Shown here: positions 1 through 64,000 of the stretch, one piece after another | Layout of the letters: each line of letters opens with the position of its first letter | Numbering within the stretch: the stretch's first letter is position 1 | Assembly (NCBI GenBank): GCA_964590995.1 | Contig: CAZPYY010000001.1 | Span: 762-64,761, forward strand | Source: an uncultured Planctomycetia bacterium | GTDB taxonomy: Bacteria > Omnitrophota > Gorgyraeia > Duberdicusellales > 4484-171 | Length of the DNA: 64,000 bases | Reading direction: 5' to 3' | The notes under the pieces: generated by a model | What the model saw: only the letters and a program-made list of their open reading frames with translations | What the model was told of the DNA's origin: nothing | The model's database searches: none | Program-made: the position numbers and the translations under genes

Positions 1-136
1 CCCCTTACTTGTAGCTCTCCTATAGCCTTATAACCGCTATCTAAACCCTTACACTCTTTCCAGAGCTCTTTTAAAGGGAGTTTAGTCTGATCAATATAGA
101 ATAACCGCTTGTTTTTAAACTTTATGGCCCGCATAT

Positions 137-892
137 TTATCCTTTCAAAATCTCAGGAAATAACTCCTTTATATTAAGTGAGACTGCTTCCTCTAACTCT
201 TCCTTACTAATCCCCTTAATCTCAGCTGCTATTTTATAAGTCTTATCAATATCTAAAGGCGTAGAGGGCTTACCTCCCGCCCGCATATAAGGAGAATCGG
301 TCTCAAGAATTAGCTTATCCAAAGGACAATTCTCTAAAGATTGGGTAATTTCCTCCCTTTTCCTTAAGATATTAAGAGAAAATGATACAAATCCTCTCCT
401 TTCAATGATCTTAGCTAAAAAATCCTGACCTGACGAGAAGCAATGAAACACTACCCGTTCATAGCTTGAGTAAAACTTATCTAAAATATCTAGAATCTTA
501 GTATCCTGCCAGCGATTATGTATCATAACCGGCAAACCCTTACTTTTAGCTAGCTCAATAAAGGCAGCTAAAATATCTTCTTGAGCTTGGGCAGAAAAGT
601 CAGCCTTATAATCTAAGCCAATCTCACCAATAGCTACTACCTTCTTATTGTGGTCAATGAGTTTCTCATAGTCTCTGACTACTGTCGGTGAGAAGCTCTT
701 CCCTGCGAAGGGATGAAATCCCAAGGCACTATATACAAAGTCATATTGGCTTGAAATCTCTAAAGAGACTTTGGAGCTATTTAAATCAACACTAGAGTCG
801 ATAAAACAGTAATTACTATTAGAAGATGAAATCACATCCTCTCTGGTAATTTTCGAGAGTGAATTAAGGTGGCAGTGTGAATCAATCAACAT
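137..892 (-). CDS. tatD: TatD-family metal-dependent hydrolase (DNase)
   Basis: 251-aa ORF; N-terminal DSHCHL and internal GEIGLDY motifs typical of TatD/YabD; 11-bp overlap with the upstream metG stop. Confidence 0.85.
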   Translation of the reverse strand: MLIDSHCHLNSLSKITREDVISSSNSNYCFIDSSVDLNSSKVSLEISSQYDFVYSALGFHPFAGKSFSPTVVRDYEKLIDHNKKVVAIGEIGLDYKADFSAQAQEDILAAFIELAKSKGLPVMIHNRWQDTKILDILDKFYSSYERVVFHCFSSGQDFLAKIIERRGFVSFSLNILRKREEITQSLENCPLDKLILETDSPYMRAGGKPSTPLDIDKTYKIAAEIKGISKEELEEAVSLNIKELFPEILKG

Positions 893-2432
893 CTATACGT
901 GGGAAAAGAGGTGATTGTTTTTTTATTGAAAAACTTAATTTTTTACTCCAGGAACTTTCTTTAAGGTAAAAAGACTCAAGTTTTACTCCTAGCTGTCGAT
1001 ATATTGACTCTGAGACCTTAGGCATAATCGGGTAAATATATAAAGCAACTATTCTGATTCCTTCACAGAGCCTGGCTAAGAAGTCTTTTATCTTATCTAT
1101 CTTCTTCTCTTTCCATAAAACCCAAGGCTTAGTATCTTCAATGTACTTATTCATCACCCGGATAAAGGCAAATATCTCTTCCAAGGCCAGAGAAAACCGG
1201 CTATTATCCATATGAGTAGTATAGTTCTTGGCTAAACTATCTAAGCTTTTGGTAAACTCTTTAGGGGCTTTAGAAGCTGAAGAGACTTTTGCTTCTAAAT
1301 ACTTCTCAGTCATATTCAGAGTCCTGAAGACTAAATTACCTAAATCATTAGCTAAGTCAGAGTTGGTTCTATTTACCAGAGCGCTCCAGGAAAAACTTCC
1401 ATCTAAACCAACCGGAACCTCCCTAAGGAGAAAATAACGAAAACCATCTACGGCTGCATCCTGATTACCACCTAAAGATGAGCTTAAGTTTGAGAGAAGC
1501 TCTAGAGGATTAACAATATTGCCCCGAGACTTAGACATCTTCTCTTCGTCCCTTCTCCACCAGCCATGGGCAAATACTATTTTTGGCGGTTCAATATCTA
1601 AAGCCTTTAACATTATCGGCCAGAATATAACATGGTGCCTTAAGATATCCTTACCAATAAAATGAATATCTGCTGGCCATAGTTTTTTAAACTTATTCTT
1701 CTTTAAGAAACAGCCAGCTGCGCTAATATAGTTAATCAGAGCATCAAACCAGACATAGACTACATAATTATCATCAAGAGGAAAATCTATTCCCCAGGAT
1801 ACCCTCTTCTTCGGCCTTGAAATACAAAGATCAGTCAAAGGATTATTATTTAAGAAGCCTAATACTTCGTTATAGCGTATCTTAGGCATAACAAAAGAAG
1901 GATTAGCTTTTAAATGATCTTTTAACCACTGCTCATACTTAGATAGCTTAAAGAAGTAATTCTCCTCTTCGATTTTCTCTACCTCCCGCTTACACTCTGG
2001 ACAGCCGCTGACTTCTTTAACCTGGCTCTCAGTCCAGAATGATTCACAAGGAACACAGTAGAAGGCCTTATACTTATCCTTATAAATATCTCCCTTCTTC
2101 TCTAAGGTAATTATAACTTTTTTTACAACCTCAATGTGATAATCATCAGTAGTACGGATAAAAGAATCATAAGAGATATTTAGCTTAGTCCATAGGTTTT
2201 TAAAACTTTCAGCCCCCTTATCAACAAAAGCCCTAACCTCACTCCTATCAGCTACAGCTGCCTGTTTTATCTTCGCACCATGTTCATCAGTGCCGGTAAG
2301 GAAGAAGACCACATCAGCCTTTGCCCGCTTATAACGAGCCATAGCATCAGCTATGATATTAGTATAGGCGTGGCCAATATGGGGGTCAGCATTTACATAA
2401 TAGAGGGGGGTAGTGAGATAAAACTTACACAT
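882..2432 (-). CDS. metG: methionyl-tRNA synthetase (short form, no C-terminal tRNA-binding extension)
   Basis: 516 aa; class I aaRS motifs PHIGHAYT (HIGH) and KMSKSRGN (KMSKS); zinc-knuckle CPxC pairs; metG-tatD adjacency as in Bacillus metS-yabD. Confidence 0.9.
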   Translation of the reverse strand: MCKFYLTTPLYYVNADPHIGHAYTNIIADAMARYKRAKADVVFFLTGTDEHGAKIKQAAVADRSEVRAFVDKGAESFKNLWTKLNISYDSFIRTTDDYHIEVVKKVIITLEKKGDIYKDKYKAFYCVPCESFWTESQVKEVSGCPECKREVEKIEEENYFFKLSKYEQWLKDHLKANPSFVMPKIRYNEVLGFLNNNPLTDLCISRPKKRVSWGIDFPLDDNYVVYVWFDALINYISAAGCFLKKNKFKKLWPADIHFIGKDILRHHVIFWPIMLKALDIEPPKIVFAHGWWRRDEEKMSKSRGNIVNPLELLSNLSSSLGGNQDAAVDGFRYFLLREVPVGLDGSFSWSALVNRTNSDLANDLGNLVFRTLNMTEKYLEAKVSSASKAPKEFTKSLDSLAKNYTTHMDNSRFSLALEEIFAFIRVMNKYIEDTKPWVLWKEKKIDKIKDFLARLCEGIRIVALYIYPIMPKVSESIYRQLGVKLESFYLKESSWSKKLSFSIKKQSPLFPRIDVD

Positions 2433-3219
2433 TATCTTTAAAGAAAACCTTCTCTACTCTACCGTCTTCTAACTCAACATAAGCAAGCCTTTTTAAGACA
2501 TTTACTGAGATAACCTTTCCCTTACCTTGGGCAGTCTCAAGAGTCTGCCCTTCTTTAGGCAGGCCTTTAGATAAATCCCGGTAGTTCTTATACTCATAAA
2601 AAAGACAGCACATTAACCGGCCGCAAATACCTGAGATCTTTCCCGAACTTAAAGGTAACTTCTGGGCCTTAGCCATCTTCATGCTTACTGGCTCAAAGTT
2701 CTTTAAAAATCTCATGCAGCATAATTTTTGTCCGCAGGGCCCGACTCCGCCAAAGAGACGAGCCTCATCCCGAACACCAATCTGGCGCATCTCGATACGA
2801 ATCTTAAATATCTTAGCTAATTCTTTAACTAACTCCCGAAAATCTACTCTTCCTTCAGAGGTAAAGTAAAAGACTATCTTCCTCTTATCAAATGAATACT
2901 CACTATCAACTAACTTCATAGCCAGCTTATACTCACGAACTTTACGGGCACATAGACGCATAGCATCTTTGGCTTCCTTCTCATTAGTCTTTATCTGCTT
3001 TAAGTCTTCGGGAGATAATTTACGGACTATATTCTTAATAGCTCTGTCTTTAGCATCAATCTTGGAGCAGAGGTTCACATCATTGACCTCAATAACCTCA
3101 CCATAGTCAACCCCACGGTCAGCCTCAACAAGAACATAGTCATGCACAACTATATCCTCAGTGACCTGATAGGTCATAAGTTGACCGGCTTCTCTTAATC
3201 TTACTAAAGCAACTCGCAT
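2425..3219 (-). CDS. yaaT: PSP1-domain protein (YaaT/RicT-like)
   Basis: 264 aa; paired Cys motifs CGQKLCC and CGRLMCC characteristic of the PSP1 C-terminal domain; lies between holB and metG as in Firmicutes. Confidence 0.7.
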   Translation of the reverse strand: MRVALVRLREAGQLMTYQVTEDIVVHDYVLVEADRGVDYGEVIEVNDVNLCSKIDAKDRAIKNIVRKLSPEDLKQIKTNEKEAKDAMRLCARKVREYKLAMKLVDSEYSFDKRKIVFYFTSEGRVDFRELVKELAKIFKIRIEMRQIGVRDEARLFGGVGPCGQKLCCMRFLKNFEPVSMKMAKAQKLPLSSGKISGICGRLMCCLFYEYKNYRDLSKGLPKEGQTLETAQGKGKVISVNVLKRLAYVELEDGRVEKVFFKDNV

Positions 3220-3222
3220 CTT

Positions 3223-3999
3223 CTATAGTTTTAAACGAATCAAATTAAGGGCTAGGTTCATATTTATACTCTTTGCTTCCCCGTAAATCTTTAAAATATC
3301 CTTCAAAATACTATCTATTTGGCTCACGCTGTACGAGCCTAAAATTATCTCACCTTCCCCGCTCTGAAGCAACTGATTATTTCTAAGGCCTGATTTAGAG
3401 ATTAAACCATCGCGTAAGACCATAATCAAAGCCCAAAGAAAGGAAGAAAACCTCTTGCGGTCGGTAAAACGCAGACCCTGGTGCCCCCTCAAAAAACTAA
3501 AAACACTAACTTCTAAGCTCTCATCAACCCCTTCTTCCCTGGAAGGTAAGAATATCCTGCGACAACGTGAGATTATTGTTGGCAGCAGGCCATCTAACTT
3601 AGAGGCTGAGATTGCTATAAAAGAATTCTTAGGCGGTTCCTCAAGAGTTTTAAGAAAAGCATTAGCTGCAGCCGGAGTTAGGGCTTGAGCATCCTTTATG
3701 ATCATGATCTTCCTTCTTAATCGGAAGCTCTTTAAGGAGAAGAAGCGCATCCCTTCTCTCACTTGTTCAATCTTTATTGAAAAACCATCAGGTTCAATGG
3801 TAAAAAGATCAGGATGATTGCCTTCTTCAATTCTCTTGCAATCCCAGCAGCTACCACAAAAATCTAATTCCTCGCTGCAGCTGATTAACTTAGCAACATC
3901 GACAATTACCTTATCATCCTCACCAACAAAAAGGTAAGATGTGCCGAGAAGCTCTCTTCTCTTTAAAATTTGAAAGTAATTTAAAATATCTTCTCTCAA
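3223..3999 (-). CDS. holB: DNA polymerase III delta-prime subunit
   Basis: 258 aa; zinc module CGSCWDC; HPDLF, AANAFLKTLEEPP and LPTIISRC motifs; degenerate Walker A as expected for delta-prime; 4-bp overlap with tmk. Confidence 0.8.
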   Translation of the reverse strand: MREDILNYFQILKRRELLGTSYLFVGEDDKVIVDVAKLISCSEELDFCGSCWDCKRIEEGNHPDLFTIEPDGFSIKIEQVREGMRFFSLKSFRLRRKIMIIKDAQALTPAAANAFLKTLEEPPKNSFIAISASKLDGLLPTIISRCRRIFLPSREEGVDESLEVSVFSFLRGHQGLRFTDRKRFSSFLWALIMVLRDGLISKSGLRNNQLLQSGEGEIILGSYSVSQIDSILKDILKIYGEAKSINMNLALNLIRLKL

Positions 4000-4607
4000 A
4001 ACACTCTCTTTAATTGTCTCTCGATGCGTTCATAGATTTGAGGCAGGCTGTCACAGGCATCAACTATTTTTACCCGGCGGGGATACTTTTTTGCCAATTG
4101 TAAGTACCCCCTGCGCAAGCGGTTATGAAAGCTCAGCGCTCTCGACTCAATACGGTCTTTACTCTTTAGCCTAGCTAAGCCCAATTTTGGCGGTGTATTA
4201 AGGACTAAAGTCAGGTTAGGAACTACACCTAATGAAAACATCTCAACTGAACTTTCAACAATCTTACCTAACCCTAAGGCAAAACCTTGATAGACAAGAG
4301 TTGAATCAAAGAAACGGTCACAAATAATAAAGTCGTATTTTTTAAGGTCTTCTCTTAACTTTTCTTCAATAAGTTGAGTCCGGGCAGCAAGATAAAGGAG
4401 TAACTCAGTATGAGCAGATAACTTTTTATTCTTCTTGTCGAGAAGGATCTTTCTTATCTTCTCACCGACCCTGGTTGAACCCGGCTCGCGGTATACCTTA
4501 AAAGAAGCTTTTCTCTTTCGCAAGAGCTTCTCAATAAACCTAATAACACTACTCTTACCACTACCCTCTAACCCTTCAATAGTGATAAAAAAACCCTTTT
4601 TCTTCAC
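3996..4607 (-). CDS. tmk: thymidylate kinase
   Basis: 203 aa; P-loop IEGLEGSGKSS; DRF motif; typical size. Confidence 0.9.
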   Translation of the reverse strand: MKKKGFFITIEGLEGSGKSSVIRFIEKLLRKRKASFKVYREPGSTRVGEKIRKILLDKKNKKLSAHTELLLYLAARTQLIEEKLREDLKKYDFIICDRFFDSTLVYQGFALGLGKIVESSVEMFSLGVVPNLTLVLNTPPKLGLARLKSKDRIESRALSFHNRLRRGYLQLAKKYPRRVKIVDACDSLPQIYERIERQLKRVF

Positions 4608-5998
4608 AGCTTCACCCTGTAAGTAGTTCCAGTATTAGTATCCTCTAAGATTATGCCCCGTTCTTCTAGTTTCTTTCTTATGTCATCAGCTTCTTGATAT
4701 TTTTTCTGCTGCTTATAGTTAGAACGCATCTTTATTAACTTCTCGATATCTTTTGCTGGCATCTCAGTAACCTCTACAGGTTTAAAGCTAATACCAAAAA
4801 TATCTAAAATCTCTTCAACTAATCCGCCAATACCGGCTAATTTAGCTTTCAAATCAGCTTCGGTATCTAGAATCTTATTACTAGCACTAATTATATCGAA
4901 TAAGACTGCCAGGCCCTTAGGCATATTAAAATCATCATCCATAGCCTCAATAAACTTATCCCTAAATCGCTTTAATAGCCTTTCAGTCTCCTTAGTTGCT
5001 TTAGCCTTCTTCATTGAGCCTATTCGATTCATAAATATCTGAATTCTCTCATAAGCCTTTTTTGCCTCTTTCATTTTCTGATCGGAGAAATCTACTGAGC
5101 TAGAGTAGTGAGCTTGAAGATAAAATATCTTTAAGATATCCGCTGAGTATTTACTTACTGCATCTTGAATTGTAACAAAGTTCCCTAAAGACTTAGCCAT
5201 CTTCTGGCTATTAATAGTTAAAAGGCCATGGTGTATCCAGTAATTAGCAAAAACTCTTTCAGTTAAGGCCTCAGCCTGGGCGCACTCATTCTCATGGTGA
5301 GGAAAGATTAAATCCCTTCCTCCGCCATGGATATCTAAGGTATCAGTCTTTAAATACTTCCGGCTCATGACTGAGCACTCGATATGCCAACCGGGCCTGC
5401 CCTTTCCCCAAGGACTCTCCCAAGAAGGTTCTCCTTCCTTAGCCGTCTTCCAGAGAGCAAAGTCTAAAGGATCTTCTTTAGCCTCACCCTTTGATATTCT
5501 TACACCCTCTTTCATCTTATCAATACTCTGCCCGGAGAGCTTACCGTAATCTTTAAGCTTTCTTACGCTAAAGTAAACTCCGCTCTCAGTAACATAAGCA
5601 TACTCTCTATCAATTAACTTCTCGATATACTTAATCATATCTCCTACATTCTCAGTAGCCCGGGGTTCTTTATCGGCTTTACTAATACCTAGAGCTTTTA
5701 AATCCTGATAGTAGCTATCGATATACTTATTAACTAACTCCTTCCAATCAACTCCTAACTCCTTAGCCCGATTTATAATCTTATCATCAATATCAGTGAT
5801 ATTTCTTATAAACTGGACCTTATAACCCCGATACTTTAAGTATCTTCTGATGACCTCAAAGACATAGAGGCTTCTGGCGTGGCCAATATGACAATCATCA
5901 TAGACAGTAATTCCACAAACATACATCTTTACCAGAGATTTTTCCTGAGGGGTAAAGAGGTCTTTGGTCTTGGTTAAGGAGTTATGAATCTTTAACAT
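4604..5998 (-). CDS. cysS: cysteinyl-tRNA synthetase
   Basis: 464 aa; HIGH-type CHIGHARS and KMSKS-type KMAKSLGN; zinc-binding Cys near the N-terminus; 4-bp overlap with tmk. Confidence 0.9.
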   Translation of the reverse strand: MLKIHNSLTKTKDLFTPQEKSLVKMYVCGITVYDDCHIGHARSLYVFEVIRRYLKYRGYKVQFIRNITDIDDKIINRAKELGVDWKELVNKYIDSYYQDLKALGISKADKEPRATENVGDMIKYIEKLIDREYAYVTESGVYFSVRKLKDYGKLSGQSIDKMKEGVRISKGEAKEDPLDFALWKTAKEGEPSWESPWGKGRPGWHIECSVMSRKYLKTDTLDIHGGGRDLIFPHHENECAQAEALTERVFANYWIHHGLLTINSQKMAKSLGNFVTIQDAVSKYSADILKIFYLQAHYSSSVDFSDQKMKEAKKAYERIQIFMNRIGSMKKAKATKETERLLKRFRDKFIEAMDDDFNMPKGLAVLFDIISASNKILDTEADLKAKLAGIGGLVEEILDIFGISFKPVEVTEMPAKDIEKLIKMRSNYKQQKKYQEADDIRKKLEERGIILEDTNTGTTYRVKL

Positions 5999-5999
5999 C

Positions 6000-6488
6000 C
6001 TATTTCTTCTTACGCTTCCTTAAGGAAACAAAAGCAAAACAACTAATACTATTCTTGTTACCGAGGATATTTAAACCCTCTTTAGACTTAAGTTTTACAT
6101 TTATCTTAGTAGTTGAGAGGAGTTTCTTCAAAGACTTAGCAATCTTCTCCTTAAAGGAGAAGAGCCGCGGCTTATCAGTAACAATAACAATATCTAAATT
6201 ACCAATAGTAAAGCTCTTCTTTACCTTCTTTATGGTAAAGTTTAAGATTTCCTTGCTGTCGATTCCTTTTGACCTCTTAACTTGCGGTGGAAAGTAATCG
6301 CCAATATCTCCTAAGCCAGCTGCCCCGCATAGAGCATCACTTACAGCATGCAGTACTACATCACCGTCAGAGACAGCGATTAAGCTGAAAGAAGAAGGAA
6401 TCTTAGCCCCACCTAGGATTAAATCCTTCTTCCTCTTGCTAAGCCGATGAACATCAAAACCTAAACCTACCTTATAGTCTTTCATCAC
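6000..6488 (-). CDS. ispF: 2-C-methyl-D-erythritol 2,4-cyclodiphosphate synthase
   Basis: 162 aa; GFDVHRL and HAVSDALCGAAGLGDIG motifs; overlaps ispD by 17 bp (separate genes, not fused). Confidence 0.85.
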   Translation of the reverse strand: MMKDYKVGLGFDVHRLSKRKKDLILGGAKIPSSFSLIAVSDGDVVLHAVSDALCGAAGLGDIGDYFPPQVKRSKGIDSKEILNFTIKKVKKSFTIGNLDIVIVTDKPRLFSFKEKIAKSLKKLLSTTKINVKLKSKEGLNILGNKNSISCFAFVSLRKRKKK

Positions 6489-7155
6489 TAATTATTTTAG
6501 CTAGCGCAAAATCTCTTGAATAAGTTATCTTAAAATTAAAGATATCCCCATAAATTACCTTTACTCTCTTACCCATAGCCTCTAGCATTTGGGCATCGTC
6601 CGTAGGCCCTGCCTTTGGCGGGGTAAACCTTCTCTTCTTGAACTTCTTGTAAGCTTGAAGAATTACCTTCCTTCTAAAACCTTGCGGGGTTTGGATAAGA
6701 TAAACATCTTCTCTGTTTAAAGTCTTCTTTACAAGGCCCTTCTTTACTAATTTAAGAGTATCCGGACACCTTAAGCCGCAAATTACTGCCGGATATTTTT
6801 TTAATTCCTTTAATATATCAAGGATTGTCTTCTTAGTTATAAAAGGCCTGGCAGCATCATGAATAAGAACATACTCTATATCCTTACTCAAAGCTGATAG
6901 ACCTTTAAATACTGAATCAGCTCTTTTGACTCCGCCTTCTACTAAGGTAATGAATTTAGCCTTAATATGCTCCTTAGATAAAGCAAAGTTAGATTTTCGT
7001 AAAACCAGCACAATTTCTTTTATTCCTTTTATACTCTTAAAAGTATTAAGAGATTTGCAGAAAAGAGGCTTCCCACCTAGCTTAAGAATAGCTTTATCTC
7101 CCTTAGCCAGCCTCTTACCCTTACCAGCTGAAACTATAACTACACCTGCTTTCAT
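6472..7155 (-). CDS. ispD: 2-C-methyl-D-erythritol 4-phosphate cytidylyltransferase
   Basis: 227 aa; N-terminal VIVSAGKGKRL nucleotide-binding motif; ispD-ispF arrangement. Confidence 0.85.
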   Translation of the reverse strand: MKAGVVIVSAGKGKRLAKGDKAILKLGGKPLFCKSLNTFKSIKGIKEIVLVLRKSNFALSKEHIKAKFITLVEGGVKRADSVFKGLSALSKDIEYVLIHDAARPFITKKTILDILKELKKYPAVICGLRCPDTLKLVKKGLVKKTLNREDVYLIQTPQGFRRKVILQAYKKFKKRRFTPPKAGPTDDAQMLEAMGKRVKVIYGDIFNFKITYSRDFALAKIISDERL

Positions 7156-7226
7156 TTAATCACCAATATGTGTAAAGTGTAATGAAATTCTTTAGATTAC
7201 ACATTAAAGATTAAACGTTACACATT
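7156..7226 (-). promoter_or_regulatory. AT-rich intergenic region with repeated TGTGTAA / TTACACA half-sites forming inverted repeats (candidate operator/promoter for ispDF-cysS)
   Basis: 'tgtgtaaagtgtaatg ... gattacacattaaag ... gttacacatt' - at least three copies of the 7-mer in both orientations within 70 bp. Confidence 0.3.
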
Positions 7227-8213
7227 CTATCCAGCTAGCTTTGTAAATACAATTCTGCCACTGGAACTCTGTAGCACTGAGGTAACTTCAACGTTAACGG
7301 TCTTACCTACCAAGCGCCGGGAATTCTCTACTACTACCATAGTACCGTCTTCTAAGTAACCTACGGCTTGGTTATGCTCTTTACCCTCTTTAATCAGCTT
7401 CAAAGAGAATCTCTGTCCGGCAATAAAGGTCGGCTTTAGAGCATTAGCAAGGTCATTAATATTTAAAACCTTTACCCCTTGAAGCTGGGCAATACGATTT
7501 AAATTATAATCCGTGGTCAAAACCTCAGCATCTGTAGTTTGAGCTAATTTTATAATCTTCTCATCAACACTCTTTACGCTATCAACATTCTGATCAGATA
7601 CTTCTACCTCGATTTTAGGCTCCTTCTTTAAAGAGTGAAGAATTTCAATTCCTCTCTTTCCCTTTTGACGCTTCATATGGTCAGTTGAGTCTGCTAAGGC
7701 GTGAAGCTCATTAAGAACAAACCTAGGAATAACAAATCTTGCCTCAATAAAGCCAGTTCTAACAATATCTAGAATTCTTCCATCAATAATACTGCTAGTA
7801 TCAACAACAATAGCTTCTTCTCTCTGGCTTTGGCGTTTAAATTTAACATAGGGAATTACCAAGCTAAATTCATCTTTACCTTTAACACCTAAAGTCATCC
7901 CAAGATATACAAATATAAAGGTAACAATTAGCTTAATATTCTGAATTATCTCAGCCGAAAAATCCTCAGGAAAGTGGAATTGATCCAAGGTCGCACTAAA
8001 TACCCAAGCAATTATAAGACCAAGGATTATCCCAAATACTGCACTGGAAAGTCCTTTTAAAGATGCCCGGCGGGTAAAAGTCTCAAAAGTAACGATAATT
8101 ACACCACCGATAAACCCTAAACCAGCATAGATAAGGGAATTTACTCCGCCTAAAGAATAACCTATCCCGGTAAAGATAAGGACAAAAAATATTCTTAAAA
8201 AAAATAAACCCAT
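7227..8213 (-). CDS. yacL: membrane-anchored PIN + TRAM domain protein (YacL-like)
   Basis: 328 aa; three N-terminal hydrophobic helices; PIN-like VVDTSSIIDGR..D region; C-terminal TRAM-like beta segment (GKTVNVEVTSVLQSSSGRIVF); sits between radA and ispD as yacL does in Bacillus. Confidence 0.65.
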   Translation of the reverse strand: MGLFFLRIFFVLIFTGIGYSLGGVNSLIYAGLGFIGGVIIVTFETFTRRASLKGLSSAVFGIILGLIIAWVFSATLDQFHFPEDFSAEIIQNIKLIVTFIFVYLGMTLGVKGKDEFSLVIPYVKFKRQSQREEAIVVDTSSIIDGRILDIVRTGFIEARFVIPRFVLNELHALADSTDHMKRQKGKRGIEILHSLKKEPKIEVEVSDQNVDSVKSVDEKIIKLAQTTDAEVLTTDYNLNRIAQLQGVKVLNINDLANALKPTFIAGQRFSLKLIKEGKEHNQAVGYLEDGTMVVVENSRRLVGKTVNVEVTSVLQSSSGRIVFTKLAG

Positions 8214-8318
8214 TGTAGAAACCTCCTTTAAAAAAATAATTAATAAATGATAATTGAAAAATAAGAATTCTTTTAACCTTAGTTATCAGTTATAACTTAT
8301 CGGTTACCTGCATCTTAT

Positions 8319-9656
8319 TTACTTAAACACATCCTTGACCACATCACCTAAAGCCGAAAACCCGCGGATCTTGAGGTTAAACTTCTTATCCACCTCCTTT
8401 AGATTTACCTCAGGGATTATGCAGTGTTTAAAATTAGCTCTCTCTACCTCCTTTAACCTTAAATTTATATTATTAACTCTTCTTAACTCTCCAGCTAAGC
8501 CGACTTCTCCGATAAAAACACTACTTGTAGGTATGTTTTTCTCCTTAAAACTGGAAATAATAGCCATAATCGCCCCTAAATCTGCTGCCGGATCACTTAT
8601 CTTTAAGCCACCAGCAACATTTAAGAAGACATCTTCGCTGGACAGAGAGAGTCTTACCCTCTTCTCAATTATAGCTACTAAAAGAGAGAAACGATTAAAA
8701 TCAAAACCCAGGCTTCTTCTGCGGGCTACTCCAAAGTTAGCTTTACTTACCAGAGATTGAAGCTCAATAAGCAAGGGCCGCAGCCCCTCAATAACACAGA
8801 TTACACAACTGCCCGAGAAAGACTGTTCGCGATGGGGAAGAAAGATATCATTTATCTTCTTAACTTCTTCCAGGCCGGTAGACTTCATCTCAAATACAGC
8901 GATATCACCGGTAGAACCAAACCTATTCTTTATTGACCGCAAAATTCGGTAGTTAGAGAGAAGCTCTCCTTCAAAATATAGGACACAATCTACAATATGC
9001 TCTAATAATTTTGGCCCGGCAATTGACCCCTCTTTAGTAACATGGCCGACCACAAAGATAACCACCCCTAAGGATTTGGCAATCTGGGTAAGGTAATCAG
9101 CACAACCCCTAACCTGGGAAATGCTGCCCTTGCTTCCTTCGCAAGCCAGAGTGTGGACTACCTGAATAGAATCTATTACTACGAATTTAAACTTCTCTTT
9201 TTTGATATACTCAAAGATATCTTCGACTCTATCTTCACTAACTATATAAATATTCTCTAATTGGCTCTTGCCTAGCCTTTTGGCCCGAAGCCCTATCTGC
9301 TGCGGAGACTCTTCGGCACTAGCATAAAGGGTTTTACCTTTTGAAGAGAGAGAAGAGCTAACCTCTAAAAGTAAGGTAGACTTACCTACTCCCGGAGCTC
9401 CACCAACAAGAATTATCTCTCCTTCAACTAAGCCGCCACCTAAGATTCGGTCAAACTCATCTAAACCGGTAGGTACTCTCCTGAAATCTTCTCCCCCGAT
9501 ATCCCCAAGAAGCTTAGGCGGGTTCTTCTCCTTTAATCGCTTCTTAGCGCCTTTTCGTTCTTCTACCTCTTTGGCAAAGGTCTCCCAACCTCCGCAGAGA
9601 GGGCACTTACCCAACCACTTAACTGACTTATAACCACATTCTGAACAACTAAACAT
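8319..9656 (-). CDS. radA: DNA repair protein RadA/Sms
   Basis: 445 aa; N-terminal C4 zinc finger CSECGYK..CPLCGGW; Walker A GGAPGVGKSTLLL; KNRFG motif; Lon-protease-like C-terminal domain. Confidence 0.9.
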   Translation of the reverse strand: MFSCSECGYKSVKWLGKCPLCGGWETFAKEVEERKGAKKRLKEKNPPKLLGDIGGEDFRRVPTGLDEFDRILGGGLVEGEIILVGGAPGVGKSTLLLEVSSSLSSKGKTLYASAEESPQQIGLRAKRLGKSQLENIYIVSEDRVEDIFEYIKKEKFKFVVIDSIQVVHTLACEGSKGSISQVRGCADYLTQIAKSLGVVIFVVGHVTKEGSIAGPKLLEHIVDCVLYFEGELLSNYRILRSIKNRFGSTGDIAVFEMKSTGLEEVKKINDIFLPHREQSFSGSCVICVIEGLRPLLIELQSLVSKANFGVARRRSLGFDFNRFSLLVAIIEKRVRLSLSSEDVFLNVAGGLKISDPAADLGAIMAIISSFKEKNIPTSSVFIGEVGLAGELRRVNNINLRLKEVERANFKHCIIPEVNLKEVDKKFNLKIRGFSALGDVVKDVFK

Positions 9657-9674
9657 TGTTTAAGCTAAATACTT

Positions 9675-9760
9675 TGACTAACTGGTAAATGGGCGAATGA
9701 GTTTATGGGTATATGAGATTTTATTTTCCCCTTTTGCTCATTCACTCTTATACCCATTTA
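9675..9760 (-). terminator. long imperfect hairpin downstream of mlaD (possible terminator/attenuator)
   Basis: inverted repeat gtaaatgggcgaatgag ... ctcattcactcttatacccatttac in the mlaD-radA intergenic region; no clear U-tract. Confidence 0.3.
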
Positions 9761-9772
9761 CTAATTGCGGGT

Positions 9773-10483
9773 TTAGGGTTTCCTTTTCTTTTTTGGCTTA
9801 TGCAATAGCTTCCAAGGATGTTCTTTTAAATCTGTAAGGAACTCCTCGGTCGTCTGATATAAAGAATCATCGTAAAGCAGGCGGCCGATTGTCCCCTGCT
9901 TACTCTTCATATCCTTGACTAACCCTTTTATATCTAAACTTATATCTTCTACGTTAGACAATATATTCTCTAGAGAAATTTTAATCTCACCTTCCTTCAC
10001 AAATTCGTCTATCTCCTTCATTGTTTTAGTAAAAGCAGTAAAGACCTGGAAGAGTGGCACTGGTGAAGTCCCCTCGATAATATCCCCTTCGTTTATATAA
10101 GCTGTTACTTCACCAGGAGGAGTAATCTCTAAATACTTTTCACCGAATAAACTTAAACTATTAACAAAATAATAGGAGCCCTTGGGGATTTTTATCCCCT
10201 TTTCTACCTTAGCATAGACATAAACCTTAGACTTAGCTTCCTCCCCTTTAATTACAACCTTTTTTACCTCTCCTACATCTACACCGCAGAAGCGGACCGG
10301 CGAAGATATACGCAGGCCTTCGGCAAAATCAAATTTAACAGTTATAACATAACTACCCTTAAAAACATTCACCTCCCGCATCGAAAGAAGGGTAATAAAA
10401 AATAGCCCGAAGGCAATCAAGAAAAAACTACCTAATTTTATATAAGCAAAACTTTTCTTCCTGTCCCATAGATTTATTGCCAT
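9773..10483 (-). CDS. mlaD: MlaD-like MCE-domain protein
   Basis: 236 aa; N-terminal TM anchor followed by an MCE domain (GLRISSPVRFCGVDVGEV); downstream of mlaE-mlaF. Confidence 0.75.
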   Translation of the reverse strand: MAINLWDRKKSFAYIKLGSFFLIAFGLFFITLLSMREVNVFKGSYVITVKFDFAEGLRISSPVRFCGVDVGEVKKVVIKGEEAKSKVYVYAKVEKGIKIPKGSYYFVNSLSLFGEKYLEITPPGEVTAYINEGDIIEGTSPVPLFQVFTAFTKTMKEIDEFVKEGEIKISLENILSNVEDISLDIKGLVKDMKSKQGTIGRLLYDDSLYQTTEEFLTDLKEHPWKLLHKPKKKRKP

Positions 10484-10496
10484 TCATACCCCCTCT

Positions 10497-11249
10497 TTAA
10501 ACTTCCATTTCCCTTATCGGGCCGCCGGAAGTTCCTTTTAAAAACTGAATTAGCCTCTCATCTTTGGATTTCTCTAAATTGTTTTTATCGCCCTCAAAGA
10601 TGATTTTTCCTCCTAATAAAAACGCTAAACGATCAGCAAGCCTTAAACCAACCTCTAAATCATGAGTTACTACTACTGAAGTAATAGCCAGACGCTGATG
10701 AAGATCTTCAATCAAATTTACTATTTTATCCACAGCAATAGGGTCAATTCCGGTAGTCGGCTCATCATAAATTATAATCTTGGGGTTGTAAATAATTGCC
10801 CTGGCTATAGCTACCCTTTTCTTCATCCCTCCGCTTAACTCATAGGGGTGCATATCCTCTATACCTTCTAAGCCGACCAGGGCTAAAGTCTCAGTTACTC
10901 TTTTCCTTATCTCAGATTTTTTTAGCTTTGTATGCTGATAAAAGAAGAAGCCGACATTCTCCTCTATGGTTAAGAAGTCAAAGAGAGCACTGCCTTGAAA
11001 AACCAGACCAAATTGTAATCTGACTTTTTCCAGCTTCTTCTTAGCTAACTGAGTAATATCTACGCCATCAATAGCAATAGTACCGGAATCAGGCCTTAGC
11101 AAGCCAAGGATGTTTTTAAGCAGGACTGTCTTCCCGGCACCACTGCGTCCAATCAACAGGTAGTTCTCACCCTTGTTTACCGTAAGGGTAACTCCTTTGA
11201 GAACATGCTTTTGACCAAAAGTCCTGTAAATGTTTCGTATCTTTATCAT
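10497..11249 (-). CDS. mlaF: MlaF-like ABC transporter ATP-binding protein
   Basis: Walker A GRSGAGKTVLLK, signature LSGGMKKRVAIARA, Walker B IIIYDEPTTGID. The ORF-track start at 11285 would overlap mlaE by 40 bp, whereas an internal ATG (MIKIRNI...) at 11249 gives a 4-bp ATGA overlap, so the start is called there. Confidence 0.85.
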   Translation of the reverse strand: MIKIRNIYRTFGQKHVLKGVTLTVNKGENYLLIGRSGAGKTVLLKNILGLLRPDSGTIAIDGVDITQLAKKKLEKVRLQFGLVFQGSALFDFLTIEENVGFFFYQHTKLKKSEIRKRVTETLALVGLEGIEDMHPYELSGGMKKRVAIARAIIYNPKIIIYDEPTTGIDPIAVDKIVNLIEDLHQRLAITSVVVTHDLEVGLRLADRLAFLLGGKIIFEGDKNNLEKSKDERLIQFLKGTSGGPIREMEV

Positions 11250-12010
11250 ACCCAAGTAAAGTAAAAAAGTGCCGTTAAAATACAATCAGTAATAATAATA
11301 AGCATAAAAGACCTTACTACTGAATGAGTCACTGAACGTGAAACATCAATAGATGAAAAAGGCCTAAATCCCTCATAGCAAGAGATAAAAGCAATCACAC
11401 TGCCAAAACAAATACTCTTAACAAGGCCGCTTAAGATATCTTTGAATCTTAAGGCATCAATGGTCATCCTAAAGTAAAGACCAGCCGGAATAGCAAATTT
11501 CGTTGACCCGACTACATACCCACCCACGATACCTAAAAAATCAGCATAGATAATTAAGACTGGCATACAAACAAGTAGGGCGATAAATTTTGGAACTACT
11601 AAGTAATCTATAGGCTCTACCCCTAATGCCTCTAAAGCATCTACCTGTTCACTGATCTTCATTGAACCAATGCCAGCAGTAATAGAAGCCCCGCTTCTAG
11701 CAGCTACAATCAAAGCACCGATTACCGGACCTAATTCTCTTACTAAAGAGAGAGCTACTAAGGAAGCGAGTTGGATTTCAGAACTAAATTGCTGTAATTG
11801 GTAGGCGGTTTGAAAAGCAATTATCATTCCGATGAAGAAAGCAATTAAGGAAACTAAGGGAAAACTATCAATACCAATGAAAATTACCTCTCGGACTAAG
11901 GACTTAAGATCTCTTTTCTTGGTAAATAGCCACCAGAAGATATTCTTTATAAAAAAGCTAATACTTCCTATATAATGGAATAATTCTCCTAACCCTCTAA
12001 TTAATCCCAT
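11246..12010 (-). CDS. mlaE: MlaE-like ABC transporter permease
   Basis: 254 aa polytopic membrane protein; conserved permease loop; operon position upstream of mlaF/mlaD. Confidence 0.8.
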   Translation of the reverse strand: MGLIRGLGELFHYIGSISFFIKNIFWWLFTKKRDLKSLVREVIFIGIDSFPLVSLIAFFIGMIIAFQTAYQLQQFSSEIQLASLVALSLVRELGPVIGALIVAARSGASITAGIGSMKISEQVDALEALGVEPIDYLVVPKFIALLVCMPVLIIYADFLGIVGGYVVGSTKFAIPAGLYFRMTIDALRFKDILSGLVKSICFGSVIAFISCYEGFRPFSSIDVSRSVTHSVVRSFMLIIITDCILTALFYFTWV

Positions 12011-12918
12011 CAGAAATCCCTTCTCTTCTCAAATCTCAAAGTAGTTCCTTCTTCCTCCATCTTCAATCTCAAAAACTTATCATCTTTCCAATTATAACGC
12101 AGCTCTGTCTGAGGCCCTGACCCCTCTTCTCCTCCATTAGTATTTACAAAGACACCAAACTTCTCATCAAGCTGCTTCTTAAGCCCTACGCTTTCATTAT
12201 CCCCGGAAAATAGCTGCCATTGATCAATAAAAACCTTCTGAGGGCTATATTCTGCTCCTGGTAGTATATTAGAGAAATCCCGCAGGTCCAATACTCCTTT
12301 GATTTCTACAACATTGCCATTCTTAAGAATAAGCTGGGAATCAGTAATATTTAGCACCGGTAGTCTTCCTAAGAAATCTATACGTAAGTAGGTAAATTCC
12401 TTACCCTTATACTTACCGCCATCTACCACCAAATAACCGCTGGTAAGAAAACTACTAATACCTCCCCAGGCTTTCACCTTTATCTTTACCTCACCCTCTA
12501 AGAATGAAGAGCTTTCCTCCCAGCTACCCTCAACATCAAAATTAAGCTCATTTTTGGCTGAGTCGATCTGGCCCCTACCTATAAATTGAGGTAGGTAGAT
12601 GTAAGGAATAAAGATGCTGTCTCCTCTTGAGACTAATCTCGTCCTTGCCCAGGGTATGCCTTTATCGGCAAAGGTAATGTTACTCCCCGCTGCTTCCAAT
12701 ATCAAAGAACCACCCTCTTCATCTAATGCAAAAATAAATTCGCCATTAACTTTACAACTCCCAAGATTAAAATCAACAAGCTTTACTTGATTTTTGATCA
12801 AGTCAATCTCGATTAAATCCTGTTGGCCGGATGCCTCCGCATCTGACCAAGATGCAAAGCTGCTTTCGCAAATTAGACAAAGAGCTACTAGGCAGATAAC
12901 AAGTAGAAGCCTTAGCAT
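12010..12918 (-). CDS. secreted protein of unknown function (signal peptide; co-transcribed with mlaEFD)
   Basis: 302 aa; N-terminal MLRLLLVICLVALCLICESSFA signal peptide; 7-bp overlap with the clpC stop and 1-bp overlap with the mlaE start. Confidence 0.45.
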   Translation of the reverse strand: MLRLLLVICLVALCLICESSFASWSDAEASGQQDLIEIDLIKNQVKLVDFNLGSCKVNGEFIFALDEEGGSLILEAAGSNITFADKGIPWARTRLVSRGDSIFIPYIYLPQFIGRGQIDSAKNELNFDVEGSWEESSSFLEGEVKIKVKAWGGISSFLTSGYLVVDGGKYKGKEFTYLRIDFLGRLPVLNITDSQLILKNGNVVEIKGVLDLRDFSNILPGAEYSPQKVFIDQWQLFSGDNESVGLKKQLDEKFGVFVNTNGGEEGSGPQTELRYNWKDDKFLRLKMEEEGTTLRFEKRRDF

Positions 12919-15365
12919 TCAAATTTCAATATCTCCCCTTTACGTGTTATCTTTATCTTTATAGTCTCGTCTTCTTTCTTCTCTTTTAACCTTTTAGTGA
13001 AACTTCCCTTTATTATATCCTCAGCTAAAGGATCTTCTAAGAACCTCTGGATAACTCTCTTTAAGGGCCGAGCTCCAAAAACTGGATCAAAACCCTTCTC
13101 AATAAAGAAATCCCTAGACTTAGGTGTTAGCTCCACTTGGAAACCCTGCTCAAGGAGCCGTTGGTTTACGTAGGAAATCTCAATATCTACTATCTTCTCT
13201 AAGTTCTTCTTGGTTAGGGCCTTAAACACAGTAATCTCGTCTAAACGGTTCAGAAACTCCGGCTTAAAGGTCTTTTTTACCTCTTCCATCAGTATATCCT
13301 TCATAGCATCATGGCTAATATCCTCACTGACTTCCTTAAACCCTAAAGACCCCTTCTTTCTTATGACTTCAGCTCCAACATTAGAAGTCATAATAAGAAT
13401 TGTATTGCGGAAATCAACTCTTCGGCCATAACTATCAGTAAGTCTCCCCTCTTCTAAAATCTGCAACAAGAGGTTAAAGACATCAGGGTGAGCCTTCTCA
13501 ATTTCATCCAGCAAGAGTACCGAATATGGCCGGCGCCTTACCCTCTCAGTTAATTGGCCGCCCTCTTCATAACCAACATATCCTGGAGGGGCACCGATTA
13601 AACGAGAAACATTAAATTTCTCCATATATTCACTCATATCTATTTGAATTAATGCTTCTTCATTGCCAAACATAAACTCAGCCAAAGCTCGAGCAAGTAA
13701 AGTCTTACCGACTCCTGTTGGCCCTAAAAACATAAATGAACCTATTGGCCGGCGGGGTTCTTTTATCCCAGCCCTGGCTCTTCTAACTGAACGAGCAATT
13801 GCTTCAATTGCTTCACTCTGGCCAACTACCCTTGAAATCAGCTCTTCTTCTATCTTCATCAGCTTAGCTGACTCTTTCTCTTCTAACCGGTAAATAGGTA
13901 CTCCGGTAATCTGAGATACTAATTGAGCAATCTCTTCTTCTCCTACCTCAGGAGTAATCTGGTCTCTCTTATTACCCCATTCTCTTCTTAAACCTTCGAG
14001 CTTAAGCCGCATGTTCTTCTCCTCATCTCTTAAGCGAGCAGCTTTCTCAAAGTCTTGTTGTTTTATCAAGGCTTCCTTCTCAATAACGATATTGGCTAAT
14101 TTTTCTTCTAACTCCTTTATTTCATTAGGAGCAGTCAGAACTGAGAGACGTGACCTTGCTCCAGCCTCATCAATTAAATCTATAGCTTTATCAGGAAGGA
14201 ATCTTCCCGAAATATACCTATCGGATAGCTTAGCCGCAGCTTGGAGTGTTTCATCAGCAAATTTTACCCGGTGATGTGCCTCATACTTATCTCTTAGGCC
14301 AATTAAAATCTTTACTGTCTCTTCAACCGTATTAGCTTCAACAAATATCGGCTGGAATCTCCTCTCTAAGGCTGAATCTTTCTCAATATGCTTTCTATAC
14401 TCATCAAGAGTAGTCGCTCCTACACATTGAATTTCACCGCGAGATAAGGCTGGCTTTAAGATATTCGAAGCATCAATTGCTCCTTCAGCAGCTCCGGCTC
14501 CTACTAAAGTATGCATCTCATCGATAAAGATGATAACATCTTTAGAACGCTTTATCTCTTCCATAACTGCTTTTATTCTCTCTTCGAATTGACCGCGGTA
14601 TTTTGTTCCGGCAATCATCAAAGCTAAATCCAAAACTACTATCCTCTTTCCTCTTAAAACCTCAGGCACATCGCCCTTAACTATATCCTGAGCTAACCCT
14701 TCAACTATAGCAGTCTTGCCTACACCGGCTTCTCCTAAAAGAACCGGGTTATTCTTGGTCCGCCGAGATAAGATTTGAATAACTCTTTCTATCTCAACCT
14801 TTCTTCCAATTACTGGATCAAGTTTTCCTTCTTTAGTTAATTTAGTTAAATCCCGGCCAAAAGAATCTAGAGCTGGGGTCTTTGAAGCGGTTTGATTATT
14901 ACTGCTTCCGGTAGGTTGAGGATGAGCGCTTCCGCCTAAGAGAGCAGATATCTCTTTTCTTATTCCCTTTAAATCTACTCCGGCTGAAAAGAGTACTTGG
15001 GAAGCAGCTCCCTCTTCTTCGCGTAATAGACCTAAGAGTATGTGCTCGGTTCCGATATAATTATGACCCAAGCCCCGCGCTTCCTCAGCAGCAAGTTCTA
15101 AAGCCTTTTTTGCCCGGGGAGTAAAGGGAATATCACCTAAGACTGAGCCTACGCTTCCGGCAGAAACCAGTTTCTCAATCTCAATCCTTAAACGCTCTAG
15201 GTCTACCCCTAAATTTTGCAAAACTGCACAAGCTACTCCTTCTCCTTCGCGAATTAAACCTAAAAGTATGTGCTCGGTTCCGATATAATCATGGTTAAAT
15301 CTTCGGGCCTCTTCCTTAGCTAAAACTAAAACTTTTCGCGCTCTTTCGGTAAATCGATTAAACAT
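12912..15365 (-). CDS. clpC: ATP-dependent Clp protease ATP-binding subunit ClpC
   Basis: 817 aa; two Clp_N repeats; AAA modules with Walker A GEAGVGKTAIVEG and GPTGVGKTLLARA; UVR-like coiled-coil linker between the AAA domains. Confidence 0.9.
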   Translation of the reverse strand: MFNRFTERARKVLVLAKEEARRFNHDYIGTEHILLGLIREGEGVACAVLQNLGVDLERLRIEIEKLVSAGSVGSVLGDIPFTPRAKKALELAAEEARGLGHNYIGTEHILLGLLREEEGAASQVLFSAGVDLKGIRKEISALLGGSAHPQPTGSSNNQTASKTPALDSFGRDLTKLTKEGKLDPVIGRKVEIERVIQILSRRTKNNPVLLGEAGVGKTAIVEGLAQDIVKGDVPEVLRGKRIVVLDLALMIAGTKYRGQFEERIKAVMEEIKRSKDVIIFIDEMHTLVGAGAAEGAIDASNILKPALSRGEIQCVGATTLDEYRKHIEKDSALERRFQPIFVEANTVEETVKILIGLRDKYEAHHRVKFADETLQAAAKLSDRYISGRFLPDKAIDLIDEAGARSRLSVLTAPNEIKELEEKLANIVIEKEALIKQQDFEKAARLRDEEKNMRLKLEGLRREWGNKRDQITPEVGEEEIAQLVSQITGVPIYRLEEKESAKLMKIEEELISRVVGQSEAIEAIARSVRRARAGIKEPRRPIGSFMFLGPTGVGKTLLARALAEFMFGNEEALIQIDMSEYMEKFNVSRLIGAPPGYVGYEEGGQLTERVRRRPYSVLLLDEIEKAHPDVFNLLLQILEEGRLTDSYGRRVDFRNTILIMTSNVGAEVIRKKGSLGFKEVSEDISHDAMKDILMEEVKKTFKPEFLNRLDEITVFKALTKKNLEKIVDIEISYVNQRLLEQGFQVELTPKSRDFFIEKGFDPVFGARPLKRVIQRFLEDPLAEDIIKGSFTKRLKEKKEDETIKIKITRKGEILKFEC

Positions 15366-16434
15366 CTTCTCCTCCTAACTTCTTCCTTAGAATTTCTGCT
15401 CTTATGTAGTCTCTTTCTCTCTCTTTTAGCGATTTTGACTCTATTTTTTGCAAATGTGCTGGTTGAATTATAATAAAAAGGCTGTTTATTACCTCTCGGC
15501 CCTTACCCTTAGAGGATAAATCTGTATTTTTAATTATACCTAAATCTAACCCTAAACACAAGATAGAAAGGTGGCTTAAAGCCTCTCGGCTACTAATCAA
15601 ACGGCTATTTCGCAAAATCCCTAAAGCCCTCCAGACACTATCCTCAAGACTTATCTTGTGTTTCTTAAGGAGGGTATTACGAGCATCGGTCTCTTGAGCT
15701 TTAACTTGATTTACTACCCCAATCAGATTATCAACCAGCTCTTTCTCGGAAAGGCCTAGGCTAACCTGATTAGAAATCTGGAAAAAGTTTCCGAGAGCTT
15801 GGGTTCCTTCGCCAAATAAACCCCGGGTAGTAAATGATATCCGAGTTAACAATTCTAATATCTTGTTTATCCGTTTAGTAAGAGCAAGTGCCGGCAGGTG
15901 TAACATGCATGATGCCCTTAGAGCCGTACCAACATTAGTAGGGCAAGCAGTTAAATAACCTAAATCCGATAAAAACGAAAACGAAATCTTCTTCTCTAAG
16001 TCCTTGTCAATCTCCTCTAATATCTGCCAACACTTCTTTAAATCAAAGCCTGAGAGTATAACTTGGGAGCGAAGATGATCCTCTTCATTGATCATAATTG
16101 AAATCTTCTCATCGCCCGATACGATCAAACCCTTCTCCTTGCTGGCAACAACATGCTCCTGACTTATTAAGTGCCGCTCAAGTAAAAACTGGCTATCCAA
16201 AGCACTCAACTCAGCCATATTCACAAAAGTGCTGTTTCTTAGCCTATTTATCTGAGGATAAGCTTCTCTTACCTTATCCAGGACCTCCTTTTTCTGAGCA
16301 CTACTTGCCCGAGAAGGAAAGGGTAAGTTGGCAATATTGCGAGCTAGACGGATTCGCGAGGAGAAGACTATCTCAGCCTCCGGCCCCTTGCCATTTAGCC
16401 AACTATCCTTGTTATTTAGAAAATACTCAAACAT
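15358..16434 (-). CDS. mcsB: protein arginine kinase McsB (ATP:guanido phosphotransferase family)
   Basis: 358 aa; phosphagen-kinase active-site motif LTACPTNVGTALRAS; overlaps the clpC start by 8 bp. Confidence 0.85.
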   Translation of the reverse strand: MFEYFLNNKDSWLNGKGPEAEIVFSSRIRLARNIANLPFPSRASSAQKKEVLDKVREAYPQINRLRNSTFVNMAELSALDSQFLLERHLISQEHVVASKEKGLIVSGDEKISIMINEEDHLRSQVILSGFDLKKCWQILEEIDKDLEKKISFSFLSDLGYLTACPTNVGTALRASCMLHLPALALTKRINKILELLTRISFTTRGLFGEGTQALGNFFQISNQVSLGLSEKELVDNLIGVVNQVKAQETDARNTLLKKHKISLEDSVWRALGILRNSRLISSREALSHLSILCLGLDLGIIKNTDLSSKGKGREVINSLFIIIQPAHLQKIESKSLKERERDYIRAEILRKKLGGEDV

Positions 16435-16437
16435 ATT

Positions 16438-16547
16438 AGAAAGTTATAAGTTGTAAGTCTTGAGTTTTAAGTTTTTTAGAAAATGTATAAATCATACGGC
16501 TAAGTTCCGCCTTCTTAACTTATAACTTAAAACTTATAACTTAAAAC
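16438..16547. repeat. AT-rich tandem/inverted repeat element (AGTT[A/T]TAAGTT units) forming a roughly 30-bp-arm hairpin in the mcsA-mcsB intergenic region
   Basis: left arm aagttataagttgtaagtcttgagttttaagtttt (16441-16475), right arm cttaacttataacttaaaacttataacttaaaact (16515-16547); the right arm is itself a direct repeat of aacttataacttaaa. Confidence 0.5.
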
Positions 16548-17038
16548 TATTTTTTCTTCTTCTCCAATCCCTTTATTTTATCCCTTAGCTTAGCAGCCTC
16601 CTCATACTCCTCAAGCTGGATAGCTCTGCGCAGACGCTGATGCAACTCAGCAACCTTTAGTTGACTGGAAGCCTTCTTATCTAAACTAGTTGGAGCCTTT
16701 CCGGTATGAGTAGTTGCGCTATGAATTTTTTTTAGCAAAGGCAGAAGAAATCTGCGAAAAGTTTCATAGCACTTTCCACAGCCTAATCTCCCTTTTTTCT
16801 TAAAATCCTCATAACTAAGACCACAAGAAGGACACCTTAATAAGCGGCGCTCTTGAGGTAGACCGCCTACCATATCAGCAAGGCTACCGAGAAAACCGGA
16901 TATGTTAAGATGCTTATCCAGCTCATTAGCCTTAGCCTGAGCACAAACCTGACAAATATGCATCTCAACAACCTTGTCGTTTATAATCTCAGTGAGATGA
17001 ACTGTAGCATTATTTTTATGGCAGATGTCACAAACCAT
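16547..17038 (-). CDS. mcsA: McsA-like zinc-finger/UVR-domain protein (activator of McsB)
   Basis: 163 aa; four CxxC pairs (CDICH, CQVCA, CPSCG, CGKCY); C-terminal UVR motif (IQLEEYEEAAKLRDKIKGLE); immediately upstream of mcsB-clpC. Confidence 0.75.
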   Translation of the reverse strand: MVCDICHKNNATVHLTEIINDKVVEMHICQVCAQAKANELDKHLNISGFLGSLADMVGGLPQERRLLRCPSCGLSYEDFKKKGRLGCGKCYETFRRFLLPLLKKIHSATTHTGKAPTSLDKKASSQLKVAELHQRLRRAIQLEEYEEAAKLRDKIKGLEKKKK

Positions 17039-17052
17039 ATTTCTGTCTCCTA

Positions 17053-17928
17053 TTAAAGAGTATACTTAACCCCCTTAGCCTTAGTAAGCTTTTTGAATTC
17101 CTTCATTATTGTCTTAGTAGTCTTACCAGGTTTAGCATCACCTATTGCCCGGCCATCAACCCTTACTACCGGAACAATTTCAGCTGCAGTTCCGGTTAAG
17201 AAACACTCATCGCTGATAAAGAGCTCGTGGCGAGTAAGCACATGCTCATGAGTAGGTATCTTCTTTTTTCTAGCAATATCTAATACCGTATCTCGAGTAA
17301 TACCCCTTAAGGTCCCCATACATTGAGGCGGAGTATAGAGCTCTCCCTTCTTAACTACGAAGATATTATCTCCGGTACACTCAGCAACATAACCTAAGTG
17401 ATCGAGCATTAAAGCTTCTTGGCAGCCGGAATTTATAGCCTCTATCTTAGCTAATATGTTGTTCAGATAGTTTAAGGATTTTATTTGAGGATTTAGAGCC
17501 TCACAGATATTCCTTATAGTCGGAACAGTAATTATCTCCATGCCTCTATCGTATAATTTTTTGGGATAAAAGGTTATTTTATCGGTAATTATAACTACTG
17601 TTTCATTACCTTTACACTTTCTAGGATCTAAGCCTAGATCACCTTGGCCTCGGGAGATTACTACCCGGATATAGGCATCTTTTAGACCGTTAGCTCTAAG
17701 AGTCTCGATCACAGCCCGGGTCATCTCCTTTTTAGAGAGAGGAACCTTTAACATAATTGAATGAGCTGATTCAAATAATCTATCAATATGCTCCTTTAGT
17801 TTAAAGACCAAAGAGCCATAAGAGCGTATTCCTTCGAATACACCATCTCCATATAAAAACCCGTGGTCAAACACTGAGACTTTTGCATCTTTTTTATCTA
17901 CCAGTTTTCCGTTCAAATAAACCTTCAT
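17053..17928 (-). CDS. ilvE: branched-chain amino acid aminotransferase (class IV PLP fold)
   Basis: 291 aa; ECTGDNIFVVKKGELYTPP motif typical of IlvE / class IV aminotransferases. Confidence 0.8.
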   Translation of the reverse strand: MKVYLNGKLVDKKDAKVSVFDHGFLYGDGVFEGIRSYGSLVFKLKEHIDRLFESAHSIMLKVPLSKKEMTRAVIETLRANGLKDAYIRVVISRGQGDLGLDPRKCKGNETVVIITDKITFYPKKLYDRGMEIITVPTIRNICEALNPQIKSLNYLNNILAKIEAINSGCQEALMLDHLGYVAECTGDNIFVVKKGELYTPPQCMGTLRGITRDTVLDIARKKKIPTHEHVLTRHELFISDECFLTGTAAEIVPVVRVDGRAIGDAKPGKTTKTIMKEFKKLTKAKGVKYTL

Positions 17929-17946
17929 CCATTACCTCCTACCGGT

Positions 17947-18624
17947 TTAGGATTCGCCTAAACCGAGCTCACCGTCTTTAATAAATAACCTATCCTTAGC
18001 GCACTTAGCTAACTCTAAATTATGAGTAACTAAGATTATTGTCTTATTCTTCTCTTTATTTAACTTACCTAATAGAGCAACTACCTTCTCTTGAGAGTCT
18101 TTATCTAGGTTGCCTGTAGGTTCATCACAGAGAATAACCTCAGGGTCATTAACCAAAGCCCGGGCAAAGGCCACCTTCTGCTTTTGCCCTCCGCTTAACT
18201 GCGAAGGAAAAGCCTTCTTCCTCTCCTCTATTCCTAAGTATTTTAACAAGTCTTCTATGGTTTTAAAAGAGTATTTTCGTCTATTTAAATCCAGGGCTAA
18301 AGTAATATTTTCAAGGATATTTAGCTCATCGATGAGGTGATAAAACTGAAAAACAAACCCAATATGCTTATTTCTCCATATTGAGAGCTCTTTATCCTTC
18401 ATTTTGTAGATATTTTTGCCCTTAAAAAGTACCTGACCTCTAGTAGGAGAGTCTAGACCGCCTAAGCTATGAAGCAAGGTAGACTTGCCTGCTCCGGAAG
18501 GGCCAACTATAGCCAGGTAATCTCCGGAATCAAGAGATAAAGAGAGCCCCTTTAAAGCCTGGATTCGCTCTTGGCCGCTACGATATTCTTTAGTTAAAGA
18601 ATTTACTTTAAATAACTCACTCAT
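17947..18624 (-). CDS. lolD: LolD/MacB-type ABC transporter ATP-binding protein
   Basis: 225 aa; Walker [13 protein letters not shown]; signature [15 protein letters not shown]; overlaps the FtsX-type permease gene. Confidence 0.75.
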
Positions 18625-19774
18625 AACGTAAAGCCTCGGAAGGCTGTAGCCTGGCTGCTCTCATTGCCGGGAGCAAGCTAAAGATAAAAGACAAAGCTAT
18701 CCCAACCAGAACAATTAAACTGATATCTCGATAATTTATTGCCATTGGCAAGTACTCAATGTAGTAAATCTCCTGGGGTAACTTTATAAAAGGAAACTTC
18801 TCTAAAGCAATACATAGGCCTAAACCTAAGACTGTTCCCGATAAGGTACCGATAAATCCTAAAAGTAGGCCTTGTAAACTAAATATTCTTGAAATCCTTT
18901 TGCGAGTAAAACCTAAAGATTTTAAAATTCCAATATCTTTAGTCTTCTCTACTACCCCTACAGTCAAAGTGGCAAAGATATTAAAAGCAGCAACTAAAAT
19001 TATTAAGCTTAAGATAATAAACATTACTAACTTCTCTAACTGCAAGGCTGAGAAGAAGACCTGATTAGATTCCATCCAGGTAGATACAAACACATCCTGG
19101 TTAAACTCAGCTAATATCTTCTCCTTTATTTGAGAAGCTTTATAGGGGTCGCTTATCCTGACCCCTAAGAAGAGAAGGTAATTAGAAGAGAGGCTCTTGG
19201 CTCGCTCTAAATCAGTGATAAGGTAATTGTTATCAATATCATAGAGGCCGACTTTGAAAGCTCCTCTTACAACTCCCCTCTGCAATTGCAGTTTTTTCTT
19301 CAAGGGATAGAACTCTATTCTGTCTAAGATAAAAAACCTTCTCTTTAATCCTTCACCAATAAAAAAGCCCTCGGAGGCTGTTTCTCTAGTAATGTATTGG
19401 TAGAGTATTTGTCTCTCTTCTTTGTCTTGGAAGTCAACTCCCTTAACTGCCAAAGGAAGAACTAGATTATCAAACTTAGCAAAGACTTGGGTCTGAAGCG
19501 ATATTGATGCAGCTTCTACATCTTCCCAAGTCTCTAACTCTTTTTCTATTTCCGGTAACTGCTCTTGATCTAAGCACTCTATAGTTAAATGCTGGTTAAA
19601 GCGCATTAACCTATCCATTAAATCCCGGTCAAAACCGTTCATTACCGAGATAACTACGATTAAAGTAGCTACACCGAGAGCTATCCCTAAGCAAGAGACA
19701 ATTCCGATAAAGGAAATATGCCTAGCTCTTCCGCGAAAAAGATAGCGCCGTGCCAAAAATAGTTCAGGTATCAT
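18617..19774 (-). CDS. LolC/LolE-type (FtsX/MacB family) permease
   Basis: 385 aa; N-terminal TM helix, large periplasmic domain, three C-terminal TM helices (FtsX fold); paired with the upstream ATPase. Confidence 0.7.
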   Translation of the reverse strand: MIPELFLARRYLFRGRARHISFIGIVSCLGIALGVATLIVVISVMNGFDRDLMDRLMRFNQHLTIECLDQEQLPEIEKELETWEDVEAASISLQTQVFAKFDNLVLPLAVKGVDFQDKEERQILYQYITRETASEGFFIGEGLKRRFFILDRIEFYPLKKKLQLQRGVVRGAFKVGLYDIDNNYLITDLERAKSLSSNYLLFLGVRISDPYKASQIKEKILAEFNQDVFVSTWMESNQVFFSALQLEKLVMFIILSLIILVAAFNIFATLTVGVVEKTKDIGILKSLGFTRKRISRIFSLQGLLLGFIGTLSGTVLGLGLCIALEKFPFIKLPQEIYYIEYLPMAINYRDISLIVLVGIALSFIFSLLPAMRAARLQPSEALRYE

Positions 19775-21188
19775 TAGGTAACGGTTTAAGGAGAGGAAAG
19801 AGAATTACGTCCCTTATCGAAGGTTGATTAAGCAGGAGCATTACCAGCCTATCCATGCCTATTCCCAAACCAGCAGCTGGAGGCATGCCATATTCTAAGC
19901 TAAGTAAGAAGTCATTATCGATCTTCTTGGGTAGCTCCTCTTCTACTTCTAATTGTTTATTAAAACGTGCTTTTTGCTCGAGGGGATCATTTAACTCTGA
20001 GTAGGCATTAGCGACCTCAAGCCCTCCAATAAATAATTCAAACCTCTCCACTATATAAGGATTATCTTTCTTCTGCTTAGCTAAAGGAGAAGTCCAGCTA
20101 AATTGATCAGTAATAAACGCTGGCTTACCTGCAGGATAGTTCTTCTCAATCAGCTCCTCAGTTATATTAAGAATTTGGCTGCGGCTTAGGCCTTTAGCTA
20201 ATTTTAGCTTCTTACTTATCTTATCCAACATTACATCCTGAGAGTCACTCATCCTTATACCAAATTCCTTATCGAAAAGCTTGGCAAAAGAAATCCTCTG
20301 CCAAGGTGGAGTAAGATCTATTTTTTTGCCTTGAAATTCTAAGATTGGCGAAGAGTTCATCTCTTGAGCCAGATGTAAGAATAAATCTTCACAGACCTTC
20401 ATCATATACTCATAATTCTCATAAGCGCAATATGCTTCAAGCATAGTAAATTCAGGATTATGCCGCCTAGAAACCCCTTCATTACGAAAACTTCTGTTTA
20501 TCTCATATACTTTTTCCAAACCTCCGACTAAAAGACGCTTTAAGTAAAGCTCGGGAGCAATTCTAAGATAAACATCGCTATTAGTAGTATTATGAAAGGT
20601 TGCAAAAGGCCGGCCAGCTGCCCCGCCGGCAATCCGATGCAACATTGGAGTCTCAACCTCCAAATACTTAAGACGGTCAAAGAAATCTCTAGTTAAAGAG
20701 ATTATCTTTGAACGCTTCATAAAAACTTCTTTAACTTCGGGGTTAGAGATTAAATCAAGATAGCGTTGACGATACCTTACCTCTACATCCTTTAGCCCAT
20801 GCCACTTCTCAGGTAGAGGTCTGAGAGCCTTAGCTAGAAGTTTTATTTCACTAACCAATAGTGTTGACTCATTGGTACGGGTAGTAAATAGCTTACCCTT
20901 AACGCCAATAATATCTCCGATATCCATTTCCTTGAAAAGCTGGAAAAGACCACCCAAAGTATTGACCTGGGCATAAATCTGTATTTTTCCGGTATGATCG
21001 CTGATATGAGCGAAACCGGATTTACCATGCTCACGCTTGGTAACCAGCCTTCCGGCAACTGAAACCTCTTTCTCCTTTTCAAAAGAATCTAAGATCTCCT
21101 TGATAGTCAAAGGCTTAGGAAAATCAGTCACCTTGAAAGGGGAACCAAACTTCTCGGAAATTTTCTTTAGTTTTTCTTCTGCTTCCAT
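19764..21188 (-). CDS. lysS: lysyl-tRNA synthetase (class II)
   Basis: 474 aa; N-terminal OB anticodon-binding domain; class II motifs (FRNEG, GLGIGMDRLVMLL); 11-bp overlap with the permease gene. Confidence 0.9.
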   Translation of the reverse strand: MEAEEKLKKISEKFGSPFKVTDFPKPLTIKEILDSFEKEKEVSVAGRLVTKREHGKSGFAHISDHTGKIQIYAQVNTLGGLFQLFKEMDIGDIIGVKGKLFTTRTNESTLLVSEIKLLAKALRPLPEKWHGLKDVEVRYRQRYLDLISNPEVKEVFMKRSKIISLTRDFFDRLKYLEVETPMLHRIAGGAAGRPFATFHNTTNSDVYLRIAPELYLKRLLVGGLEKVYEINRSFRNEGVSRRHNPEFTMLEAYCAYENYEYMMKVCEDLFLHLAQEMNSSPILEFQGKKIDLTPPWQRISFAKLFDKEFGIRMSDSQDVMLDKISKKLKLAKGLSRSQILNITEELIEKNYPAGKPAFITDQFSWTSPLAKQKKDNPYIVERFELFIGGLEVANAYSELNDPLEQKARFNKQLEVEEELPKKIDNDFLLSLEYGMPPAAGLGIGMDRLVMLLLNQPSIRDVILFPLLKPLPNDT

Positions 21189-21196
21189 AACTTATA

Positions 21197-21225
21197 GATT
21201 ATATATAATATATCTATTACTGTCA
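21197..21225 (-). promoter_or_regulatory. consensus sigma70-type promoter TTGACA-N17-TATAAT on the minus strand immediately upstream of lysS
   Basis: minus-strand reading 21225->21197 gives ttgaca gtaatagatatattata tataat; the -10 ends only 8 nt before the lysS ATG (21188), implying a near-leaderless transcript or an internal start. Confidence 0.4.
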
Positions 21226-21248
21226 AATTAAATCCCTGCTTACCCATA

Positions 21249-22160
21249 TTATTCTTTAAATAAATGACAATAAACAAAATGGCCGGGTTCGACCTCTTTT
21301 CTTACACATTCCTGCTTACATTCAGGTTTTTTGAATCGACAGCGCGAGAGAAAAGGACAACCGCCAAGGTGGTCAATACCCTCTTTTAAGTATTTTAGCT
21401 TCTGCTGAGAAGCTTCCTTTAGTAATTTAGTATAAGGATGAAGGGGATTATTATAGATCAAATCCCGGGGGCCATATTCGGTGATTTTGCCCCGGTACAT
21501 AATAAAACAGTAGCGGGATATCTTCTTTAATAATTTAAGGTTATGGGAGATAAACAGAAAAGTTACTTCTAACTCATTCTGCAACTTAATTAATAGCTTC
21601 ATAATTTTAGAAGCTGTTGTAACATCCAGGCTCGATGTCGGCTCATCAAGAATCACTAACCGCGGCCGGTTAATAAGACTGCGGGCAATACAGACCCTCT
21701 GAATTTGTCCGCCACTTAGCTGATGCGGTATTCTTTCCATTACATCTTCCTCTAATTCTACCTCTGCTAAAGCTTTTTTAATAAGCTCGCTGCTCTCAGA
21801 TTTCTTTATTTTTTTAAAGACCCTTAAAGCCTCATATAAAGAATAAAATATAGTATAGCGGGGATCAAGGCTGGCAAAAGGATTTTGAAAAACAATCTGG
21901 ATATTCTTTCGTACAACTTTCTGGTTTTCTTTTAAAGTTATATTCTTATCGTTAAAATAAATACTTCCTTCTTTAGGTTGATAGAACCCAAGAATAGTTT
22001 TGGCTAGGGTAGTCTTACCGCAGCCGCTCTCACCGGCCAAAGAAGTTACTAACCCCTTTTTTAAGAAGAGATCTACCCCATCTAAAGCCTTAATAGTCTT
22101 GCCCTTCTGCAAGAAATATACCTTTAGGTTTTTTGTACTTAGAATCTTATTATTTTCCAT
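21249..22160 (-). CDS. oppF: oligopeptide/dipeptide ABC transporter ATP-binding protein (OppF-like)
   Basis: 303 aa; Walker A GESGCGKTT; signature LSGGQIQRVCIARSL; C-terminal oligopeptide-transporter extension containing Cys residues. Confidence 0.8.
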   Translation of the reverse strand: MENNKILSTKNLKVYFLQKGKTIKALDGVDLFLKKGLVTSLAGESGCGKTTLAKTILGFYQPKEGSIYFNDKNITLKENQKVVRKNIQIVFQNPFASLDPRYTIFYSLYEALRVFKKIKKSESSELIKKALAEVELEEDVMERIPHQLSGGQIQRVCIARSLINRPRLVILDEPTSSLDVTTASKIMKLLIKLQNELEVTFLFISHNLKLLKKISRYCFIMYRGKITEYGPRDLIYNNPLHPYTKLLKEASQQKLKYLKEGIDHLGGCPFLSRCRFKKPECKQECVRKEVEPGHFVYCHLFKE

Positions 22161-22164
22161 TACT

Positions 22165-22950
22165 TTATCCTTCTAACTGAGAAAATGAGTCTAATAAACT
22201 TTTAGTATAATCATCTTCGGGGTTTGCAAATAACTCCTCGCTGCTCTTTATCTCTCTGGCCTGGCCCTGATAAAGAACTACCACCCGATCACATAAGGCC
22301 TTTACCAAATCAAGGTTGTGAGTGATAAAAATTATAGTTAGTTTAAGTTTATCTCTTAGCTCTTTAAACAAATGGATAATCTGGCTCTCAATAGTTACAT
22401 CCAAAGAGCTTGTCGGCTCATCAGCAATTAATAGAGTTGGTTTTAAAGCTATGGCTACGGCAATAGCTACTCTCTGCAATTGCCCGCCACTTAATTGATG
22501 GGGGTAACTCTTTAATATTCTCTCCGGTTCCCTCACTCTAGCTTTTTCCAAAGAATCAAAAATAATTTTATTTATCTGGCTCTTACTCTTTATATTTAAT
22601 TTGCTTTGCAGAATCTCTTGGAATTGATATTTTATACTTAAGACCGGATTAAAGGTACTGGCTGGCTCTTGAAAGATTAAGCCAATTTGATTTCCTCTTA
22701 AGATTTCTGATTCTCTCTCTTTTGCCTTAAAGATGTTTTTGTCTTTAAAGATTATCCGGCCTTGGCTTTTAGAATCAGGGGGAAGAAGATTTAAGATTGA
22801 AAGAGCAAGGGTGCTCTTTCCGCTGCCGGATTCACCGACTATACCTAGAATCTCACCCTCTTCAATTCCCCAGTTGGCCTTCTTTAAGGCATCGACGTAT
22901 TTAGCTCTGCTCCTATAAGAGACGCTTAAATCTTTTACCTCTAAAATCAT
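22165..22950 (-). CDS. oppD: oligopeptide/dipeptide ABC transporter ATP-binding protein (OppD-like)
   Basis: 261 aa; Walker A GESGSGKST; signature LSGGQLQRVAIAVAI. Confidence 0.8.
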   Translation of the reverse strand: MILEVKDLSVSYRSRAKYVDALKKANWGIEEGEILGIVGESGSGKSTLALSILNLLPPDSKSQGRIIFKDKNIFKAKERESEILRGNQIGLIFQEPASTFNPVLSIKYQFQEILQSKLNIKSKSQINKIIFDSLEKARVREPERILKSYPHQLSGGQLQRVAIAVAIALKPTLLIADEPTSSLDVTIESQIIHLFKELRDKLKLTIIFITHNLDLVKALCDRVVVLYQGQAREIKSSEELFANPEDDYTKSLLDSFSQLEG

Positions 22951-24002
22951 AGTATTCTTCTTTTGGGGTCCAAGATATCCCTTAGGGTATCTCCCAGCAT
23001 ATTAAAACAAATAACCGTAACTACGATAAATAATCCCGGAATTAAAATCCAGGGAAAGAGGCGAATATTTACTATGCCCATAGCTGAACTTAGTAGATTC
23101 CCCCAGCTTGCTTCTGGCTCCTGAATTCCTAAACCAATAAGGCTTAAACCGGCCTCACCTAAGATATAAGCTGGGATACGCAAGACTATAGCTACTAAAG
23201 CATAAGAGAGAGTATGGGGAAGAATATGGCGGATAATTATTTTAAAGTGACTAAGGCCCATTGCTTTGGCAGCATAAACATATTCATTCTCACGCAAGGA
23301 TATAGCCATACCGCGGATAATACGAGCAGTAGCCGCCCAGCCAATAAACGAAAGGATAACTATAATTAAAATATAGACTTGGGTCGAAGTTAAATTAGGA
23401 GGAAATGAGGCCCGTAGAGCTAACATAAGATAAAAAGAAGGGATCATCATTACCATCTCACAAATACGCATAGTAAAGTTATCTACTCTTCCTCCAAAGT
23501 ATCCGGATAGACCTCCGATGATTAAACCAATGAATAAAGATATGGCCGCACCAATTAATCCTATCGAGAGTGAAATTCTTCCTCCATAAAGAATACGGGT
23601 GAAGATATCCCGCCCTTTTAAATCTGCTCCTAGAAGATAAATTTTGCCTTCCCCTACACCGAATAAATGCCGATCACTCTCCCAGAGTCCTAAAAACTTA
23701 TACTTAAACCCCTTAGTAAAGAACTTAATCGGGTAAATTTTACTCTTATCTTCCTGATAAATTCTCTGATAGTACTCATTAATCTCATAGGTCTGTCCAT
23801 AAATGAAGGGCCTGAATTGTTTCTCCTCAAGGTTTAGGAAATGTATCTTTGTCGGCGGTGTATAGGAGTGCAGGATATCATCGTCATCGTAGGCATAAGG
23901 AGCAAAGAAAGGAGCAAAAATCACTGAAAAATAAAGCAAAATCAAGACAAAAAAGGCTATCCGGCCCAGTTTATTCTTGATAATTTCTTTTAAAATCCTC
24001 AT
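22947..24002 (-). CDS. oppC: oligopeptide ABC transporter permease (OppC-like)
   Basis: 351 aa polytopic; N-terminal extension typical of OppC/DppC; 4-bp overlap with oppD. Confidence 0.8.
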   Translation of the reverse strand: MRILKEIIKNKLGRIAFFVLILLYFSVIFAPFFAPYAYDDDDILHSYTPPTKIHFLNLEEKQFRPFIYGQTYEINEYYQRIYQEDKSKIYPIKFFTKGFKYKFLGLWESDRHLFGVGEGKIYLLGADLKGRDIFTRILYGGRISLSIGLIGAAISLFIGLIIGGLSGYFGGRVDNFTMRICEMVMMIPSFYLMLALRASFPPNLTSTQVYILIIVILSFIGWAATARIIRGMAISLRENEYVYAAKAMGLSHFKIIIRHILPHTLSYALVAIVLRIPAYILGEAGLSLIGLGIQEPEASWGNLLSSAMGIVNIRLFPWILIPGLFIVVTVICFNMLGDTLRDILDPKRRIL

Positions 24003-24005
24003 AGT

Positions 24006-24986
24006 TTAAGTCTTCTCGTATCTTATTCTCGGGTCAAAGTAAGCTAGAAGAATATCGGCAACTAAATTACCTAAGATAAGTAAAGCTCCTCCGGCTAAAA
24101 CTGAACCCATAACTAAATATATATCTTGGGAACGTACAGCCTCTAAGGTTACTACCCCTAAACCTGGCCAGCCAATAATAATCTCAACCAAAGCAGCGCC
24201 ACTTAAAAGAGCTGAGAATTGATAACCAAAAATAGTGATCATCGGGTTTAGAGCATTCTTTAAGGCGTGAACATAAAGAATTCTCACCTTAGGAAGCCCT
24301 CTAGCTTTTGCTCCTAAGATATAAGGAGAACCTAAGACCTCCAGGAGATTTGCCCTCATTATTCTCTGGAGAACACAAATACTTCCCAATGAGAGAACTA
24401 GGGTAGGGATGATTAGGTGCTTTCCAATATCAATTATCTTATTGAGAAGGCTGAATTCCTCGAATCTTATCGAGCGCATCCCTCCTAGAGGAAGCCAGCC
24501 GGTAAAAGTAGCCAGATAGAGAAATATAAAGGCCAAAAAGAAAGAAGGAGCAGATATACCCAAATAAGAAGTAAAAGATAAAAACCGATCAGTAAATTTA
24601 TTTCGCTTTAGGGCAGCAATTACCCCTAGGGGAATAACAAATATCCAGGTAAAGATAAGTGATGATAATGAGAGTATAAAGGTATTAAAGAGGCGGGATG
24701 AGACAACATCAAAGACTTTAGCCTTAAAAGAAAACGAATAGCCAAAATCCCCTTTTAGGATATTTTTTAACCATACAAAGTATTGGACCATGAGAGGCTT
24801 ATCAAGATGGAATTTTTGCTCATATAGCTCAATGGCATCTTGGGAAACTTGGGGATTTAGCCTTAATTTGTCTAAGAAATCTCCGGGGGCAATCTGAATA
24901 AAAAGAAATGTAAGGAAGGTTATTCCTAAGAGTAAGGGCAAAGAAAAAACTAGTCGCTTTAAGATAAAACGGCCCATAAAAAACAA
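24006..24986 (-). CDS. oppB: oligopeptide ABC transporter permease (OppB-like)
   Basis: 326 aa polytopic with ABC-permease EAA-type loop; first gene of a BCDF operon. No OppA-like binding-protein gene is adjacent. Confidence 0.8.
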   Translation of the reverse strand: MFFMGRFILKRLVFSLPLLLGITFLTFLFIQIAPGDFLDKLRLNPQVSQDAIELYEQKFHLDKPLMVQYFVWLKNILKGDFGYSFSFKAKVFDVVSSRLFNTFILSLSSLIFTWIFVIPLGVIAALKRNKFTDRFLSFTSYLGISAPSFFLAFIFLYLATFTGWLPLGGMRSIRFEEFSLLNKIIDIGKHLIIPTLVLSLGSICVLQRIMRANLLEVLGSPYILGAKARGLPKVRILYVHALKNALNPMITIFGYQFSALLSGAALVEIIIGWPGLGVVTLEAVRSQDIYLVMGSVLAGGALLILGNLVADILLAYFDPRIRYEKT

Positions 24987-25072
24987 CAGAACTCTTTAAT
25001 CTATGTAATCTTTTCTAAAATCTGAGTAATCAACGGTCTCTGGTACACCTTTAGAAGTCTTTCGGAGACCGT

Positions 25073-25375
25073 TTATATAACCACTACTAGAGGGAAGATC
25101 GCCGGTTTATGAAACTCTACTCCTGCTTGCCACTCATCAGGGGTTTTACTGCACCAGCGTACAATCCCTTTCAATAGCAGAGATTTATCTGTCTTAGTAC
25201 AAAGGTTTATGCGTAAATGGGTACCTTTAGGTAAGTTTTCGGCACTAGCTAACCCTGCTCCGGCTGCACCTATGTCATGGCATTTGATTCCCATAGGTGT
25301 ATTAGTGTTACCCACACATGAGCCTAAAACAGCGCAAGGATACCTTTCGAATGTTCTTCTTTCTCTAACCATCAA
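25073..25375 (-). CDS. PilZ-domain protein (putative c-di-GMP receptor)
   Basis: 100 aa; RRTFER (RxxxR) and DIGAAGAG (D.S..G-like) PilZ motifs. Confidence 0.55.
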   Translation of the reverse strand: MMVRERRTFERYPCAVLGSCVGNTNTPMGIKCHDIGAAGAGLASAENLPKGTHLRINLCTKTDKSLLLKGIVRWCSKTPDEWQAGVEFHKPAIFPLVVVI

Positions 25376-25451
25376 ATACCACCTCTCTTATTTTATCACA
25401 GTTCATCTTTTTTTCTACCCCTTATTGAGGTTTAATCTCTAATCTCTTCAC

Positions 25452-25480
25452 TGGCAAGATAAAATTTAGCTATCTTGCCA
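25452..25480. other. perfect 10-bp inverted repeat with 9-nt spacer (tggcaagata-aaatttagc-tatcttgcca) overlapping the stop codon of the PilZ gene
   Basis: seen directly; followed on the + strand by a T-rich run (aaattttctttctc); function (terminator or protein-binding palindrome) undetermined. Confidence 0.35.
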
Positions 25481-25873
25481 CCAAATTTTCTTTCTCAGCT
25501 GGTCACCGAAGTTACTATCGAGGTATGAAATAATTCTTGCTCTATCTATATCCCTTATCTTGGTAAATAAAATACCGCAAGAAGGAGTAGTTTCTGTTCG
25601 TTTTGTCCAAACTACCTTACCTAAAGCATCAATCTCACTGGGCTCCCCGGGAATATGAATAGTTAACTTTACCTCCTCTCCGGCCAAAGGAACGCTTGGC
25701 GAACTTATCCTAGCTCCTCTTAAACTTAAATCCAGTAGCCTTGCTTCCCAGACTTTATTGGAATTTACAAAGGTATAATCCAGAGGTATATCTACTTCCC
25801 AACGATGCCCCATTCTTGTCTGTTCTCCTCTCTCCTCTCCTCTTTCTTCCCTTCTCTCTTCCATCTCCCTCAC
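25466..25873 (-). CDS. PilZ-domain protein (putative c-di-GMP receptor)
   Basis: 135 aa; N-terminal EERREERGEERGE repeat (encoded by a CT-rich microsatellite) supplying RxxxR motifs; DLSLRGARI (D.S..G) motif; the true start may be the internal Met at MGHRWEV. Confidence 0.6.
   Translation of the reverse strand: MREMEERREERGEERGEQTRMGHRWEVDIPLDYTFVNSNKVWEARLLDLSLRGARISSPSVPLAGEEVKLTIHIPGEPSEIDALGKVVWTKRTETTPSCGILFTKIRDIDRARIISYLDSNFGDQLRKKIWWQDS
25815..25870. repeat. CT-rich (CTCTCC)n-like microsatellite inside the 5' end of the PilZ gene
   Basis: 'ctctcctctctcctctcctctttcttcccttctctcttcc' encodes the Glu/Arg repeat; potential slippage-prone tract. Confidence 0.4.
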
Positions 25874-25901
25874 CTCTCACTTGCCCGGTTGAGGACTGTC
25901 C

Positions 25902-26417
25902 TCAACCGCTCTTCTGCCCACCCCGGGGGTGTACATTTTTGGTTTCTTTTAAAAATACACGCCCAGCTCTAGAGATGTTAAGCATATGAATTATGTAGAT
26001 GCGGATAGCTAATACTATCAATATTGTAATGCCTGTATGCGCCCACAAGCCAAACCATGAATCGGTTACTAGAAGTTTCTTTACTGAGATTGAGTATATT
26101 GGCCACCAAATATTTATTATAGGTATAGTAAATAAATTCCACCAAGCTAAAATAATAGCTAATGTTCTAGCGAAATTAAATCTTAATAGAAGCAGAAGAA
26201 TTCCGATAAAGAAAGTAATTACACTTAGCATCGCTAAATAATTACGATAAGCATCTAAAAGGAAATAGATTTCTGAAGGTGTAGACTCCATTGTAGTTAC
26301 TCCTATGAGTAATTCCCAAACACCTGAAATTAAGTGGAAAATTGCTATTGCTACAACATGACAATTTGCCCGGTTTTTTGATAATTGTTTTGTCATCTTC
26401 TTTTTCTTTTTATTCAT
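25902..26417 (-). CDS. small integral membrane protein (4 predicted TM helices), translationally coupled to the giant gene
   Basis: 171 aa; poly-Lys N-terminus; four hydrophobic helices; GGAGGG Shine-Dalgarno sits in the 15-bp gap after the giant ORF stop (26433). Confidence 0.5.
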   Translation of the reverse strand: MNKKKKKMTKQLSKNRANCHVVAIAIFHLISGVWELLIGVTTMESTPSEIYFLLDAYRNYLAMLSVITFFIGILLLLLRFNFARTLAIILAWWNLFTIPIINIWWPIYSISVKKLLVTDSWFGLWAHTGITILIVLAIRIYIIHMLNISRAGRVFLKETKNVHPRGGQKSG

Positions 26418-26432
26418 GCGACCCTCCTCAAA

Positions 26433-26760
26433 TTAATATTTAGGTATCGACGGTATATGTATCGGTGGTGGAGTATACACTGGCGGCATATCAATATTCA
26501 CAGGGAATTGCGGCTTAAATGGGTCTCTGTAATTAGGTGTCGGCGGTATATACACTGGTGGTGGATTATATACCGGCGGCGTATAATGATTATTCATCAT
26601 CTGCTGATATACCGGATTCGTTTTTATCTCCGGCGGAGGGTTGTAAATTCTGTTTATGTTTGGAAATTGGCGCATAGTGTTAGGGCCACGGTAATTCCTA
26701 ATAGTATCTATTAGCGGTGTTTTTGGTACATTAAACTGTTGTAAATCCCGCTGAAGCTGT
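26433..26760 (-). repeat. coding low-complexity Pro/Tyr-rich tail (PPVY/NPPP repeats) at the C-terminus of the giant protein
   Basis: protein ends ...YTPPVYNPPPVYIPPTPNYRDPFKPQFPVNIDMPPVYTPPPIHIPSIPKY; DNA shows reiterated ggcggtata[tc]ac units. Confidence 0.7.
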
Positions 26761-29700
26761 TGCTGATAATTAGGTATAATTCCCACTGGTGTCTGTGGTA
26801 TAAGTGGTTCTCTGTAGCGCTCAAAAGGAGTTTCTCCCATAATATGTTTTTGTCGCCAAGTATCAGACATGCTTGGGGTAAGCATATTGGGTCGAATATG
26901 ATAATTTGGCTGTGTAGAATCATAACCTTTGGTATGAGCTTTCCACACTCCGGGAGCAGCAACGCCTTCAAAATTATATATACCTGGCCAATTTCCTCCC
27001 CTAGGGAAATAATGCCATTTAGATACATCCTGGTCTCTAATCATTATATCTAAATTCGGCATATTTAAATTAGGGTGAATTTCATGAATTTTATGCGAAA
27101 TTACTAAAGGATCATTGTAAGTAAGGTGTGCTCCAGCAATATCTTTAAAGTCATTTATACGATAAGGGTATATTGAATCATAACGATTAATACCAAAAGC
27201 TTTAAAGCCAAAGGCATTATAAACAGGATCCCCTTGCAAAGCTATATTCTCCCACTTTTGGTCCAAACTTGAAAAATCACGCCAGGAAGGAGACCCAAGA
27301 CTTACGAGATGAACTCTGTGTTCATCAAAAAGCTGGCGCACACGCGGATCTAAATCCGGAGAAAGGAATCTTTCTCCTACCAAATTCCCACCGCTGTACA
27401 TCACTGCCATTATTCTGCCTTTTTCTCCTACTATATCTTTAGCCTTTAGCATTGTACCGTCTAATCTTAGCTGAGCATCTAGAATATCCTTACCTGGATT
27501 CCGTATATCTCCGCTAAAAATATTTCCAGTCCAAGAATGTTCAATAACTTTTATTCCACTCAGCTTTAGAATTCTTATAAAAGGCCGATTTCCAGTAACA
27601 TCTACATTTAAATCTCTACGGTTGTAAGGATTAAACCCCAGTAAAGAATCATCAACACCAGGAATAACTATCGCAACATCTATTTTTGGTATATTTTGAT
27701 TTATCTGGGGCCTTACTGATTCTGCTAATAATGGTTCAATGGTCTTTAAGGAAAGCGCTGCAATTGCACGATTCCAAGTATCAGGTTCCTGTTTTAAAGC
27801 GTCTGCCAAAGGATTCACTAACTGAGGATTTTCATGCACTCTAACTCCTAAATTAGCTATTGCGCTTCTACGCACAAATACGGAATCATCTTTTAATGCC
27901 GGAGTAAGTAAATTATCTACAGAAGGTTGCTCTAACCTCCCTATAGCATCAACTGCTACGCTCCTTATCTGCCAAGATTTATCATCGAGAAGCGGTTTGA
28001 TGTCGTTAGCTATATTAGGATATTGAGTAATTTTGCTTCCTAAGCCTTGCACTGCAATACTGCGTATTGTGTTATCACGCACTGTATCCAAAGCAATGGA
28101 AGTTAAGGGTGCTAGGGTAGCCGGTGAGTTAATTCGGCCTAAGGCTAAGGCTGAAGCCCGGCCTAAGCCTAAATTATCGCTATGTAAATTATCTTTGATT
28201 GCTTCTATAGCTTCAGGCTTATTAATATTCCCCCAGCCAAGGCCAAGGGTAGCTGCTGAACGGACTAAGGGGTCAGGATCTATCTTAGCTATCTTAATAA
28301 AAGACTTACTTACGGCAGGCATATCCGTTACTTTCCCACTTAAACCTTCTACTGCTGCTAAACGTACCTTTTGGCTATCGTCTTCTAAATAAGGTATTAC
28401 CTCTTTCAAAGGAGCATCGGGAACTTTAGCAAATGACTGGATAGCCGTAGCGCGGATAATCGCATTATCTTCCTTAATTATCCGGCTTAATTCAGTAAGC
28501 GCCCTCTTGTCCTCAGTAAGCCCTAAGGAAAATACTGCTACTTGTTTAGTAGGAATATCCGGACTATTCAGATAAGGCTTTATCATATCTACTGCATATC
28601 CACTCTTTGATTGGCCTAAATTTAATAAAATTCTCTTCTGAAAATCTGGATTATTACTCTTCTTTAATATCTCTTCAATGGGCTCTTTCAACTGAGGATA
28701 ATCTTCAATATGAGGAGATAAAGCAATCGCTGTTGCCTGTTGTATTCCTACTTCTTTATCGTTTAGCATCCTGGTTATCGCAGCTATTGCTTGTGGTTCT
28801 TTACTTCCTCTTAAACTATTTACGCAAGCTAACTTTACATTATTATCCCTCGCTTTATTTAAAAGCTCAATAGTTAAATCGGTTATCTGGGAATTTTCTT
28901 TTATTTTGTCAGAAAGTACTGCTATAGCTGCTGAGCGAACTAAAGGGTCGGGGTCAGTTTTGACAATTTCGATAAATGAATCCTTGATTTGTGGTATATC
29001 TGCCACTTTGCCACTTAAAGCATTTATGGTTGTCAAACGTACAATTTTACTCTCATCATACAAATAAGGCTTCAAATTCACAATTGGCGCCTCCGGAATT
29101 TGAACAAATGAATGTATGGCTATGGCGCGGATAAGCTCAGTGTTTTCCATAATAGTCCGGATAAGCTCGGCAAGCGCTCTTTGATCTTTGGTAAAACCTA
29201 AAGATAAAACTGCTGTTTGTTTAATGGAAATATCCGGGCTATCCAGATAAGGCTTTATCATATCAACAGCATACTTGCTCTTTACCTGAGCCAAACCAGC
29301 TAAAATTCTTTTTTTGGTATCTTTATCTTTCCCTTTTAATGCCTCATCAAGAAACTTTCTTAATTGAGGGTAATCATCTACATAGTTTATCAAAGCAATA
29401 ACTACCTCGGGCGGAATCGAAGGAGAAATATCACAAAGTTTCTGATACAACGGCTCAATTAGCTCCGGATGCTTCTTTAAATTATTAAGGTATACTAAAA
29501 CAGCTGTATACCCTATCTCTACCTTGGGATTCACAAGTACATATTGGACATCCTGACCTGAAGAATAATATGACTGACTTCCATCGGACCAAACACATTT
29601 TCCTGTAGTCATTATACTTTTAGAATGATATCTATTATGTTTTTTCAAATGATATTTTACAGGGCCGTTAACATCTTCCTCGCGCAAAATTTTACCGATC

Positions 29701-32700
29701 AAATCAATTATTTTAGGATTATCATCTATCCTGTCAGAAAGTGCCAGCATAGCCGCTACCCGCACGCTAACTTCTTCATCCTTATTGGAAACAAACTCAA
29801 ACAATAAATCTGTAACTTCTTGTTCTTTAAACTGTACTAAAGAAGATATTATTTTACAACGCGTTCCTGAAACATAATCTTTTGCTGCCTTGATTAATAC
29901 AGGCAAAACCTCTCTACCTCCGATACGCCCTAAAGCAAATATTACATTTGATTGAAATTCTTTATATTCAGCCTTTTCTAACAGCTCAATTAAGTATGAA
30001 GTTGCTTTTGAACCACCCAATTTACTTAACGCCACAATTGCTTCTTCCATTACATTAATATCTCTGCCTTTTAAGTTTGAATCATACTTTTTCGGATTTG
30101 AGATAATATCAATAAGATATTTTACTGCCTGGGGACTTCCTAGCTGTGCTAAAGAGAAAACAGTTAAAACAAATACTCGTTCTCTTATCTCCTCTGTAGT
30201 CCACTTATTTGGTAAAAGTAGCCTCAAAATGAACTCATGTTTAAATTCATCTGCATTGTAATCCCCCTTGAGGGCTTTCATTAATGTATCTTTGGCCAAA
30301 GAATCGCCTAAACATGCTAATACCCTTGCAGCATAGAAGGGGGTCCGAAAATTATCACTCTTTAAGGCCCTTAAATACCCTCCGTACAACTCCTCATGAG
30401 TCACTCCCAACTTAATCAAAACATCTCCTGGAGGATAAAATAACTTAGGTTCTACAATATATAAATTATGCTGCCCGGCAGCCCCGGTTGTCATCTGTAT
30501 ATAGCCATCCACTAATCCTTTCTTTATCTCGTTAGTCATCTCAGGTGCACGAAATAGTTTAGGGCTTTGGGTGGATACACACCAATAGTAAATTAAAGCA
30601 TTACCATAATTTTTACGTTTAAGTGCTCTCTCTGCTATCTTAATCTGTTTATGCGTGAAAGCTCCAGAGCCTGGGGTAGCACACCCACTGTGAAAAACCA
30701 AACTTAATAAAAGCAATATAATTATAGCCTTACCAAGAAATGATTTTACCTTGTTTAGGCGAATCCCTGCCTTGCCGGCAGGCAGGCTAAACACCTCCCG
30801 GTTGAGGACTGTCCTCAACCGCTCTTTAAGGCTTTTGCCTGTTATATTTTCTTCCCCTACCGGAGAGCTGGTCGACTCAAACTTAATCTTAAATACTTCT
30901 ATTTGAAGCCCTAATATCATATCCTGCTGTCCAGCAGGGCTGTAAGCAGGAATGATGCCAAGTTTCCTATCCTCAGCAGCCGTAACTAAAACCAAGGCTG
31001 CCGGATTTCTTATTTTTAGTGCCTCAGCAAAGTTTTTTGTTTTTTTGCGTATTACTTTCTCATAATCTCTATACTCTATAGAAGGATCATAATCATCTAT
31101 GGAAGAGTAATAATCAAACTCGATAACTGTTACTAAATTACGCGGAAAGGGCAACACAGAAAGGTTGTATTGATCTACTACTCTATCTCCGATATAGTCA
31201 TCGCAATAGTACCCTGGTATAGAAGGCGTAATCCACCAGGGCTCAATGGCTAATCCTCTCTCAACAAGGTAAGGTACCCAATTATTATTCTTAAGCATAC
31301 CCGAATAAACCCAATTATCCGAATGCTCGTCGCCATAGAAAAGAGAAAAAGGTGCTTTAAGAATTCCGCGAGCAACCAGTCTTTCTAACCATCTAATACC
31401 TGGAGCGTGTATCCGGCAAAGAGCGACAGGACAATCCAGCAATAAAGAAACTCCCTCTGATATTTTAATTGGGCTGGAGCTAAAGGATAAAGTTTGATGG
31501 TTTTGAGGATTATCAAGAACTGTGGATTTCTTAGCTTTAGAAGAAAGGGCAGGCGAAGAGGCCCCACCAGCCACGGAAGAGGTAACCTCTTCTTGAGTTT
31601 TAACCTGCCCTTTTATATTATTATACCTTTTTAAATTACCAAGGGAGAGAATTTTCTTAAATATTTTTTTTGTGTTATATATGATTTTAATTTTTTCTTT
31701 GGATATCTTGAAGAAGGTAAATATTTTAAATGACTTCCTAATCGGTGGTGCGTGTGATTTAAAATTTAATATATAAAACTGCACTGGGGAGCTGGAGGAA
31801 TTTTCTTGCTGATCTAGCATTCCTGGAACTTTTGTCAAGGCGATAATTAAGCGGATAATCCTGGAGTTTCTGGCAATCATCTCATCCCGGCTTAACCATA
31901 TGGGAATTCCTAAGTTATTGAATATAGAGCTAAGGAAAAAACTTTGATTGAAACCTTCTCCTTCCTTAATAAAATTAAGTATGTCTTTTTCCGAAAGCCT
32001 TCCTATTTCCTGGGAAATGCTTTCTAACTGAGATGTATAATGGAATAGAGGTTGAGGGATGAATATGTTAATTGTGTCAGTCAATTCCAAAGCCACTTCG
32101 TTATGCATACATCTTATAGCAAAAGTAATTGGTTTTTCAATGGCCGGCAATCTACTCATTGTCTGGTATACCCCATCAAAGATACCGAGTACAACCTGAC
32201 TGTTTGCCGGGCTCACCTTTACAGGTTGATCTTTAACTATTTTATATATACCTTCATCAATATCCTCTCCAGTTAAAAACAGGGCCCTTTCCGCCACCTC
32301 TTTACGCAAGTAAAATTCTGCCTTGCCCCTGCGTTGTTTATCCTCCAGCATAAGCCTAAAATATGGCTCATCATGCGTATTGACCAACTTAAGCGAAATG
32401 GAATAAGAGGATGATTGAATCGGCGAGCTGGAATCACCATTTTTTAACTGTTTTGCAGAACCAATAATCCTATCTTTTAACCTATTACTTAGTTGTTTCA
32501 TGAACTCTTCGCTTGTTTTTATATCAACTGTCAATGCCTGAATAACTTTAGGGTCAACCTCTGTATGTTTTACCAAGGCTTCTATTAAATAATCTAAGAG
32601 ATAATTTAGTATCTGAGAAAATACTTCTTTTTTGAACTTTACATCATGCATATCCTGCAAAGATAATAAAAGACGCTTGATTGTTTCCTTTATGTCCTTG

Positions 32701-35700
32701 GGCACACTGCTATCTGCTTCTCTGATAACCTTATCTATTTCTTCTAAGCTCAATAATTTAAATACATCTTGAAGAGAAATCTTCTCTTTTATGTGAATAT
32801 CTCCCTCATCAATAAGGCCATGTTGAATCGCAACACTAACTAAAATGAAAATTACTGCCACCTTTGTGCCGTCTCTTAGTTCGCTTCTCCACTTAAGTGA
32901 ATCAACCTTAAATATGTCTAAAGTCGTTTCATCTCCTACAACAAAATATAGCGTTTTTTCATCTTTGTTGTATCGAATCGCCACAATTGGATTGCCAGAC
33001 CAAATTGCCTGTTCAAAAGGTTGATTATCTTGAGTTAGGTACTGCAAAAGTGTAGTGCCATCTTTTGCTTCTAACTGCATTTTCTCAATAAATCTTCCTT
33101 GATCCATCTTATTCTTAACAAAATACAAACCTCCCCCATCCTCGCTAACTTGGAAAGTAAAGACCATATCTGGCGACTGTAAGTGTATAATACCCTCCTC
33201 TGTACTTGTAGGATCTATAATCTCAACAAAACCTGCTTCTTTTAACATTTTTAAATAGTCTCTCTTTGTTTGCTGCTCTTCCGCGCTTACCGGCGAGCTG
33301 GAAATTGAAGAACTGCTAGTGAGGAAACGCGGTAAAATATCTGCTAACGAAACATTCTCAATGTTTTTGACATCTCTCAATATCCTTTTAAGTTCTTCGG
33401 CGCCATCTCTTCCTCTTCGAAAACTGGTCCAGATCACAGCCTCCCAAAATATAGGGTCAGGCTTTCTCTCTAAAAATTCTACAAAATTTTTAAGGCTACC
33501 TTGATCCCAACTAATAACTGCTAGATGTCCTAATCCATGGTATCCTTCACCAATCATAGTTTTTATCCTGTCAAATAGAAGTTGGATTGCCTCTTTACCA
33601 AAATTATTTTTAAGCCTCCCTAAAAATAAACTGGCCTCTAGAACGAGACTCTGAACATGAAAGTCTTTGGAATGATCATGTAGTAGTATTACAAAGTTGA
33701 CATCTCTATGAGAAAGTATTTCTTTTAGTCCTGCCAATTCTAAGGAACCTGCTTTGAACTTCTTTATATCAATAGCTCCCTCATTAACAAGTTCTCTGAC
33801 TTTTTCTTCAATATTGTTAACAGCGGAATTGGATTCCTTTATAGGCGAGCTGGAGCCAACAAACGAAGGATAAAGGAAAGAAGAAGCTGCCTTTTCATTT
33901 ATCAACATAGAATTAAGCTCCGAAATAAGGTTGTCTACTATAAAATCGATAAATTCTTCAATGGCATGTTCCAGCGACTCGGCGACTGTGGTAAATGCGG
34001 GATTAACATTTTTATCTCTTAGGATCTTAATTGTCTTTCTTATATCCTCTATTATTTTTTCATTTATTATCTTTTCTATCTCTTCAGCAGGAGTGTCAAT
34101 AATGTTAAGAAATTCATAATGGGCGGTTATCTTATGAAACTTATCACCTATACAGGCAAAGAAATCAGCGTCAAAATCTAAAAATATAGGCCTTGTTTCA
34201 TCTTTAAAATCAGGAAGGCCATCCAGATGCACAACATGCATCTTGACTTTCCTTAGTCTTATCAATTCTGCCCCTTGCGGTATACGCAAGTTCCCATCTG
34301 CCTGAGGATGCTCACGGCCAAAATAGCAGTATTTACGCCCATCTTTTAGCTTAAACATAGCTGCATACACACCAAATTCTTCGTCGATACCTAATGCATA
34401 TCCTTGGGGATATACCTGCCATATTTCATCAATCAAATCATATAAAACACCTGCGAAAATATAGCAGTCTTCAGCGTAAGTAATACTTTTTGCTTCTTTA
34501 ACGGTCTTGGGTTGCGGTAAAATACGCAGAGGCGCGCCAGCATCTTCATGGGCGTCAATATGAATAAGTATTGCCCCCATAATACCTTTAAGAATCCGCA
34601 ACATTTCCCAATATTTATAAGCTTCGCCATGGTATTTTATCCTGGCGAATTTATTTTTAAGGGCGTTATTTACCGGCGAGCTGGAAGAATCTTCTCCTCT
34701 TATCCAACTTTTTAGTTCTTCTTTTGAAACTTTACCATAAAGTTCTTTTATCGAGCTTATTTGCTGTAATATAACTGAAGGATCGATGCCCTTCTCATTT
34801 TTAAGGAGGACAACTCCGGGGTATCGTGTCAATTGCGCTTCTCTACCTTCCTGTTTAAGTAAAGCGCACACTCTTCTTTCATGAGATGGTACCGTGCGAA
34901 AAACAAGCCATTCTTCAATCGGGCTACTCGAGACGCAATTCCTCAGGCTTTGTACTTTCGAGGCCGAATTACACTCATTGCCAGCAACTGGCGAATCATA
35001 ACCAAAGGCCGCAAGAGAGCTGGAAGAAGCATTGGGAGCTTCGGGCTGGTACAATTCCGGAAAGAATTCTTTGAGCTTGCCGGAGAATTCCTGATGCATT
35101 AATTGCAGGAATTCCGCAAGCTCATATCTGGAATAGGTTCTGCCTAGTTTATATAACTCTAAGCGCAGACTAGTAAGTTCGTCTATTTCCTCCAGCATCC
35201 TGTCATTGACCAGGGCGTTAAGGAAGCTGAAACGCAAGGAACGTGCGTAATTCATAGTATAAGGAATATTATTTGTCACCCAGAGCGCTTTGTAAAGTTC
35301 AACCGGATGCTCCAGAAGCATTTCGAAAAAAGTAGTTTTGTTAAGCCCTGTTTGGTCGAATCCCTCGTGATTGATGTTTGAAATTGCCTTCATTATCCGG
35401 TTAATCCACAAATTATTACGCCACAACCTGCTAAATGTACCTCTGAAGTCTTGGGGAATCTTATCAAGGTCCGGCCTAAATAGGAATGCTGTCGCTAATA
35501 CATCAAATTTACCTTGAACGAACCTTTTGTTAATTCTAGCACCGCGTAAGTAAGGGTTAGACAACGGTCCCGCCTCCTGCGGAAGCCTTAATACCTTAAG
35601 GTCCATCAAATCTTCTATATGCACACTTTCTGCGACAATAAATATTGCCTCTTTATCATCATAAGGATAAAATTCGATGTCCCCAACTCTTTTTCTATAA

Positions 35701-38700
35701 AGAATATCACCCTCTGTTACGCCTTCGGCATCTTCAATGGAAATAGCCCGGTCCCGCCATCCTTCAAAATGCTCAATTGTCGCCATTTCTTCTTCTGTCC
35801 TGATATCGGCTTTAGGCCAATCCGGATGGCCCAAAATAATCTTTCTCATATCAAACAACAGATCCGGTAAAAAAGAAATAATGGCTGTTGTATTCTTTAA
35901 GTTAAATGTGATATTCTCAACGCTACAGCCCGAGAATATCTTGGCCAACAACTCCCGCCAAGTCTGGCAAAGATTAAAGGTAAGGGCCTTGTTGCCAATC
36001 AGGTTATTTGCCCGTTTAAGCAAGCTGGTAAGTAAATCCTGAGTGGCGGAATCAAGTGCATACCCGGCCAATAAATCCTCGTGGGTTAACCTCTCAAACG
36101 CCGGCGCCGAGGAAGCACCAGAATCACCTTTCGTAGGCGAGCTGGAAGAATCAGCTCTTAGCTCGTAGCTGGTAGCTAGTAGCTGAAAACTATCCGCTAC
36201 AGGCGATGAGCTATTATCTAGCAGTGAGCTGGAGCGGGGGGAAACGAAAGACGAGGTATGAGAGACGAGGGATGAAGACGCGATACGCGAATCTTCCCCC
36301 GGTGAGGCGGCGGAGACGTTAGAGTAATGGTTACTACCCTTACGATTAATATACTGAATCATATCTTTCGCCCATGAGAATATTCTAATGAACAATAGTG
36401 GCTGCTCAGACTCTTTAGTTATCATATTAATAAGAGGTTTATTATCAAGGCATACTCGCACCAAGGCCTGATGTGTTCTTACCAGTTCATAGATAGTGCT
36501 TTTAAATTTTTCACTTCTGACATATGCCTCTTTAGCAAAGATTGTTTTTTTAGGACCTTTTTTTCGTTCTCTGTATTCATCTTTATAAATCCACTCAAGT
36601 GGCAGATACATTTCTGCCCAATTTCCTTTAGCTAAACGCTGTAAATTTTGCATTGTAAAACCAATCTTAGTGATTATGCAATTATCTAAATGCCCGCCGG
36701 CAATGATTAATCTTTGTCCCTTAGATAAATCAACCCTCCAATCTTTTACATGAATAAGGTTAACATTAGGCAATCTTGATTTTAGATAAGAATATCTTTC
36801 CTTAATAGGCATAATGCTGAAATATTGAATATTTGGGAAGTGGTATTGAGCGGAAATTGAATCGGTACGCTTTGTAGCGAAAGAATTGGGTTCTTCACCT
36901 ACCGGCGAGCTGGAGTCAATTGCTCCTTCCTCTCTCAAAGTGTTGACTACGCTATACAACCATGAGTTGATGACGAATAGTCTTGCAATAATACTTGCGA
37001 TATCATTTTCACAATCATATCTTCTAAAGTAATCTTTCAACAATCCCTCTATTTTGGCGCGTTCAATGGCTGTATCGATGACTGTTATTTCTTCGGCCGG
37101 TATGGTCTGTTTAGGATATTCTTTAAGCGAAATCTTATAACTATAAGCAGGTTTTCTTGTAACTTTTTCCCTGTCTTCTTCATCTAGCGCTTGCCTGGAG
37201 AAGATAGCGATAGAGCGTTTCTCCAGTGCAAGTTCTGATTGCGGATACTTTCCGACAAAAACTAATTTGTCTACTAATTTTCTTAATACTTCGTAGTTTT
37301 CCAGCATAAACTCTGATGTAGATAGACCTTCTTTAAAATTAAGTACGCTAAATTGTAAGTTGCCATCCTTATCAGCCGTTAGCCCGTTCTCCATGACCTC
37401 TCTCCTTGCCGATCTGGAGATATTTACCCATAGCGTTGGATGGAATAGCCTTCTCCCACATTGTTCAATCACAAACCTCAATCGCCTCTCAATGAAGTGC
37501 GGTATGTTTTCGTGTGATTTATAACTCTTTATCTCATCGGGTGGCGTACTAAGAATATCTTCTTTAGCTAAGAAGTCATGCATTCTTACTATATTTTTTG
37601 CGCGCGGGAGATTGAACTTCGTAGTTGCGCCAATTATATAGATAAAAGAGGCTGCTCTCTGGATGGGGTCACTAGTATAAATTCCAAAATACGGATTGCT
37701 TGATATGAGGATATGTTCTTCGTAGTCATAATTTATAACTGCGGCTAAGAATCTTTCAAACGGAGCAACGGGCAACAGTCCTTTTCTTGCCATCCCTTCC
37801 AAATGATCTGCCATTTCAGCAAAACCATTATCTCTCAGATACTTAATTGCCATCTGTAGGTCTTCATCTTTCGGCCCTTTTCTATGCAACTGGTCAAACT
37901 CCTTACCAATACCTTCCAAAATACCCTCCAAATCTCTGCCGATTTCTTTTCTAGCCGGCCTTGGGATGCCTGGCATCGCTCTGACTATATCCTCTCCCTG
38001 CCCGTCCGGCAAGCGGGTCCCTTCGGCGGAGGAGGAAGAGGAGGAATTATTTGTCTTTGCAATTTCCTTCAGCACATTCAAAATCTCCTGCCGCAGCGAT
38101 GTGCGACTAAGTTTATTGTCTATGGCGGGCGAGCTGGAAGATTTTCCTTTCAAATCCAGAATCTCCCGTAAAAGATTCCTTTTAACCTGTGCATACAGTT
38201 CCAGTAATACTGGTGCTGTGCACAGCTTCTTGGAACCCCTGTGTATCAAAGATTCCTCAAAGTCAGGGATATCTTTTTTATGAAGGGCATGTGTGGGATT
38301 TAGAAATGCAGACATTAAGAATGTCTTGTTATTTATTCCAGAAAAATAACGTACCAAATGCGAAAGTACTGATTGATCACTCACTAATATTATATCTGCC
38401 TGCTCTACCGCGTCTGCTCTAACAATCTCTATATTATGGAATTTATAAAACCGAGCAAGCCTCTCTCGCATAGCCACATAACCCCGGCAGTAAGAAATAA
38501 TTTTAGTAATAAACTTACAGGAAGACTTTTCTGCTCTAAGCGTTGTACCCGCAGAGAATATTTCTATGCCCATTCTATCCAATGGATCTTGGAGCACTAA
38601 TTCAAGCAATGGACTGCGAAAGACATTAACAGTACATACAACACGAATGCGCTTAATTTGTTTAATTCCTCTGGCTATAAAGATATTCTCGACTGAACGC

Positions 38701-41700
38701 TTAAGCGGCGATGAAGAAGCGGCTTCGCGGACAAATACTTCCAAATAAGCATTTTCTGTCTCAAATGATGTCTCCTGAAGATTAACGGAAAATATTTCCT
38801 TGCCTACAACCCTGAAACCCTGAGATTCTAATAAATCAACGCTTTTGCGGAAGAAAGGCTTGACCACAATCAGGGTATCAGCTTTGATTTTCTTTGATAT
38901 CTGTTTAGAGTTTATTACTTCTAACAATTCTATTAACACCTCATGCTCTGGATTAACCAATAAAATATGGCTCAAGCTATGGCCGGGAATAAATTTTATT
39001 ATATTTGTATCTGTCCTGACAACCGCCAGGTTGTCCAGGTCGACTCTTTGCGCGGCAAGCAAACCCTTTTCCCACATCTGCGCCCACATTATATAAATAT
39101 AATCCAGCGAAAAATATGATTCGTAGATATCCGTGGCAATAACTCCTACATCAGGATTCCTTTCGGCAATAGTTTTTGCGGTTTTGGCTGTTCCACAGCC
39201 AATCTCTAGAATAATCCCCTTACCGCGAAATCCCTCAACAACAAAGTTAACTTTTGTAATATTCTGCCTACTGTTTTTCTTCTGCCTCAAATAACCTTGC
39301 AATCCCGCATATTCAGCGGAAATTGAATCAGTAAACTTTGTAGTGAGAGAATTAGGTTCTTTGCCCACCGGCGAACTGGCCTCAAAAAGCGCCTGGCCCC
39401 TTGAGGCGGTAGTTTTGTAGTCTGGAGTTATATCAGTGACGCAGGGATGAAAAGGCTGTTTAGGAGTTTGAGCTTCGGGTTTCCCTAAAAACATATAGCC
39501 TCTCAGCGCACTTTTCAACATAACTGTCTTAACTTGTGATAGTTCCTGCATTATTTCTGGTATGCACTCTTTGGCCGCATCTATCATAGTTGGAAAAATA
39601 TTACATATTATAAAGCCTCTTTCGGAAAGCAATCCTGCTAAATCAACAATATGGTTTGTAAATTTTCCTTCCCTCACTAAATGGTATAAGCCTAAATAAC
39701 TGTAAATAATATCTAATGTTATAGGACCGATAAATCTTTGAATGTTTTCTACTAGATTCTCGACTACGCCAACAATAAACAGAATATTATCGGGTATCTC
39801 TTTTTTTGCTATAGATAGGCTATATGTATCGCTGAAGGCAATAATAAAGACATTATTGATTCCTTTGTCGTTCAACCATTGGGCCAACTCTATTGGAGCT
39901 GTCAAATCTCCTGCCCCCCAATCTAGTACAAATACTGGTTTGGATGGCTTAGATTTAGCTATCTTAACTATCCAATCATCACGTAATGACCAACCGAGCA
40001 TATAGTTAGAAAAGTCATAATCTATAACTTGAAAAGGAGTGTCGAAGGCCCTCCACCCCCCCTCTTTCACCCACACCCATAGCTCACCACTGGAACTTAT
40101 GCGCACCCTTGGCGTCTTTTTCGCTGTTAAAAGCTTCTCTATCTCTTCCTGAGGCAAGTCTGGTTCAAACACGATACGCCTATTAGCCTTAAATCTAGCC
40201 CACGCTTCGTCTAAACTGAGAAGTGAAGACGAAGCACATTTTTCTGTCGCTATTGCCAGTTTAGCCGCCAAATGAAGTTTTTTAATGGCAGAAGACGCAC
40301 CTCGTTTACTCCTTTTTTTTGTCTCTCCATAATCCTGGTCGCCAGGACGTATTCGTAGCGCGCTCCATGTCGCCACATTTTCATTTTCACCGACTCTCAC
40401 GCAATTGGGCTCAATTTCAAAACCAGAGTGCTGGATAAACTCCTGATGCGCTTTAACAACTTCTTTCTCCTGCCATAAGTCAATTGCGTAATACTTATAA
40501 TGGCCGCCGGCAATAAATAACTGTATTTCGGGTATAAGCCTCAATAGATACATGCTGCTCATGTTGGTTACATCGTACTCATCTTCCCATTCGCCAATAT
40601 TTGAGAACACGGCAATCTTACGGCCCCTGCGGTTAATGATTTTAGCGCATGAGCCGAGAAAGTCCTTATCGGAAATATCGCCCAGATGAGACCGGTAGTC
40701 TTTTCCTTCCGCAAACCCATTGAGCCTCAGCTGTGTTCCAGCCTGTTTAAGTCTTTCCGGAAAGAGCTCTATGATATCGGCAAATTTCAATCCGAGCTTA
40801 AAGCCCGCAAGCGTCAAAATAGCGTCTCCTGCACCGACATCTATACCGTCATAACCATCCAAGCCTCGCTCCATCATATGAATAATCATAGCTGTCGTGT
40901 TTGCCGCGTATCCTTTCTGCGCTAAATCTTTTTGGCTGAGGCTGTTGACTAATATAACATTGGCGCTTAACTCTTTTTTTAGGATTTGGTCTAACCTTTC
41001 ATAACAATAACTATCCATAAAAAATAAATAAGCGATACGGATAACGATAATTTTTTGTTCTCCGCGAACCTCAATCAGGCCGTCTTCTCTATAAAACCTC
41101 TTCTCCCCATAAATATAGTAAGGCTGCCATTTACTAAACCCATCCCATCGCCGTAACACAAGATTTAGCTGTTCGGCAATTTTTTGGCTCAATTGTTCTG
41201 CGTAAGCCTCATCGAACCTTTCGGCTTCTTTATCTGCGGGCGAGCTGGAGAGAAGACTGCCCAGAGAAAACCCTCCTTTTAGACGCCCGAGCTCGCCACC
41301 ATCGTATCGGAATGGATAGAACTCTCCGGTTGTGCTACTCAATTTAACATTTCCACACCATTGTTCACCTCTTGCATGCCAAAGTAATGGTATATTTTCT
41401 TCTTCTAAGGCCGCCAATATAGCTTGTGCATTTTCTTCATTCGAAATCTCAATTTCCTCAATATGCTCCGGTGATACCTCAGGTTGCACCAATATTGCCC
41501 GCAAGATTTCTTTCTGTATAAACGGAAGGGGTGTCAGAATTCTTAAAACCTCCTGGATGCATCCTTGAGCAACGCTCGCAGGTGAGAGGAAAGTATATTG
41601 ATAGGTCTGGGAAGCTTTCAGATGAGCCAAGACAAAGACTTTTCTGTTGATATCAAAAAGAATGAGATAATTACAGTCTATTGCTCCCTCTGATTCTAAC

Positions 41701-44700
41701 TCTCTCTTGCTTCTGTCGCCTCGGACAAGGATTCCGAATTCATCGCGCCGTAATATTGCGGCGGGGCCTTTGGGGTCAATTAGACAATCAACTGAATTTC
41801 CTGAGATTCTTAATCGATATTTTACCGCAGTAATCTTTTTTACATCATCCACAGGCGAGCTGGAGAAAACTGAGTCATTGTTATACGCGGCAATTAATCC
41901 TCGAATTACATCTACCACATCTTCATCTTCTGAGGCCTTTGGCTCACCAAACAAGTCTACGAATATATCCAGACCAAATTCATCAACTATATCACTAAGA
42001 TTTAACTTAACTATGTCTATGATCTTTTCTCGATAGATATTTAATCCGAGATTGCTTGATTTCAATATATCCCGTAAAGACAAGAGCCGCTGAAGCACTT
42101 CTTTCTTAAAATCCTTCCTTCGTTTACTGAATAATTTTAAGAAAATATCCTCTATCTGATGAGAGGTCCGTTCTTTTCTTAAATAGTTTATGAGTAAACG
42201 TAACCCTGATACACTAGCAATATCGCGGGCAGTATCTAATTCCTTTTGTTTAAGTTCAGGGATCATTCTCCACAATTCCTGCTTCACCTTATTTATTCTG
42301 GTAAGAGCACGGCCGGGAGAGCGGCTAAGTCCATAAACCCATAAGTTGCGAATGCGCTGTTTTATCGAACTTTTATAGTAGTTATAGATTTCATAATCAT
42401 CATCCAATAAACTTAATTCATAATCGCTGAGTGGCCCCCAAAAAGAAGAAACATACCGCTTTTCTGACTTTCTAAACCAAAGGGCGAATTCCTCGTCTAA
42501 GTCGGATTCTAAAGAAGTACACCTGATGACCAAACCGTCTTTGATAATAATCCTTACTCTCTCATTAGGATGCCTGCGAAATCTCGCCCATGACCTTATT
42601 CTTGCTCGCCTTAAGCCATTGACTAAAGGTCTGGCACCGCCCAAACGAAGACTTCCGTTGCTGTCTAAAAAACCGTAGGTAGTAACATCTTTAAGTTTAG
42701 CGAATTTCTCCGGCCTTATTCTCCCCCTATAAACATCGATAACCCTCCCTGTTTTATTATCTATAATAGGGAAAAATTCAAACATTGAACAATCATTCAA
42801 AAAGAATATTCTCATAGGCATCCCATTATAGATTTCCAGCTCATACTCTGTATTGCAATAGCCTTTAAATTGAAACGGGCCCATTTTCTTTCCCAAACTT
42901 ACCCGCGCCCTGCTATTGGTTTTACCCCTTACTACTATATGCCCAAACTGCACTCTCTTTTTGTATCGAAGAGGGAGGTCTTCCTTATTTATATAAACCT
43001 GACCGGTCAATTTACCCTCAAAAGAATGAGCAAGAATCTGACGCCACATACCTTTTCTTATTTTTAGGTCCCTATCAGTCTCTGAGGCGATACCGCCTTT
43101 GCTTTCAGGCCTTAGTTGCTTCTGCATCGCAATTATTGTTTTATTCTCTGGGCCTCGAGCCTTAAAATCATCTACAGTGCAAATAGGACCGTTTCGTAAC
43201 TCATTTACATCCACAGGCGAGCTGGAGGAAACTGTATATCTCAACAACGTATCATAGCTCTGCAGTAACGCTGTTTTTGCCTTTTTTTCTACGTCCCCAT
43301 CCCATGCTCGGCAAGGCCTTAGGCTTTGGGCGATTTCATCGCAATAAAATGGCAATATATCTTGAGCGGATTTCAAGAATAACCCTCCAAAAGTAAATTG
43401 TCTGCCTGGGTCAAAATTCTTTATGCGCTGATTATCAATACCGTAATTGAACGCCTTTAATATATCGATGCTTATAAATCCTTGAGAAAGTATATCTCCG
43501 ATAGCCCCAATGAATTTCATAGCCAGGGGCTTTCTCTCGGCTAAGGGATAAGAGGTTAATTCGCTCTCTAATTCTGCAACTTTCTGCTGAATCACTATAT
43601 CAAAACCGGCTAAGCGTGTTAGTTGTGTATTTACCAAACGGTCTGCATACATACTCTGGGCATTGCGATAACTATTTCTTATTGGTCGGGCCCAATGCTT
43701 CTTTATCGGCTTCACAACGATTTTCTTACCTATATATACACGCGCTGTATGTTTAAACTTAGGATTATACAGGACACCGAATCCCAATTCTCTCATCCAG
43801 TCTGTAACATCTAAAATTGAAGCTTTCGTTGTATCTCTCTGAGTACTACATAGTTGTTTTATTAGTCTCATTTCTTCGCTGAGAAAACATTTTGCTACAG
43901 GCGAGGAGGAAGTTCTTTCCTCAACATCTTCTTTATTCTTATTGCTTTTATAGTCTTCTTTAATTAAATGGTCAAATAAAAGATTCAAGAAAGTCCATGC
44001 GCCCCAACCTAATACAATCTTTACTACGCCCCAATTGAAATTCATTACTATCTTTCCTGCGCCTACCATTAGAAAAGATGCTATTGCGGCAAAAACAGAA
44101 AAGAAACCATTAAATCCAAAAAAATCTTTAATAAAAATCTTTAATGGTACGCTAGCTTGAGTTTTTAACCTATTGCTTCTAGCAGTATCAGCAAGATATA
44201 AAGAAACGGCTATTGCGATGCAGCCTAATATTAAAGAATATCTCAGAATCTCGCCAGACAACACATTTCCCACAGGCGAGCTGGAGTGGACTCGATAAAA
44301 ACTGTTTTTAGGAAACACATAGTTATACATTCCCTGAATTCCGCCACTTAAGCGCTCAGAATATGGGAAACAATTAGGAAAACATTCTGCCATTGTGTCA
44401 GCAGCGTGAGTTGTTTCATCAATTATAAGATAACCTAATGGTTTCAGTAGTTCTTTGGCTTTATCTAGCCATTCTTTCGGCCTGCCAAAAATCCTTCTTC
44501 CACCTACAAAATCAATGAATGTCACAAGGTCGAAACTGTGTGGTTTTAAACCATATTGCTTGATATCAAAAACGCCTATTTCGCTATGGACGAACCTAAT
44601 CTTAAGGTCTAATATTAAGTCCTGTTTCTTTAAACTATTGGAAATAGCTATTGCGTACGCTTCAACGAGCTGAGTTTTGCCCTCATCTACATCTACGAAA

Positions 44701-47700
44701 GTAATATCCTTACCCACTAATGTCAGCAAATGGGGAAAGATCAATAATCCATCTCCGACTACCATAATCTTCTCGATACGAGGCTCCAAGGATGGATCTA
44801 AGATAAGAGAAACTAATTTTTTCGAATAGTATAAATCTTTTTCAAAACCTTCTTGATATTTTTTCATAAAGAATGTATATGCTTCTCCCAGAGTCATATT
44901 CCGTTGCATCGGAGAACTGGAAGAAATAATTCCATTAAGGACTTTGAGCGAGGAATTACTTTGAGCAAACCCGGCATAAGCAGAAAGGCCCCAGTGCCTG
45001 AACAACTCTTTTCGTCCCGGGCATTTATTCTTCACGCCCGCGCAGTCAAGGTCACAATTGAAACATTCAATAGGCTCCTTTGCTATCGGGCCCAACCCCT
45101 CAACAGTCTCATACCTGCGAAGCATAATTCCTTCTTTGGGTTTTATGCCGCGAATAGCTTGACCGTCAGGAAGGATAGAGTACTTAACGAACTTATCGAT
45201 ATCTTCATTCGAAAGTTTGTCACCAGCCTCTATACGGCCTGAAGGGTAAAATAGACCCTTTTCTCCCAACTGCCAAAATCTTCCGCAGTTCTTTATGGAT
45301 TTTTTCTCAAACTCTATTAAATAAAGCATCTTCTTTGACTCAAGGACTTCCAGTATATCCTGGCACAAATTGGTAGGATCACTAATGCGTCTAAATAAAA
45401 ATACTTTATATTTACTGGGAAGTAAATTCTCTTGTGCCAATTTAATAATATGCGCTATATGCTCAGCATATTTCTTAATCCCCAATCTGCGCATCCAGGC
45501 ATTCGGAGCAATGCTCAAAGTCAAGCTTACGACTACACCTCCTCTTTTTAGTGCTTTTATAAAGGCGCGCTCAGCCACAGAGCCGCGCTCAAATCCAGAG
45601 GTATGAACCTCGCCTACAGGAGACAGCTTCAAGATATTACTACTGTCTTTATCATAAACAAAGTCATAGTAGTCTCTGAAATAATCTCCCCTGAAAAGCT
45701 GAACAAAGTTAAAGCGGACACTGCTTTTCCTAAGAATAAACTCTAACTGCTCAAGCCATATCCAGGGAAAAGGGCTTACCCGAATAGTGGTTGCGCCGTC
45801 ACAATGGTCGCACTGGGTAGAACATCCCCAGGTAGCTATGGCAGGGGCTCCTTGGTTTCTGAATGAGAGTTTGTAGTCCTCTTTTCTTCTTCCCTCAAAT
45901 AAAGGAATAAACCAATCAGAGGCAGGCTCTATAAGTGCGTTAAGATTTGCGATTTGGGTTTCGATATCGGCTTTATTATGTTGCTTTTTTATTGATTTTA
46001 TGCGTCCTCTCCCTATTTTTGATAGTGGCACTTGATAATGCTCAATCATCTCTATCCTTGCCTTAATCGCCGCTTTAATAAAAGATAAATAATCAACAAA
46101 TTCCTGGGGATTCTCCTCCCTACGCAGGCCTCTTTGGATAGCAGCATTTGTGGCAGCGGCTTCCTTTATAAACTCCTGATATTCGAATATCTGTTTCTCC
46201 CAATCCAAATATAAATAAGAATAATTACCTCTCTGGCATTGTTTTAGTCTCCATCTTGCCATCTCTTCCAATGGCAAAGATTGTCGTACGGAACGTTTCC
46301 CGCCGTCTTGATCAACTACGCTTGATGAGGATGAAGAATCCTTATTTTTTTTGCGAGCGGGCCTATACCTAAAGGCCATGGATTCGTAAGTCGTATGCGG
46401 CTCTTGCTTCAAGGGCACAGAATCAACATCACTGAGACCAGATAACAAACTCTTGCTTTTGCCTGCTGGTTCTGTCTCTCGGGCAGGAAAATCCCTGTAC
46501 CCAAGTAATGCTAATATCTCACTCATATCATCGGGATGCAGATTCATCGTGCCGTTTGGAATATGCTCAGGAAAACTTACCTCTATCTTGCTGCCGTTCC
46601 TTCTTCTGATATCATCGGCAAAGAAATCAGCCAACAGATTAATAAGCTGCTGACGCGGAGCCTTCAAGTTTCCGTTAAGAGACATAAAATCAAGTTGAAA
46701 ACAATGGGAATGTTTTATGCGTATCCCGCCGCCGGGGATTTCTTCCAATAAAGGGTACATCGCGCGATAGACAACTTCCGTATAGAATTGCGAGATGTTT
46801 TCAATTTCGTCTAAAACGCCGAAAGCGCTTAACTCTTCTCTCTCTCCATCAAGAAGTTTCAGATAGATTTTTGTGCCCTCATTTTCCTTTATCTCTTTGG
46901 CAATATCACAAAGAAGTTCAAAGGGCCTTGTATGAAGGCGCCACTTAGCCTGAAAAATAATGGAGCTATAAACCGGACTGCTGCTTGTCTCTGAAGCAGC
47001 ATGTCCTGAAACAAAGCTATCGTCTAAAGAATATAATAATCCTGCTCCTGACTGCCAAAATGCGTCAAAACCATCAAGGCGCAAATCACAAAAAATGCCG
47101 CGCTTTCTTAGTTGACATAGCAACTCATGCGTTAAATAACCCCGGACAGTCAAAAGAGTACCGGCAGGGCTAATACAATCTGTGATGCGGCCGATAACCT
47201 CCGGTATATCTATCCTATTACTATTGATAATTGATGAATAATTAGTTAATACAAGGTGATTAAATTGTTTATTTTGCGGGAATGATATCTTATCAACAGA
47301 TGCCTGTCTAAAAGTTACCTTACCTCCTGACTCTCTAATCTCTTTTTGGAATATACAGCCAAGCATCATAAGCTCCTGCGATAGCCGTCCATCCTTATCG
47401 CTATCTACCACCGTAACCTGCATACCCATGAGAGCATCAGCCAAAAACAACATATTTCTTCTGTTAGCAAGATGCAGTGAATGATGATTGCATAGATTGT
47501 CTTCCTCTTTTTGAGCCATTATTTCAAAGAGTAATGCTGTTCGTTTGCGGATTATTGCGCGGTATCTACCCTCAATATAAACCGGCTGATCGGCGAGAAT
47601 AACATCTAATATGCTGTCGGCGTAATCATAAGGCTTATAAGAAATAATCGAACTTGATGATAAAACCGGACCTGAAGGCCTGAAGAAATGCCCTGATGTT

Positions 47701-50700
47701 CCGTCTGGCTCAAAGCCTAGCTGCCGGCCATACTCTATCCAGGCATCAAAAGCTCCCCTGGTCTTTCCGCGGTATTGGGGAATTATTAAGATATCATTAT
47801 TTTCACCGAAATTAGCAACAAATTCTGAGAATAAGATCCTACCTAACCGTTTATCACATAATTTCTTATCCCGCTCGATTGTATGAATAAATAGGTATTT
47901 TAAACCGAGCTCTTGTTCTTCATAAGCCAATAATATCGCCAGAGGCTCATAGGGGCTGCCGATATAATAAAGAATAACCGGTTTTCGTAGTAGAAACTTC
48001 CACCTGATGTGCTTCCGGTCATCATCTGTCATGACGAACTTTCTATCTCCGGTTTCTTCCCAGGCCCGCAATACAGCTATAACCTGATTCTTCTTTGTTA
48101 CGGTAACTATCGGTAAATGAGCACCGCTCTCATACAACTTTATCCCTGAAGAAGCGGTGTCTATACCAATCAGCTTTTTAATAAATTCATCAATAAATTC
48201 TTCATATTTTTCTTCGCCCAAATCATATTTTTCTAAAATCTCATGCATTCTTTCTTTCAATGATTCAATACGCCTAAAGTCTTCTGTGGAACCAGATAAG
48301 TCCAAGAATAAATCCCGATATTCTCTCTTTTCCCGATCAGCCAATTGCTCCCAGAGCTCATCAAGTATGGATAATACCTTATTCTTCTTGCCGTCTACGG
48401 AAGGAATATTATTGAATACGTTGATATAGCCTAAAGCGCGCCGCACAATATCATCCATGCCAGCATCTTTGCCTAAGCTATTTTTCGCTGCCTCAAACAT
48501 AATCCCGGCATAAAAATCTCCCTTAAGATGAAGCTTTCCGATAGGCTCAAATTTAAAACCGTACTGCACTTCTATCTCTAACAGAGCCTGTTCGAATATA
48601 CCATTATCTTGTTCAACTGTTATATATTCAGCGGCGGAAGATTTAGCGCTCCTGACCTGCTCTTTACCCAGATTAAACATTTCATACTTGAAGTTAGCTG
48701 CAGTCTCTCCCCAGACGGCTGATAAATCGCTGTTGCGAAATGCATCAAGACCCCAGCGCTTAGTTAACATCAGGGTAAATACGGCTTCGGAGATATATAC
48801 AAAGGCGTCGTCCGCTATCGTTACAATTTTATGTTGTGGTAATATATTGAAAATATATTGCGAAACCAAAGCGGATATTATAGCCGGGTTAAGCCGGCGG
48901 CTGAGGAATAAAACAACCAAGCCCCCTCGGTCACTTAAAACGCCTAATAGTTCTCCGGCTAAAGAAGACAAAACCAGGTCTCTTCTGTCAAAATCATCTA
49001 AAACGCTGCCTAAGGTATAAGGTTTAACTATAATTTGACTTGCCAGTAGTTCTCTTTCGTTTACTGATAGGTTTTTTCCAAAAACGTCAAGTACAAACAC
49101 AGAATCTTCTAAAATATACGTTTTCTGCTGAGAGCTGAATTCCTTATCTACAGCAAAATAGATACAGTTTAATGTGTAAGAATCAATCTTTTGTTTTCCA
49201 GCAATTTCAGGAAATCTTTCCAGGTCATAAATAATTGCTTCCGCTATCTGCCCGCTATGTAGATATAGTGTATGAAACTCATCCGGTTCAAGATCGCCAG
49301 CGCCAAACAACAATTTACCGAATGAATCAATGAATTCTTCGAGGTTAAAAGATACACGCTTAGTTGCTGTCTCAATATCGATATTTCCGTTAATAATTAA
49401 GCCTTTGCTGTTTCGGTAGTCATTACCACCTTTGATGGACGACGAAGATTGGCAATGGTTTTCGTCTTTCTTCTTGAAAGTGATATTTCGTGACCTGGTC
49501 TCTCCGGCTATATTCTTATAAATAACTCTGAAAATCTGCTTGGGGAGATTCATAATCTCTTCATGAAGAATACGATAACGCTCGGTATTTTCATAAATCA
49601 TTATATGTCTCTTAAATTCATCATTATCCTTAAACAATTCAAGATAATGTTTTTGAGTCTCACCGTAGCGCTTCTTAAACCAGTTCGCCAGATGCCTTTT
49701 GCCGCCTTTTCCGTCCGGCATCCAGTGTTTTGGCCTGCCTAAATCATCAGTAGTCAATACGTGGAGCTCATTTTTACTCCTGGCGCATTTCATTAAGTAT
49801 TTACCTTCCCGGGTATTATCACCGGCATATTCGATTTCGATTCTATTTTTTGTTATAAAAAGCATAATTCCAAAGATATCCTGGATGAATTGGGCAATAT
49901 CTTCTCTTAACTTATGAGGGACACATTGCCTAAAATAATACTGTTTAGGGGTAAAAGTTATAAGGTGAAGTAAGTATCGCTTTGCGCCGCGAATATCATT
50001 GTCGCTAATGAATTGATTGACTGTCAGGGATCTTTGGAGGGCTCCTAAGCTGTCATAATCAGGCCTAAACTCAAGGAGGGCTTCCACAAATTCAATCACT
50101 TGGGGATAAGGAAGCTGAAGTTTAATCTTCACCAGTAGCGGAGGCACTCTCACTCTACGGATATAGTAAATATCATGGTATTTAATGATTTTCTCGGTCA
50201 ATTTTAATTTCTTATTCTTAAGCAACCATTCTCCAAACCCACTATCAGCATCAAGCATAGCATAATCTCTGCTGCTAAGAGTAACTCTTGGTTTCTTGGG
50301 TGAAATCTTCCTTCTGTGATCATCTAACTTTTTAGCGGCAATACGCTCAATGCTGCCCCGTTGACCCTTTAGGGTATTGAGCCTCTCACCCAAGGCTTTT
50401 CTAACTGACTGCGATCTTTTAACAACATTTAAATTCCCCTGTTTGAGAAGTTCTTTAATCTCTTTTAATCCGGGAATTACCCTCTTTACCTTTGTGTCAT
50501 CAGTTTGCCTGCCTTGCGCTGTGGTGATAATTATTGACTTGCCAATCTTAGGCCTGGCAATTATACTGTCTATAAGATCTATAACAGCTGATATTTCTTT
50601 ATCAACCTCGCCAAAGAACAATTGTATCTGCTGGCGGGGACGAGACTTTTTTAACTGGCGTATTCTTTCAATGATATCGTCCATGTCCTTTATACATTCA

Positions 50701-53700
50701 ATAATTATACCTATCTCCTCATTTATATCTTCCACTTTATGAAATTCCTGCCTCAACTCATCAGGCAGCAACGCGATATCTTTTTCTTTCAAATCCAATA
50801 AGGCAATAAAGTCTTTATACCTGCTTAGAGAACCGCCTTGATTACTTACCGAAGAAGAAATGGAAGAACTGCTTTCATTATTCTCATTCAATCGCCGTGC
50901 ATTTCCTTTAAGCCTATCAAGATGGTCTTTTGCACCGCCAAGCTCAAGGCCGTAATATTTCCTTAATACTTCCAGCGTTTGCCCCGCATCACGAATAACC
51001 CTTGCCCTATCATCACACTTGTTTAAGGTCATTTCTATGTATGACATGAAATCTCTCTCTATCCTATCTTCCAGCCATGTTTTAAACCTCTGCAATGCCC
51101 CCCGCTGGTATGACCTCTGATCCTTTCTTCCTTCAAAAAACCGGTTGATAGTCACTTCGCTAAAACCAAAAATGGAAGCAAGGACTAAATAACTCACCTC
51201 ATCAAACAATCTCATCTTTACGAACTCAACCATATCACTCTCGGTTAAATTATCGAAGCGAAGCGAGCTGGCGCGCCGCAGAATTACTTCCATTACTTCA
51301 TTTTTTGTGTCTTCTAACTCTCCGCATAAATATCTAAACCCTGAAGTTAAGTAAAACTGAACAACTAAGCTTATCAGCTTATCGTATACCCCGGACTCCT
51401 TAGCGTTACCGGCAAACTCAAGTGCAGCCACGCGCAGCTGCTTGGTAAGATTACTGCGCGACATCCCCAACATATTGGCTATTTCTTGACGGGTATGGTC
51501 AGGATACTTATGTATTGCCTCAATAATTCTCTTTCTTTTCCAGGCATGCTTTGATGTCATATCCCAATTTTTAAGCACTGTTTTTACTAACCTGCGGACA
51601 GGCTGATGATTTGAATCCAGAGCGAATCTCATCATATCTTCAGAGATTTTCCGAGTAAGTTTTGCCCGCAAAGCCTGCTTAAGCGTATCGGGTGCAGCCC
51701 TATAAAGCCGCCTATAGGCCCCTCTGGTTATCTTTGGTTGAGTCCATCTTCCTAAAAGAACCCTTGTTATATAAGAAGGATGGACTTGATGCTGTTTTGC
51801 CAGAACCTCATCAAGCGCTTGCACTGAGATTGCTTTGTTGCGTTGCGCATAGAGAAGAACTTCTGTCTCCCGGTCGTCCAAAACCATATCACGGCGCGCC
51901 TGGCGTATTAAGGCGTCAAGTTCTCGCTCAAGCGCGTTCATTAAGTGCAGGAACCATTTTCTTTGAGGAGACAACCGTGGTGTGTAAGTATTCTTTTCTA
52001 TCGGGGATGAAGCTCCTACAACAGGAAACCCCGCCTGAATAGCAAGAGCTATGTTATTGCTACGGCTTTTCGCTTTAACTGAGTTAATCGAAGAACTGGA
52101 ATGCCTGTCTAAATCTTCTTCTCTCATGCCCATAAGCTGGCAAGCTAGACATATCTGGGCTGATTTTTTTATGTGCTCTCTGGCCTTTGTAAATGCATCT
52201 CCTGCGGCAACAAAGCTTAATCGCTTAACAACAAGCTCAAATGGATAATCATATTCCCACATTGAATAAAACCGTATCATATCTTTTAACGAGGGGAAAT
52301 AATTCCTTTCTTCTAAATCCAGAAATTTAGCTACCAAATTGTCCTCTATCATTACAAACCGTATATCCGAAAGCATAATATCACTCACCACTAGACCTTT
52401 ATATTTACCCAGACTGAAACTCTCCAGCCAAGCCCTGATTAAACTCGTGGCTTCCAAAGACTGTAATCTTATTTCAATATCGGCCTCTTTGACTCCTCTA
52501 TCCCTCAAAATACTCTCCATATCTTCCCTGGTAAATTCCTCGATAACTTCCTCTATATAAACCGCTTTTGCCCTTTCAAAAGAAATATATTCAAAAGGCT
52601 GGGGAACAGGCGAGTACTCCTGAAACCTGTCATAAAAGTGGCTGGCAATCTCAAACCTTTCTTCTACGCCATAACGAATGCCTGTTTCACCGGAAAGTAT
52701 CTTCACAATTACCTCGCCATACTCAGGGTGCCGGGCAAGATATACAGAGGCGTTCTTACCCTGATGACCCGTCATGTGGGATATATCGATACCTTTTTCT
52801 TCTTTCAATTTACCCAATATAATCTTCTCTATTTCCGAAACGTAACCAATGCTGCTGCTTGAGCTGAGACCATGCGAGAAAGTAGCGGTTACCGGCGAAA
52901 GCGCTTTCAGATTAGTCAAAAAATAATAAAGTTTTGGTTCTCCTGCTGAATTAATAACTGAGCTATTTAGCTGCCGTGCTTGAGCCCTATGATGCGTACC
53001 GGTCGCAATTGGGCTGCTGGAGTCAACATTTTTCTTTGCAGCAGCACGCTCTAAAATAATTCTTTTCGCCTCTTCAATAGAATCAGTTACCTGATAAAGC
53101 GATACATCATCAGCATTAACCGCTTTTAAAGGAATCATTACCGCGCGAATCCAATCATCCAACTCACCCCAGAACTCACGCCCTATAAGAATAATTGGCA
53201 CTGGCTTAATCTTGCCAGTTTGGATAAGACAGAGCGTCTCAAAAAGCATATCAAGGGTATCAATACCTCCGGGAAAGAATATTAAACCTAAACTGCTGTG
53301 TCGTTGCATAGCAGTTTTTAACGCAATATGACTCTGAAAACAAAAGCCTCTATCGCCGGGTAGCTGTCTCCTGATATGTTTTCCTTCATACATCGTAATA
53401 AACCACCCCATTTCTAAATTAGCTTTTTGCTCCAAATGCTGATATGCCTTGCCTATTGCTTTCGCTATACTTTCTTCACCGCGACGCATGATTAAAATAC
53501 GTTCATTATTAAGCGAAATAGATAGCTCATGCGCCATCAGCGAGAATTTACTGGTAGTATCAACCAATCTGCCACCAAGAATAGAAACAGCAGGACCTAA
53601 GCGGCTCAATATGCGCGTGGCTCTGAACAACTCGCTGATAAAAACTCTGATATCAATGCCTCGCGGCTCAATCTGTCTGACTCTCAAATATGCGTCAAGA

Positions 53701-56700
53701 TGTTGATAAGCTTCCTTCTCTGTATGTTTAAGATGAACCAGTAATGCTTTTGGCGAAGGCATTAATCCTAACGCATGTGCTCTGTAGAGAAATTGCATAA
53801 ATCGATCATAGAAATCTTCATTAATTAAAACCAGTGGCTTTTGATTTCCAGAATTTCTTAGATTAAACGAAAGAAGCTCACCAATCTCATCCAGGGTACC
53901 AAACCCACCAGGAAAGGCTGACCCACCCAGACTCTTAAAAATAAACATTGCTTTACGTGTGAAAAAATAGTTAAAAATATTCGTTATGTCTTGATATTTA
54001 TTCGATAGTTGTTCATGAGGAAGATTGATACATAAACCAACTGAATTAATAAACTCACGCAAATTCTTATCAACGCTAAGCGCACCTTCGTTTGCTGCGC
54101 GCATAATCCCCGGACCGCCACCAGTAACTACCGAATATCCACCCCGCACTGCTCTCTTACCAAAACGAACAGCTTCTTTATAAAAATGATGGTGGGACTT
54201 GAATCGTGCCGAGCCAAAAGCAAAGAGAGCTGGCCCTAATTCTATGAGCGCACTCTTAGACGCTAGCCATTCATTGATAGTTTGTTCAAAGAATCTCTCT
54301 GAAAGTATGTTGTCGCCTCTTTTATTCCTACTGGATACCGGGCTGCTGGCCTTGTTCTGATTCAACAAGAACATTGAACTGGAAGATTTCTTTTTCCTTC
54401 TTGAACTCTTTTTCTTCTTTTGTGATTTCGCGGAAACAAGATCATGCGTTAATACACGGGAAATATCAATTTCGTTTTTATCGACTCCTTTGGCTTTAAC
54501 TGACCCGCGTATGACACCGTAATGAATAATCTTAATCACTTTTGCGAATGCTCTCTCAAAAGAATAAGAAAAATCCTCTGGCTCTACGGTAAACGCCGCT
54601 GCCAGCATCTTTGCCAGGAACAAGTTACTGTCTTTTATCTCGACAGTAGTCATTACCCTTAATATCTGCTTTAATCTCATTAAAGCAAATTCATTAGTAG
54701 AAAATACTCTTACAACTTCATCTTTTATCCTATCAACATACAATCTTCCTATTTGGCTATCATCTAAACTATCAAGATATTCGTCAAAACCAAGAAGGTA
54801 ATGCCCTAAATGATAAGGAGGTTGATCAGGATACCTTTTACGTACATCTTCCTTTAGAAATTTAATTATTTCTTCTCGTGGTAAGCCTTGAGCTAGCAAT
54901 TCAATAAGCTGGTTAAACGAAGACAAGAAAGCTCCACCGTCGTTTTCATCTTGTAACTTGCCCGCAAACGGGCTGCTGGAATGGTTAAAATAATTATTGC
55001 AACACCTGAGAGCATCATTAAAAATTTCCGCGATGATGTGGTGGGAAAAGTGTTCTCTGCCTATTCTTATATTATGCTCTATTATTCTCTTTCTAAAATC
55101 GGCATCATCAATTATCCTCACCATAAGCATGATAGCTTTCTTTGAAACTGTATCAGTATGAGAGAAAAATGATTTTCTATCAATCAGCGGCAGTTTAATT
55201 ACCTCATCTTCATCAATTTCCATGGTTTCTATAGCCCATAACCCTTTCGCACGTATATCAATTACCCACACCGGGTGAGGATAAACAACAAATGGCCTCT
55301 GATAATAAGCAGCCTCTATCTTAGCATTGCAAAAACCCTCTTGATACGATGGTATTATTATAAGGTCAGCTGCTTCATGTACCTCCCGCAGGCTAAAAGG
55401 TCCAAAGGTTCCCTCAACAGACATTACAAGATTGACCCTCTTCTCTTTGGCAAAACGCTCTAACAGTAACATATAACCTATACCTTCGTCTGTCGCCGGA
55501 TGGGTAATAATGAGGTGCATTCGCCGGTGCGGATATTGCTGCTGCAATTGAGCGGCAATCTCAATGGCCAGTTCTAAATTCTTGCGCCTAATAATTCTAA
55601 GCGGCGCGATCAACAATATGTCATCGGGATGAATATTATGAAATGCCCTGAATGCCTCTCCTGACCTTCTGTTCATGTGCGGTAAATTCTCGAAATCCCT
55701 TGCGTTAGGAGCTATGGCTACCCGCGTATCATATTTATTAAACATCGTTAACTCCTGATACGAATTAATAACTACCGTATAGAGGTCTTCGATCCCGCCA
55801 TAACTTCTACCACCCGCGATCTTATTCAGCCGCCCTGTGACCTTCTCGTTATCGGTCTCGTATTGCTCACGTTCCCACCAGTAATCATGATTGTGGGTAA
55901 TGGTAAAAATAGTCTTATCTTTCATTTCATGTTTTAATTCATTCATAATCTCAACCACCGCGAGCGACAATGCAATATTTACCGGAAGCGACAACACATT
56001 CTCCGGAATGACAAAATCTATGTCATTAGATATAATGAATTTCTTCAATCTTGACTTTATACAATCTTTTAAAAGATGGAATTTATCGATTACCTCATCA
56101 AGTTCCTGATTGAGCTTTCTCTGTTCAGTTTCTTCCTCAATGCTAAGGCCTTCTCTTTTCTGTTTCTCCTCAAGCTTATCTAACTGCTTAGCCAGACTGA
56201 ACAATTGTCCTGTTAATTCTTCAATCTCTTTATTCTTAAAATGGCAGAGAGAATCAACACTCATCCCATCAGCAATATCACTAACGCCGTCAACCTCACC
56301 GGCATAGAAATATACCTCTGCCCCACCCTTCTTGCACACCTTTGCCCACTCTATTAATTCATAGGTAACGCCGTCGCGCGCTTTCTTGCTTATGCGAAAC
56401 GATAAAAACAAAAATCTTTTACCGGCAGCCAGGCTCCTAAGTTGTTTAAATATTTCGCCTTTTTTACCTAATAACTCAAGAGTTGAAATAGCCTTATCAG
56501 CGTTAGTTTGCGGCTCTTCTATAGCCGAACTGCTGGATTCTTCACCATTGTGCTCTCTTATTAATGTTGTTGCAATCGGGCTGCTGGAATCTTTGTCCGG
56601 GCTAGGTAATGTCTTTAATCTCTGCTCTATATCCTCTAATTGTTCATCTAGCCAAAGATGAAAATTATACGAATTAGTGAATTCATCAATAAAATCAAAT

Positions 56701-59700
56701 GCCTTGATAATCAACTCTTTTATTAACTCCAATCTATTCTCATCGGCATCGTTTAAAGTAATATTAAAGAAAGGCTTACTTATGGGCATTTTTGTTTCTT
56801 TTGCTATTAATGCTGAATGCAAATCTTGTAACTTCTTGCCGTCTTCCAAGATCTTATGTTTCTCGCCCGTTAATCTAAATCTACCTTTTGGAAAATCCCG
56901 GAAGGCAAGGATGATCGGCCAAGTTTTTAAGTCTAATTTAAATAAGTCTTTTAACCAAACAACAAGATCAACAATACAAGCAGTTGACCTAATATGGATT
57001 CCCCGATGATCCTGTAGTTGGACTACAAAAGTGATGGAAGTCTTCTTAATTGACGAGCTACAGAGAGTAAAAAGGGACCTGGCCCCTTTTATGTTATTTC
57101 TTAATGACTCTTTAAATAATCCTCTAGTCCACTGTAAGGTATCTTGATCGTTAATTTGTACTGGACTTGCGCAATGTTTCTCATCAATAGTAGTTATATC
57201 CACAGGCAAGCTGACGCGAAGGGATGCTGGATCTATGCGTATGCCTCTGGGCCCTTTTCCTTTATGGACCGCGGCTGCAAAGTATGCGCCTCGGACCTTA
57301 ATCAAATACACAGTGCCAGAGTCACCGCCGACAGGTTTGGCCCCTAACGCCACTATTATATCTTTTTTTATAAAAACCGTATATCCGCTAGATACCGTAT
57401 CGTTATAGCCGCTCACCAGAGTAATAAACAGTCCTTCGTCTAACTCGGATGCTATGGGAACCGGCAGAAGAGCTCCTCCGCGTACTGCTTTTTTCTCAAT
57501 TACAAGCATGGCCAGGTCAACATTTGGATCTCGCCAGATTACCCCTGCCTTACCTATCAATTCATCAGTGTTAGTTCTAAGTATAACCTTATCTCTTTCT
57601 TTAACCACATGGGCACAAGTTAAAAGGATGTAGGCATCTTTTGTCTGTTTCCATACAAAGGCGCTCCCTAAACGGGCAATCTTAACAATCCTTCGAGAAA
57701 ATGCTCCTTTTTCTCTATCCTGGGCAACCTTTTTTTCTAGATTTTGCCTTGCTAATTCTGTCTCAGGAGCTGCTAAAGCTAAAGCTATTTCTTTCACATC
57801 GTCTCGGGGGGTGATTGTTCTTAAGATAAAGTCGATATAATACCTTTTTTCTCTTCTTTGTTCAACGGTTGCCGTAAGGGATTTCAGAGCTAAAGCTATT
57901 TCTTTCACATCATCGCGGGGGGCAATTGTTCTTAAGATAAAGTGCATAGAATAACCTTTGATTGCCCGGATAAGTAAGTCCAATTCCTCAGCTGCATCAG
58001 CTATTCTTTCAGCTGTTGCTTTGAGATCAAGGTTATCTTCAGCAACAATTGCTTTAAGCATAAAACCGACGCAGTAAGCTGGTATTCCTCTTTGGGCCAA
58101 GGTGTTAGTGCAAAAGTTAAGAGCTAAAGCTACTTCTTGAGTGTCATTTCGAGCAGCGATTGCCTTCTGAATAAAGTTAATAGTATGCTTGTCTATTCCT
58201 GTTTGCCATAAGGTAAGTTCAAATTGTCTATTCTCTGCTAAAACAGGTGAAGAGGCAAGCCATCCATTTTGAATATTTTTGTGCAAACTTATCTCTTTGA
58301 ACCTCTGGCCTAACTCAGGCAGGGTGATATCCAGCTCGCCCCGGATAAGTTTGAATGCCTGTTCATATTGTCTGGCGACTCGAATAATACTTATTTTGTC
58401 ATGGCTTATTTCATAGGCAGCCTGCATCATTTCCAGCCACTTAGTGTTATTGTTTTCTTTATGGGCATAATACAGCTTAGCTGCTTCTTGCAGATACTTT
58501 CCGAGAAGTTCCTGGGATTTGCTGAAATAAAAATCGACAATCTTCCTTTTTTCTTCGTATTCGTCTCCTAATTCAAAATGGTGCACGATTTGTTCAAAAG
58601 TATAATCTGTACCGGCAAAAACATCCATCAACCAGCCATTCACCCCATGTTCAATGTATTCAGCCGCACAGCCAGTTTTTGTGGCGATATTTAAGTGGCC
58701 ATTAACGGCTGCTCTTCCATCAGACGTTCCGCCAGCCTCACGGGTTGAGCGCGGCATGCTATTCCATACATCGCAGGCCTGGGTAGCGACTTTCATAATC
58801 TCAGTTCCCGAACCATCGACAAAGATAAATTTGCCTTTCATATCCTCTCTATCAGCCATTATCTTAAACCAGTCTACCCAATCCTTGCCGGCTGCATCGC
58901 GACCCACTCCGCCCATGAAGAAATTCCCCGCCAGGCCATAAGAATCACCCCATGGAGTCGGATACAATTTATCTCTCTCGCCTACAACCCAGGGAAGAAG
59001 GTCAAACAATATGCGCTGCTCTTTATACTCAACAAACCTGCGCACCAGACCAAACAAAGGCCTATCTTGATATTCGAATCCATAACCCTTTGTTGCCTCT
59101 ATGGTCTTGTTAAGCTGCGTTTTCATAGAACAACCTATCTCGTAAAGCACCTTCCCTGTAATTTGCTCTCCAGCTAACTCAAGTTCAAGAAGCTTTTGGC
59201 CCTTCCACTGCTCCGGACAAGAGCCGTTGGTGATCGCTATAACCTTATCAGTATTATCAGGCACAATGATCAGCTTGGTAGTCTCAGCATGCTCTTGTGA
59301 TACAGCATTGATAACTTTGACTCTTGAGTTTTCTGCCAGCCGCCTGGTCAAATTCACTCTACCGTCTCTTACTATATCTTCCGGAACCAAGTCAGGGCCG
59401 ATATTTTCTCTCAACCACCAGGCATCAGAATAAATCCCTAGCGCGGCAGTTTCCGGAGTATGAGTTGTGAAAAGGACTTGCGTATTCGCAAAGATGCTTT
59501 GCTCGCCCTTTTCTCTAAACTGGTCATTATCGAAATATCTAATATCATTCATCATTGCCTGAAGCAGAAAGAAAGTCTGAGCTTCGTTGCAACGTAAGAT
59601 GTCCGGAGCAATCCCAATTTGCTTAAAAAACTCAACATACGCCCGTCCTAAGAAAGCCATTTGTCGCACCTTTCCCGGCTCTCTAGGATAAAGCCCATAG

Positions 59701-62700
59701 AAGATTTCCGGCTGGCGCACCTGTAACACCGGAATATTTTGCACTAATGCTATATACATCCGGGCATTGTAATCAAAACCCCTAAAATTAACATTAAATC
59801 GGAACGCCTCTTTCCCTGTTTCCTTAGAACCTAACGGCCTTAGGCCTTCAATATTATTCCAATCAATCCCTATATAGCGCTTGCCATCATCATGCTTATC
59901 CACATAGTGCTCATACAACGGCATAAACCCGACAGCTCGCAGGCCAATAAGGCCAAATCCTATAAAGGTTTCACCTGAGAGAAAACCCAAGCCACCAGAA
60001 GCCTGCGCCTGTTGGGCAGTTTGGTCTTTGACCACATCTAAAAATGCCTCCATCGTCGCATCAAGGACAAACGGCCCCTGCCTTAAATATTGCTTCAAGC
60101 CTTCAATATCAGTTATCGGGCTGCTGGATTGCTTACCCAAAATATGCTGATCATTTTCCCAATCTTTAAGTATTCCCTTTAATGGTTGTGGATAATGTGT
60201 ACAATCTATATCAAGCCCGAGCATCTGGCCATAGATAAGGGTAAATTTAAAGGCCGCGGTACGCACATCGACAACTGGCAGCATGCGGGTAGCATTATAC
60301 ATAATATCCAGCACTCCCTCGGGACATTGCTGCATATATTTCATAACCAGCTCAGCCCAGGGCCTGTTAGGAAACCTATCATGGTCTTCTAAGTCTTTTG
60401 TAGTCACGCTCTTATCCAAATGATAGTGGTAGGCATAAATACGTGCCGAGGCATCTTCAAGACATGCCTGAAGATATCTGGGCGAAAAAGACTCAAATAG
60501 ATAGCCATTTCCTGTCAGAGGGTCGTAAAACTTTTTCCCGGTTTTCTCCTCCCATACCGGTATCCATACGTTTAGAATCTGCTGAGGGGGAGCGCCGGTA
60601 TAGCTGGAAACAAGAATTGCCGCGGTTATCATAAATTTTTTATCGGCCATACCTGCGGCTTCGCGCGGCGGTATAGACCATTGGGCTGCTACGCTGGTTG
60701 CGCGAATAGCCGGAATCGAAACAGGAACATTCCAGGGGCCAAATAAGAATTTCCCTTTAAGTTTTCGCGAGTATGCTGTCATCTGATAACTCCATGTCAG
60801 ACCTAACGTATCATCCTGGTGGGCCTTGCCCGCCATATATACGTTAAATCCAAGACCACCACCAAAGCTACTTTCGCTCTTCTGAGGATTTTCGCAAACA
60901 TAGTCTAATCCACTTAAGGTGGTATGTTTGAAACTCCTGCCGGGCATCAGGGTAATAAATTTAATCCACTTATAATCACAGATGCGCCGGGCCTGAATAA
61001 GTAAAGGCCTGATTTTCTCAAAAACAACGCCCCACCAGTCTTTAAGCAGTCTGATAAAGCGCTCGGCCGCCCTTTGTTTCGCCTCCCATAATTCATATTT
61101 GTCTAGTCTCTTCTGTCCCATAGACTCTAATTGTTCGGGAAGCATCCAGAAAAACGGCCAAATAGAGTCTTCGATATAGAAATACTTTTCTTTAAATCGG
61201 CCGAAACGTACCTCGTCAGCCGCCATCACCTCTTCGTGTTCAACCCCCACTGTGCCAATACATCGTGCTTGCTCACTTATGAAGTACCAGGGATCATATC
61301 TTCCGCTCTGCTGGGTTATTTCCCCGAGTATCTGCCCATCCCACCCCGTTGTATTCATTACCATAGCCGTATCACTAAATACCGGAAAGGCGGCAAGTTG
61401 CACTGTATGACAAAACGCCATAATACTTTCTTTTGTCCTCTGCAGAACACTGATATCTTTAAACTCATGATGATAGAAGATGTCAGGAACACCGGTTGCG
61501 GCAAAGGCCTCGTGCACCTGTAAAATATCAAGCTCAATTCCTAGCGCCTCAAAGGTCTTGAATGTTGCTCGGCTATAATAAATTGCCTGGGCCAACCGGG
61601 ATTCGCTGTCAGGATATTGCGGATACAATTCTCCAGCAACGTCATCAGTTAGATGAATCAAGAGTACAACCGCATCGCCGGGTGAGCCTTTCACCTTTAA
61701 GCGCCATGCCTCAACTTTGGTTTTTATCCTTTTGTTGTATAGAGGAAATTCTACTTCTATTGCCTGATCAAGGCTATAGCTCTCGATATCATCAGAATGA
61801 AGCAGGTCATCCCAATCTAAAACAACATTGTTAAGCTCAGGGGTCTTAACTGGATTTGTCCACGAAATGACCTCTTTCATGCCGCCTAGATCACCTTTAT
61901 CGCAAGAACGATTAATAACTTCGGCCAAAACCGCAAAATCTTCTTGGTTATCCCCTGTTTCTTCTTCAACGATAAGCACCTTTCGCCCCGATTCAAGCGG
62001 AAGCAGGGACTGCATATCCCCGCTATTCAAAATAACCACCTGGGTTACGTAATTAAGGGCCTGGGAAATATCGTCATCAGGATGTAAGCCTTCGGAAATT
62101 ACCAGTTTCTTTCCTGACATTGAATCAGGAACTAAATAGCCGTCAATCAATCCTCGAATATTATGCGCCAATTCATCAGAGCTAATATGCTCTTCAACTT
62201 CATAAAGACGAAATACCGCATGCTTCATTGACTGCTGTACGCCTCGGAGGTATTTAGGTACAGAAAAGAAGTATGTCCCTCCGTTGGCAGGTAATCCCCG
62301 CATAAATCCTCCGTTTAAAATACCTAAACCTCCGCCCATTGCCCCTTCAAGGCCATACTGAGACATAGTTGCCTCTGCGCACATCACCCCAATCTTTTTA
62401 TTTTGTAATTCCTGGGCAACAGGATAAACAAAAGGCTGGTCAGAGATATTCCGCGGTTTAATCTTTTTCTTCACTTTATATATTCTTCTCTGAAGCGTCA
62501 GCTGTTTATCTCCCTTTCTGATTATTAGTTCAACCTCTATATTCTCCCGGCCAAAACGCGGGTCCAAATGATAAGAATAAATACGCATATTAGCATCTCT
62601 TACCTCCACTTCTGCTCTATCATTTAAGTCTACCTCAAAGCTTAATTGGCCATCAGTCTTAAACTGCAAGTAAAAATTCAGTCCTTCTCTAGCTTTTATC

Positions 62701-64000: not shown

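Follow-up and report, generated by a model that had tools for sequence, protein, structure and literature searches.

A transmembrane-grade three-helix cassette framed by module-boundary motifs in a giant Omnitrophota open reading frame

RESULTS

A giant open reading frame of enzyme-type modules

The window, by which we mean the whole 64,000-nt stretch of DNA that was analyzed, carries on its minus strand the C-terminal part of a giant open reading frame (ORF; 26433..64000), which stays open for 12,518 codons (26433..63989) without a stop up to the window edge and extends past it. The same gene is called at 25,853, 25,848 and 30,257 aa on three JGI contigs, and since each called gene begins at record position 1–3, all three copies are truncated. 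The full gene is therefore longer than 30,257 aa, and the protein is not one of 1.3 MDa, the size that an earlier note on this DNA gave as a minimum. More than 17,700 N-terminal residues lie beyond the window, and our domain survey covers the C-terminal 12,518 aa. On a related contig, L090, a gene of 36,007 aa is called at the syntenic position, wholly within the contig. The host appears to be a member of the Omnitrophota, a phylum-level assignment from the single marker ClpC: the ClpC encoded in the window shares 81% and 75% identity with its counterparts in two MAGs that are titled Candidatus Omnitrophota, and the subsequent matches have 72–60% identity.

The Pfam matches in the ORF comprise Glyco_transf_5, Glycos_transf_1, a weak Trypsin_2, Lysine_decarbox, HTH, several methyltransferase families and HEAT_2 in 10 stretches. 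The ORF thus encodes GT5/GT1 glycosyltransferase, trypsin-like protease, LOG, wHTH, methyltransferase and HEAT-repeat modules, in agreement with the earlier description of a protein made otherwise of enzyme folds. Pfam found neither a SecA_DEAD domain nor a C39/S8 peptidase in these 12,518 residues. The serine protease module (about aa 2100–2225; 57315..57692, minus strand) has a chymotrypsin-type fold; it matches Trypsin_2 with E = 2.7e-5 and 25.4 bits, below the Pfam cut-off of 27.6, and has a complete triad of His (LTCAHV), Asp (VDLAMLV) and Ser (GGDSGT). A homologous module with its triad intact occurs in P0012, another SSP-type giant.

Three transmembrane-grade helices in a 125-residue cassette

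Within this ORF, a cassette of 125 residues (aa 6569–6693 of the ORF part in the window) together with the motif that follows it reads SSSPVGNVLSGE-ILRYSLILGCIAIAVSLYLA-DTARSNRLKTQASVPLKIFIKD-FFGFNGFFSVFAAIASFLMVGAG-KIVMNFN-WGVVKIVLGWGAWTFLNLLF-DHLIKEDYKSNKNKEDVEERT-SSSP in the ORF translation, with all of its parts on the minus strand. It opens on an SSSP junction (aa 6569–6572; 44274..44285), encoded by TCC AGC TCG CCT and followed by V. Helix 1 (ILRYSLILGCIAIAVSLYLA, aa 6581–6600; 44190..44249) leads into loop 1 (DTARSNRLKTQASVPLKIFIKD; 44124..44189), which has 22 residues with five K/R and two D, and then into helix 2 (FFGFNGFFSVFAAIASFLMVGAG, aa 6623–6645; 44055..44123). A tight turn, the seven-residue loop 2 (KIVMNFN; 44034..44054), joins helix 2 to helix 3 (WGVVKIVLGWGAWTFLNLLF, aa 6653–6672; 43974..44033). 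A charged C-terminal tail (DHLIKEDYKSNKNKEDVEERT; 43911..43973) runs up to the downstream SSSP junction (aa 6694–6697; 43899..43910), encoded by TCC TCC TCG CCT and again followed by V. The earlier note had placed three hydrophobic helices between two SSSP junctions at 43960–44265; both junctions are there, and its coordinates agree with the helices (43974–44249) to within about 15 nt.

We graded transmembrane (TM) character by the best 19-residue sum on the Hessa biological hydrophobicity scale, using a cut-off of 4.5, and calibrated it on the window's own proteins. At this cut-off there were no segments in about 17 soluble proteins, and the expected TM counts were recovered in the membrane proteins: six segments in OppB, six in OppC, four in the FtsX/LolC-like protein, five in MlaE and one in MlaD. 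The sums of helices 1, 2 and 3 are 1.0, 1.7 and 3.8. Helix 1 has the lowest sum in the ORF, and helices 1 and 2 rank first and third in hydrophobicity over all 12,518 aa (0.1 percentile = 2.7). Helix 3 is rich in Trp, contains a single internal Lys and is less hydrophobic than the other two; its sum falls inside the range of the OppB/OppC helices in the window (−2.0 to 4.4). The giant ORF has six segments at the cut-off across its 12,518 aa, four strong and two marginal, and three of the six crowd into 92 residues; by a rough estimate, the chance of such clustering is about 1e-3. No further strong TM segment occurs in the 6,568 aa upstream of the cassette within the window. Hydrophobicity, in-window calibration and the domain boundaries described below confirm that the three helices are transmembrane-grade. 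An AlphaFold2 model of the cassette alone consists of helices only (pLDDT 64, pTM 0.31); the three long helices have low to moderate confidence (helix pLDDT 45–79), and in the model that includes the upstream module the tail has a pLDDT below 50.

The cassette belongs to neither adjoining module

The module upstream of the cassette (aa 6357–6568; 44286..44921, minus strand) has a class-I methyltransferase-like fold, weak Pfam matches to Methyltransf_31/23/12 and its own SSSP at the start. Its C-terminal strand, ...FYRVH, directly abuts the SSSP junction of the cassette, and its 59 homologues include stand-alone proteins of 217–232 aa that end at the position equivalent to that junction. AlphaFold predicts the methyltransferase fold with a pLDDT of 90–97 and ends it just ahead of the junction, where three long, separate helices follow; the chain is disordered across the second junction. 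For the downstream module (aa 6698–6921; 43227..43898, minus strand), the one homologue is P0004, at 52% identity; there, a VSSPV motif and a soluble region precede the homologous segment, and no TM cassette does. Along a 1,019-aa query spanning the region, homologue coverage stands at 59 proteins ahead of the first junction and at 0 directly beyond it, and recovers after later junctions. The helices thus form a discrete cassette and are part of neither adjoining enzyme fold, contrary to what one would find if they were buried helices of a neighboring globular domain.

We detected no homologue of the cassette among 1.84 billion representative proteins, and locus searches for the cassette with its flanks returned no relative in species-representative genomes or JGI metagenome contigs. 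The three cluster members are identical strains that are 100% identical over the cassette, which therefore yields no dN/dS or conservation signal. The idea that homologous giants keep a TM cluster at equivalent positions is not borne out, as the cassette has no homologue and the relatives of its flanking modules have no TM cluster there. The cassette does resemble the C-terminal domain of FtsX-like permeases (PF02687), a three-helix N-out/C-in domain: its three TM helices fit into about 100 aa, helix 1 is followed by a basic loop predicted to be cytoplasmic, and helices 2 and 3 are joined by a short turn predicted to lie outside. Unlike a member of that family, it covers only profile positions 46–112 of 120, and its score of 16.4 bits (E = 0.0099) lies under the gathering cut-off of 25.5. 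Membership was rejected, and the similarity is most likely a compositional likeness of TM segments.

A recurrent motif marks the boundaries between modules

The SSSP tetrapeptide occurs 24 times in the giant ORF, against 0.17 expected, and every one of the 30 SSP tripeptides is preceded by S, A or T. Wherever a position could be checked, these 30 copies of [S/A/T]SSP lie at a module boundary, and [S/A/T]SSP[V/I] is the inter-module boundary mark in this gene. Other giants have motifs of their own: GARLA (20–22 copies), ASPLA (22), RSEMR (11) and RAETR (9). Comparing this gene with those of three other genomes, we found that the amino acids of the motifs are kept despite codon switches between TCN and AGY for Ser, CGN and AGR for Arg, and CTN and TTR for Leu, which indicates that the boundary motif is selected at the protein level. 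A purely nucleotide-level recombination scar was downgraded, because the residues survive codon switches that have to pass through non-synonymous codons; a residual codon bias remains, and the 11-mer TCCAGCWSSCC has 18 matches in this gene, against 0.11 expected. Junctions as internal start sites were also rejected, the codon following Pro often being GTA, ATA, GCA or GCC.

Other giants, too, contain TM cassettes bounded by junctions. In P0064, a 64-aa single-TM cassette is flanked by two GARL motifs; in P0096, a 172-aa multi-TM cassette has SSSP on one side and TSSP on the other; and P0038 and P0054 have the same arrangement. TM clusters begin within 60 aa past a junction in 9 of 22 cases, against 4.6 expected (P about 0.025).

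A putative internal lipoprotein-type signal and a downstream four-TM protein

Further along the ORF, before the HEAT-repeat region begins and 41 aa past a TSSP junction, lies a putative lipoprotein-type signal (VKSFLGKAIIILLLLSLVFHSGC, aa 11081–11103; 30681..30749, minus strand). It has an n-region with K, K and R and a 12-residue h-region, after which comes FHSGC. Elements composed of an h-region and [S/A/P]-G-C also occur on the related contigs L090, L092/L093 and L094, where the syntenic position is taken by giant or HEAT genes, with lipobox-like ends of LNSGC, VGSGC, LPGC and SAGC; in most of these elements position −3 is not the canonical Leu, and the aa 11081 element is internal rather than N-terminal.

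A small membrane protein of 171 aa with about four hydrophobic segments (25902..26417, minus strand) starts 15 nt past the stop of the giant ORF and has 24 homologues. On the identical JGI contig, its gene is followed by two PilZ genes (135 and 99 aa). The earlier note saw this protein as a candidate partner of the cassette. Its gene adjoins a giant or HEAT gene, directly downstream, on L092, L093 and L094, and lies two genes further on L090. On L094, the gene directly upstream is that of a complete 2,756-aa HEAT protein and not of a giant of more than 10,000 aa. The conserved neighbor of the four-TM protein is the HEAT-containing C-terminal gene or module and not this cassette specifically, and a specific partnership with the cassette was set aside.

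Comparison with known giants and polyproteins

Giant ORFs of Omnitrophota have been described by West-Roberts et al. 2023 (bioRxiv 10.1101/2023.11.21.568195), in a 2026 preprint (10.64898/2026.06.07.730766) and by Seymour et al. 2023 (PMC10066038). In this literature, the 39,678-aa protein of V. archaeovorus has 42 TM helices, and 94% of long Omnitrophota proteins carry a TM helix or signal peptide, which has been read as inner-membrane anchoring. Our gene shares with the Archaeovorin-type, or 'multi-enzyme metabolic cluster', giants an Omnitrophota genome, an ORF of more than 30,000 aa, and Lysine_decarbox/LOG, methyltransferase, glycosyltransferase and HEAT_2 domains among many unrelated ones, as well as small PilZ genes directly downstream and TM helices scattered along the chain. 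It differs in its low TM density (four strong segments per 12,518 aa, compared with a published average of about 2% of residues), and SecA_DEAD is not among the domains of its C-terminal 12,518 aa. A divergent SecA_DEAD helicase domain and, at the N-terminus, a C39 or S8 peptidase are further features of such giants. The accounts of Omnitrophota giants consulted here describe neither junction motifs nor junction-bounded TM cassettes nor internal lipoprotein-type signals.

Viral polyproteins carry membrane-anchor modules and internal signal sequences, such as flavivirus NS2A/2B/4A/4B and coronavirus nsp3/4/6. By analogy only, the giant ORF resembles them in placing short multi-helix hydrophobic modules amid the soluble enzyme modules of one translation product, in embedding a chymotrypsin-fold protease, in having a short lineage-specific motif at its module boundaries, and in having an internal signal sequence ahead of a putatively exported domain. 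In contrast to viral polyproteins, it is a gene on a bacterial chromosome, it is 10 to 30 times longer, and its cleavage is only postulated; no sequence or fold relationship between the two was detected.

DISCUSSION

Predicted topology

The distribution of Lys and Arg (K+R counts of one in the N-flank, five in loop 1, one in loop 2 and four in the C-flank) predicts, according to the positive-inside rule, that loop 1 and the C-terminal tail lie inside and that the N-terminus and loop 2 lie outside. A C-in orientation would agree with what follows the cassette: about 4,400 aa of methyltransferase-type modules and then the lipoprotein-type signal at aa 11081, which would have to run from inside to outside for export of the HEAT-repeat domain. 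However, an N-out/C-in arrangement with three spans would leave the modules that precede the cassette (glycosyltransferase, LOG, wHTH and SAM methyltransferase, together more than 6,500 aa) outside the cytoplasm. These upstream enzymes depend on the cytoplasm, so either the chain would be cut at the upstream junction or one helix would not span the membrane. If one helix does not cross, it is most likely the weaker helix 3, or else helix 1 as a non-spanning helix. The earlier statement of a megaprotein threaded through a membrane is thus not a straightforward consequence of the three helices.

Competing explanations for the cassette

The reading toward which we lean, with somewhat more confidence than doubt, is that the cassette of this >30,000-codon Omnitrophota giant is a self-contained local membrane tether inserted co-translationally. 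Once the ribosome arrives at the cassette, the helices would serve as internal signal-anchor and stop-transfer sequences. Recruited by SRP to SecYEG/YidC, the ribosome would go on translating while the helices enter the membrane. The finished upstream chain would stay where it is, and only the loops of 22 and 7 residues would need placing, so the size of the polypeptide, raised earlier as a puzzle for insertion, would be no obstacle. The cassette would then tether the neighboring, cytoplasm-dependent enzyme modules to the membrane locally, an outcome that fits the published view of the giants as inner-membrane-anchored enzyme arrays. The three-span charge pattern clashes with cytoplasm-dependent enzymes flanking an uncut chain, and counts against this tether account, as do the lack of homologues, and with it of any conservation or covariation signal, and the modest AlphaFold confidence over the helices. 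In its favor are the hydrophobicity with its in-window calibration, the cassette boundaries, the junction-bounded TM cassettes of other giants and the placement of TM clusters after junctions, the charge distribution, the downstream lipoprotein-type signal that recurs in related genomes, the Omnitrophota setting and the published TM helices of such giants. Literal threading of an uncut chain in three passes, with one flank (more than 19,000 aa upstream or about 4,400 aa downstream) outside the cytoplasmic membrane, seems to us unlikely. It would take the three TM-grade helices at face value, and an earlier TMHMM-based study put most annotated giant domains outside the cell (bioRxiv 10.1101/2023.11.21.568195), but the authors of that 2023 study deemed some of their predicted localizations highly unlikely. 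Both flanks here, moreover, contain enzymes that depend on DNA or on cofactors found in the cytoplasm (nucleotide-sugar glycosyltransferases, LOG, wHTH and SAM methyltransferases), the 6,568 aa upstream in the window have no other strong TM segment, and the downstream lipoprotein-type signal requires a cytoplasmic N-side. More improbable again is that the helices do not span a membrane and instead make up the hydrophobic core of a small helical bundle, soluble or peripheral, or are the inert remains of a small membrane-protein gene that became fused to the ORF. The lack of homologues, with conservation not seen beyond identical strains, and the marginal helix 3 with its internal Lys would fit such a reading, but no soluble protein of the window is this hydrophobic even once, and the cassette has three such segments in 92 aa. 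About half of its 125 residues lie in unbroken apolar runs, which is excessive for a soluble bundle of this size, and dead sequence is unlikely to last in frame in an ORF that has stayed open over more than 90 kb.

A tentative alternative, less probable than the local tether and well ahead of the other two, is that the giant ORF is a translation unit for many products, with the junction motifs as protease cleavage sites. The cassette would then be released as a 125-aa, three-span N-out/C-in membrane protein, its 12-residue N-tail flipped over the membrane by YidC. Cutting would do away with the three-span topological conflict. In favor are also the 30 copies of [S/A/T]SSP at every checkable module boundary, the boundary motifs proper to other giants, their retention at the amino-acid level through codon switches, the frequent position of junctions ahead of signal-peptide-like or TM segments, and the chymotrypsin-fold protease module with intact His, Asp and Ser that this ORF shares with another SSP-type giant. 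The 2023 preprint (bioRxiv 10.1101/2023.11.21.568195) itself poses cleavage as an open question, and notes that missing cleavage-point information blocked further analysis. On the other side, cleavage is deduced from sequence, the protease match lies under its Pfam cut-off and represents a candidate protease, and so short a boundary motif could alternatively cap a linker, be a target of modification or serve for docking. The pronounced codon uniformity of the 11-mer also hints at an additional, nucleotide-level cause. We can extend this alternative, at a similarly doubtful level, to the giants as a class: their boundary motifs would be processing signals, and the giants bacterial polyproteins, in which shuffled, once-independent genes keep their own targeting signals. 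Two enzymes would do the cutting: the chymotrypsin-fold protease embedded in the ORF and, wherever there is an internal lipoprotein-type signal, signal peptidase II.

Implications for giant Omnitrophota proteins

TM helices within Omnitrophota giant ORFs have already been published, and this cluster adds one more instance. What is new here is the discrete 125-aa cassette, the module-boundary motifs, the motif types in other giants, the topology conflict and the pairing of the four-TM protein with the HEAT module. To the question of whether the 10,000–150,000-aa ORFs of Omnitrophota yield one chain or many products, this gene contributes a TM cassette framed exactly by a recurrent boundary motif, with a three-span N-out/C-in signature that is hard to square with an uncut chain. 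The junction motifs around the cassette may, judging from the sequence, be sites where the giant protein is cut, and they supply both cut-site candidates and a defined candidate for a small membrane product. If the giants are polyproteins, the cassette would be a separate small membrane protein, and no multi-megadalton chain would be threaded through the membrane. The boundary motifs also offer a principled way to split up giant ORFs, so that structure can be predicted and topology analyzed module by module.

Hydrophobic helices within a giant open reading frame

The giant ORF lies on the minus strand (26433..63989), where 12,518 codons are open and the frame runs beyond the window edge; its residue i corresponds to window positions 63989-3(i-1) downwards. 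Metagenome contigs with identical downstream genes carry giant gene calls of 25,853, 25,848 and 30,257 aa and, because each call starts at contig position 1-3, all three are truncated and the true gene is longer than 30,257 aa. At the syntenic position of a related contig (L090), a 36,007-aa gene is complete within the contig. The C-terminal 12,518 aa contain Pfam matches to Glyco_transf_5, Glycos_transf_1, a Trypsin_2-like region, Lysine_decarbox/LOG, a winged helix and several methyltransferase families, with a long HEAT_2 array at the C-terminal end. Downstream lie genes for a 171-aa membrane protein, two PilZ proteins, an Opp transporter, a class II aminoacyl-tRNA synthetase, LolCDE-like proteins, McsA/McsB/ClpC and Mla proteins. 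A single marker, ClpC, places the window in Omnitrophota: it is 81% and 75% identical to the ClpC of two Candidatus Omnitrophota MAGs. The giant ORF matches published Omnitrophota giant ORFs, which contain HEAT repeats, Lysine_decarbox and methyltransferases and have pilZ genes downstream (10.1101/2023.11.21.568195; 10.64898/2026.06.07.730766; PMC10066038). In these papers, the 39,678-aa protein of V. archaeovorus has 42 transmembrane (TM) helices, and TM helices or a signal peptide are found in 94% of 916 long Omnitrophota proteins, which the authors read as inner-membrane anchoring. TM helices in giants of this type are therefore already known; the addition made here is an orphan cassette of helices with a junction motif at either end.

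The earlier note accurately described three hydrophobic helices between two SSSP junctions. The translation reads SSSP-VGNVLSGE-ILRYSLILGCIAIAVSLYLA-DTARSNRLKTQASVPLKIFIKD-FFGFNGFFSVFAAIASFLMVGAG-KIVMNFN-WGVVKIVLGWGAWTFLNLLF-DHLIKEDYKSNKNKEDVEERT-SSSP, all on the minus strand: the upstream SSSP (aa 6569-6572, window 44274-44285) is followed by helix 1, ILRYSLILGCIAIAVSLYLA (aa 6581-6600, 44190-44249), helix 2, FFGFNGFFSVFAAIASFLMVGAG (aa 6623-6645, 44055-44123), helix 3, WGVVKIVLGWGAWTFLNLLF (aa 6653-6672, 43974-44033), and the downstream SSSP (aa 6694-6697, 43899-43910). We graded TM character by summing the Hessa biological hydrophobicity scale over 19 residues, calibrated on the window's other proteins. 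A cut-off of 4.5 yields no segments in about 17 soluble proteins (ClpC, McsB, the class II aminoacyl-tRNA synthetase, ABC ATPases and others) and the expected counts in OppB (6), OppC (6), an FtsX/LolC-like protein (4), MlaE (5) and MlaD (1). Helices 1, 2 and 3 sum to 1.0, 1.7 and 3.8, the first two ranking first and third among all 19-residue windows of the 12,518 aa; only six segments of the ORF fall below 4.5, three of them within 92 residues. In the AlphaFold2 prediction the cassette forms three long helices, at low to moderate confidence. Local GC drops to 0.33 and the AT skew flips, as expected from T-rich hydrophobic codons. Judged by hydrophobicity, the three helices are most probably membrane-embedded.

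An orphan cassette between shuffled modules

An exhaustive search with aa 6357-7375 against 1.84 billion representative proteins returned 103 matches, with steps in homologue coverage at the SSSP motifs. The upstream module (aa 6357-6568) has 59 homologous proteins, the cassette (aa 6569-6693) has none detected, and the following modules have one (aa 6694-6921) and up to 63 (aa 6922-7375). The upstream module has a methyltransferase-like fold that ends in NSFYRVH before SSSP; an N-R-L-Y-R-V strand likewise closes its homologues, among them proteins of 217-232 aa that stand alone and end at this point. In a structure model of aa 6357-6921, built with an alignment of 20 upstream-module homologues, the methyltransferase fold (pLDDT 90-97) terminates at the junction and is followed by three separate long helices (pLDDT 45-79), then by disorder across the second junction. 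Because the upstream fold and its homologues end at the junction and the helices are modeled apart, the helices are not buried within a neighboring globular domain.

The earlier note had also proposed examining whether homologous giants keep a TM cluster at equivalent positions, and they do not: the cassette is without a detectable homologue, and a TM-grade segment lies within 250 aa downstream in just 2 of the 59 upstream-module matches. In P0004, the sole protein homologous to the downstream module (52% identity), what comes before the module is a VSSPV junction and a soluble stretch. In the giant P0002, the counterpart of aa 6949-7381 is directly followed by that of aa 10533-10734, and P0012 carries two copies of the methyltransferase-like module together with a protease module. 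Such comparisons point to giants built by combinatorial module shuffling rather than by vertical conservation of architecture. With so fluid a module order, an 'equivalent position' carries little meaning. Junction-bounded TM cassettes occur elsewhere, including a 64-aa single-TM cassette flanked by two GARL motifs in P0064, a 172-aa multi-TM cassette running from SSSP to TSSP in P0096, and cassettes of the same pattern in P0038 and P0054. Across nine junction-bearing giants, a junction lies no more than 60 aa ahead of the start of 9 of 22 TM clusters, where 4.6 would be expected (P about 0.025). As far as the sequences tell, what recurs among giants is the type of element, a junction-bounded TM cassette, and not its position.

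Junction motifs differ between giants

The giant ORF contains 24 SSSP motifs (0.17 expected), and an S, A or T stands before every one of its 30 SSP tripeptides, with V or I after most of them; the remaining 8,297 aa encoded in the window contain just two SSP, neither with such a prefix. These junctions, for example those at 44274-44285, 43899-43910, 43216-43226 and 41854-41864 (minus strand), sit at module boundaries wherever this could be compared. The 11-mer TCCAGCWSSCC occurs 18 times in the ORF (0.11 expected), as the variant TCC AGC AGC CCG in its N-terminal half and TCC AGC TCG CC in its C-terminal half, a codon uniformity that exceeds the needs of protein-level selection.

Recurrent boundary motifs also mark other giants, each with its own: GARLA (20-22 copies), ASPLA (22), RSEMR (11), RAETR (9) and [S/A]SSP[L/V] (13-29). 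The long proteins bearing them, P0038, P0064 (L095:3001-17916), P0042, P0054, P0063 (L096:230-9484), P0012, P0024 (L089:8962-21806) and P0096, have modules in common with the giant ORF. In P0002, P0003, P0012 and P0024, the shared junction-delimited modules are 30-56% identical to those of the ORF, and their order and neighbors differ. Serine codons of the SSP motif switch between TCN and AGY in the giant ORF and in contig L089; the GARLA gene of L095 varies its Arg (CGG/AGG/AGA/CGA) and Leu (CTG/TTA/TTG/CTT) codons; and the RAETR motif of L096 shows synonymous third-position variation in Arg (CGC/CGT/CGG/CGA), Ala, Glu and Thr codons. Judging from the codons used, the boundary motifs are conserved as amino acids, across codon switches that take several nucleotide substitutions. 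The Omnitrophota giant-gene papers cited here contain no description of such lineage-own motifs (10.1101/2023.11.21.568195; 10.64898/2026.06.07.730766; PMC10066038). L089, an NCBI Omnitrophota-like MAG contig, carries adjacent genes at 59-9019 and 8962-21806 (2,986 and 4,282 aa) that overlap by 58 nt. Each has SSSP-type junctions, and a frameshift or assembly error may have divided a single giant gene into the two.

The downstream four-helix protein

The 171-aa, roughly 4-TM protein (25902-26417, minus strand) belongs to no Pfam family and has 24 homologues, down to 45% identity, all from metagenomes. In the contexts read, the kept order is giant/HEAT gene, small TM protein, (TPR), PilZ; the homologue directly follows the giant/HEAT gene in three related contigs (L092, L093, L094) and lies two genes further in L090. 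Because the gene directly upstream in L094 encodes a complete 2,756-aa HEAT protein (1693-9963), the conserved association is with the HEAT-bearing C-terminal part. The suggestion that this protein partners the helices thus loses its footing, as nothing ties it to aa 6569-6693. The L094 HEAT protein itself contains one kind of unit three times: a pair of TM helices, then a basic loop, then a lipoprotein-type signal (such as ...LSPPISILIAILAVGFLGYYILKYLRKHFRKSIIIAMIVAITISTFFSAGC).

Proposed membrane anchoring, possible cleavage and predicted topology

We lean towards the cassette being an internal, co-translationally inserted anchor that holds enzyme modules at the inner membrane. Going by established knowledge of membrane-protein biogenesis, SRP, SecYEG and YidC would insert it during translation, like internal signal-anchor and stop-transfer segments, and the neighboring enzyme modules would be pinned to the membrane. 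Insertion of so large a polypeptide, raised earlier as a problem, is not one, as only loops of 22 and 7 residues have to be placed.

A possible but rather doubtful alternative is that the giant ORF is a polyprotein, with junction motifs as putative cleavage sites. It would suit the amino-acid-level maintenance of each giant's own motif, and signal-peptide-like segments are frequent after junctions, including a twin-arginine-like signal, GRRRLLQTGLILGGGLLLVGGTA, directly after a GARLA junction inside the 7,022-aa fragment P0038 (aa 3569-3620). The ORF also contains a candidate processing protease, a chymotrypsin-fold serine protease module (aa ~2100-2225, window ~57315-57692, minus strand) with its His (LTCAHV), Asp (VDLAMLV) and Ser (GGDSGT) motifs intact, and P0012, another SSP-junction giant, has a homologous module with the same triad. 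The giant-ORF papers raise cleavage as no more than an open question, calling the cleavage points unknown (10.1101/2023.11.21.568195 among them), and a literature search pairing Omnitrophota with polyprotein gave no match. In L095, the gene directly after the complete 4,971-aa GARLA-junction gene encodes 688 aa (18013-20079) and weakly matches Reprolysin_3 (zinc metalloprotease); its product may act in processing at the motif of that lineage.

Topology bears on both accounts. By the positive-inside rule, the distribution of K+R (N-flank 1, loop 1 5, loop 2 1, C-flank 4) predicts that the N-terminus and loop 2 face outwards and loop 1 and the C-terminus inwards (N-out/C-in). After the cassette come about 4,400 aa of methyltransferase-type modules and then a putative lipoprotein-type signal, RLNKVKSFLGKAIIILLLLSLVFHSGC (aa 11081-11103, window 30681-30749, minus strand). 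It follows a TSSP junction by 41 aa, precedes the HEAT repeats, and has the expected layout of basic n-region, hydrophobic core and a box ending in Cys (...SGC). In related contigs, the genes at the syntenic position have equivalent elements before their HEAT region: LFLNSGC (L090), LVGSGC (L092/L093), and LPGC with FSAGC (L094). Such a signal works from inside to outside, so its N-side must be cytoplasmic, in agreement with the C-in end of the cassette. Its prediction implies export of the C-terminal HEAT domain, possibly with cleavage by signal peptidase II; HEAT repeats were likewise predicted to be extracellular (10.1101/2023.11.21.568195). Upstream of the cassette, more than 6,500 aa within the window lack a strong TM segment and include nucleotide-sugar glycosyltransferases, a LOG domain, a DNA-binding helix-turn-helix and SAM methyltransferases. 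These modules all depend on the cytoplasm and are therefore at odds with the predicted N-out start. An uncut chain with both flanks in the cytoplasm cannot cross the membrane an odd number of times, so either one helix does not span the membrane or there is a cut close to the upstream junction; were the motifs cleavage sites, the cassette would exist as a separate 125-aa protein with three spans (N-out/C-in), and the conflict would disappear. The predicted cassette topology consequently speaks for a giant chain that is either processed or threaded through the membrane in another way than a simple helix count suggests.

Follow-up and report, generated by a model that had tools for sequence, protein, structure and literature searches.

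The locus analysed here raises the question of whether a cysteine triplet deep inside a giant protein marks a radical-SAM enzyme. The window, a stretch of 64,000 nucleotides, carries on its minus strand a giant ORF (Table 1) in which a sequence-only reading had proposed a radical-SAM-like module at 45300-45850, embedded in a multi-enzyme chain. Given that the frame is still open at base 64000, the true N-terminus lies outside the window and the length of the ORF is a lower bound. The multi-enzyme character of the chain was borne out by Pfam, which mapped a peptidase (Trypsin_2), GT5 and GT1 glycosyltransferases with the GT5 of starch-synthase type, a LOG/Lysine_decarbox domain (E=2e-32), a wHTH domain, Methyltransf_4 near residue 8300 and eleven HEAT_2 stretches close to the C-terminus. 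A single ORF of >10,000 aa with many enzyme domains is what defines a multi-enzyme giant protein of the type found in Omnitrophota, which are here putatively predatory, ultra-small bacteria. The tetrapeptide SSSP occurs 24 times in the chain against 0.17 copies expected, the next residue usually being V or I, and there are additional Ser runs, two of which bracket the module. The proposed span of 45300-45850 fits the predicted barrel core, but the whole module extends beyond it on both sides (Table 1).

Table 1. Positions of the giant ORF, the module and its parts in the window (residues in in-window ORF numbering)
Feature	Position	Strand	Residues and remarks
Giant ORF	26433..63989	minus	12,518 aa from first in-window start; frame open to base 64000
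Ser-run linker SSSSSS	46320..46337	minus	5885-5890; upstream of module
Whole radical-SAM-like module	44925..46301	minus	~5897-6355; Ser-run linkers either side
N-terminal helical domain	45855..46301	minus	~5897-6045; predicted model, pLDDT 90-98
Predicted radical-SAM core	45291..45845	minus	~6049-6233; strands and helices alternate, read as (beta/alpha)6 partial barrel
CxxxCxxC, C6056-STQ-C6060-DH-C6063	45801..45824	minus	Putative [4Fe-4S] cluster ligands; codons C6056 45824-45822, C6060 45812-45810, C6063 45803-45801
R-G-D-Y-F-R-D-Y-Y-D-F	45555..45587	minus	6135-6145; just past predicted beta2 strand
C-terminal Cys motif C6309-x2-C6312-x3-C6316-x6-C6323	45021..45065	minus	Candidate auxiliary metal or Fe-S site
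Linker SSSSP	44910..44924	minus	6356-6360; where stand-alone homologues end
Downstream module	44286..44909	minus	6361-6568; sub-threshold class I methyltransferase-like matches
Two hydrophobic transmembrane-like segments	44064..44249	minus	6581-6599 and 6624-6642; past methyltransferase-like module

The cysteine motif and the family around it

Radical-SAM enzymes are recognised by CxxxCxxC (or a close variant), whose three Cys ligate a [4Fe-4S] cluster and whose third Cys usually follows an aromatic residue. The canonical C-x3-C-x2-C motif noted earlier is indeed present, as the peptide ATWGCSTQCDHCDG encoded on the minus strand (residues 6052-6065 of the giant ORF). It occurs once in the chain, where 0.008 copies would be expected by chance with 109 Cys (0.87%), and its three cysteines are invariant in 41/41 aligned relatives at a mean column identity of 20%. 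Nearly all members have H, F, Y or W just before the third Cys, and a few have I or C; the window module has His at this usually aromatic position. The Gly-rich stretch said to follow the motif was not found, the next 60 residues holding 2 Gly against 3.6 expected from the composition of the protein. Both the chance expectation and the invariance of the motif argue against taking the triplet as incidental, or as a zinc or disulfide motif within a generic TIM-barrel-like or hydrolase-like domain that has no relation to radical-SAM enzymes.

Residues 5900-6360, used as a query, brought back a fragment of another giant protein at 83% identity, eight stand-alone proteins (457-563 aa, with 78-99% query coverage and 31-40% identity) and a 355-aa Saganbacteria protein; these relatives showed no Pfam domain and were all named 'hypothetical protein'. 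In an alignment of 11 sequences (A1), the full-length stand-alone homologues were 34-42% identical to the module. When 1.84 billion representative proteins were searched exhaustively with a profile, 64 members were found at E<=1e-3, 27 of them at E<=1e-30, many sitting within proteins of 2,000-6,500 aa and others standing alone at 280-560 aa. One member (P0011), with an identical module region and an exact match in length, is apparently the C-terminal 6,528 residues of the window protein itself. A word-indexed protein search with the 41-sequence alignment (A2) yielded one further named relative, again a 'hypothetical protein'. When GTDB species genomes were scanned with A1, nine loci were found, six labelled as Candidatus Omnitrophota (one a single-cell genome), two as Planctomycetia or Planctomycetales, and the last on a 2.4-kb contig from a bin labelled Desulfobacteraceae; at five loci the module lies inside a longer open frame (from at least 799 to at least 2,743 aa), and at the other four it is a stand-alone gene. 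Since the module is seen both fused and free, it is a discrete evolutionary module. Judging by these searches, its relatives are a small family without annotation, mainly from Omnitrophota, and in related Omnitrophota the module is a separate gene of ~540 aa. No name for the family (~64 representative clusters) was found in the databases and literature examined.

An HMM search with PF04055, which the sequence-only reading had put forward as a check, gave a divided answer: the window module scored 14.7-15.2 bits (E=0.025-0.035), under the gathering score of 29.5, but 24 of the 41 relatives, scanned singly, matched weakly at E<=1 (best 1.2e-5). The alignment, weak as it is, runs over nearly the whole profile, positions 6-151 of 166 aligning to the predicted core. 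Every other Pfam family was matched by one member only among the 41 scanned, and the standing of PF04055 as the sole recurrent match further argues against an unrelated zinc or disulfide domain. NCBIfam gave zero matches on the module even at E<=10. A PDB sequence search with the single module sequence gave TRAP1/Hsp75 matches at chance level only, and the shallow A1 profile gave no relevant match, while the family profile found weak matches to the radical-SAM enzymes YydG/EpeE (E=0.066), CysS and SkfB. The YydG alignment keeps the cluster loop in register and sets the DPLRDY segment of the family opposite GGEVFLDY.

The radical-SAM fold is a partial or full (beta/alpha)6-8 TIM barrel with the cluster loop after beta1, and its SAM-binding motifs are GGE after beta2, a ribose motif on beta4, GxIxGxxE on beta5 and a beta6 motif. 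In the 41-sequence alignment, T-x-G-C forms the end of a hydrophobic strand directly before the Cys motif, and after it the family motifs come in beta2-beta4 order: MPWPW; sDPLRDYYDP; (I)T(T/S)xG(F/W)..GS.GE.A; and (I)RxS(I/L)(D). At the GGE position the window module holds RGD-YFRDYYD and the family consensus is sDPLRDYYDP; across the family D146 (model numbering) never varies, and D143 and Y144 hardly do. Beta3 is followed by a T-S/T-G segment, and beta4 carries an S-I/L-(D) segment; no counterpart of the beta5 and beta6 SAM-binding motifs could be recognised in the module sequence. The family resembles the PF04055 core in having CxxxCx(aromatic)C after the first strand, a predicted core of alternating strands and helices, and an acidic motif at the GGE position. 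It differs in having (G/N/S)D..(R)DYYD in place of GGE and in motifs of its own, namely MPWPW after the cluster loop and Y-x-APLS-x-x-G with PPxxWF in a four-helix N-terminal domain, where Y-x-(A/V)-P-L-S-x-x-G and P-x-x-x-W-F are the motifs found family-wide.

These segments bear on the alternative that the module is a pseudoenzyme derived from a radical-SAM enzyme, which would have kept the barrel, and maybe a metal or Fe-S site, for a structural, redox-sensing or binding role, possibly extracytoplasmic. Against it, the three cysteines and the aromatic/His position are conserved at only ~20% identity, as are the acidic DYxD at the GGE position, TSG/TTxG after beta3 and the S-x-D-like beta4 segment, as would be expected if selection maintained the binding of a cluster and of SAM. 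Non-canonical GGE motifs, moreover, are found in many bona fide radical-SAM enzymes. We regard the pseudoenzyme as rather unlikely, and a catalytic radical-SAM module as the better reading of the same conservation.

Predicted fold and the C-terminal cysteines

Structure prediction was the second check that had been suggested. An AlphaFold2 model built with A1 reached a pLDDT of 63.5 with the cluster loop disordered, and Foldseek found no significant match for it, returning a mix of xylanases, amylases, GDSL esterases and one radical-SAM enzyme. The model built with A2, which superseded it, reached a pLDDT of 88.1 and a pTM of 0.87, and shows four N-terminal helices, the strand carrying the Cys loop, alternating helices and strands, and a C-terminal beta-hairpin with a Cys-rich loop. 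The Cys motif lies at the end of the first core strand, as in radical-SAM enzymes. From the order of secondary structure together with the fold matches we infer that the core is a (beta/alpha)6 partial barrel.

Structure searches with the A2 model placed radical-SAM enzymes at the top in two methods. In the scored search the best matches were EpeE/YydG (8ai1, 10.5), viperin (5vsl, 8.5), RimO (4jc0, 8.5), MiaB (7mjv, 8.4), MgmA (9ccb, 8.3), SuiB (5v1q, 8.2), GDGT-MAS (7tom, 8.1), anSME (4k36, 7.7) and BlsE (7vob, 7.6), with SkfB, SPL, MoaA, CysS, TsrM, NifB, PFL-AE, LAM, Mmp10, HemN, BtrN and QueE ranked lower. In Foldseek against the PDB the eleven best matches were all radical-SAM enzymes (SuiB at E=1.1e-3, viperin with a probability of 1.00), at TM-scores of 0.25-0.49 only and with no E-value <=1e-3. 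Given that both searches are topped by radical-SAM enzymes, the fold assignment is consistent across two methods. Identity to the known enzymes is low, the module sharing only 10-13% with the peptide epimerase EpeE/YydG (8ai1) and with SuiB (5v1q/5v1t), anSME (4k36) and SkfB (6efn), which are SPASM/twitch enzymes that modify peptides or proteins, and 11-13% with viperin (5vsl), whose nucleotide-binding C-terminal motifs were not identified in the module. By its predicted structure the module is an outlier within the radical-SAM superfamily.

The unspecific, non-significant Foldseek mixture from the low-confidence A1 model is what an incidental triplet, or a zinc or disulfide site in some other barrel or hydrolase, might produce, and the presence of some non-radical-SAM alpha/beta folds, TIM barrels included, further down both lists for the A2 model points the same way. 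However, the tops of both A2 lists are exclusively radical-SAM, and the motif sits at the end of the first core strand exactly where radical-SAM enzymes have it. This explanation is disfavoured, and we consider it very improbable.

The sequence-only reading had also recommended looking for SPASM or other auxiliary-cluster cysteines downstream. No SPASM domain was found, but a cluster of cysteines is present, arranged as CxxCx3Cx6C (Table 1) and followed in the window protein by xGR...F...GLS..GGF. The SPASM pattern is CX9-15GX4C...CX2CX5CX3C...C, described by the models PF13186 or TIGR04085, and twitch is a truncated form of it. An assignment to SPASM or twitch was ruled out by the Cys spacing and by the absence of model matches, the module giving no match to SPASM or Fer4 models (Fer4_12 and Fer4_14 included) in Pfam to E<=1 and none to SPASM or Fer4 in NCBIfam to E<=10. 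The full CxxCx3Cx6C tail is conserved in the close subfamily only, whose remoter members carry just CxxCx3C, and distant branches of the family are entirely without it. The tail may bind either a zinc ion or a second cluster.

Taken with the motif conservation and the recurrent weak PF04055 matches, the two structure searches support the radical-SAM-like module proposed at the outset. We consider it likely that residues ~5897-6355 are a self-contained domain of the radical-SAM superfamily, highly divergent within it, for which SAM-radical chemistry is proposed. We class the module as a divergent new family in that superfamily, outside any named subfamily.

Cellular location and neighbouring modules

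The close stand-alone homologues start with MKK, followed by a hydrophobic run of 11-21 residues, an AxA-like site and then a conserved LSPxxxIN motif; no twin-arginine motif was found in these N-termini. At face value such an N-terminus would be a Sec signal peptide. A Sec-type signal peptide is unexpected for an Fe-S, SAM-dependent enzyme. Seven distant stand-alone members (P0010, P0021, P0023, P0032, P0036, P0040 and P0046) are without a signal-peptide-like N-terminus. Viperin shows that a cytosolic radical-SAM domain can go together with a hydrophobic anchor at its N-terminus, and by analogy the hydrophobic N-terminus of the stand-alone homologues may be a membrane anchor. The viperin arrangement likewise speaks against the extracytoplasmic role that a pseudoenzyme might have.

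In the window protein, the residues that precede the module within the window showed no hydrophobic segment that would separate it from the GT, LOG and wHTH modules. This would favour a cytoplasmic location of the module in the window protein, whose N-terminus lies beyond the window. Alternatively, the family, giants included, would work outside the cytoplasm of the producer, being exported or delivered into a prey or host cell, which we think improbable; if true, the envelope or cytoplasm of another cell would be the target of the radical chemistry. On a related reading, the module might modify the giant chain in cis, with the recurrent SSSP linkers or their surroundings as one candidate target.

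Methyltransferases had been said to flank the module, and a role in modifying a substrate handled together with them had been suggested. Class I methyltransferases have a Rossmann-like fold with a GxGxG motif I. On the downstream side the claim holds weakly, the downstream module matching PF13847 (E=0.004, 17 bits against a cutoff of 27), PF13489 (E=0.14) and PF08242 (E=0.22), all sub-threshold, with a degenerate motif I (VVGDGLLIF) and no methyltransferase in a PDB sequence search. On the upstream side it does not hold, the module at residues 5669-5885 giving no match. With one weak methyltransferase-like neighbour downstream, the idea of cooperation with neighbouring methyltransferases is unsupported.

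The module neighbours in other giants are not conserved. In one giant (P0012) an ATP-grasp domain lies downstream of the module, in another (P0019) a HAD domain lies upstream and HEAT repeats downstream, and in two (P0029 and P0037) no recognisable domain was found beside it. A clear Methyltransf_11 directly follows the module in P0039, the sole such case among the giants compared, and no similarity was detected between that methyltransferase and the downstream module of the window protein. Among the stand-alone homologues, P0005 and P0006 lie in syntenic surroundings with a PIN-PhoH gene and small genes without known function, P0010, from a Saganbacteria MAG, lies among housekeeping genes, and P0002 sits just after an ORF of >2,212 aa. 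No precursor peptide, partner enzyme or conserved operon was found in the neighbourhoods of the stand-alone homologues, and all contexts examined were without an RRE-type domain or a precursor-peptide gene.

Proposed chemistry and place among Omnitrophota giants

In the mechanism that we propose, C6056, C6060 and C6063 would ligate three irons of the putative [4Fe-4S] cluster and SAM would chelate the fourth, with the RGD/DYYD segment after beta2 standing in for GGE. One-electron reduction would then cleave SAM to the 5'-deoxyadenosyl radical, which would abstract a hydrogen atom from a substrate bound beneath the helical domain, where the barrel is open. In this lineage the module is one of many enzyme units joined in a single chain by Ser-rich SSSP linkers. 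The anaerobic lifestyle that had been read from the oxygen-sensitive cluster is not justified from one radical-SAM domain.

Several of the structural neighbours modify peptides or proteins (EpeE/YydG, SuiB, anSME, SkfB and RimO), others modify nucleotides or RNA (viperin and MiaB), and BlsE acts on a nucleoside-sugar. Since the nearest structural neighbours modify such substrates, the model matches suggest peptide/protein or nucleotide/sugar as the most likely substrate class, the gaps between neighbour scores being too small to choose between them. The gene contexts examined point to no substrate.

Radical-SAM domains in Omnitrophota giants have already been reported. PF04055 is among the frequent domains of Omnitrophota giant proteins according to a supplementary figure legend (bioRxiv 10.1101/2023.11.21.568195), and it was found in 90 of 916 long proteins, where it co-occurs with sugar-metabolism modules (bioRxiv 10.64898/2026.06.07.730766). 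Like the catalogued giants with Radical_SAM, the window protein is a multi-enzyme chain with a starch-synthase-type GT5, GT1, a methyltransferase and HEAT repeats. Unlike the radical-SAM domains that Pfam catalogues in those giants, the module of the window is sub-threshold and would count as unannotated there; what is new here is the divergent, unnamed family.

For a part of the giant protein that standard annotation leaves blank, the analysis provides a fold and a probable chemistry, and it defines a signature for the family, namely TWGCSTQCDHC, MPWPW, DPLRDYYDP and the N-terminal APLS helical domain. Where an Fe-S radical enzyme of this kind operates is a question prompted by the signal-peptide-like N-termini of the free forms. 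Given that the module also occurs as a free gene of ~540 aa, it offers a tractable stand-alone protein for studying one function of otherwise intractable giants.

Stand-alone homologues of the radical-SAM module

Stand-alone homologues of the putative radical-SAM module (proteins P0002-P0009, P0014 and P0020, and loci L011, L014, L015 and L017) carry a signal-peptide-like, Sec-type N-terminus in which MKK is followed by a hydrophobic run and an AxA-like site, and no twin-arginine was found in these N-terminal segments. In most stand-alone homologues, P0002 and P0020 being the exceptions, this segment is followed by a conserved LSPxxxIN motif. Such a signal-peptide-like N-terminus is unexpected on a putative Fe-S, SAM-dependent enzyme.

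Two relatives showed variant Cys motifs. The spacing in P0025 is CX4CX2C (WGCEILHCDFC), which departs from the CxxxCxxC of the family, and in P0030 (WGCSVQWDYC) Trp replaces the second Cys, which could reflect either an error in sequencing or degeneration of this copy. Of all relatives, the one closest to the module in the window shares 83% identity with it and was found on L009 (JABMRH010000251.1), a 2.4-kb contig that had been assigned to a Desulfobacteraceae bin. Every other close relative belongs to Omnitrophota or to another genome labelled PVC, which makes it probable that L009 was put into the wrong bin.

Fused and separate forms of the module, and an apparent break within it

The module region of the public protein P0011 (6,528 aa) is identical to that of the giant protein, and the length of P0011 exactly matches window 26433-46019 (-); from this sequence match, P0011 appears to represent the same giant protein, reduced to its last 6,528 residues. 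The first residue of P0011 falls within the radical-SAM module, so it seems that the module was interrupted when the same sequence was assembled or its genes were called on an earlier occasion. At the related locus L008, a separate module gene is located 95 bases downstream of a long ORF (Table), and this adjacency suggests that, depending on lineage, such units have either joined giant genes or separated from them.

Serine-rich sites and other domains of the giant protein

The giant protein (window 26433-63989, -) contains 24 copies of the tetrapeptide SSSP, as compared to 0.17 expected from composition, with V or I directly following in 18 of them. Together with other Ser runs these make up about 38 sites along the chain, spaced 100-1,200 residues apart, which bracket its recognisable modules, and the C-terminal end of the stand-alone radical-SAM-module homologues coincides exactly with an SSSSP in the giant protein. 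Among other giant fragments, SSSP occurs eight times in the 2,332 aa read from locus L010 and seven times in P0015, and it is absent from most. This pattern resembles that of a linker repeated between modules, or of a site for processing or glycosylation.

The domains assigned to the N-terminal half come from window 57240-60989 and 51240-57989 (-). Below the giant ORF, and on the same strand, lie ordinary chromosomal genes.

Table. Locations of features in the giant protein, the window and locus L008
Feature	Location	Strand	Remark
SSSP examples	giant residues 147, 1288, 2468, 3004, 3657, 5669, 6357, 6569, 6694 ... 10837	-	
Trypsin-like peptidase domain	giant, about residues 2108-2224, N-terminal half	-	just below threshold
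GT5 and GT1 glycosyltransferases	giant, N-terminal half	-	
LOG/Lysine_decarbox domain	giant, about residues 3296-3430	-	strong, E=2e-32
Winged-helix motif	giant, about residues 4152-4186	-	
HEAT repeat array (PF13646), 11 stretches	giant, about residues 11,300-12,100, C-terminal region; window 27240-30989	-	E=6e-79
Opp-type ABC transporter permeases and ATPases	within window 15358-26417	-	
Class II aminoacyl-tRNA synthetase (D/K/N type)	within window 15358-26417	-	
FtsX/MacB-like permease with its ATPase	within window 15358-26417	-	
Class IV aminotransferase	within window 15358-26417	-	
ATP:guanido phosphotransferase (McsB/arginine-kinase-like)	within window 15358-26417	-	
ORF, >2,212 aa	L008 3-6641		
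Separate module gene, 563 aa	L008 6736-8427		

A built-in trypsin-like protease, as predicted here, combined with SSSP sites repeated along the chain, would be in keeping with processing of the giant protein in the manner of a polyprotein.

What the first reader, a model, noticed from the sequence alone, without database searches (positions are those of the whole stretch)
50880..52010. Sigma-70 region-4-like HTH pair in a GC-richer patch of the giant ORF
Two helix-turn-helix units resembling sigma-factor region 4 (L.DRE.EVLL...ISVQALDEVLAKQ and TRQEIANMLGMSRSNLTKQLRVAALEF) lie in ~1 kb whose GC content (about 45-50% locally, e.g. 51,840-51,960) is well above the ~35% background. A DNA-binding or regulatory fold within a membrane-threaded megaprotein is odd. 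The compositional anomaly suggests this module was acquired horizontally and then captured between SSSP junctions.
Basis: partly seen in the sequence, partly recalled or inferred. Interest (0 to 1): 0.55.

Follow-up and report, generated by a model that had tools for sequence, protein, structure and literature searches.

The report
Triple helix-turn-helix cassette in giant protein
The flagged stretch encodes a real, strongly basic domain made of three helix-turn-helix units, probably nucleic-acid-binding. It is a native, conserved cassette of the giant multi-enzyme proteins of Omnitrophota-like bacteria, not a GC-rich foreign insert.

Summary
The two quoted peptides are in the sequence, at aa 4037-4066 and 4166-4192 of a minus-strand ORF of at least 12,518 aa. 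They belong to a discrete 380-aa cassette (window 50871-52010) bounded by Ser-Ser-Pro junctions.

An exhaustive HMMER search found a small family of this cassette. Members sit in other SSP-jointed giant proteins and in stand-alone proteins of Omnitrophota MAGs. With that alignment AlphaFold gives pLDDT 92: an all-alpha domain with three related tri-helical HTH units, two of them followed by a beta-hairpin.

- **Sequence matches:** the middle unit passes Pfam HTH_24. Sigma70_r4 is below threshold, and no sigma region 2 is present.
- **Structure matches:** the only confident local matches are ECF sigma region 4 and phage HTH proteins. There is no global match.
- **Charge:** the cassette is basic (pI 9.8) in the window and in nearly all relatives.

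The composition claim fails. GC is 44.1% against a gene mean of 40.7% (z = 1.4), not 35%. Codon usage is typical of the gene, and no outside donor lineage is visible.

Best reading: a lineage-specific, probably nucleic-acid-binding triple-HTH cassette. Its cellular side and its target are unresolved.

The parts
26433..63989 (-). Giant ORF of at least 12,518 aa. The frame stays open to the window end, so the N-terminus is missing. It is built from about 30 cassettes joined by SSSP[VI] or SSSSI junctions.
   Evidence: Pfam finds Glyco_transf_5, Trypsin_2, Glycos_transf_1, Lysine_decarbox, methyltransferases and HEAT repeats.
50871..52010 (-). The triple-HTH cassette, aa 3994-4373 (380 aa). pI 9.8, net charge +18.
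   Evidence: Family of 18 homologues, alignment A1, AF2 pLDDT 92.4, charge. It is the only copy in the window.
52002..52103 (-). N-terminal junction, aa 3963-3996: HSSSSI - NSVKAKSRSNNIALAIQAGFPVVG - ASSP. This reads as a tail-like SSSSI, a 24-aa signal-peptide-like spacer, then the SSP leader motif.
   Evidence: Compared with the termini of stand-alone relatives. The first 9 cassette residues have pLDDT below 50.
51891..51968 (-). N-terminal helical hairpin carrying the conserved (E/D/Q)RKW(L/F) motif, aa 4008-4033.
51696..51875 (-). HTH unit 1 (three helices plus a beta-hairpin and a following helix), aa 4039-4098. Conserved pattern: E..VL.YA...K.VS...LD..LA....V.R.L.GR......GAY..L.
   Evidence: Secondary structure, alignment A4, hhalign to units 2 and 3, weak HTH_31 hit.
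51396..51545 (-). HTH unit 2, aa 4149-4198. The only unit that reaches a Pfam gathering score (HTH_24, winged helix type).
   Evidence: PDB profile hits are to the MarR/AdcR class only, E about 0.01-0.04.
51102..51242 (-). HTH unit 3 (three helices plus a beta-hairpin), aa 4250-4296. It holds the nearly invariant RFFEGR...GA motif (RFFEGR = 51126-51143).
   Evidence: The same unit in homologue P0007 reaches Pfam HTH_3, 23.4 bits against 23.
50883..51098 (-). C-terminal long helix plus helical hairpin ending in the conserved (K/R)xYG(L/I/F)x(L/F) motif, aa 4298-4369.
50844..50876 (-). C-terminal junction ESSSSISSSVS, aa 4372-4382.

Best explanation
Window 50871-52010 (minus strand) encodes one self-contained cassette of a giant multi-enzyme protein of the kind described in Omnitrophota.

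What it is: an all-alpha, strongly basic 380-aa domain. It is built from three related tri-helical helix-turn-helix units joined by helical linkers. Units 1 and 3 carry a beta-hairpin 'wing'.

Origin: it is native to this protein family and was not acquired from another lineage. The same cassette, delimited by the same Ser-Ser-Pro junctions, recurs next to different neighbour cassettes in other giant proteins. It also occurs as the N-terminal domain of stand-alone proteins.

How it most likely works (inferred, not shown): it binds nucleic acid, most plausibly double-stranded DNA, with up to three reading heads. That would give the giant protein, or a fragment released at the SSP junctions, a regulatory or tethering function.

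Shown: the fold class, family conservation, conserved basic charge, and native composition. Inferred: DNA binding, release by cleavage, and the compartment where it acts.
For: - **Family:** 20 proteins at E <= 1e-3 among 1.84e9 representatives. Eighteen of them cover the cassette or one end of it, which is more than a single HTH.
- **Structure:** AF2 with this alignment gives pLDDT 92.4 and three helix-turn-helix units. The single-sequence model gave only pLDDT 43.
- **Pfam, query:** unit 2 passes HTH_24.
- **Pfam, family:** across the 19 family members, 17 of the 19 Pfam families hit at E <= 0.01 are named HTH or DNA-binding domains; the exceptions are MRP-L20 and CtsR_C, one member each.
- **Internal relatedness:** hhalign relates the units to each other.
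- **Charge:** pI 9.8-9.9. The SSP-delimited segment holding the cassette has the highest pI of the segments longer than 100 aa (9.89; only a 79-aa segment is higher). The 17 longer homologous regions have pI 8.8-10.2; one 111-aa fragment has pI 6.9. Net positive charge is concentrated on the three HTH units: means +2.6, +3.9 and +2.5, against +0.4 and +0.8 for the linkers.
- **Native origin:** GC z = 1.4 and typical codon usage.
- **Cassette boundaries:** homologues sit between SSP junctions in P0001, P0002, P0009, P0017, P0020, L001 and L002.
- **Variable neighbours:** in L002 a GGDEF cassette lies upstream and a Kdo-transferase-like cassette downstream. In the window the neighbouring cassettes have no Pfam match.
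Against: - There is no experimental evidence.
- Units 1 and 3 of the query reach no Pfam or PDB sequence threshold on their own.
- The near-invariance of RFFEGR...GA across the family is unusual for a specificity-determining recognition region. It could instead mark a conserved protein partner.
- Stand-alone homologues begin with signal-peptide- or anchor-like segments. That would place the cassette outside the cytoplasm, away from the cell's own DNA.
- pTM is only 0.60, so the mutual arrangement of the three units is uncertain.
Confidence: 0.55

Rival explanations
1. HTH-shaped protein-interaction or scaffold module. The three units keep the HTH fold but serve as a docking platform for other cassettes or partners, or bind another polyanion such as cell-wall polymers, possibly outside the cytoplasm.
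For: - The invariant RFFEGR/GA and V.R.L.G/G.Y motifs sit at the ends of the would-be recognition helices.
- Stand-alone homologues and their cluster neighbours carry signal-peptide-like N-termini.
- The literature predicts that most giant-protein domains are extracytoplasmic (10.1101/2023.11.21.568195, section 7; 10.64898/2026.06.07.730766, section 9).
Against: - The conserved high positive charge, concentrated on the HTH units, is typical of nucleic-acid binders.
- In L001/L002 the cassette follows a GGDEF cassette with no transmembrane helix in between. That argues for the cytoplasmic side.
- The Pfam matches of family members are almost all to DNA-binding HTH families.
Confidence: 0.25
2. 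A degenerate sigma-factor-derived module that contacts RNA polymerase and promoter DNA, or an anti-sigma partner.
For: - The best local Foldseek matches are to ECF sigma region 4 bound to its anti-sigma (3hug, prob up to 0.97), with further sigma factors in the lists.
- Sigma70_r4 and r4_2 give sub-threshold hits in the query and in two family members each.
- Units 1 and 3 show the L..RE..VL.L...S...IA...G.S..T pattern typical of sigma4 and LuxR-type HTH. This last point rests on my own knowledge of those families.
Against: - Sigma70_r4 scores 19.6-19.8 bits against a cutoff of 24.1. Sigma70_r4_2 scores 13.4 against 25.7.
- No Sigma70_r2 or r3 hit was listed in the cassette (E up to 10) or elsewhere in the ORF at the cut-offs used.
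- Foldseek E-values are about 1, over 70-84 columns only.
- Sigma-like stretches that I thought I saw by eye in the C-termini of stand-alone homologues gave no Pfam hit at all.
- Three tandem units with hairpins are not the sigma architecture.
Confidence: 0.1
3. A horizontally acquired foreign DNA-binding module captured between junctions.
For: GC is slightly above the gene mean: 44.1% against 40.7%, with GC3 at 44% against 38%.
Against: - The deviation is z = 1.4. Other parts of the gene are richer.
- Codon usage is among the most typical 8% of same-size segments.
- No homologue of the cassette as a whole was found outside giant-protein-type contexts. The only other hits, P0010 and P0019, match unit 2 alone.
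- Relatives with 34-55% GC carry the cassette at their own genome composition.
Confidence: 0.03

Closest known systems
Region 4 of sigma-70-family (ECF) sigma factors (Pfam PF04545/PF08281; e.g. M. tuberculosis SigL sigma4 in PDB 3hug)
   Same: A compact helical HTH unit of about 70 aa. It gives the best local Foldseek matches: prob 0.89-0.97, TM 0.62-0.68 normalised to the target. There are weak Pfam hits.
   Different: Below family thresholds. No sigma region 2 or 3. Three tandem units rather than one, two of them with an added beta-hairpin. Embedded in a giant ORF.
Winged-helix HTH of the AsnC/Lrp and MarR type (Pfam HTH_24 PF13412, MarR PF01047)
   Same: Unit 2 passes the HTH_24 gathering score (23.6-23.8 against 21.9). 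PDB profile hits are to AdcR, MarR, OhrR and Lrp-type proteins.
   Different: No AsnC-type ligand-binding domain and no MarR dimerisation helices. MarR itself is below threshold (22.9-23.1 against 24.6). E-values against PDB are only 0.01-0.3.
Multi-HTH DNA-binding arrays on one chain (paired-type or Tc1/IS630 transposase N-terminal bipartite HTH, Myb repeats)
   Same: Several HTH units are strung on one polypeptide. HTH_23, HTH_28 and HTH_Tnp_4 hits occur in some family members.
   Different: No DDE or other catalytic transposase domain is adjacent. The linkers are long helices. The resemblance in principle rests on general knowledge and was not tested.
Omnitrophota giant proteins: 'Archaeovorin' type (West-Roberts et al. 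2023, bioRxiv 10.1101/2023.11.21.568195) and 'multi-enzyme metabolic cluster' class (Nielsen & Lui 2026, bioRxiv 10.64898/2026.06.07.730766)
   Same: The host ORF matches on length (over 10 kaa) and on domain content: starch-synthase-like, GT1, methyltransferases and HEAT repeats, with few transmembrane helices.
   Different: Text searches of these papers, and of Seymour et al. 2023, found no mention of HTH, DNA-binding or transcription domains, nor of linker, junction or polyprotein. West-Roberts et al. state that information about cleavage points is lacking.
Membrane-tethered or precursor-embedded transcription regulators released by proteolysis (e.g. regulated intramembrane proteolysis of anti-sigma/sigma pairs; ToxR/CadC-type tethered regulators)
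   Same: A functional analogy only: a DNA-binding domain that is part of a larger membrane-associated precursor. A Trypsin_2-like cassette exists in the same ORF.
   Different: No homology. No evidence of cleavage. The nearest predicted transmembrane segment is more than 2,200 aa away.

Membership tests
Sigma-70 family, region 4 (PF04545 / PF08281) | Score at or above the Pfam gathering threshold | tested here: not met
   Sigma70_r4 scores 19.6-19.8 bits against 24.1. Sigma70_r4_2 scores 13.4 against 25.7.
Sigma-70 family, region 4 (PF04545 / PF08281) | Accompanied by sigma region 2 (PF04542) on the same protein | tested here: not met
   No Sigma70_r2 or r3 hit was listed for the cassette (E up to 10) or for the rest of the ORF (E up to 0.01 for aa 1-10000, up to 10 for aa 10001-12518).
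Sigma-70 family, region 4 (PF04545 / PF08281) | Sigma4-like three-dimensional fold | tested here: inconclusive
   Local Foldseek matches to 3hug have prob 0.89-0.97 and TM(target) 0.62-0.68, but E = 1.4-2.3 over 70-84 columns. The query range is not reported.
Sigma-70 family, region 4 (PF04545 / PF08281) | Binds the -35 promoter element and the RNA polymerase beta-flap | not testable with these tools
   Needs biochemistry.
HTH_24 winged helix (PF13412; AsnC/Lrp-type N-terminal HTH) | Score at or above the Pfam gathering threshold | tested here: met
   23.6-23.8 bits against 21.9, at aa 4152-4186. In the 5,000-aa scan the score was 18.6.
AsnC/Lrp regulators as a whole | C-terminal AsnC-type ligand-binding domain after the HTH | tested here: not met
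   No such Pfam hit in the cassette at E up to 10.
MarR family (PF01047) | Score at or above the Pfam gathering threshold | tested here: not met
   22.9-23.1 bits against 24.6.
Xre/Cro-type HTH (PF01381 HTH_3, PF13560 HTH_31) | Score at or above the Pfam gathering threshold | tested here: not met
   In the query HTH_31 scores 20.3-20.6 bits against 27, on unit 1. Only homologue P0007 reaches HTH_3, 23.4 bits against 23, on unit 3.
Tc1/IS630-type transposase DNA-binding domain | Paired HTH followed by a DDE catalytic domain | tested here: not met
   HTH_23 scores 13.8 bits against 24.6 in the query. The flanking cassettes have no transposase or DDE hit at E up to 1.
Omnitrophota giant multi-enzyme protein (host ORF) | ORF of at least 10,000 aa tiled with many different enzyme domains (starch-synthase-like, GT1, methyltransferases, HEAT) | tested here: met
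   At least 12,518 aa. PF08323, PF00534, several methyltransferase families, PF03641, PF13365 and PF13646 are present.
Omnitrophota giant multi-enzyme protein (host ORF) | Genome belongs to phylum Omnitrophota | tested here: inconclusive
   The window itself was not placed taxonomically. Of three genome loci with the cassette, two are Omnitrophota MAGs and one is a MAG labelled Planctomycetia.
New 'triple-HTH cassette' family (alignment A1) | Full-length match to the family profile, including the ERKW, E..VLLYA, KYL.G.L and RFFEGR...GA motifs | tested here: met
   hmmsearch of the A1 profile against the six-frame translation gives 388.9 bits, profile positions 2-341, aa 4003-4345.

The most novel reading that the evidence does not exclude
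The cassette may be one cargo unit of a bacterial polyprotein or secretion system.

- **Junctions:** the SSSSI and SSSP[VI] junctions of the giant ORF reproduce the C-terminal '[SA]-I-stop' tail and the 'signal-peptide + L[SA]P' leader. All stand-alone relatives and their cluster neighbours examined carry these termini.
- **Processing:** the giant protein would be cut at these junctions.
- **Destination:** the released basic triple-HTH protein would be exported, like its leader-bearing stand-alone homologues, and would act on nucleic acid of the prey or host cell of an epibiotic or predatory Omnitrophota bacterium.
Probability: 0.12. Interest if true: 0.8.

Novelty: new variant of a known kind. 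Interest (0 to 1): 0.42.

Why it matters
Giant ORFs of Omnitrophota are currently read as surface, adhesion or cell-wall-degrading proteins, or as fused metabolic enzymes. Their functions are largely unknown, and no cleavage points are known.

A conserved, basic, three-HTH cassette would add a nucleic-acid-binding or regulatory component to that picture. It would also define a domain family absent from Pfam, NCBIfam and the PDB.

The same analysis gave a concrete, testable junction grammar: SSSSI/SSSPV matches the tail and leader of stand-alone homologues. That could tell experimenters where to look for processing sites. It also offers a way to split these proteins into units for structure prediction.

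The specific claim of a GC-rich, horizontally acquired sigma-like insert is not supported. It should not be carried forward.

Tried and rejected
- **Word-indexed protein searches:** the cassette and the A1 profile found nothing. P0006 found only itself. The family became visible only with the exhaustive HMMER search.
- **Single-sequence AlphaFold:** uninformative, pLDDT 43.
- **Alignment A1 for locus finding:** too diverse for the search for related loci, so a 7-sequence subset A2 was used. It gave 3 genome loci and 1 metagenome locus.
- **AFDB50 fold library:** not available.
- **PDB sequence-profile searches:** the whole cassette and units 1 and 3 gave nothing below E = 0.01.
- **NCBIfam:** no hit.
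- **Sigma-like stretches seen by eye:** I thought I saw sigma region 2- and 4-like stretches in the C-terminal parts of stand-alone homologues P0003, P0005 and P0007. Pfam found nothing there even at E up to 10, so I dropped the idea.
- **Transposase reading:** rejected, because no DDE domain lies in the neighbouring cassettes.
- **RNA element or alternative ORF:** rejected. Rfam has no hit in the window. Only short antisense ORFs of 65-121 aa overlap the region.
- **Taxonomic placement of the window:** not achieved. The exact LysRS neighbour is on 23 public contigs, but these carry no taxon label.
Full report
**Context.**
The window holds 26 ordinary bacterial genes on the minus strand. They include MetRS, CysRS, RadA, a ClpB/ClpA-family chaperone ATPase, LysRS, LolCE and Opp permeases. 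It also holds one minus-strand ORF, 26433-63989, of 12,518 aa. The frame is still open at the window's right edge, so the protein is longer. Pfam finds many unrelated domains along it: starch-synthase/phosphorylase-like, Trypsin_2, GT1, tandem LOG/Lysine_decarbox, several SAM methyltransferases and a long HEAT-repeat tail. Only a few hydrophobic segments are predicted, and none lies in aa 1-6580. This is the architecture described for Omnitrophota giant proteins. West-Roberts et al. 2023 (bioRxiv 10.1101/2023.11.21.568195) call it the 'Archaeovorin' type. Nielsen & Lui 2026 (bioRxiv 10.64898/2026.06.07.730766) call it the 'multi-enzyme metabolic cluster' class. Seymour et al. 2023 (PMC10066038) also describe giant ORFs in the phylum.

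**Checking the observation.**
- The flagged 50880-52010 corresponds to aa 3994-4370. Both quoted peptides are there.
- The cassette is delimited by ASSP at aa 3993 and SSSSISSSV at aa 4373.
- The composition claim does not hold. GC is 44.1% against a gene mean of 40.7% and a window mean of 40.0%, not 35%.
- Against all same-length windows of the gene, that is z = 1.37 (89.5th percentile). GC3 gives z = 1.3.
- The 120-nt peak at 51840-51960 (52%) is equalled or exceeded by 74 of 3,744 windows.
- A codon-usage distance to the gene average puts the cassette at the 8th percentile. It is more typical than 92% of same-size segments.

**Is it an HTH?**
- By sequence, aa 4152-4186 passes Pfam HTH_24 (23.6-23.8 bits, cutoff 21.9). 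MarR, HTH_Crp_2 and Sigma70_r4 are sub-threshold there. aa 4061-4097 gives only a weak HTH_31 hit. NCBIfam has nothing.
- The word-indexed protein search found no relatives. The exhaustive HMMER search of 1.84 billion representatives found 20 proteins at E <= 1e-3. Two of them, P0010 and P0019, are HTH-repeat proteins that match unit 2 only. The other 18 cover the cassette or one end of it.
- With the resulting 19-sequence alignment A1, AlphaFold confidence rose from pLDDT 43 (single sequence) to 92.4, with pTM 0.60.
- The model is all-alpha. It has three tri-helical units at cassette residues 46-86, 156-205 and 257-293. The first and third are each followed by a two-stranded hairpin. Helical linkers lie between the units, and a helical hairpin sits at each end.
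- Profile-profile comparison of the sliced units gives prob 90% (unit 1 vs 3, 44 columns) and 92% (unit 1 vs 2, 42 columns). Unit 3 carries the most conserved motif of the family, RFFEGR...GA. F291, F292, G294 and G304 are at least 90% conserved in A1 and invariant in the sub-alignment A3.

**What kind of HTH?**
- The only high-probability Foldseek matches are local, over 70-90 columns. They are to sigma region 4 of an ECF sigma factor (3hug, prob 0.89-0.97), to a phage 'RNA polymerase sigma factor' and to phage HTH proteins.
- When all 19 family members are scanned against Pfam, 17 of the 19 families hit at E <= 0.01 are HTH or DNA-binding types. They include HTH_23, HTH_24, HTH_31, HTH_3, HTH_28, Sigma70_r4/r4_2 and AsnC-type. 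None is hit in more than three members. The two exceptions are MRP-L20 and CtsR_C, with one member each.
- So 'sigma region-4-like' is a fair description of the local shape. Membership in the sigma family fails, because the scores are below threshold and no region 2 is present.
- PDB profile searches with units 1 and 3 alone were not significant.

**Evidence bearing on function.**
- The cassette is basic: pI 9.8 and net +18. The SSP-delimited segment that holds it has pI 9.89, the highest among segments longer than 100 aa. Only a 79-aa segment is higher.
- This property is conserved. The 17 longer homologous regions have pI 8.8-10.2. One 111-aa fragment has pI 6.9.
- The mean net charge sits on the three HTH units (+2.6, +3.9, +2.5) rather than on the linkers (+0.4, +0.8).
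- This fits nucleic-acid binding, which I take as the most likely activity. It is an inference.

**Native or foreign?**
- The relatives are of two kinds. The first kind is fragments of other giant ORFs in which the cassette again sits between SSP junctions: P0001, P0002, P0009, P0015, P0017, P0020, L001 and L002.
- In those, the neighbouring cassettes differ. In L002 a transmembrane helix plus GGDEF lies upstream (PF00990, 135.7 bits). A transmembrane anchor plus a Kdo-transferase-like domain lies downstream (PF04413, 104 bits). In P0020 a glycosyltransferase-like stretch lies upstream, judged by eye only. In the window the cassettes on both sides have no Pfam match.
- The second kind is stand-alone proteins of 700-1,300 aa with the cassette near the N-terminus: P0003, P0005-P0008, P0014, L003 and L007.
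- The named genome sources are two Omnitrophota MAGs and one MAG labelled Planctomycetia.
- The stand-alone genes lie in clusters with a methyltransferase and a GNAT (L003), a GH116 hydrolase (L007), or a 3,538-aa unknown protein, a HEAT-repeat protein and a GT2 (L008). These are largely the domain types that the giants carry as cassettes.
- No donor lineage outside this group is visible. Together with the composition results, this rejects the horizontal-acquisition reading.

**Unresolved: which side of the membrane?**
- In L001/L002 the cassette follows GGDEF with no intervening transmembrane helix. That argues for the cytoplasm.
- Yet every stand-alone homologue, and each of its cluster neighbours examined, begins with a signal-peptide- or anchor-like segment followed by L[SA]P (8 of 8). 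Nearly all complete ones end in [SA]-I-stop.
- None of the 27 ORFs of the window ends that way.
- Enzymes that need SAM, acetyl-CoA or UDP-sugars carry the same leader, which is odd for exported proteins.
- I could not run a signal-peptide or topology predictor, and the N-terminus of the window's giant protein is outside the window.

**By-product: the junction grammar.**
- In the giant ORF, SSSP occurs 24 times against 0.17 expected. It is followed by V or I in 18 of 24 cases.
- Sixteen of 24 use the codons TCC AGC (TCG|AGC), against 0.7% expected from the gene's serine codon usage. Relatives with 55% GC use SSP[AV] with varied codons.
- A second junction type, SSSSI, occurs six times.
- At aa 10225 the two types are in tandem: SSSSISSSPV.
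- At the N-boundary of the HTH cassette they are separated by a 24-aa stretch that looks like a decayed signal peptide: HSSSSI-NSVKAKSRSNNIALAIQAGFPVVG-ASSPI.
- So the junction looks like the '..SSI' tail of one unit fused to the 'LSPV' leader of the next.
- Either the giants arose by in-frame fusion of neighbouring genes, or the junctions are processing sites that regenerate those termini. A Trypsin_2-like cassette is present at aa 2108-2224 (25.0 bits, just under the 27.6 cut-off).
- Text searches of the three Omnitrophota papers turned up nothing on linker or junction motifs. West-Roberts et al. state that information on cleavage points is lacking.

**Verdict.**
The HTH observation is real and under-counted: there are three units. 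The sigma-family label, the GC anomaly and the horizontal-transfer story are not supported. The object is a lineage-specific, conserved, basic triple-HTH cassette with no counterpart found in Pfam, NCBIfam or the PDB sequences searched. It most likely binds nucleic acid. Where it does so, and on what, remains open.

Noticed in passing
window 26433-63989 (minus strand); e.g. 33288-33317 (aa 10225-10234, SSSSISSSPV) and 52002-52103 (aa 3963-3996): The cassette junctions SSSP[VI] (24 observed, 0.17 expected) and SSSSI (6 observed) mirror the termini of stand-alone relatives. Those relatives start with a signal-peptide-like segment followed by L[SA]P (8 of 8 cluster proteins in L003, L007 and L008). 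They end in [SA]-I-stop (8 of 8 complete cluster genes, plus P0003, P0005 and P0014). None of the window's 27 ORFs ends that way. This suggests either gene fusion or processing sites. It was not found in the giant-gene papers searched.
   Followed up: partly
window, the 24 SSSP sites of the giant ORF: The junctions are conserved at the nucleotide level. Sixteen of 24 read TCC AGC (TCG|AGC) CCN, against 0.7% expected from the gene's serine codon usage. The AGC-AGC form clusters in the N-terminal third and the AGC-TCG form in the C-terminal two thirds. Relatives with 55% GC use varied codons. The cause (gene conversion, recent cassette shuffling, or an mRNA-level signal) is unexplained.
   Followed up: partly
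window 63987-64000: The giant ORF has no in-frame stop between its listed TTG start (63989) and the window edge. The true N-terminus, and any signal peptide, lie outside the window, so the protein is longer than 12,518 aa.
   Followed up: yes
window 25073-25375 and 25466-25873 (minus strand): Two small PilZ-domain genes (PF07238, 37.6 and 63.4 bits) and a 171-aa membrane protein (25902-26417) lie immediately downstream of the giant gene. In relatives L001 and L002 a GGDEF diguanylate-cyclase cassette sits directly N-terminal to the HTH cassette. This is a possible link to c-di-GMP signalling.
   Followed up: partly
window 57318-57668 (aa 2108-2224, minus strand): A Trypsin_2-like serine-protease cassette lies inside the giant ORF (25.0 bits, just under the 27.6 cutoff). 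It is a candidate for self-processing at the junctions.
   Followed up: no
L002 5669-9091 (and the equivalent part of L001): The order here is TM helix + GGDEF, then the HTH cassette, then TM anchor + Kdo-transferase-like domain. A single transmembrane helix between two cytoplasm-dependent domains is topologically inconsistent, unless the cassettes are separated before membrane insertion.
   Followed up: partly
window 26436-30749 (aa about 11081-12518, minus strand): The C-terminal 1,400 aa starts with a lipoprotein-signal-like segment (KAIIILLLLSLVFHSGC). It continues with 11 or more HEAT_2 repeats (249 bits). It ends in a hydrolase-like region (judged by eye) and a proline-rich PPVY-repeat tail.
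   Followed up: no
P0004 (aa 138-456 and 996-1299); P0013, P0015, P0018: One relative carries two copies of the cassette. In a sub-family (P0004, P0013, P0015, P0018) the cassette is always followed by the same conserved unknown domain of about 250 aa (...LPES.Y.A.MTHAL...). This is a possible functional partner, and it is absent from the window.
   Followed up: no
stand-alone homologues P0006, P0008, L003 (C-terminal halves): After the cassette these proteins contain several repeats that end in a motif like (Y/F)G..(I/V)Y..LFPE. This resembles the (K/R)xYG(L/I/F)x(L/F) motif that closes the cassette itself. No Pfam match was found.
   Followed up: no

Follow-up and report, generated by a model that had tools for sequence, protein, structure and literature searches.

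An embedded chymotrypsin-fold serine protease and a recurring SSP junction motif in a giant open reading frame of an Omnitrophota bacterium

Giant genes of Omnitrophota have been described by West-Roberts et al. 2023 (bioRxiv 10.1101/2023.11.21.568195), by Seymour et al. 2023 (PMC10066038) and, as a 'multi-enzyme' class, in a further study (bioRxiv 10.64898/2026.06.07.730766). A question left open in these papers is whether the products of 30,000-150,000 residues function whole or are processed into smaller parts. Embedded peptidases have already been proposed to cleave them, with N-terminal C39 and S8 domains as the candidates, while the cleavage points are not known (West-Roberts et al., bioRxiv 10.1101/2023.11.21.568195). 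The giant-gene texts that we searched contained no mention of a Trypsin_2/S1 cassette of the trypsin or HtrA kind and no discussion of a recurring junction or cleavage motif. The locus analysed here, a stretch of 64,000 nucleotides referred to as the window, provides two handles on the cutting of giant products: a five-residue junction motif that occurs in many species and an S1 protease cassette that could be expressed separately.

The giant open reading frame and its setting

The giant open reading frame (ORF) has no in-frame stop before the window edge at 64,000 and therefore extends past it; the listed TTG is preceded by the codons GAG GTT GTA. An earlier note on this DNA had spoken of a chain of about 12,000 residues, a length that has to be revised because the ORF leaves the window at 64,000 and totals more than 30,257 residues. 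In other assemblies of the same population it was called at 25,848-30,257 residues, every call being cut by the contig end. It is open over 37.5 kb inside the window and over >90 kb in the other assemblies, in keeping with the size given for Omnitrophota giant genes, which are single ORFs well beyond 20 kb. The identity of the ORF in 8 independent assemblies (0-1 mismatch across its last 9,985 nt) and the Pfam domains spread along its length argue against an assembly artefact.

On protein similarity the host is an Omnitrophota bacterium. LysS and ClpC of the window cluster at 90% identity with NCBI proteins that bear the name Candidatus Omnitrophota bacterium, and the relatives of the protease cassette described below come mostly from Omnitrophota MAGs, plus one SAG. 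Two pilZ genes are located downstream of the giant ORF, from which they are separated by a 171-aa ORF, and a downstream pilZ is the published context of Omnitrophota giant genes (bioRxiv 10.1101/2023.11.21.568195; PMC10066038; bioRxiv 10.64898/2026.06.07.730766). The ORF thus fits the Omnitrophota giant genes in size, phylum and pilZ context.

The C-terminal 12.5 thousand residues of the ORF consist of about 40 gene-sized cassettes. Besides the protease, the cassettes include glycosyltransferases, LOG, methyltransferases, a phosphatase-like unit, HTH, membrane units and HEAT repeats. The segment KAIIILLLLSLVFHSGC, which resembles a signal peptide or lipoprotein start and contains a putative lipobox, begins 41 residues past the junction TSSPV and is followed by HEAT repeats. 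Neither HExxH nor the subtilisin motifs GTSxA and DxG occur in the window ORF, and by Pfam scans and this motif scan the S1 protease is the sole recognisable protease in these 12.5 thousand residues. A second, C39/papain-like module had been placed at 30,870-31,560 in the earlier note; the corresponding residues 10,837-11,040 matched no Pfam family at E<=10. The C39/papain reading of 30,870-31,481 was dropped for this lack of a match, and the region did not resemble the cassette at aa 9,769-10,046. N-terminal C39 or S8 domains of the published type would fall outside the window.

Table 1. Features of the giant ORF and its downstream neighbours in the window (nucleotide positions are those of the window; residues are numbered along the window part of the ORF)
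Feature	Nucleotide positions	Strand	Residues	Basis or remark
Giant ORF, C-terminal ~12.5 thousand residues	26433..64000	-		No in-frame stop up to window edge
Two pilZ genes downstream of giant ORF	25,466-25,873 and 25,073-25,375 (span 25073..25873)	-		Pfam PilZ and gene calls
Protease cassette, 556 residues (helical repeats, S1 protease, C-terminal extension)	56589..58256	-	1912-2467	Junction-bounded
Upstream boundary junction ASSPV	58242..58256	-	1912	
N-terminal helical repeats, ILRTIAPRDDVKEIALAL type	57765..58217	-		Direct-repeat family D3
Chymotrypsin-fold serine protease core	57195..57707	-	about 2095-2265	Pfam Trypsin_2, AF2 model, Foldseek PDB, profile search vs PDB
Predicted catalytic His2127 codon	57609..57611	-	2127	Within LTCAHVV 57,603-57,623; invariant column H52
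Predicted catalytic Asp2158 codon	57516..57518	-	2158	Within DLAMLVI 57,498-57,518; invariant column D83
Predicted catalytic Ser2224 codon	57318..57320	-	2224	Within GGDSGTV 57,309-57,329; invariant column S149
C-terminal part of cassette	56589..57194	-	2266-2467	First part matches the family's short conserved tail
Downstream boundary junction SSSPI	56574..56588	-	2468	
Hydrophobic membrane-span-like segments, within the 125-residue cassette 6569-6694	44046..44249	-	6581-6648	Kyte-Doolittle scan
Signal-peptide or lipoprotein-like segment KAIIILLLLSLVFHSGC	30678..30749	-	11081-11104	Sequence and Kyte-Doolittle scan
All 30 xSSP+1 junctions	span 30858..63551	-		Every site listed in the next two rows; repeat family D1
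Junctions, first half (high coordinates of the 15-nt sites)	63551, 60128, 58256, 56588, 54980, 54350, 53021, 52013, 46985, 44921, 44285, 43910, 43226, 41864, 41249	-		
Junctions, second half (high coordinates of the 15-nt sites)	39380, 38717, 38138, 36914, 36212, 36146, 34931, 34685, 33854, 33302, 32432, 31796, 31562, 31481, 30872	-		

The serine protease cassette

The protease is the core of a junction-bounded cassette (Table 1), and BLASTP matches of this cassette to other giant ORFs keep within junction-bounded cassettes. Helical repeats of the same type also precede the protease in its relatives and are typical of the family, and the C-terminal residues 2266-2467 are without a Pfam match. 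The neighbouring cassettes are cytoplasm-type enzymes, and in a Kyte-Doolittle scan any signal or membrane segment was thousands of residues away.

The motifs LTCAHVV, DLAMLVI and GGDSGTV lie on the minus strand where the earlier note had reported them, and its reading of a trypsin/DegP-type domain with a complete His/Asp/Ser triad was borne out by a Trypsin_2 match above the cut-off, by invariant triad columns and by the fold match of an AlphaFold2 model in Foldseek. As an isolated domain of 215 residues, the protease scored 31.2 bits against Pfam Trypsin_2 (PF13365; E 4.2e-7, cut-off 27.6), a family matched by 22 of the 24 members in our family alignment. The His motif aligns with TNNHVV of DegP and TNKHVV of SplE, the Asp motif with DVAVL of DegP and EDIAIL of SplE, and the Ser motif with GNSGS of SplE. 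All three triad columns are invariant in the 24-sequence alignment, the Ser is replaced (by Leu) in only 1 of 31 relatives, and, as in clan PA, the order His, Asp, Ser is kept with the Ser in a GDSG-type turn. Judged by these alignments, purifying selection acts on the triad.

Modelling of the domain with AlphaFold2 required the family alignment: a single sequence gave a pLDDT of 33, while the 24-sequence alignment gave a pLDDT of 90.5, a pTM of 0.86 and 13 strands, in line with the double beta-barrel of the chymotrypsin fold. In Foldseek, the model matched HtrA2, HtrA1, HhoA, MucD, DegQ and DegS (E about 1e-8, probability 1.00), with TM values against HtrA/Deg structures of up to 0.71 when normalised by target length. 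A single-sequence search of the PDB also had the HtrA/DegP group as its best matches, and in a profile search SplE (E 5e-10) matched across almost the entire domain, its H, D and S residues falling in register. The nearest solved relatives are staphylococcal Spl and V8 by sequence profile and HtrA/Deg by fold. Against the NCBIfam model degP_htrA_DO (TIGR02037), the domain scored 25.3 bits with a cut-off of 416.2, the models of the MarP, HtrA and HhoA families were likewise far below their cut-offs, and Pfam scans of the cassette returned no PDZ family of the kind found in HtrA/DegP. On alignment and predicted structure, 57,195-57,707 is a PA-clan chymotrypsin-fold serine endopeptidase with the triad His2127/Asp2158/Ser2224 in place, and it is very probably catalytically active. 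That the triad is a chance match or belongs to a dead pseudo-protease, or that the giant ORF is an assembly artefact, is very improbable, with chance and artefact largely refuted. The Trypsin_2 score falls just under the cut-off (27.4 bits against 27.6) when the domain is scanned inside a 1,180-residue chunk, and the window copy has GDSGTV in place of the GDSGSP typical of the family; set against this are the passing score of the isolated domain, the invariant triad and the confident model.

Relatives were recovered by an exhaustive HMMER search, which yielded 40 among 1.84 billion representatives, the homology spanning exactly the protease domain. A word-indexed homologue search queried with the cassette or the family alignment returned no relatives. 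In a genome scan, the single cassette gave no match and a first alignment (A1) was too diverse for search patterns; a 7-sequence alignment (A2) worked. Several relatives reside in giant ORFs with other junction strings, SKSGGH (P0020, P0029) or EGRSLPNP (P0027), and several in giant ORFs without enrichment of the SSP motif (L007, L011, L029, P0028, P0032). Others are stand-alone homologues of 450-1,200 aa with the same repeats-plus-protease layout and with hydrophobic N-termini that, read by eye, resemble signal peptides. These stand-alone proteins have no SSP motifs and no giant neighbours, which together with their N-termini points to an ancestral extracytoplasmic role of the family on other substrates. 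Their genes were also considered as an 'unfused' form of the giant locus, and this was rejected as their neighbours have no homology to the giant ORF. In 5,000-residue stretches of the related giant ORFs L005, L010, P0029 and P0032, no other peptidase families were found, and the stretch of P0028 contained a signal peptidase II domain only. Cassettes of pyruvate kinase, PfkB, ROK and amylase, all of them enzymes that usually work on their own, occur in related giant ORFs, an observation in favour of processing.

This distribution bears on the reading that the protease is cargo, one more functional unit that would act on prey or envelope proteins and have nothing to do with the junctions. We consider this a serious possibility, though somewhat short of probable. 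The layout and N-termini of the stand-alone homologues speak for it, as do the membrane-span-like hydrophobic stretches, read by eye, that flank the protease in the giant ORFs P0002, P0015, P0020, P0027 and P0032, the presence of the cassette whatever the junction type, and the tie between giant Omnitrophota proteins and predation in published work. The window cassette itself fits less easily, having cytoplasm-type neighbours and no signal or membrane segment nearby; a tethered, unreleased protease amid metabolic enzymes would have no obvious external substrate.

The SSP junction motif

The window ORF contains 30 SSP sites where 2.4 are expected, composed of 24 exact SSSP (0.17 expected) and 6 [A/T]SSP, in addition to about seven SSSS[I/V] variants. 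The figure of about 31 SSSP junctions given previously was roughly right as a number of sites, exact SSSP making up only 24 of them. V, I or L follows SSP at 24 of the 30 window junctions. Across ten giant-ORF segments in which [S/A/T]-S-S-P-[V/I/L] recurs, 173 SSP sites were counted against about 12.6 expected, and V, I or L came next in 82%. Other lineages have their own recurring junction strings (SKSGGH, EGRSLPNP), and SSP[V/I] is also present in LysS and MlaD, housekeeping proteins of the window. The protease, methyltransferase and glycosyltransferase cassettes and the cassette at aa 10,047-10,231 are junction-bounded in both of the genomes compared, in differing order, and no BLASTP alignment between homologous cassettes of giant ORFs crosses a junction. 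By these comparisons, the SSP motif marks cassette boundaries.

Two observations concern the level at which the motif is maintained. First, the junction codons differ between genomes, including TCN/AGY serine switches at the same motif position; since the peptide is kept regardless, selection acts on the junction peptide, and [S/A/T]-S-S-P-[V/I/L] is conserved across species at the amino-acid level. The same variation rules out a purely nucleotide-level element as the sole cause of the junctions. Second, each genome has its own preferred junction codon string. The 11-nt junction core TCCAGCTCGCC occurs in 11 copies in the window and TCCAGCAGCCC in 5, the cores forming the top direct-repeat family (D1), and the probability of TCC AGC TCG given SSS is 0.0025 from background codon use. 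The identical cores within a genome give a hint that the junctions arose at the nucleotide level or by recombination, for which no protease would be needed. That the cores serve an in-frame cassette-insertion system as recombination sites is a less likely reading than that of the junctions as processing sites.

These results can also be read without any cleavage. The junctions could be inter-cassette hinges, modification sites, translational pauses (a fixed Ser/Pro codon string) or in-frame insertion scars, with the protease unrelated to them, and we hold this possible but somewhat doubtful. The identical cores at 11 and 5 sites, whose flanks have no homology, would follow naturally from it, and so would the improbable, genome-specific codon choice, the shuffled cassette order and the lineage-specific junction strings. 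Retention of the peptide under changing codons is harder to accommodate; an aliphatic residue after Pro is unnecessary for a hinge or scar, and the unconstrained flanks resemble those of a short recognition site. Separate synthesis of the modules from internal translation starts at the junctions, with the ORF equivalent to an operon without stop codons, is disfavoured and extremely improbable. Pro is followed by V, I, L or M, residues for which GTG, ATT and ATG, all possible start codons, are among the codons, but GTG or ATG stands there at 7 of 30 junctions only, GTA being the most frequent. A Shine-Dalgarno-like string lies ahead of 2 of 30 junctions, compared to 16% of all ORF positions and 10 of 28 normal genes.

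Processing of the giant chain and comparison with known systems

Two properties of a polyprotein are found at this locus: an embedded protease with an intact predicted active site and a conserved short motif at unit boundaries. Against the uncleaved alternatives, we give close to an even chance to the reading that the junctions are proteolytic processing sites that free the cassettes. In the mechanism that we favour, the giant chain would be a polyprotein whose exposed junctions are cut either behind the aliphatic residue (a Pro-P2/Val-P1 type site) or directly behind Pro. The motif, with small residues ahead of Pro and an aliphatic one behind it, has a form that S1 proteases commonly accept, which is compatible with the junctions as S1 substrates. 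The S1 cassette may be one candidate processing enzyme, albeit a doubtful one that is no better supported than the published N-terminal C39 or S8 domains. Should processing be the work of another enzyme, the S1 cassette would be a cargo protease like its stand-alone homologues with export-signal-like N-termini.

In its strictest form, a self-processing polyprotein implies that the giant chain is cut at SSSP[V/I] by its own S1 protease, in cis or in trans, which we regard as rather unlikely. It would account for a sole recognisable protease in the window ORF whose predicted triad is complete and conserved and whose nearest relatives are Spl and HtrA, and an aliphatic residue after Pro is, as is generally known, the P2-P1 pair taken by HtrA-type and some Spl-type enzymes. 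The cytoplasm-type neighbours and the lack of a nearby membrane segment would place the enzyme and most junctions in one compartment, and P0020 has the protease as its first cassette behind an N-terminal membrane region, the published place of the C39/S8 domains. The family, however, also occurs with other junction strings, without the SSP motif and as stand-alone proteins, so the link between protease and SSP junctions is not exclusive; SSP[V/I] is found in LysS and MlaD too, and the family comprises only 40 representative clusters against thousands of giant Omnitrophota proteins (bioRxiv 10.64898/2026.06.07.730766). Of the self-processing model put forward in the earlier note, the triad-complete protease in a giant ORF and the enriched SSSP-type junctions at cassette boundaries stood, and the C39/papain-like module, with no Pfam match, did not. 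Taken together, the protease identity, the cassette anatomy and the mechanism in its hedged form, with the junctions as candidate processing sites and the S1 cassette as one candidate enzyme, are held with moderate confidence.

A broader proposal, which we advance tentatively and think somewhat less than probable, is that [S/A/T]SSP[V/I/L] strings are true processing sites and that Omnitrophota giant ORFs are cellular polyproteins of dozens of enzymes, released by embedded S1 or C39/S8 peptidases. The cleavage strings would be lineage-specific, SSP[V/I/L], SKSGG-H (a double-glycine site) or EGRSLPNP, and the enzymes released from one chain of >30,000 residues would include glycolytic and sugar-metabolic ones. 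If true, bacteria would possess, at the scale of a genome island, an equivalent of the polyprotein expression of viruses. The SSP motif could be the cutting sites sought in the field, and cleavage at it would mean that bacteria, too, express genes by way of polyproteins, a strategy described mainly for viruses to date. If the junctions are not cleaved, the motif still delimits evolutionary units, which eases the annotation and structure prediction of giant genes.

Among proteases, HtrA/DegP/DegS/HtrA2 (MEROPS S1C) share with the window protease the chymotrypsin fold and the TNxHV, D[IL]A[LV]L and G[DN]SG motifs and are its best fold matches, and an aliphatic P1 preference is established for the HtrA family. 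Unlike HtrA/DegP, the window protease has no PDZ domain and no signal peptide, follows helical repeats specific to its family and forms part of a giant ORF. Staphylococcal Spl and the V8 glutamyl endopeptidase (MEROPS S1B), which are compact single-domain enzymes, gave the best profile-to-sequence matches over ~200 residues. The Spl proteases have narrow sequence specificity, SplD taking Pro or Leu at P2 and an aliphatic residue or Thr at P1, and Spl and V8 are activated by exact N-terminal trimming. They differ from the window protease in being secreted, in standing outside multi-module proteins and in having no helical-repeat prefix.

Among multi-unit proteins, MARTX toxins with a cysteine protease domain (C80) are bacterial giant proteins in which an embedded protease separates exchangeable effector cassettes at linkers, the cassette content being shuffled between strains. 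Their protease is a Cys enzyme, activated by inositol hexakisphosphate and Leu-specific, and the proteins have RTX repeats, type I secretion and 3,500-5,300 residues; the Cys protease class, RTX repeats, type I secretion and this size are not seen in the window ORF. The chymotrypsin-fold polyprotein proteases of viruses (astrovirus, sobemo/luteo/barnavirus, arterivirus nsp4) likewise sit in a long chain of functional units with a short lineage-specific motif at unit boundaries. Fold matches to them had E values of 1e-8 to 1e-6, a likeness that reflects the shared PA clan only and is no closer than that to HtrA. In contrast to the viral polyproteins, the window ORF lies on a cellular chromosome, its chain is 10-100 times longer and its cleavage is only putative. 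With the Omnitrophota giant genes, finally, the ORF shares its phylum, a length of tens of thousands of residues, pilZ directly downstream and many enzyme families, among them starch-synthase type and GT1 glycosyltransferases, methyltransferases and HEAT.

The protease domain and its relatives

Translation of the giant ORF contains the three strings LTCAHVV, DLAMLVI and GGDSGTV, which the earlier note had aligned with the DegP/trypsin catalytic triad. The region scored slightly below the Pfam Trypsin_2 cut-off within a 1,180-residue chunk (27.4 against 27.6 bits), while the isolated 215-residue domain reached 31.2 bits (E 4.2e-7). A single-sequence search of PDB sequences returned DegP, DegQ and MucD as partners of the His and Asp motifs. 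Searched exhaustively with HMMER, a set of 1.84 billion representatives yielded 40 relatives, all with homology confined to query residues ~165–345, exactly the protease domain. His, Asp and Ser were kept in a 31-domain MAFFT alignment, with Ser replaced by Leu in one relative only, and were invariant in a 24-sequence alignment of the domain (A1), of whose members 22 match Pfam Trypsin_2 and 16 match Trypsin. Among PDB sequences, the A1 profile best matched the staphylococcal Spl proteases and V8 protease; SplE aligned across almost the entire domain (E 5e-10), and H, D and S coincided with the Spl/V8 catalytic residues. AlphaFold2 reached a pLDDT of 33 from the single sequence and gave a useful model only with A1 (pLDDT 90.5, pTM 0.86), its strands arranged as a double beta-barrel. 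Foldseek matched this model in the PDB to HtrA2, HtrA1, HhoA, MucD, DegQ, DegS, Rv3671c and the RsgI9 S1C domain (E ~1e-8, probability 1.00). The triad alignment claimed in the earlier note is thereby borne out.

None of the NCBIfam DegP, HtrA, MarP and HhoA models came close to its own cut-off and Pfam scans found no PDZ domain in the protease cassette, ruling out an HtrA in the strict sense. A chance match or pseudo-enzyme is contradicted by the invariant triad in A1, the AlphaFold2 model and the Trypsin_2 score of the isolated domain. We conclude that the domain is a genuine PA clan (Trypsin_2) member of an uncharacterised subfamily. As read from the alignments, the triad is under purifying selection, and for this reason the protease is very probably catalytically active.

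The family takes two forms, stand-alone proteins of ~450–1,200 residues, whose N-termini read by eye as hydrophobic and signal-peptide-like, and cassettes within very long ORFs. Relatives share several ~35-residue helical repeats (IAPxxDVxxIA type), the protease and a short tail; the repeats are present in the window copy too (repeat family D3), and the family consensus after them is G.FSRSIV..GSAFVV...YYILLTNTHVV ... DIAILVI ... LVSG.N.TVSSG ... GDSGSPYLV. The cassette occupies aa 1912–2467 of the window ORF and 318–470 residues in relatives. In GTDB species genomes and JGI metagenomes, scans located 25 loci, the named ones mostly Omnitrophota. The protease frame is open for 3,000 to >6,800 codons in 7 of 9 GTDB loci and in 4 metagenome loci, mostly reaching one or both locus ends. 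Enzymes of core metabolism (pyruvate kinase, PfkB, ROK kinase, alpha-amylase, PPDK) form cassettes in related giant ORFs (L005, L010, P0028, P0032), and a signal peptidase II domain lies at the end of P0028. In P0020 (~aa 140–150) and P0003 (~aa 540–550), cassettes adjoining the S1 protease contain HExxH strings (HEEYH/HEINH) and are possible metalloprotease units; no such string occurs in the window ORF.

Features of the giant ORF and its surroundings (nucleotide positions in the window; residues of the giant ORF as listed)
Feature	Residues	Nucleotides	Strand	Remark
Giant ORF as listed		26,433-63,989	minus	12,518 codons
LTCAHVV	2123-2129	57,603-57,623	minus	translation of giant ORF
DLAMLVI	2158-2164	57,498-57,518	minus	translation of giant ORF
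GGDSGTV	2221-2227	57,309-57,329	minus	translation of giant ORF
Junction cores		within 30,858-63,551		examples 41,854-41,864, 43,216-43,226, 44,275-44,285
Hydrophobic cassette	6,569-6,694	43,911-44,285		125 residues, almost wholly two or three hydrophobic spans
Near-identical cassette starts		36,844-36,919 and 39,310-39,385		76 nt, 83% identity
Signal-peptide/lipobox-like segment		30,678-30,749		41 residues past junction TSSPV, before ~1,000 residues of HEAT repeats
Proline-rich C-terminal tail		26,436-26,900		
171-aa ORF, then two pilZ genes		25,073-26,417		directly downstream of giant ORF; 171-aa ORF at 25,902-26,417
LysS		19,764-21,188		NSSPI
MlaD		9,773-10,483		ISSPV

The junction motif and the cassettes it bounds

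In the window ORF, SSSP occurs 24 times against 0.17 expected and SSP 30 times against 2.4, with V, I or L next in 24 of the 30; together with ~7 additional SSSS[I/V] variants, these counts roughly agree with the ~31 SSSP junctions reported earlier. The motif is not confined to this genome. In 60,112 residues from ten segments of giant ORFs in different genomes, SSP occurs 173 times against ~12.6 expected, with the consensus [S/A/T/V/G]-S-S-P-[V/I/L/A], V/I/L next in 82% and unconstrained flanks. Junction codons vary between genomes and serines switch between TCN and AGY within the window, which requires selection on the junction peptide. Strings of their own recur in other lineages, [T/S]SKSGGH in P0020 and P0029 and EGRSLPNP..GG[D/E]EV[T/S]EPAP in P0027. 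The minimal motif also occurs in the housekeeping proteins MlaD and LysS. The published texts on Omnitrophota giant genes that we searched mention no junction, linker or cleavage motif, and cleavage points are unknown according to West-Roberts et al. (bioRxiv 10.1101/2023.11.21.568195).

By BLASTP, the window ORF shares four cassette kinds with other giant ORFs: glycosyltransferase, protease, methyltransferase and the unit at aa 10,047–10,231. The aligned region was one junction-bounded cassette of the window ORF in all matches but one weak glycosyltransferase match, the same one-cassette fill was seen in the partner wherever it carries SSP junctions, and no alignment crossed a junction. Since alignments end at junctions and cassette order is unlike between genomes, the junction-bounded cassette is the evolutionary unit, and the protease cassette is one such unit.

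Within a genome, junction codons are homogenised without homology in the flanks, and the junction core was the top family of the repeat finder. The 11-mer TCCAGCTCGCC is found at 11 junctions (aa 6,569–10,520) and the 11-mer TCCAGCAGCCC at 5 (aa 147–3,657), with the SSSSI variant grouped in a separate block at aa 3,700–5,450; L008 and L010 each have their own favoured codon string. Given SSS, the probability of TCC AGC TCG under background codon use is 0.0025. Gene conversion would need a longer tract than eleven bases, and concerted evolution, a pause-codon string kept by selection or an in-frame site of cassette insertion may lie behind the identical cores. Two cassettes begin after their junctions with the near-identical SSSPVGEEPNSFATKRTDSISAQY and ASSPVGKEPNSLTTKFTDSISAEY, a pair that points to a probable local duplication of a cassette start.

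Proposed processing at the junctions

Among single explanations of the motif, proteolytic processing at the junctions is the one we favour, with slightly less than even confidence. Internal translation starts were rejected: 2 of the 30 junctions have a Shine-Dalgarno-like string ahead of them, compared with a background of 16%, and the codons after Pro are mostly non-start. Separate function would be expected of the pyruvate kinase, PfkB, ROK kinase and amylase cassettes of relatives, and of the membrane-span and lipoprotein-like segments after window junctions. If the lipobox-like segment KAIIILLLLSLVFHSGC is a real lipoprotein signal within the chain, its presence alone would mean that the chain is cleaved or anchored in a membrane. 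The hydrophobic cassette sits amid cytoplasm-type enzyme cassettes.

The earlier note had gone further in proposing a self-processing polyprotein. That the S1 cassette cuts the junctions is one candidate among others, and we consider it rather unlikely. It is the sole recognisable protease in the window part of the giant ORF; the C39/papain-like module also proposed, at 30,870–31,560, gave no Pfam match at E<=10. The S1 protease is intact and conserved, and SSP junctions bound the cassettes, so that these parts of the model stand. Cytoplasm-type enzymes surround the protease cassette with no membrane segment near, implying a compartment common to the protease and most junctions. The motif runs from small residues through Pro to an aliphatic residue, where conservation ends, and so resembles the non-prime side of a chymotrypsin-fold substrate; HtrA enzymes favour an aliphatic residue at P1, and peptides of the AAPV type are textbook substrates of elastase.

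However, of the ~18 copies seen in long ORFs, ten are in SSP-type ORFs (window, L005, L006, L008, L010, L012, P0003, L031, L033, L034) and eight are not (L007, L011, L029, P0028, P0032, P0020, P0029, P0027), which tells against the S1 protease as the junction-cutting enzyme; L008 and P0005, apparently one ORF by their equal motif counts and protease position, were counted once. Stand-alone homologues appear exported and have neither giant neighbours nor cassettes in common. A junction protease would also need context, such as exposure, to spare the SSP[V/I] of MlaD and LysS. Subtilisins (S8), the other published candidate, suit the motif too, favouring Pro at P2 and a hydrophobic P1. The SKSGGH string ends in a double glycine, the classic C39 peptidase site. 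C39 domains lie near the N-termini of giant ORFs (West-Roberts et al., bioRxiv 10.1101/2023.11.21.568195). If the S1 protease is not the junction-cutting enzyme, it would be cargo. The observation behind the self-processing model is thus confirmed and its interpretation partly supported.

The giant ORF and known giant genes

The start of the giant ORF lies outside the window: GAG, GTT and GTA are the codons ahead of the listed TTG, and the frame meets no stop up to the window edge (63,987–64,000). Eight public contigs from the same population were retrieved via the small downstream ORF, which has no Pfam match. Gene calls in public assemblies (loci L015–L021) give the giant gene 25,848, 25,853, 27,770 and 30,257 residues, always beginning at a contig end. 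The true ORF therefore exceeds 30,257 residues, in place of the 12,000-aa chain supposed earlier, and the window holds its C-terminal part only. The final 9,985 nt differ by 0–1 base across all 8 assemblies, an agreement that contradicts an assembly artefact. The ORF encodes starch-synthase type and GT1 glycosyltransferases, two LOG domains, methyltransferases, HTH, long HEAT arrays and a weak LMW-phosphatase match; its proline-rich tail carries repeated NPPPVY, IPPTPNY and TPPPIHIP strings. Window positions 1–26,400 carry ordinary chromosomal genes (mcsA/mcsB/clpC, radA, cysS, lysS, Mla and Opp transporters), and LysS and ClpC share 90%-identity clusters with NCBI proteins of 'Candidatus Omnitrophota bacterium'.

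The kind of giant gene and the PA clan are known. The protease subfamily is new, and so is the combination of a defined junction motif with a conserved S1 cassette, which brings the question whether giant proteins are processed within reach of direct tests. A conserved parvulin-type prolyl isomerase has been described near Omnitrophota giant genes, which is noteworthy because the junctions are Ser-Pro, and downstream pilZ is reported for most of them (West-Roberts et al., bioRxiv 10.1101/2023.11.21.568195). The window locus resembles these published genes in having pilZ genes directly after the giant ORF, and its domain content agrees with the 'multi-enzyme' class described for giant Omnitrophota proteins (2026 preprint, bioRxiv 10.64898/2026.06.07.730766).

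Follow-up and report, generated by a model that had tools for sequence, protein, structure and literature searches.

An arginine-type branch of glycogen-phosphorylase-like modules in an Omnitrophota giant protein: putative PLP-independent glucosyltransferases

The window, a stretch of 64,000 nucleotides, carries on its minus strand a giant, polyprotein-like ORF (26433–63989) that encloses two modules related to GT35 glycogen phosphorylases. An ORF scan gave a product of at least 12,518 amino acids, whose N-terminus lies beyond the window end, where the reading frame is still open. The two modules lie within this single frame and together span 58245–63539 on the minus strand, as do all features described below; the initial annotation had recognized both as GT35-like but overlooked the ORF of at least 12.5 thousand amino acids around them. 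Pfam and NCBIfam searches on pieces of the ORF revealed, besides the two GT35-like modules, a Trypsin_2 protease, a GT4 module, two LOG domains, an HTH, a methyltransferase and HEAT repeats. Giant class 1 comprises ORFs of Omnitrophota origin with at least 10,000 amino acids and many Pfam families, none of them dominating (10.64898/2026.06.07.730766). Its length (at least 12,518 versus 10,000 amino acids) and its at least eight unrelated domain types place the ORF among the Omnitrophota multi-enzyme giant proteins, and both modules have their closest homologs among Omnitrophota MAG proteins. The ORF is thus a multi-enzyme, polyprotein-like host of both modules, and it resembles the Omnitrophota giants described previously (10.64898/2026.06.07.730766; West-Roberts et al. 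2023, 10.1101/2023.11.21.568195) in exceeding 10 thousand amino acids, in its many unrelated enzyme domains and in its HEAT scaffolding.

Each module is a cassette of its own, bounded by S-S-S-P-[VI] junctions. Modules 1 and 2 meet at an SSSPI junction (60114–60128; TCC AGC AGC CCG ATA), beyond which, N-terminal to module 2, lies the more divergent phosphorylase-like region that had been noted before, here module 1. Homology to L003, a 93%-identical copy of module 2, starts precisely at this junction, and an ASSPV junction (58242–58256) marks the boundary with the following module. The latter (giant amino acids 1916–2471; 56577–58244), mentioned for context only, contains a Trypsin_2 serine-protease domain at 57315–57668 that retains the His, Asp and Ser triad motifs (TCAHVV, VDLAML and GGDSGT). 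The GT4 module, two positions downstream of module 2, resembles mannosylglucosylglycerate synthase (4e-39).

Module 2 (giant amino acids 1292–1915; 58245–60116) matches the better-conserved module previously placed at 58,260–60,115, and we located all of the motifs listed for it: GGLG (59985–59996), FTTHTP (59454–59471) and the C-terminal EA[S/G]GTS block, which reads EAGGTSDGR (58713–58739) and is included in EAGGTSDGRAAVNGHLN. GGLG, which is invariant (100%) in the Lys-type and the Arg-type lineage alike, had been mislabelled a glucan-binding block; in GT35 and GT5 it is the glycine-rich loop that covers the phosphate/donor site. The AlphaFold model of module 2 (pLDDT 93.8) matches glycogen phosphorylases in Foldseek at E = 5e-31, the best being the Segatella copri enzyme (ScGP, PDB 9l6i), in keeping with the GT-B fold of phosphorylase-like topology expected of GT35 members. 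The short GT35 branch TIGR02094, exemplified by ScGP (PMC12912991), is also its best sequence relative (1e-11 by phmmer and 2e-21 by profile against 9l6i), and the two have GGLG, NE, TTHTP, NG, RR...YK and EA.GTS in common. In ScGP, R507, R508 and K513 bind phosphate and H316 is a substrate residue (PMC12912991). All four are kept in module 2, the former three as R359, R360 and K365 in the RRFVEYK block (59022–59042) and the last as H219 in FTTHTP; the substrate and phosphate residues of GT35 present in module 2 further include N297, E460, G463-T464-S465 and GGLG.

Module 2 scores under half of the curated cut-off of TIGR02094 ('alpha-glucan family phosphorylase'; 1.8e-25, 89.7 versus 191.7 bits); five other Arg-type representatives (86–166 bits) also stay under it. 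It falls far below the TIGR02093 cut-off (14.5 versus 552.9 bits), and PF00343 was not reported for it at E ≤ 0.01 in the Pfam search. By contrast, PF08323, the GT5 N-domain, passes its threshold in module 2 (26.6 versus 22.7 bits) and in nine of ten Arg-type representatives, a match in common with the GT5 synthases (E. coli GlgA, 2qzs; Arabidopsis SSIV, 6gne). The likeness does not extend to the whole of GlgA: module 2 reaches 23.8 bits against TIGR02095 (cut-off 328.45) and 16–21 bits against PRK00654 models (cut-offs 560–616), and GlgA scores of all Arg-type members tested (24–91 bits) are under the cut-off. GlgA enzymes are marked by a C-domain E-P-C/F-G-L-x-Q signature and by the lysine of K-x-G-G-L. 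Module 2 instead has a phosphorylase-like EA.GTSD.R (EAGGTSDGR) where GT5 has E-P-C-G-L-x-Q, and A-S-G-G-L-G, with no lysine before GGL; canonical GS-type modules in P0204 and P0224 show FEPAGLSQ in alignment with it. The ATKTGC block (58668–58685) occupies the position of D-G-W in canonical phosphorylases. Its lineage consensus is A-T-x-T-G-G, the final cysteine being an unusual residue in the module 2 copy, and the T-G-G presumably corresponds in register to the R-x-T-G-G-L of glycogen synthases, which is a lead only. With 624 amino acids, module 2 is shorter than ScGP (852 amino acids), lacks its DUF3417 N-terminal region and, unlike ScGP, is embedded in a giant ORF; it is about 140 amino acids longer than GT5 enzymes. 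Judged by these signatures, module 2, like its lineage, sits between the GT35 phosphorylases and the GT5 glycogen/starch synthases, as an Arg-type, GT35/GT5-intermediate GT-B module.

At the end of the EAGGTSDGR block, Arg468 (codon AGA, 58713–58715) occupies the column of the lysine that forms the Schiff base with PLP, K680 in rabbit glycogen phosphorylase (GP). The initial annotation had read this column in the same way and had named a profile alignment as a check of its register. Three independent alignments agree on the arginine: phmmer aligns R468 with K609 of ScGP, a clade-profile alignment pairs EASGTGNMK of human liver GP with EAsGtSdqR and so places no lysine there, and MAFFT alignments that include 54 canonical members of the family likewise put Arg in the Lys column. 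In ScGP, K609 bears the PLP (PMC12912991). There is no lysine within 11 residues of Arg468, which together with the gap-free alignment of the block excludes a register error. Other residues of the PLP pocket have changed as well: GGVGRD, D-G-S-G and T-G-C replace GKAHP, E-N-Y and D-G-W, whose Lys, Tyr and D-G-W columns are 93–98% conserved in Lys-type sequences and variable or different in Arg-type ones, and YKR is altered too. With the Schiff-base lysine replaced by arginine, covalent PLP binding would be lost in module 2 and throughout the Arg-type lineage, as had been proposed for the module. It is very improbable that module 2 is an ordinary PLP-dependent phosphorylase in which the arginine stems from misalignment or a sequencing error, or in which PLP sits non-covalently or on another lysine. 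A single base separates AGA from AAA, and in classical GP the Schiff base is merely an anchor and not itself the catalytic group; yet the register is the same in all three alignments, the flanking 11 residues offer no lysine, the arginine recurs in L003 and in 105 relatives, and the other pocket residues co-vary with the Lys-to-Arg change, so that this explanation is close to refuted.

Across 234 aligned domains, the Lys column holds Arg in 105, Lys in 106 and Thr or Ser in 12. The Arg-type sequences represent at least 105 clusters below 50% identity from at least four phyla (Omnitrophota, Planctomycetota, Elusimicrobiota and CPR bacteria), and a neighbour-joining tree groups all 45 near-full-length ones into one clade with zero Lys-type members. 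Arg-type sequences are thus a large, monophyletic branch of the glycogen-phosphorylase family that is undescribed and so far uncurated. Mean identity within the lineage is 34%, and G-L-G (100%), E178 (100%), H219 (96%), N297 (100%), R359 (100%), R360 (99%), Y364 (99%), K365 (100%), E460 (100%), G463 (96%), T464 (98%) and S465 (98%) are nevertheless kept, values that are somewhat inflated because the rows were gathered with a profile made from Arg-type sequences. The pocket around PLP, by contrast, is remodelled. The GKAHP lysine (98% in Lys-type) is variable, the Y436 column (93% in Lys-type) has become S or T, D-G-W has become T/G-G-G, and the YKR arginine (94% in Lys-type) has become E or S. 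In GT35 and GT5 an aromatic residue stacks on PLP or adenine; the lineage does not conserve it, so the sequence shows no evident nucleotide pocket. Module 2 itself agrees with 51 of the 55 most conserved lineage columns, and its most conserved block contains two odd residues, G462, which is absent from 104 relatives, and C483, where 83% have Gly. Compared with L003 it shows a dN/dS of 0.125 at a dS of 0.27, and this copy is under purifying selection. Stand-alone Arg-type copies of 510–620 amino acids occur in CPR (Falkowbacteria, with small genomes) and Planctomycetota genomes.

These patterns bear on the earlier proposal that module 2 is a phosphorylase fold devoid of catalytic activity and kept for its binding of glucan. 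Such a pseudoenzyme, binding glucan or sugar-phosphate or serving as a scaffold in the giant protein, is in our view unlikely, although several features would suit it: the Schiff base is missing, PLP is to our knowledge essential in all characterised GT35 enzymes, neither the PLP-stacking Tyr nor the Lys of GKAHP remains, residues 462 and 483 are odd, and the module is one among dozens in a polyprotein that also holds HEAT-repeat and scaffold parts. A scaffold, however, does not need His219, Asn297, R359, R360, K365, E460 and G-T-S to be 96–100% conserved at 34% mean identity. Nor does it account for an arginine that is itself invariant in at least 105 clusters of at least four phyla, for the dN/dS of 0.125, or for the fusions to UDPGP and PGM domains described below, which suggest a metabolic step. 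The stand-alone copies in small CPR genomes, too, are hard to reconcile with a dead protein. Conservation of the ligand residues would also be compatible with a non-catalytic sugar-phosphate- or glucan-binding protein; the invariant arginine, the conserved ligand residues and the low dN/dS would fit a working enzyme whose cofactor or donor chemistry has changed, unlike a decayed site.

We consider, with modest confidence, that module 2 is most likely an active, PLP-independent, retaining alpha-1,4-glucan glucosyltransferase of the Arg-type lineage. Since this branch preserves the remainder of the active site, the module is probably a working, cofactor-free enzyme and not a dead relic. In the proposed mechanism, the exchange of the PLP-anchoring Lys for the invariant Arg and the remodelling of the PLP pocket would make covalent PLP binding impossible, and the module, which keeps the full set of glucosyl- and phosphate-holding residues common to GT35 and GT5, would act as a retaining transferase of glucosyl units on alpha-1,4-glucans. 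The cleft vacated by PLP, together with the Arg, may take over the binding of the donor phosphate or nucleotide. Candidate reactions are glucan synthesis from UDP-/ADP-glucose or glucose-1-phosphate, or phosphorolysis. GT5 synthases likewise use no PLP. The fungal retaining GT4 trehalose phosphorylase of Schizophyllum commune carries out phosphorolysis, or synthesis from glucose-1-phosphate, in a GT-B fold without PLP and so offers a precedent for such chemistry; it differs from module 2 in its family (GT4) and its disaccharide substrate, and has no specific sequence relationship to it beyond the GT-B fold.

Related proteins link the Arg-type modules to glucan metabolism. The fusion partners of Arg-type modules are GH13 (9 of 26), GDE_C (2 of 26), PGM and UDP-glucose pyrophosphorylase, the UDPGP and PGM domains being found in P0127 and P0132 and the UDP-glucose pyrophosphorylase in P0127. 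Stand-alone members are located near a GH57-GT5 gene and adjacent to PGI and ROK glucokinase genes. An Arg-type and a canonical GS-type module coexist in P0204 and P0224, and the homologs P0004 and P0005 begin, as judged by eye, with signal-peptide-like N-termini. Clues to the donor conflict: the UDPGP and PGM fusions may point to synthesis, whereas the GDE_C fusions, the coexistence with GS-type modules and the signal-peptide-like N-termini may point to degradation or to an extracytoplasmic site. We slightly favour a synthase-like reaction in which the glucose donor is activated. An active GT-B glycosyltransferase on an acceptor other than an alpha-1,4-glucan, for example a compatible-solute or cell-envelope glycoside, is rather improbable: module 2 also has weak Glycos_transf_1 matches in Pfam and the nearby GT4 module resembles a mannosylglucosylglycerate synthase, but all top sequence and structure relatives use alpha-1,4-glucans, acceptor-side motifs of phosphorylases and glucan synthases (NE.., THTP, NG.) are retained, and the fusion partners GH13 and GDE_C are glucan enzymes.

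PF08323 ('starch synthase catalytic') is the commonest sugar-metabolism domain of the Omnitrophota giants, occurring in 153 proteins (10.64898/2026.06.07.730766), and these domains probably belong to the same module family as module 2. West-Roberts et al. 2023 describe giant proteins without known cleavage points (10.1101/2023.11.21.568195). The Lys-to-Arg change, the GT35 relationship and the recurring junction motif are mentioned in neither of these two papers.

Module 1 (giant amino acids 151–1291; 60117–63539) is a GT35-like paralog that has diverged strongly and carries about 380 additional amino acids at its N-terminus. It has no Pfam, NCBIfam or PDB sequence match and only three homologs were found (P0121–P0123), but BLASTP aligns it with module 2 over about 500 residues (5e-15), the two modules being 23% identical, and hhalign connects it to the module-2 family with a probability of 98.9%. 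Its GT-B core (giant amino acids 530–1291; 60117–62402) has an AF2 model (md7a5581f8427; pLDDT 72, core 80–95) whose best Foldseek match is again 9l6i (1.4e-20); an insertion that separates the GGLG loop from the remainder of the N-domain (61839–62231) is modelled with low confidence. The core keeps GGLG, the His, RR..YK and the Glu; TNG has lost its Asn to D, and the Thr-Ser of GTS has become M-A. Its activity is doubtful. Unnoticed in the initial annotation, the last Lys of its block EAAGMADKK (60636–60662; Lys codon 60636–60638; REAAGMADKK in context) lies in the PLP-Lys column, and EAAGM.DKK is kept in P0121 and P0122. Modules 1 and 2 are ancient paralogs of a glycogen-phosphorylase-like GT-B enzyme.

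Module 2, the better conserved of the two phosphorylase-like modules, occupies amino acids 1292-1915 of the giant protein (58245-60116, minus strand) and carries GGLG, FTTHTP and EAGGTSDGRAAVNGHLN exactly as the initial annotation had written them. Its AlphaFold model, built with 63 sequences, is very confident (pLDDT 93.8), and a Foldseek search with this model returned the Segatella copri glycogen phosphorylase (ScGP; PDB 9l6i) first (5e-31), followed by classical phosphorylases, with starch synthase IV at ~1e-24. In ScGP, PLP sits on K609 and the substrate is contacted by H316, R507, R508 and K513 (PMC12912991). HMMER aligns these four contacts with H219, R359, R360 and K365 of module 2, and pairs K609 with Arg468. 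The profile of module 2's close relatives likewise places an Arg opposite the Schiff-base lysine of EASGTGNMK in human liver glycogen phosphorylase, and MAFFT alignments with 54 canonical family members give the identical register at the PLP column, free of gaps. These three alignments confirm the earlier proposal that arginine replaces the PLP-binding lysine, and the profile alignment that might have restored a lysine to this position returned Arg. A register error can be rejected because the block aligns without gaps and has no Lys nearby, the closest lying 12 residues away. The Arg468 codon is AGA (58713-58715); a sequencing error of AGA for AAA is rejected, since Arg is also present in the copy on another contig, L003, and in 105 relatives.

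Against TIGR02094 (alpha-glucan family phosphorylase), module 2 scores 89.7 bits (1.8e-25), far under the curated cut-off of 191.7, and it differs from GT35 in lacking both the PLP lysine and the GKAHP/ENY/DGW pocket. Pfam's GT5 'starch synthase catalytic domain' is matched above its threshold by the N-terminal half of the module; the module differs from GT5 in having no glycogen synthase C-domain signature and in falling below the GlgA cut-off. Module 2 thus appears to resemble a GT35 or GT5 enzyme in its working while belonging to neither family by these tests.

The arginine is found well beyond this one gene. Seven close relatives were full-length (33-55% identity), all of them from Omnitrophota, and each one has EA.GTS..R. 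When 1.84 billion representative proteins were searched exhaustively with a profile, thousands of relatives came back, the best 150 of which we aligned, together with earlier matches, to one HMM. Among the 234 domains that cover the PLP column, 106 carry Lys (Lys-type), 105 carry Arg (Arg-type) and 12 carry Thr or Ser. In a rough neighbour-joining tree, midpoint-rooted without an outgroup, all 45 near-full-length Arg-type sequences form one clade that contains no Lys-type member; mean identity is 34% inside this clade and 22% between Arg-type and Lys-type sequences. Named Arg-type members come from Omnitrophota, Sedimentisphaerales (Planctomycetota), Elusimicrobiota and Candidatus Falkowbacteria. 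We therefore read Arg at the PLP column as a lineage character and not as a lesion. With TIGR02094, five Arg-type representatives reach 86-166 bits where the cut-off is 191.7, and with GlgA 38-91 bits where it is 328, so that neither of these curated models claims the lineage. A literature search returned no paper on a GT35-like lineage without the lysine; a Chemical Reviews article (PMC11046441) mentions no such GT35 protein, and the lineage is absent from both papers on Omnitrophota giant genes (10.64898/2026.06.07.730766; 10.1101/2023.11.21.568195).

A second, independent clade without the lysine lies inside TIGR02094 and consists of Bacteroidota-type 'alpha-glucan family phosphorylases' (Runella, Rapidithrix, Ferruginibacter; our proteins P0031, P0047, P0056, P0058, P0064, P0072, P0095, P0100, P0103, P0110, P0112 and P0115). 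These have Thr or Ser at the column (EASGTSGM[TS]AAMNG), with GKAHP and TNGVH replaced by GKPYP and TNAQN, respectively, and form their own clade in the neighbour-joining tree. Separately, a conserved N-terminal region of ~400 amino acids, without a Pfam match, precedes the glycosyltransferase part in many Arg-type proteins of Omnitrophota, where profile positions 1-165 match, and more than 40 other representative proteins have it too (together P0005-P0007, P0124-P0126, P0129-P0131, P0133 and P0227-P0271).

Upon comparing the two types column by column, we noticed that the residues kept in the Arg-type lineage are those with which phosphorylases and glycogen synthases alike grip the glucosyl and phosphate groups: G-L-G, E178, N297-G298, W304, R359, K365 and E460 are conserved at 100%, R360 and Y364 at 99%, T464 and S465 at 98%, and H219 and G463 at 96%. 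The changed columns are those surrounding the cofactor. The Lys of G-K-A-H-P, conserved at 98% in Lys-type sequences, is variable in the Arg-type; Ser or Thr replaces the Tyr of E-N-Y (93%), T/G-G-G replaces D-G-W (93-94%), and Glu or Ser replaces the Arg of Y-K-R (94%), the last possibly a charge swap with the new arginine. The copy in the window agrees with 51 of the 55 lineage columns conserved at 80% or more, and only G462 and C483 are peculiar to it. Between module 2 and its 93%-identical counterpart on L003, dN/dS is 0.125 at a dS of 0.27. This pattern of conservation and selection points to a constrained active site with an altered cofactor or donor pocket, and not to decay.

The initial annotation had taken the loss of the lysine to mean a catalytically dead fold kept for glucan binding. 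That reading is not borne out by the lineage-wide arginine, the retained substrate residues and the low dN/dS, and we consider a dead scaffold unlikely. Residual use of PLP is highly improbable for a module whose lysine and surrounding cofactor pocket are both changed. We lean instead, with modest confidence, towards module 2 working without PLP, as a retaining alpha-1,4-glucan glucosyltransferase that represents a new subfamily, the Arg-type. Such an enzyme would be catalytically active, would bind the phosphate or nucleotide of its donor with the arginine and the vacated PLP cleft, and would act on an alpha-glucan.

An alpha-glucan role for Arg-type modules is well supported by the domains to which they are fused and by the neighbours of stand-alone genes, as read from sequence. 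Among 26 multi-domain proteins scanned, nine join the Arg-type module to GH13 alpha-amylase-family domains and two to the amylo-alpha-1,6-glucosidase domain GDE_C; the module is also fused to phosphoglucomutase in P0132 and one more protein, and to UTP-glucose-1-phosphate uridylyltransferase in P0127. The stand-alone Arg-type genes P0162 and P0221 have either a GH57-GT5 fusion gene a few genes away or genes for PGI and a ROK glucokinase directly after them, which is a weak glucan or sugar signal, and the contexts of the stand-alone homologs P0003, P0007 and P0199 were uninformative. A non-glucan acceptor for module 2, against which the fusions speak, is improbable.

The evidence on the direction of the reaction points both ways. 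A synthase working with activated glucose is favoured by the uridylyltransferase and phosphoglucomutase fusions, by the GT5-like N-terminal domain and by the missing PLP pocket; the nucleotide of GT5 enzymes sits in the part of the cleft that PLP fills in GT35. The GDE_C fusions, the coexistence with a glycogen-synthase-type module in P0204 and P0224, and the signal-peptide-like N-termini (judged by eye) of P0005, which has the shared N-terminal region, and P0004, which lacks it, favour a degradative, phosphorylase-like role. P0204 (3,430 amino acids, also with GH13) and P0224 (4,485 amino acids) each hold an Arg-type and a canonical glycogen-synthase-type module (FEPAGLSQ) in one polypeptide, and therefore the two module types are probably not redundant.

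Glycogen phosphorylase is the textbook enzyme that uses just the phosphate of pyridoxal phosphate, and it has long been asked how, and for what reason, PLP was taken up by a fold of nucleotide-sugar glycosyltransferases. As a large, constrained sister lineage that combines a phosphorylase C-domain signature with an invariant arginine and is structurally equidistant to glycogen synthases, Arg-type proteins would be concrete material for testing this. All of the evidence comes from computation, and the proteins already carry loose annotations: the same clusters are labelled 'glycogen/starch synthase' by NCBI and 'glucan/starch phosphorylase' by JGI. Because of this inconsistency, glycogen synthesis or degradation may be misassigned in metabolic reconstructions of Omnitrophota, CPR and Planctomycetota. 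In addition, the most frequent sugar-metabolism domain reported for Omnitrophota giants, listed as 'starch synthase', is probably the Arg-type module, so the real chemistry of this module bears on what these proteins do.

Module 1 (amino acids 151-1291; 60117-63539, minus strand) matched nothing in Pfam, NCBIfam or PDB sequence searches, and only three homologs were found in 5.8 billion proteins. Its homology surfaced only against module 2, by BLASTP (5e-15, 23% identity across ~500 residues) and hhalign (98.9%). Since its GT-B core is also well predicted, with 9l6i as the top Foldseek match, module 1 is a true paralog of module 2, with an N-terminal extension of ~380 amino acids and an insertion of ~130 past the GGLG loop. 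It retains GGLG, the His, RR..YK, G-K-A-H and the Glu; N-E-G-H has become H-E-A-F, T-H-T-P has become C-H-T-V, T-N-G has become E-D-S, and G-T-S has become G-M-A. Its catalytic competence seems doubtful because the phosphate-binding Thr-Ser and the Asn are gone. Its PLP column holds Lys (EAAGMADKK; homologs keep EAAGM.DKK). As module 1 shares with Arg-type sequences an Asp two residues ahead of this column and a T-G motif, this Lys may be a secondary change from Arg and not a retained PLP site. Homologs of each module are flanked by other modules in P0001, P0121, L003 and the contig L004, so the two are not an obligate pair; a recent tandem duplication is rejected on the 23% identity and this lack of kept adjacency.

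Both modules lie in one minus-strand frame found by ORF scan (26433-63989; 12,518 amino acids). This frame has not closed where the window ends on the right, and the complete protein must therefore be longer. A reassigned stop codon is ruled out as its source, because the remaining 26 ORFs, read with the standard bacterial code (table 11), show nothing unusual in length; they encode housekeeping functions (Opp-type ABC transporter, class II aminoacyl-tRNA synthetase, ClpB/C, RadA-like). Besides the two GT35-like modules we recognised, all on the minus strand, a Trypsin_2/HtrA-like serine protease straight after module 2 (57315-57668, inside the module at amino acids 1916-2471; TCAHVV, VDLAML, GGDSGT) with an intact His/Asp/Ser triad, a GT4 module resembling mannosylglucosylglycerate synthase (54969-56576; NF041101, 4e-39, below cut-off), a tandem pair of LOG/'lysine decarboxylase' domains (53010-54338; PF03641, 1.5e-33, two stretches), an HTH, a methyltransferase and C-terminal HEAT repeats over 1,475 amino acids (26436-30860; PF13646, 5e-78, nine stretches). 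Most of the giant protein beyond these has no Pfam match. The nearest homologs of both GT35-like modules are in Candidatus Omnitrophota MAGs, and the architecture matches the 'multi-enzyme metabolic cluster' class of Omnitrophota giants (2026 preprint, 10.64898/2026.06.07.730766).

Between the modules we observed a recurring S-S-S-P-[V/I] motif (for example at 60114-60128, 58242-58256, 56574-56588 and 44271-44285, minus strand). SSSP occurs 24 times, with 0.15 expected from shuffles, and the count rises to 29 when SSP[VIALMF] is included. Nucleotide conservation is limited to ~14 nt, with the core TCC AGC TCG/AGC CCG GT: TCCAGC[TCG/AGC]CC occurs 18 times (0.11 expected), and 15 of 23 SSSP junctions use TCC-AGC-(TCG or AGC), with 0.75% expected from the gene's own serine codon usage. 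The two variants are segregated along the gene, AGC being confined to the 5' third (53011-63551) and TCG to the 3' part (31786-44285). The 8.7-kb Omnitrophota contig L004, one open frame throughout with a 54%-identical module 2, has the same SSSP[VIL] junctions and the same TCCAGCTCGCCG codons, and P0200 (7,695 amino acids) has the variant [AV]SSP[VIL] 15 times. Most other giants with Arg-type modules do not have the motif, and it therefore appears specific to certain lineages; a literature search for SSSPV or SSSPI with Omnitrophota found nothing. On L003, nucleotide homology to the window begins exactly at a junction, at the boundary AGCAGCCCG/ATA (AGCAGCCCG/ATAACTGAT; L003 856-900, window 60100-60145), and the module upstream is unrelated and carries an HExxH-like motif. 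This implies that modules are swapped as cassettes, with breakpoints at the junction.

The embedded Trypsin_2 protease is a candidate for cutting the polyprotein at these junctions. HtrA-type enzymes favour Val, Ile or Ala at P1. A phmmer search with the protease domain found no match among all collected homologous proteins, and no cleavage points are known for such giants (West-Roberts et al., 10.1101/2023.11.21.568195). Taken jointly, and tentatively, these features could describe a natural PLP-free phosphorylase/synthase lineage, an ancestral pre-PLP state or a reversion, that would still stand today midway between glycogen synthase and glycogen phosphorylase. Its arginine, the second residue of the E-x7-[E/K] motif, would stand in for the PLP phosphate, electrostatically or as an acid-base group, or else bind a nucleotide diphosphate. 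Omnitrophota would use these modules as exchangeable cassettes in giant polyproteins, with the conserved 14-nt junction serving both as recombination breakpoint and as processing site for the embedded serine protease.

Some further features of the region are recorded here. G+C is 0.44-0.455 across both GT35-like modules (58001-62000) and 0.37-0.42 elsewhere in the window. A short internal repeat (…FILRTIAPRDDVKEIALALKS… / …FILRTITPRDDVKEIALALAA…) lies in the interval between module 2 and the protease (57600-58240, minus strand; amino acids ~1916-2100), and a Pro-, Tyr- and Asn-rich tail (…PPVYNPPPVYIPPTPNY…) follows the HEAT repeats. About 1.4 kb downstream of the stop codon of the giant gene are the two permeases and two ATPases of an Opp/Dpp-type oligopeptide ABC transporter (21249-24986, minus strand), with a small ORF (25902-26417) in between.
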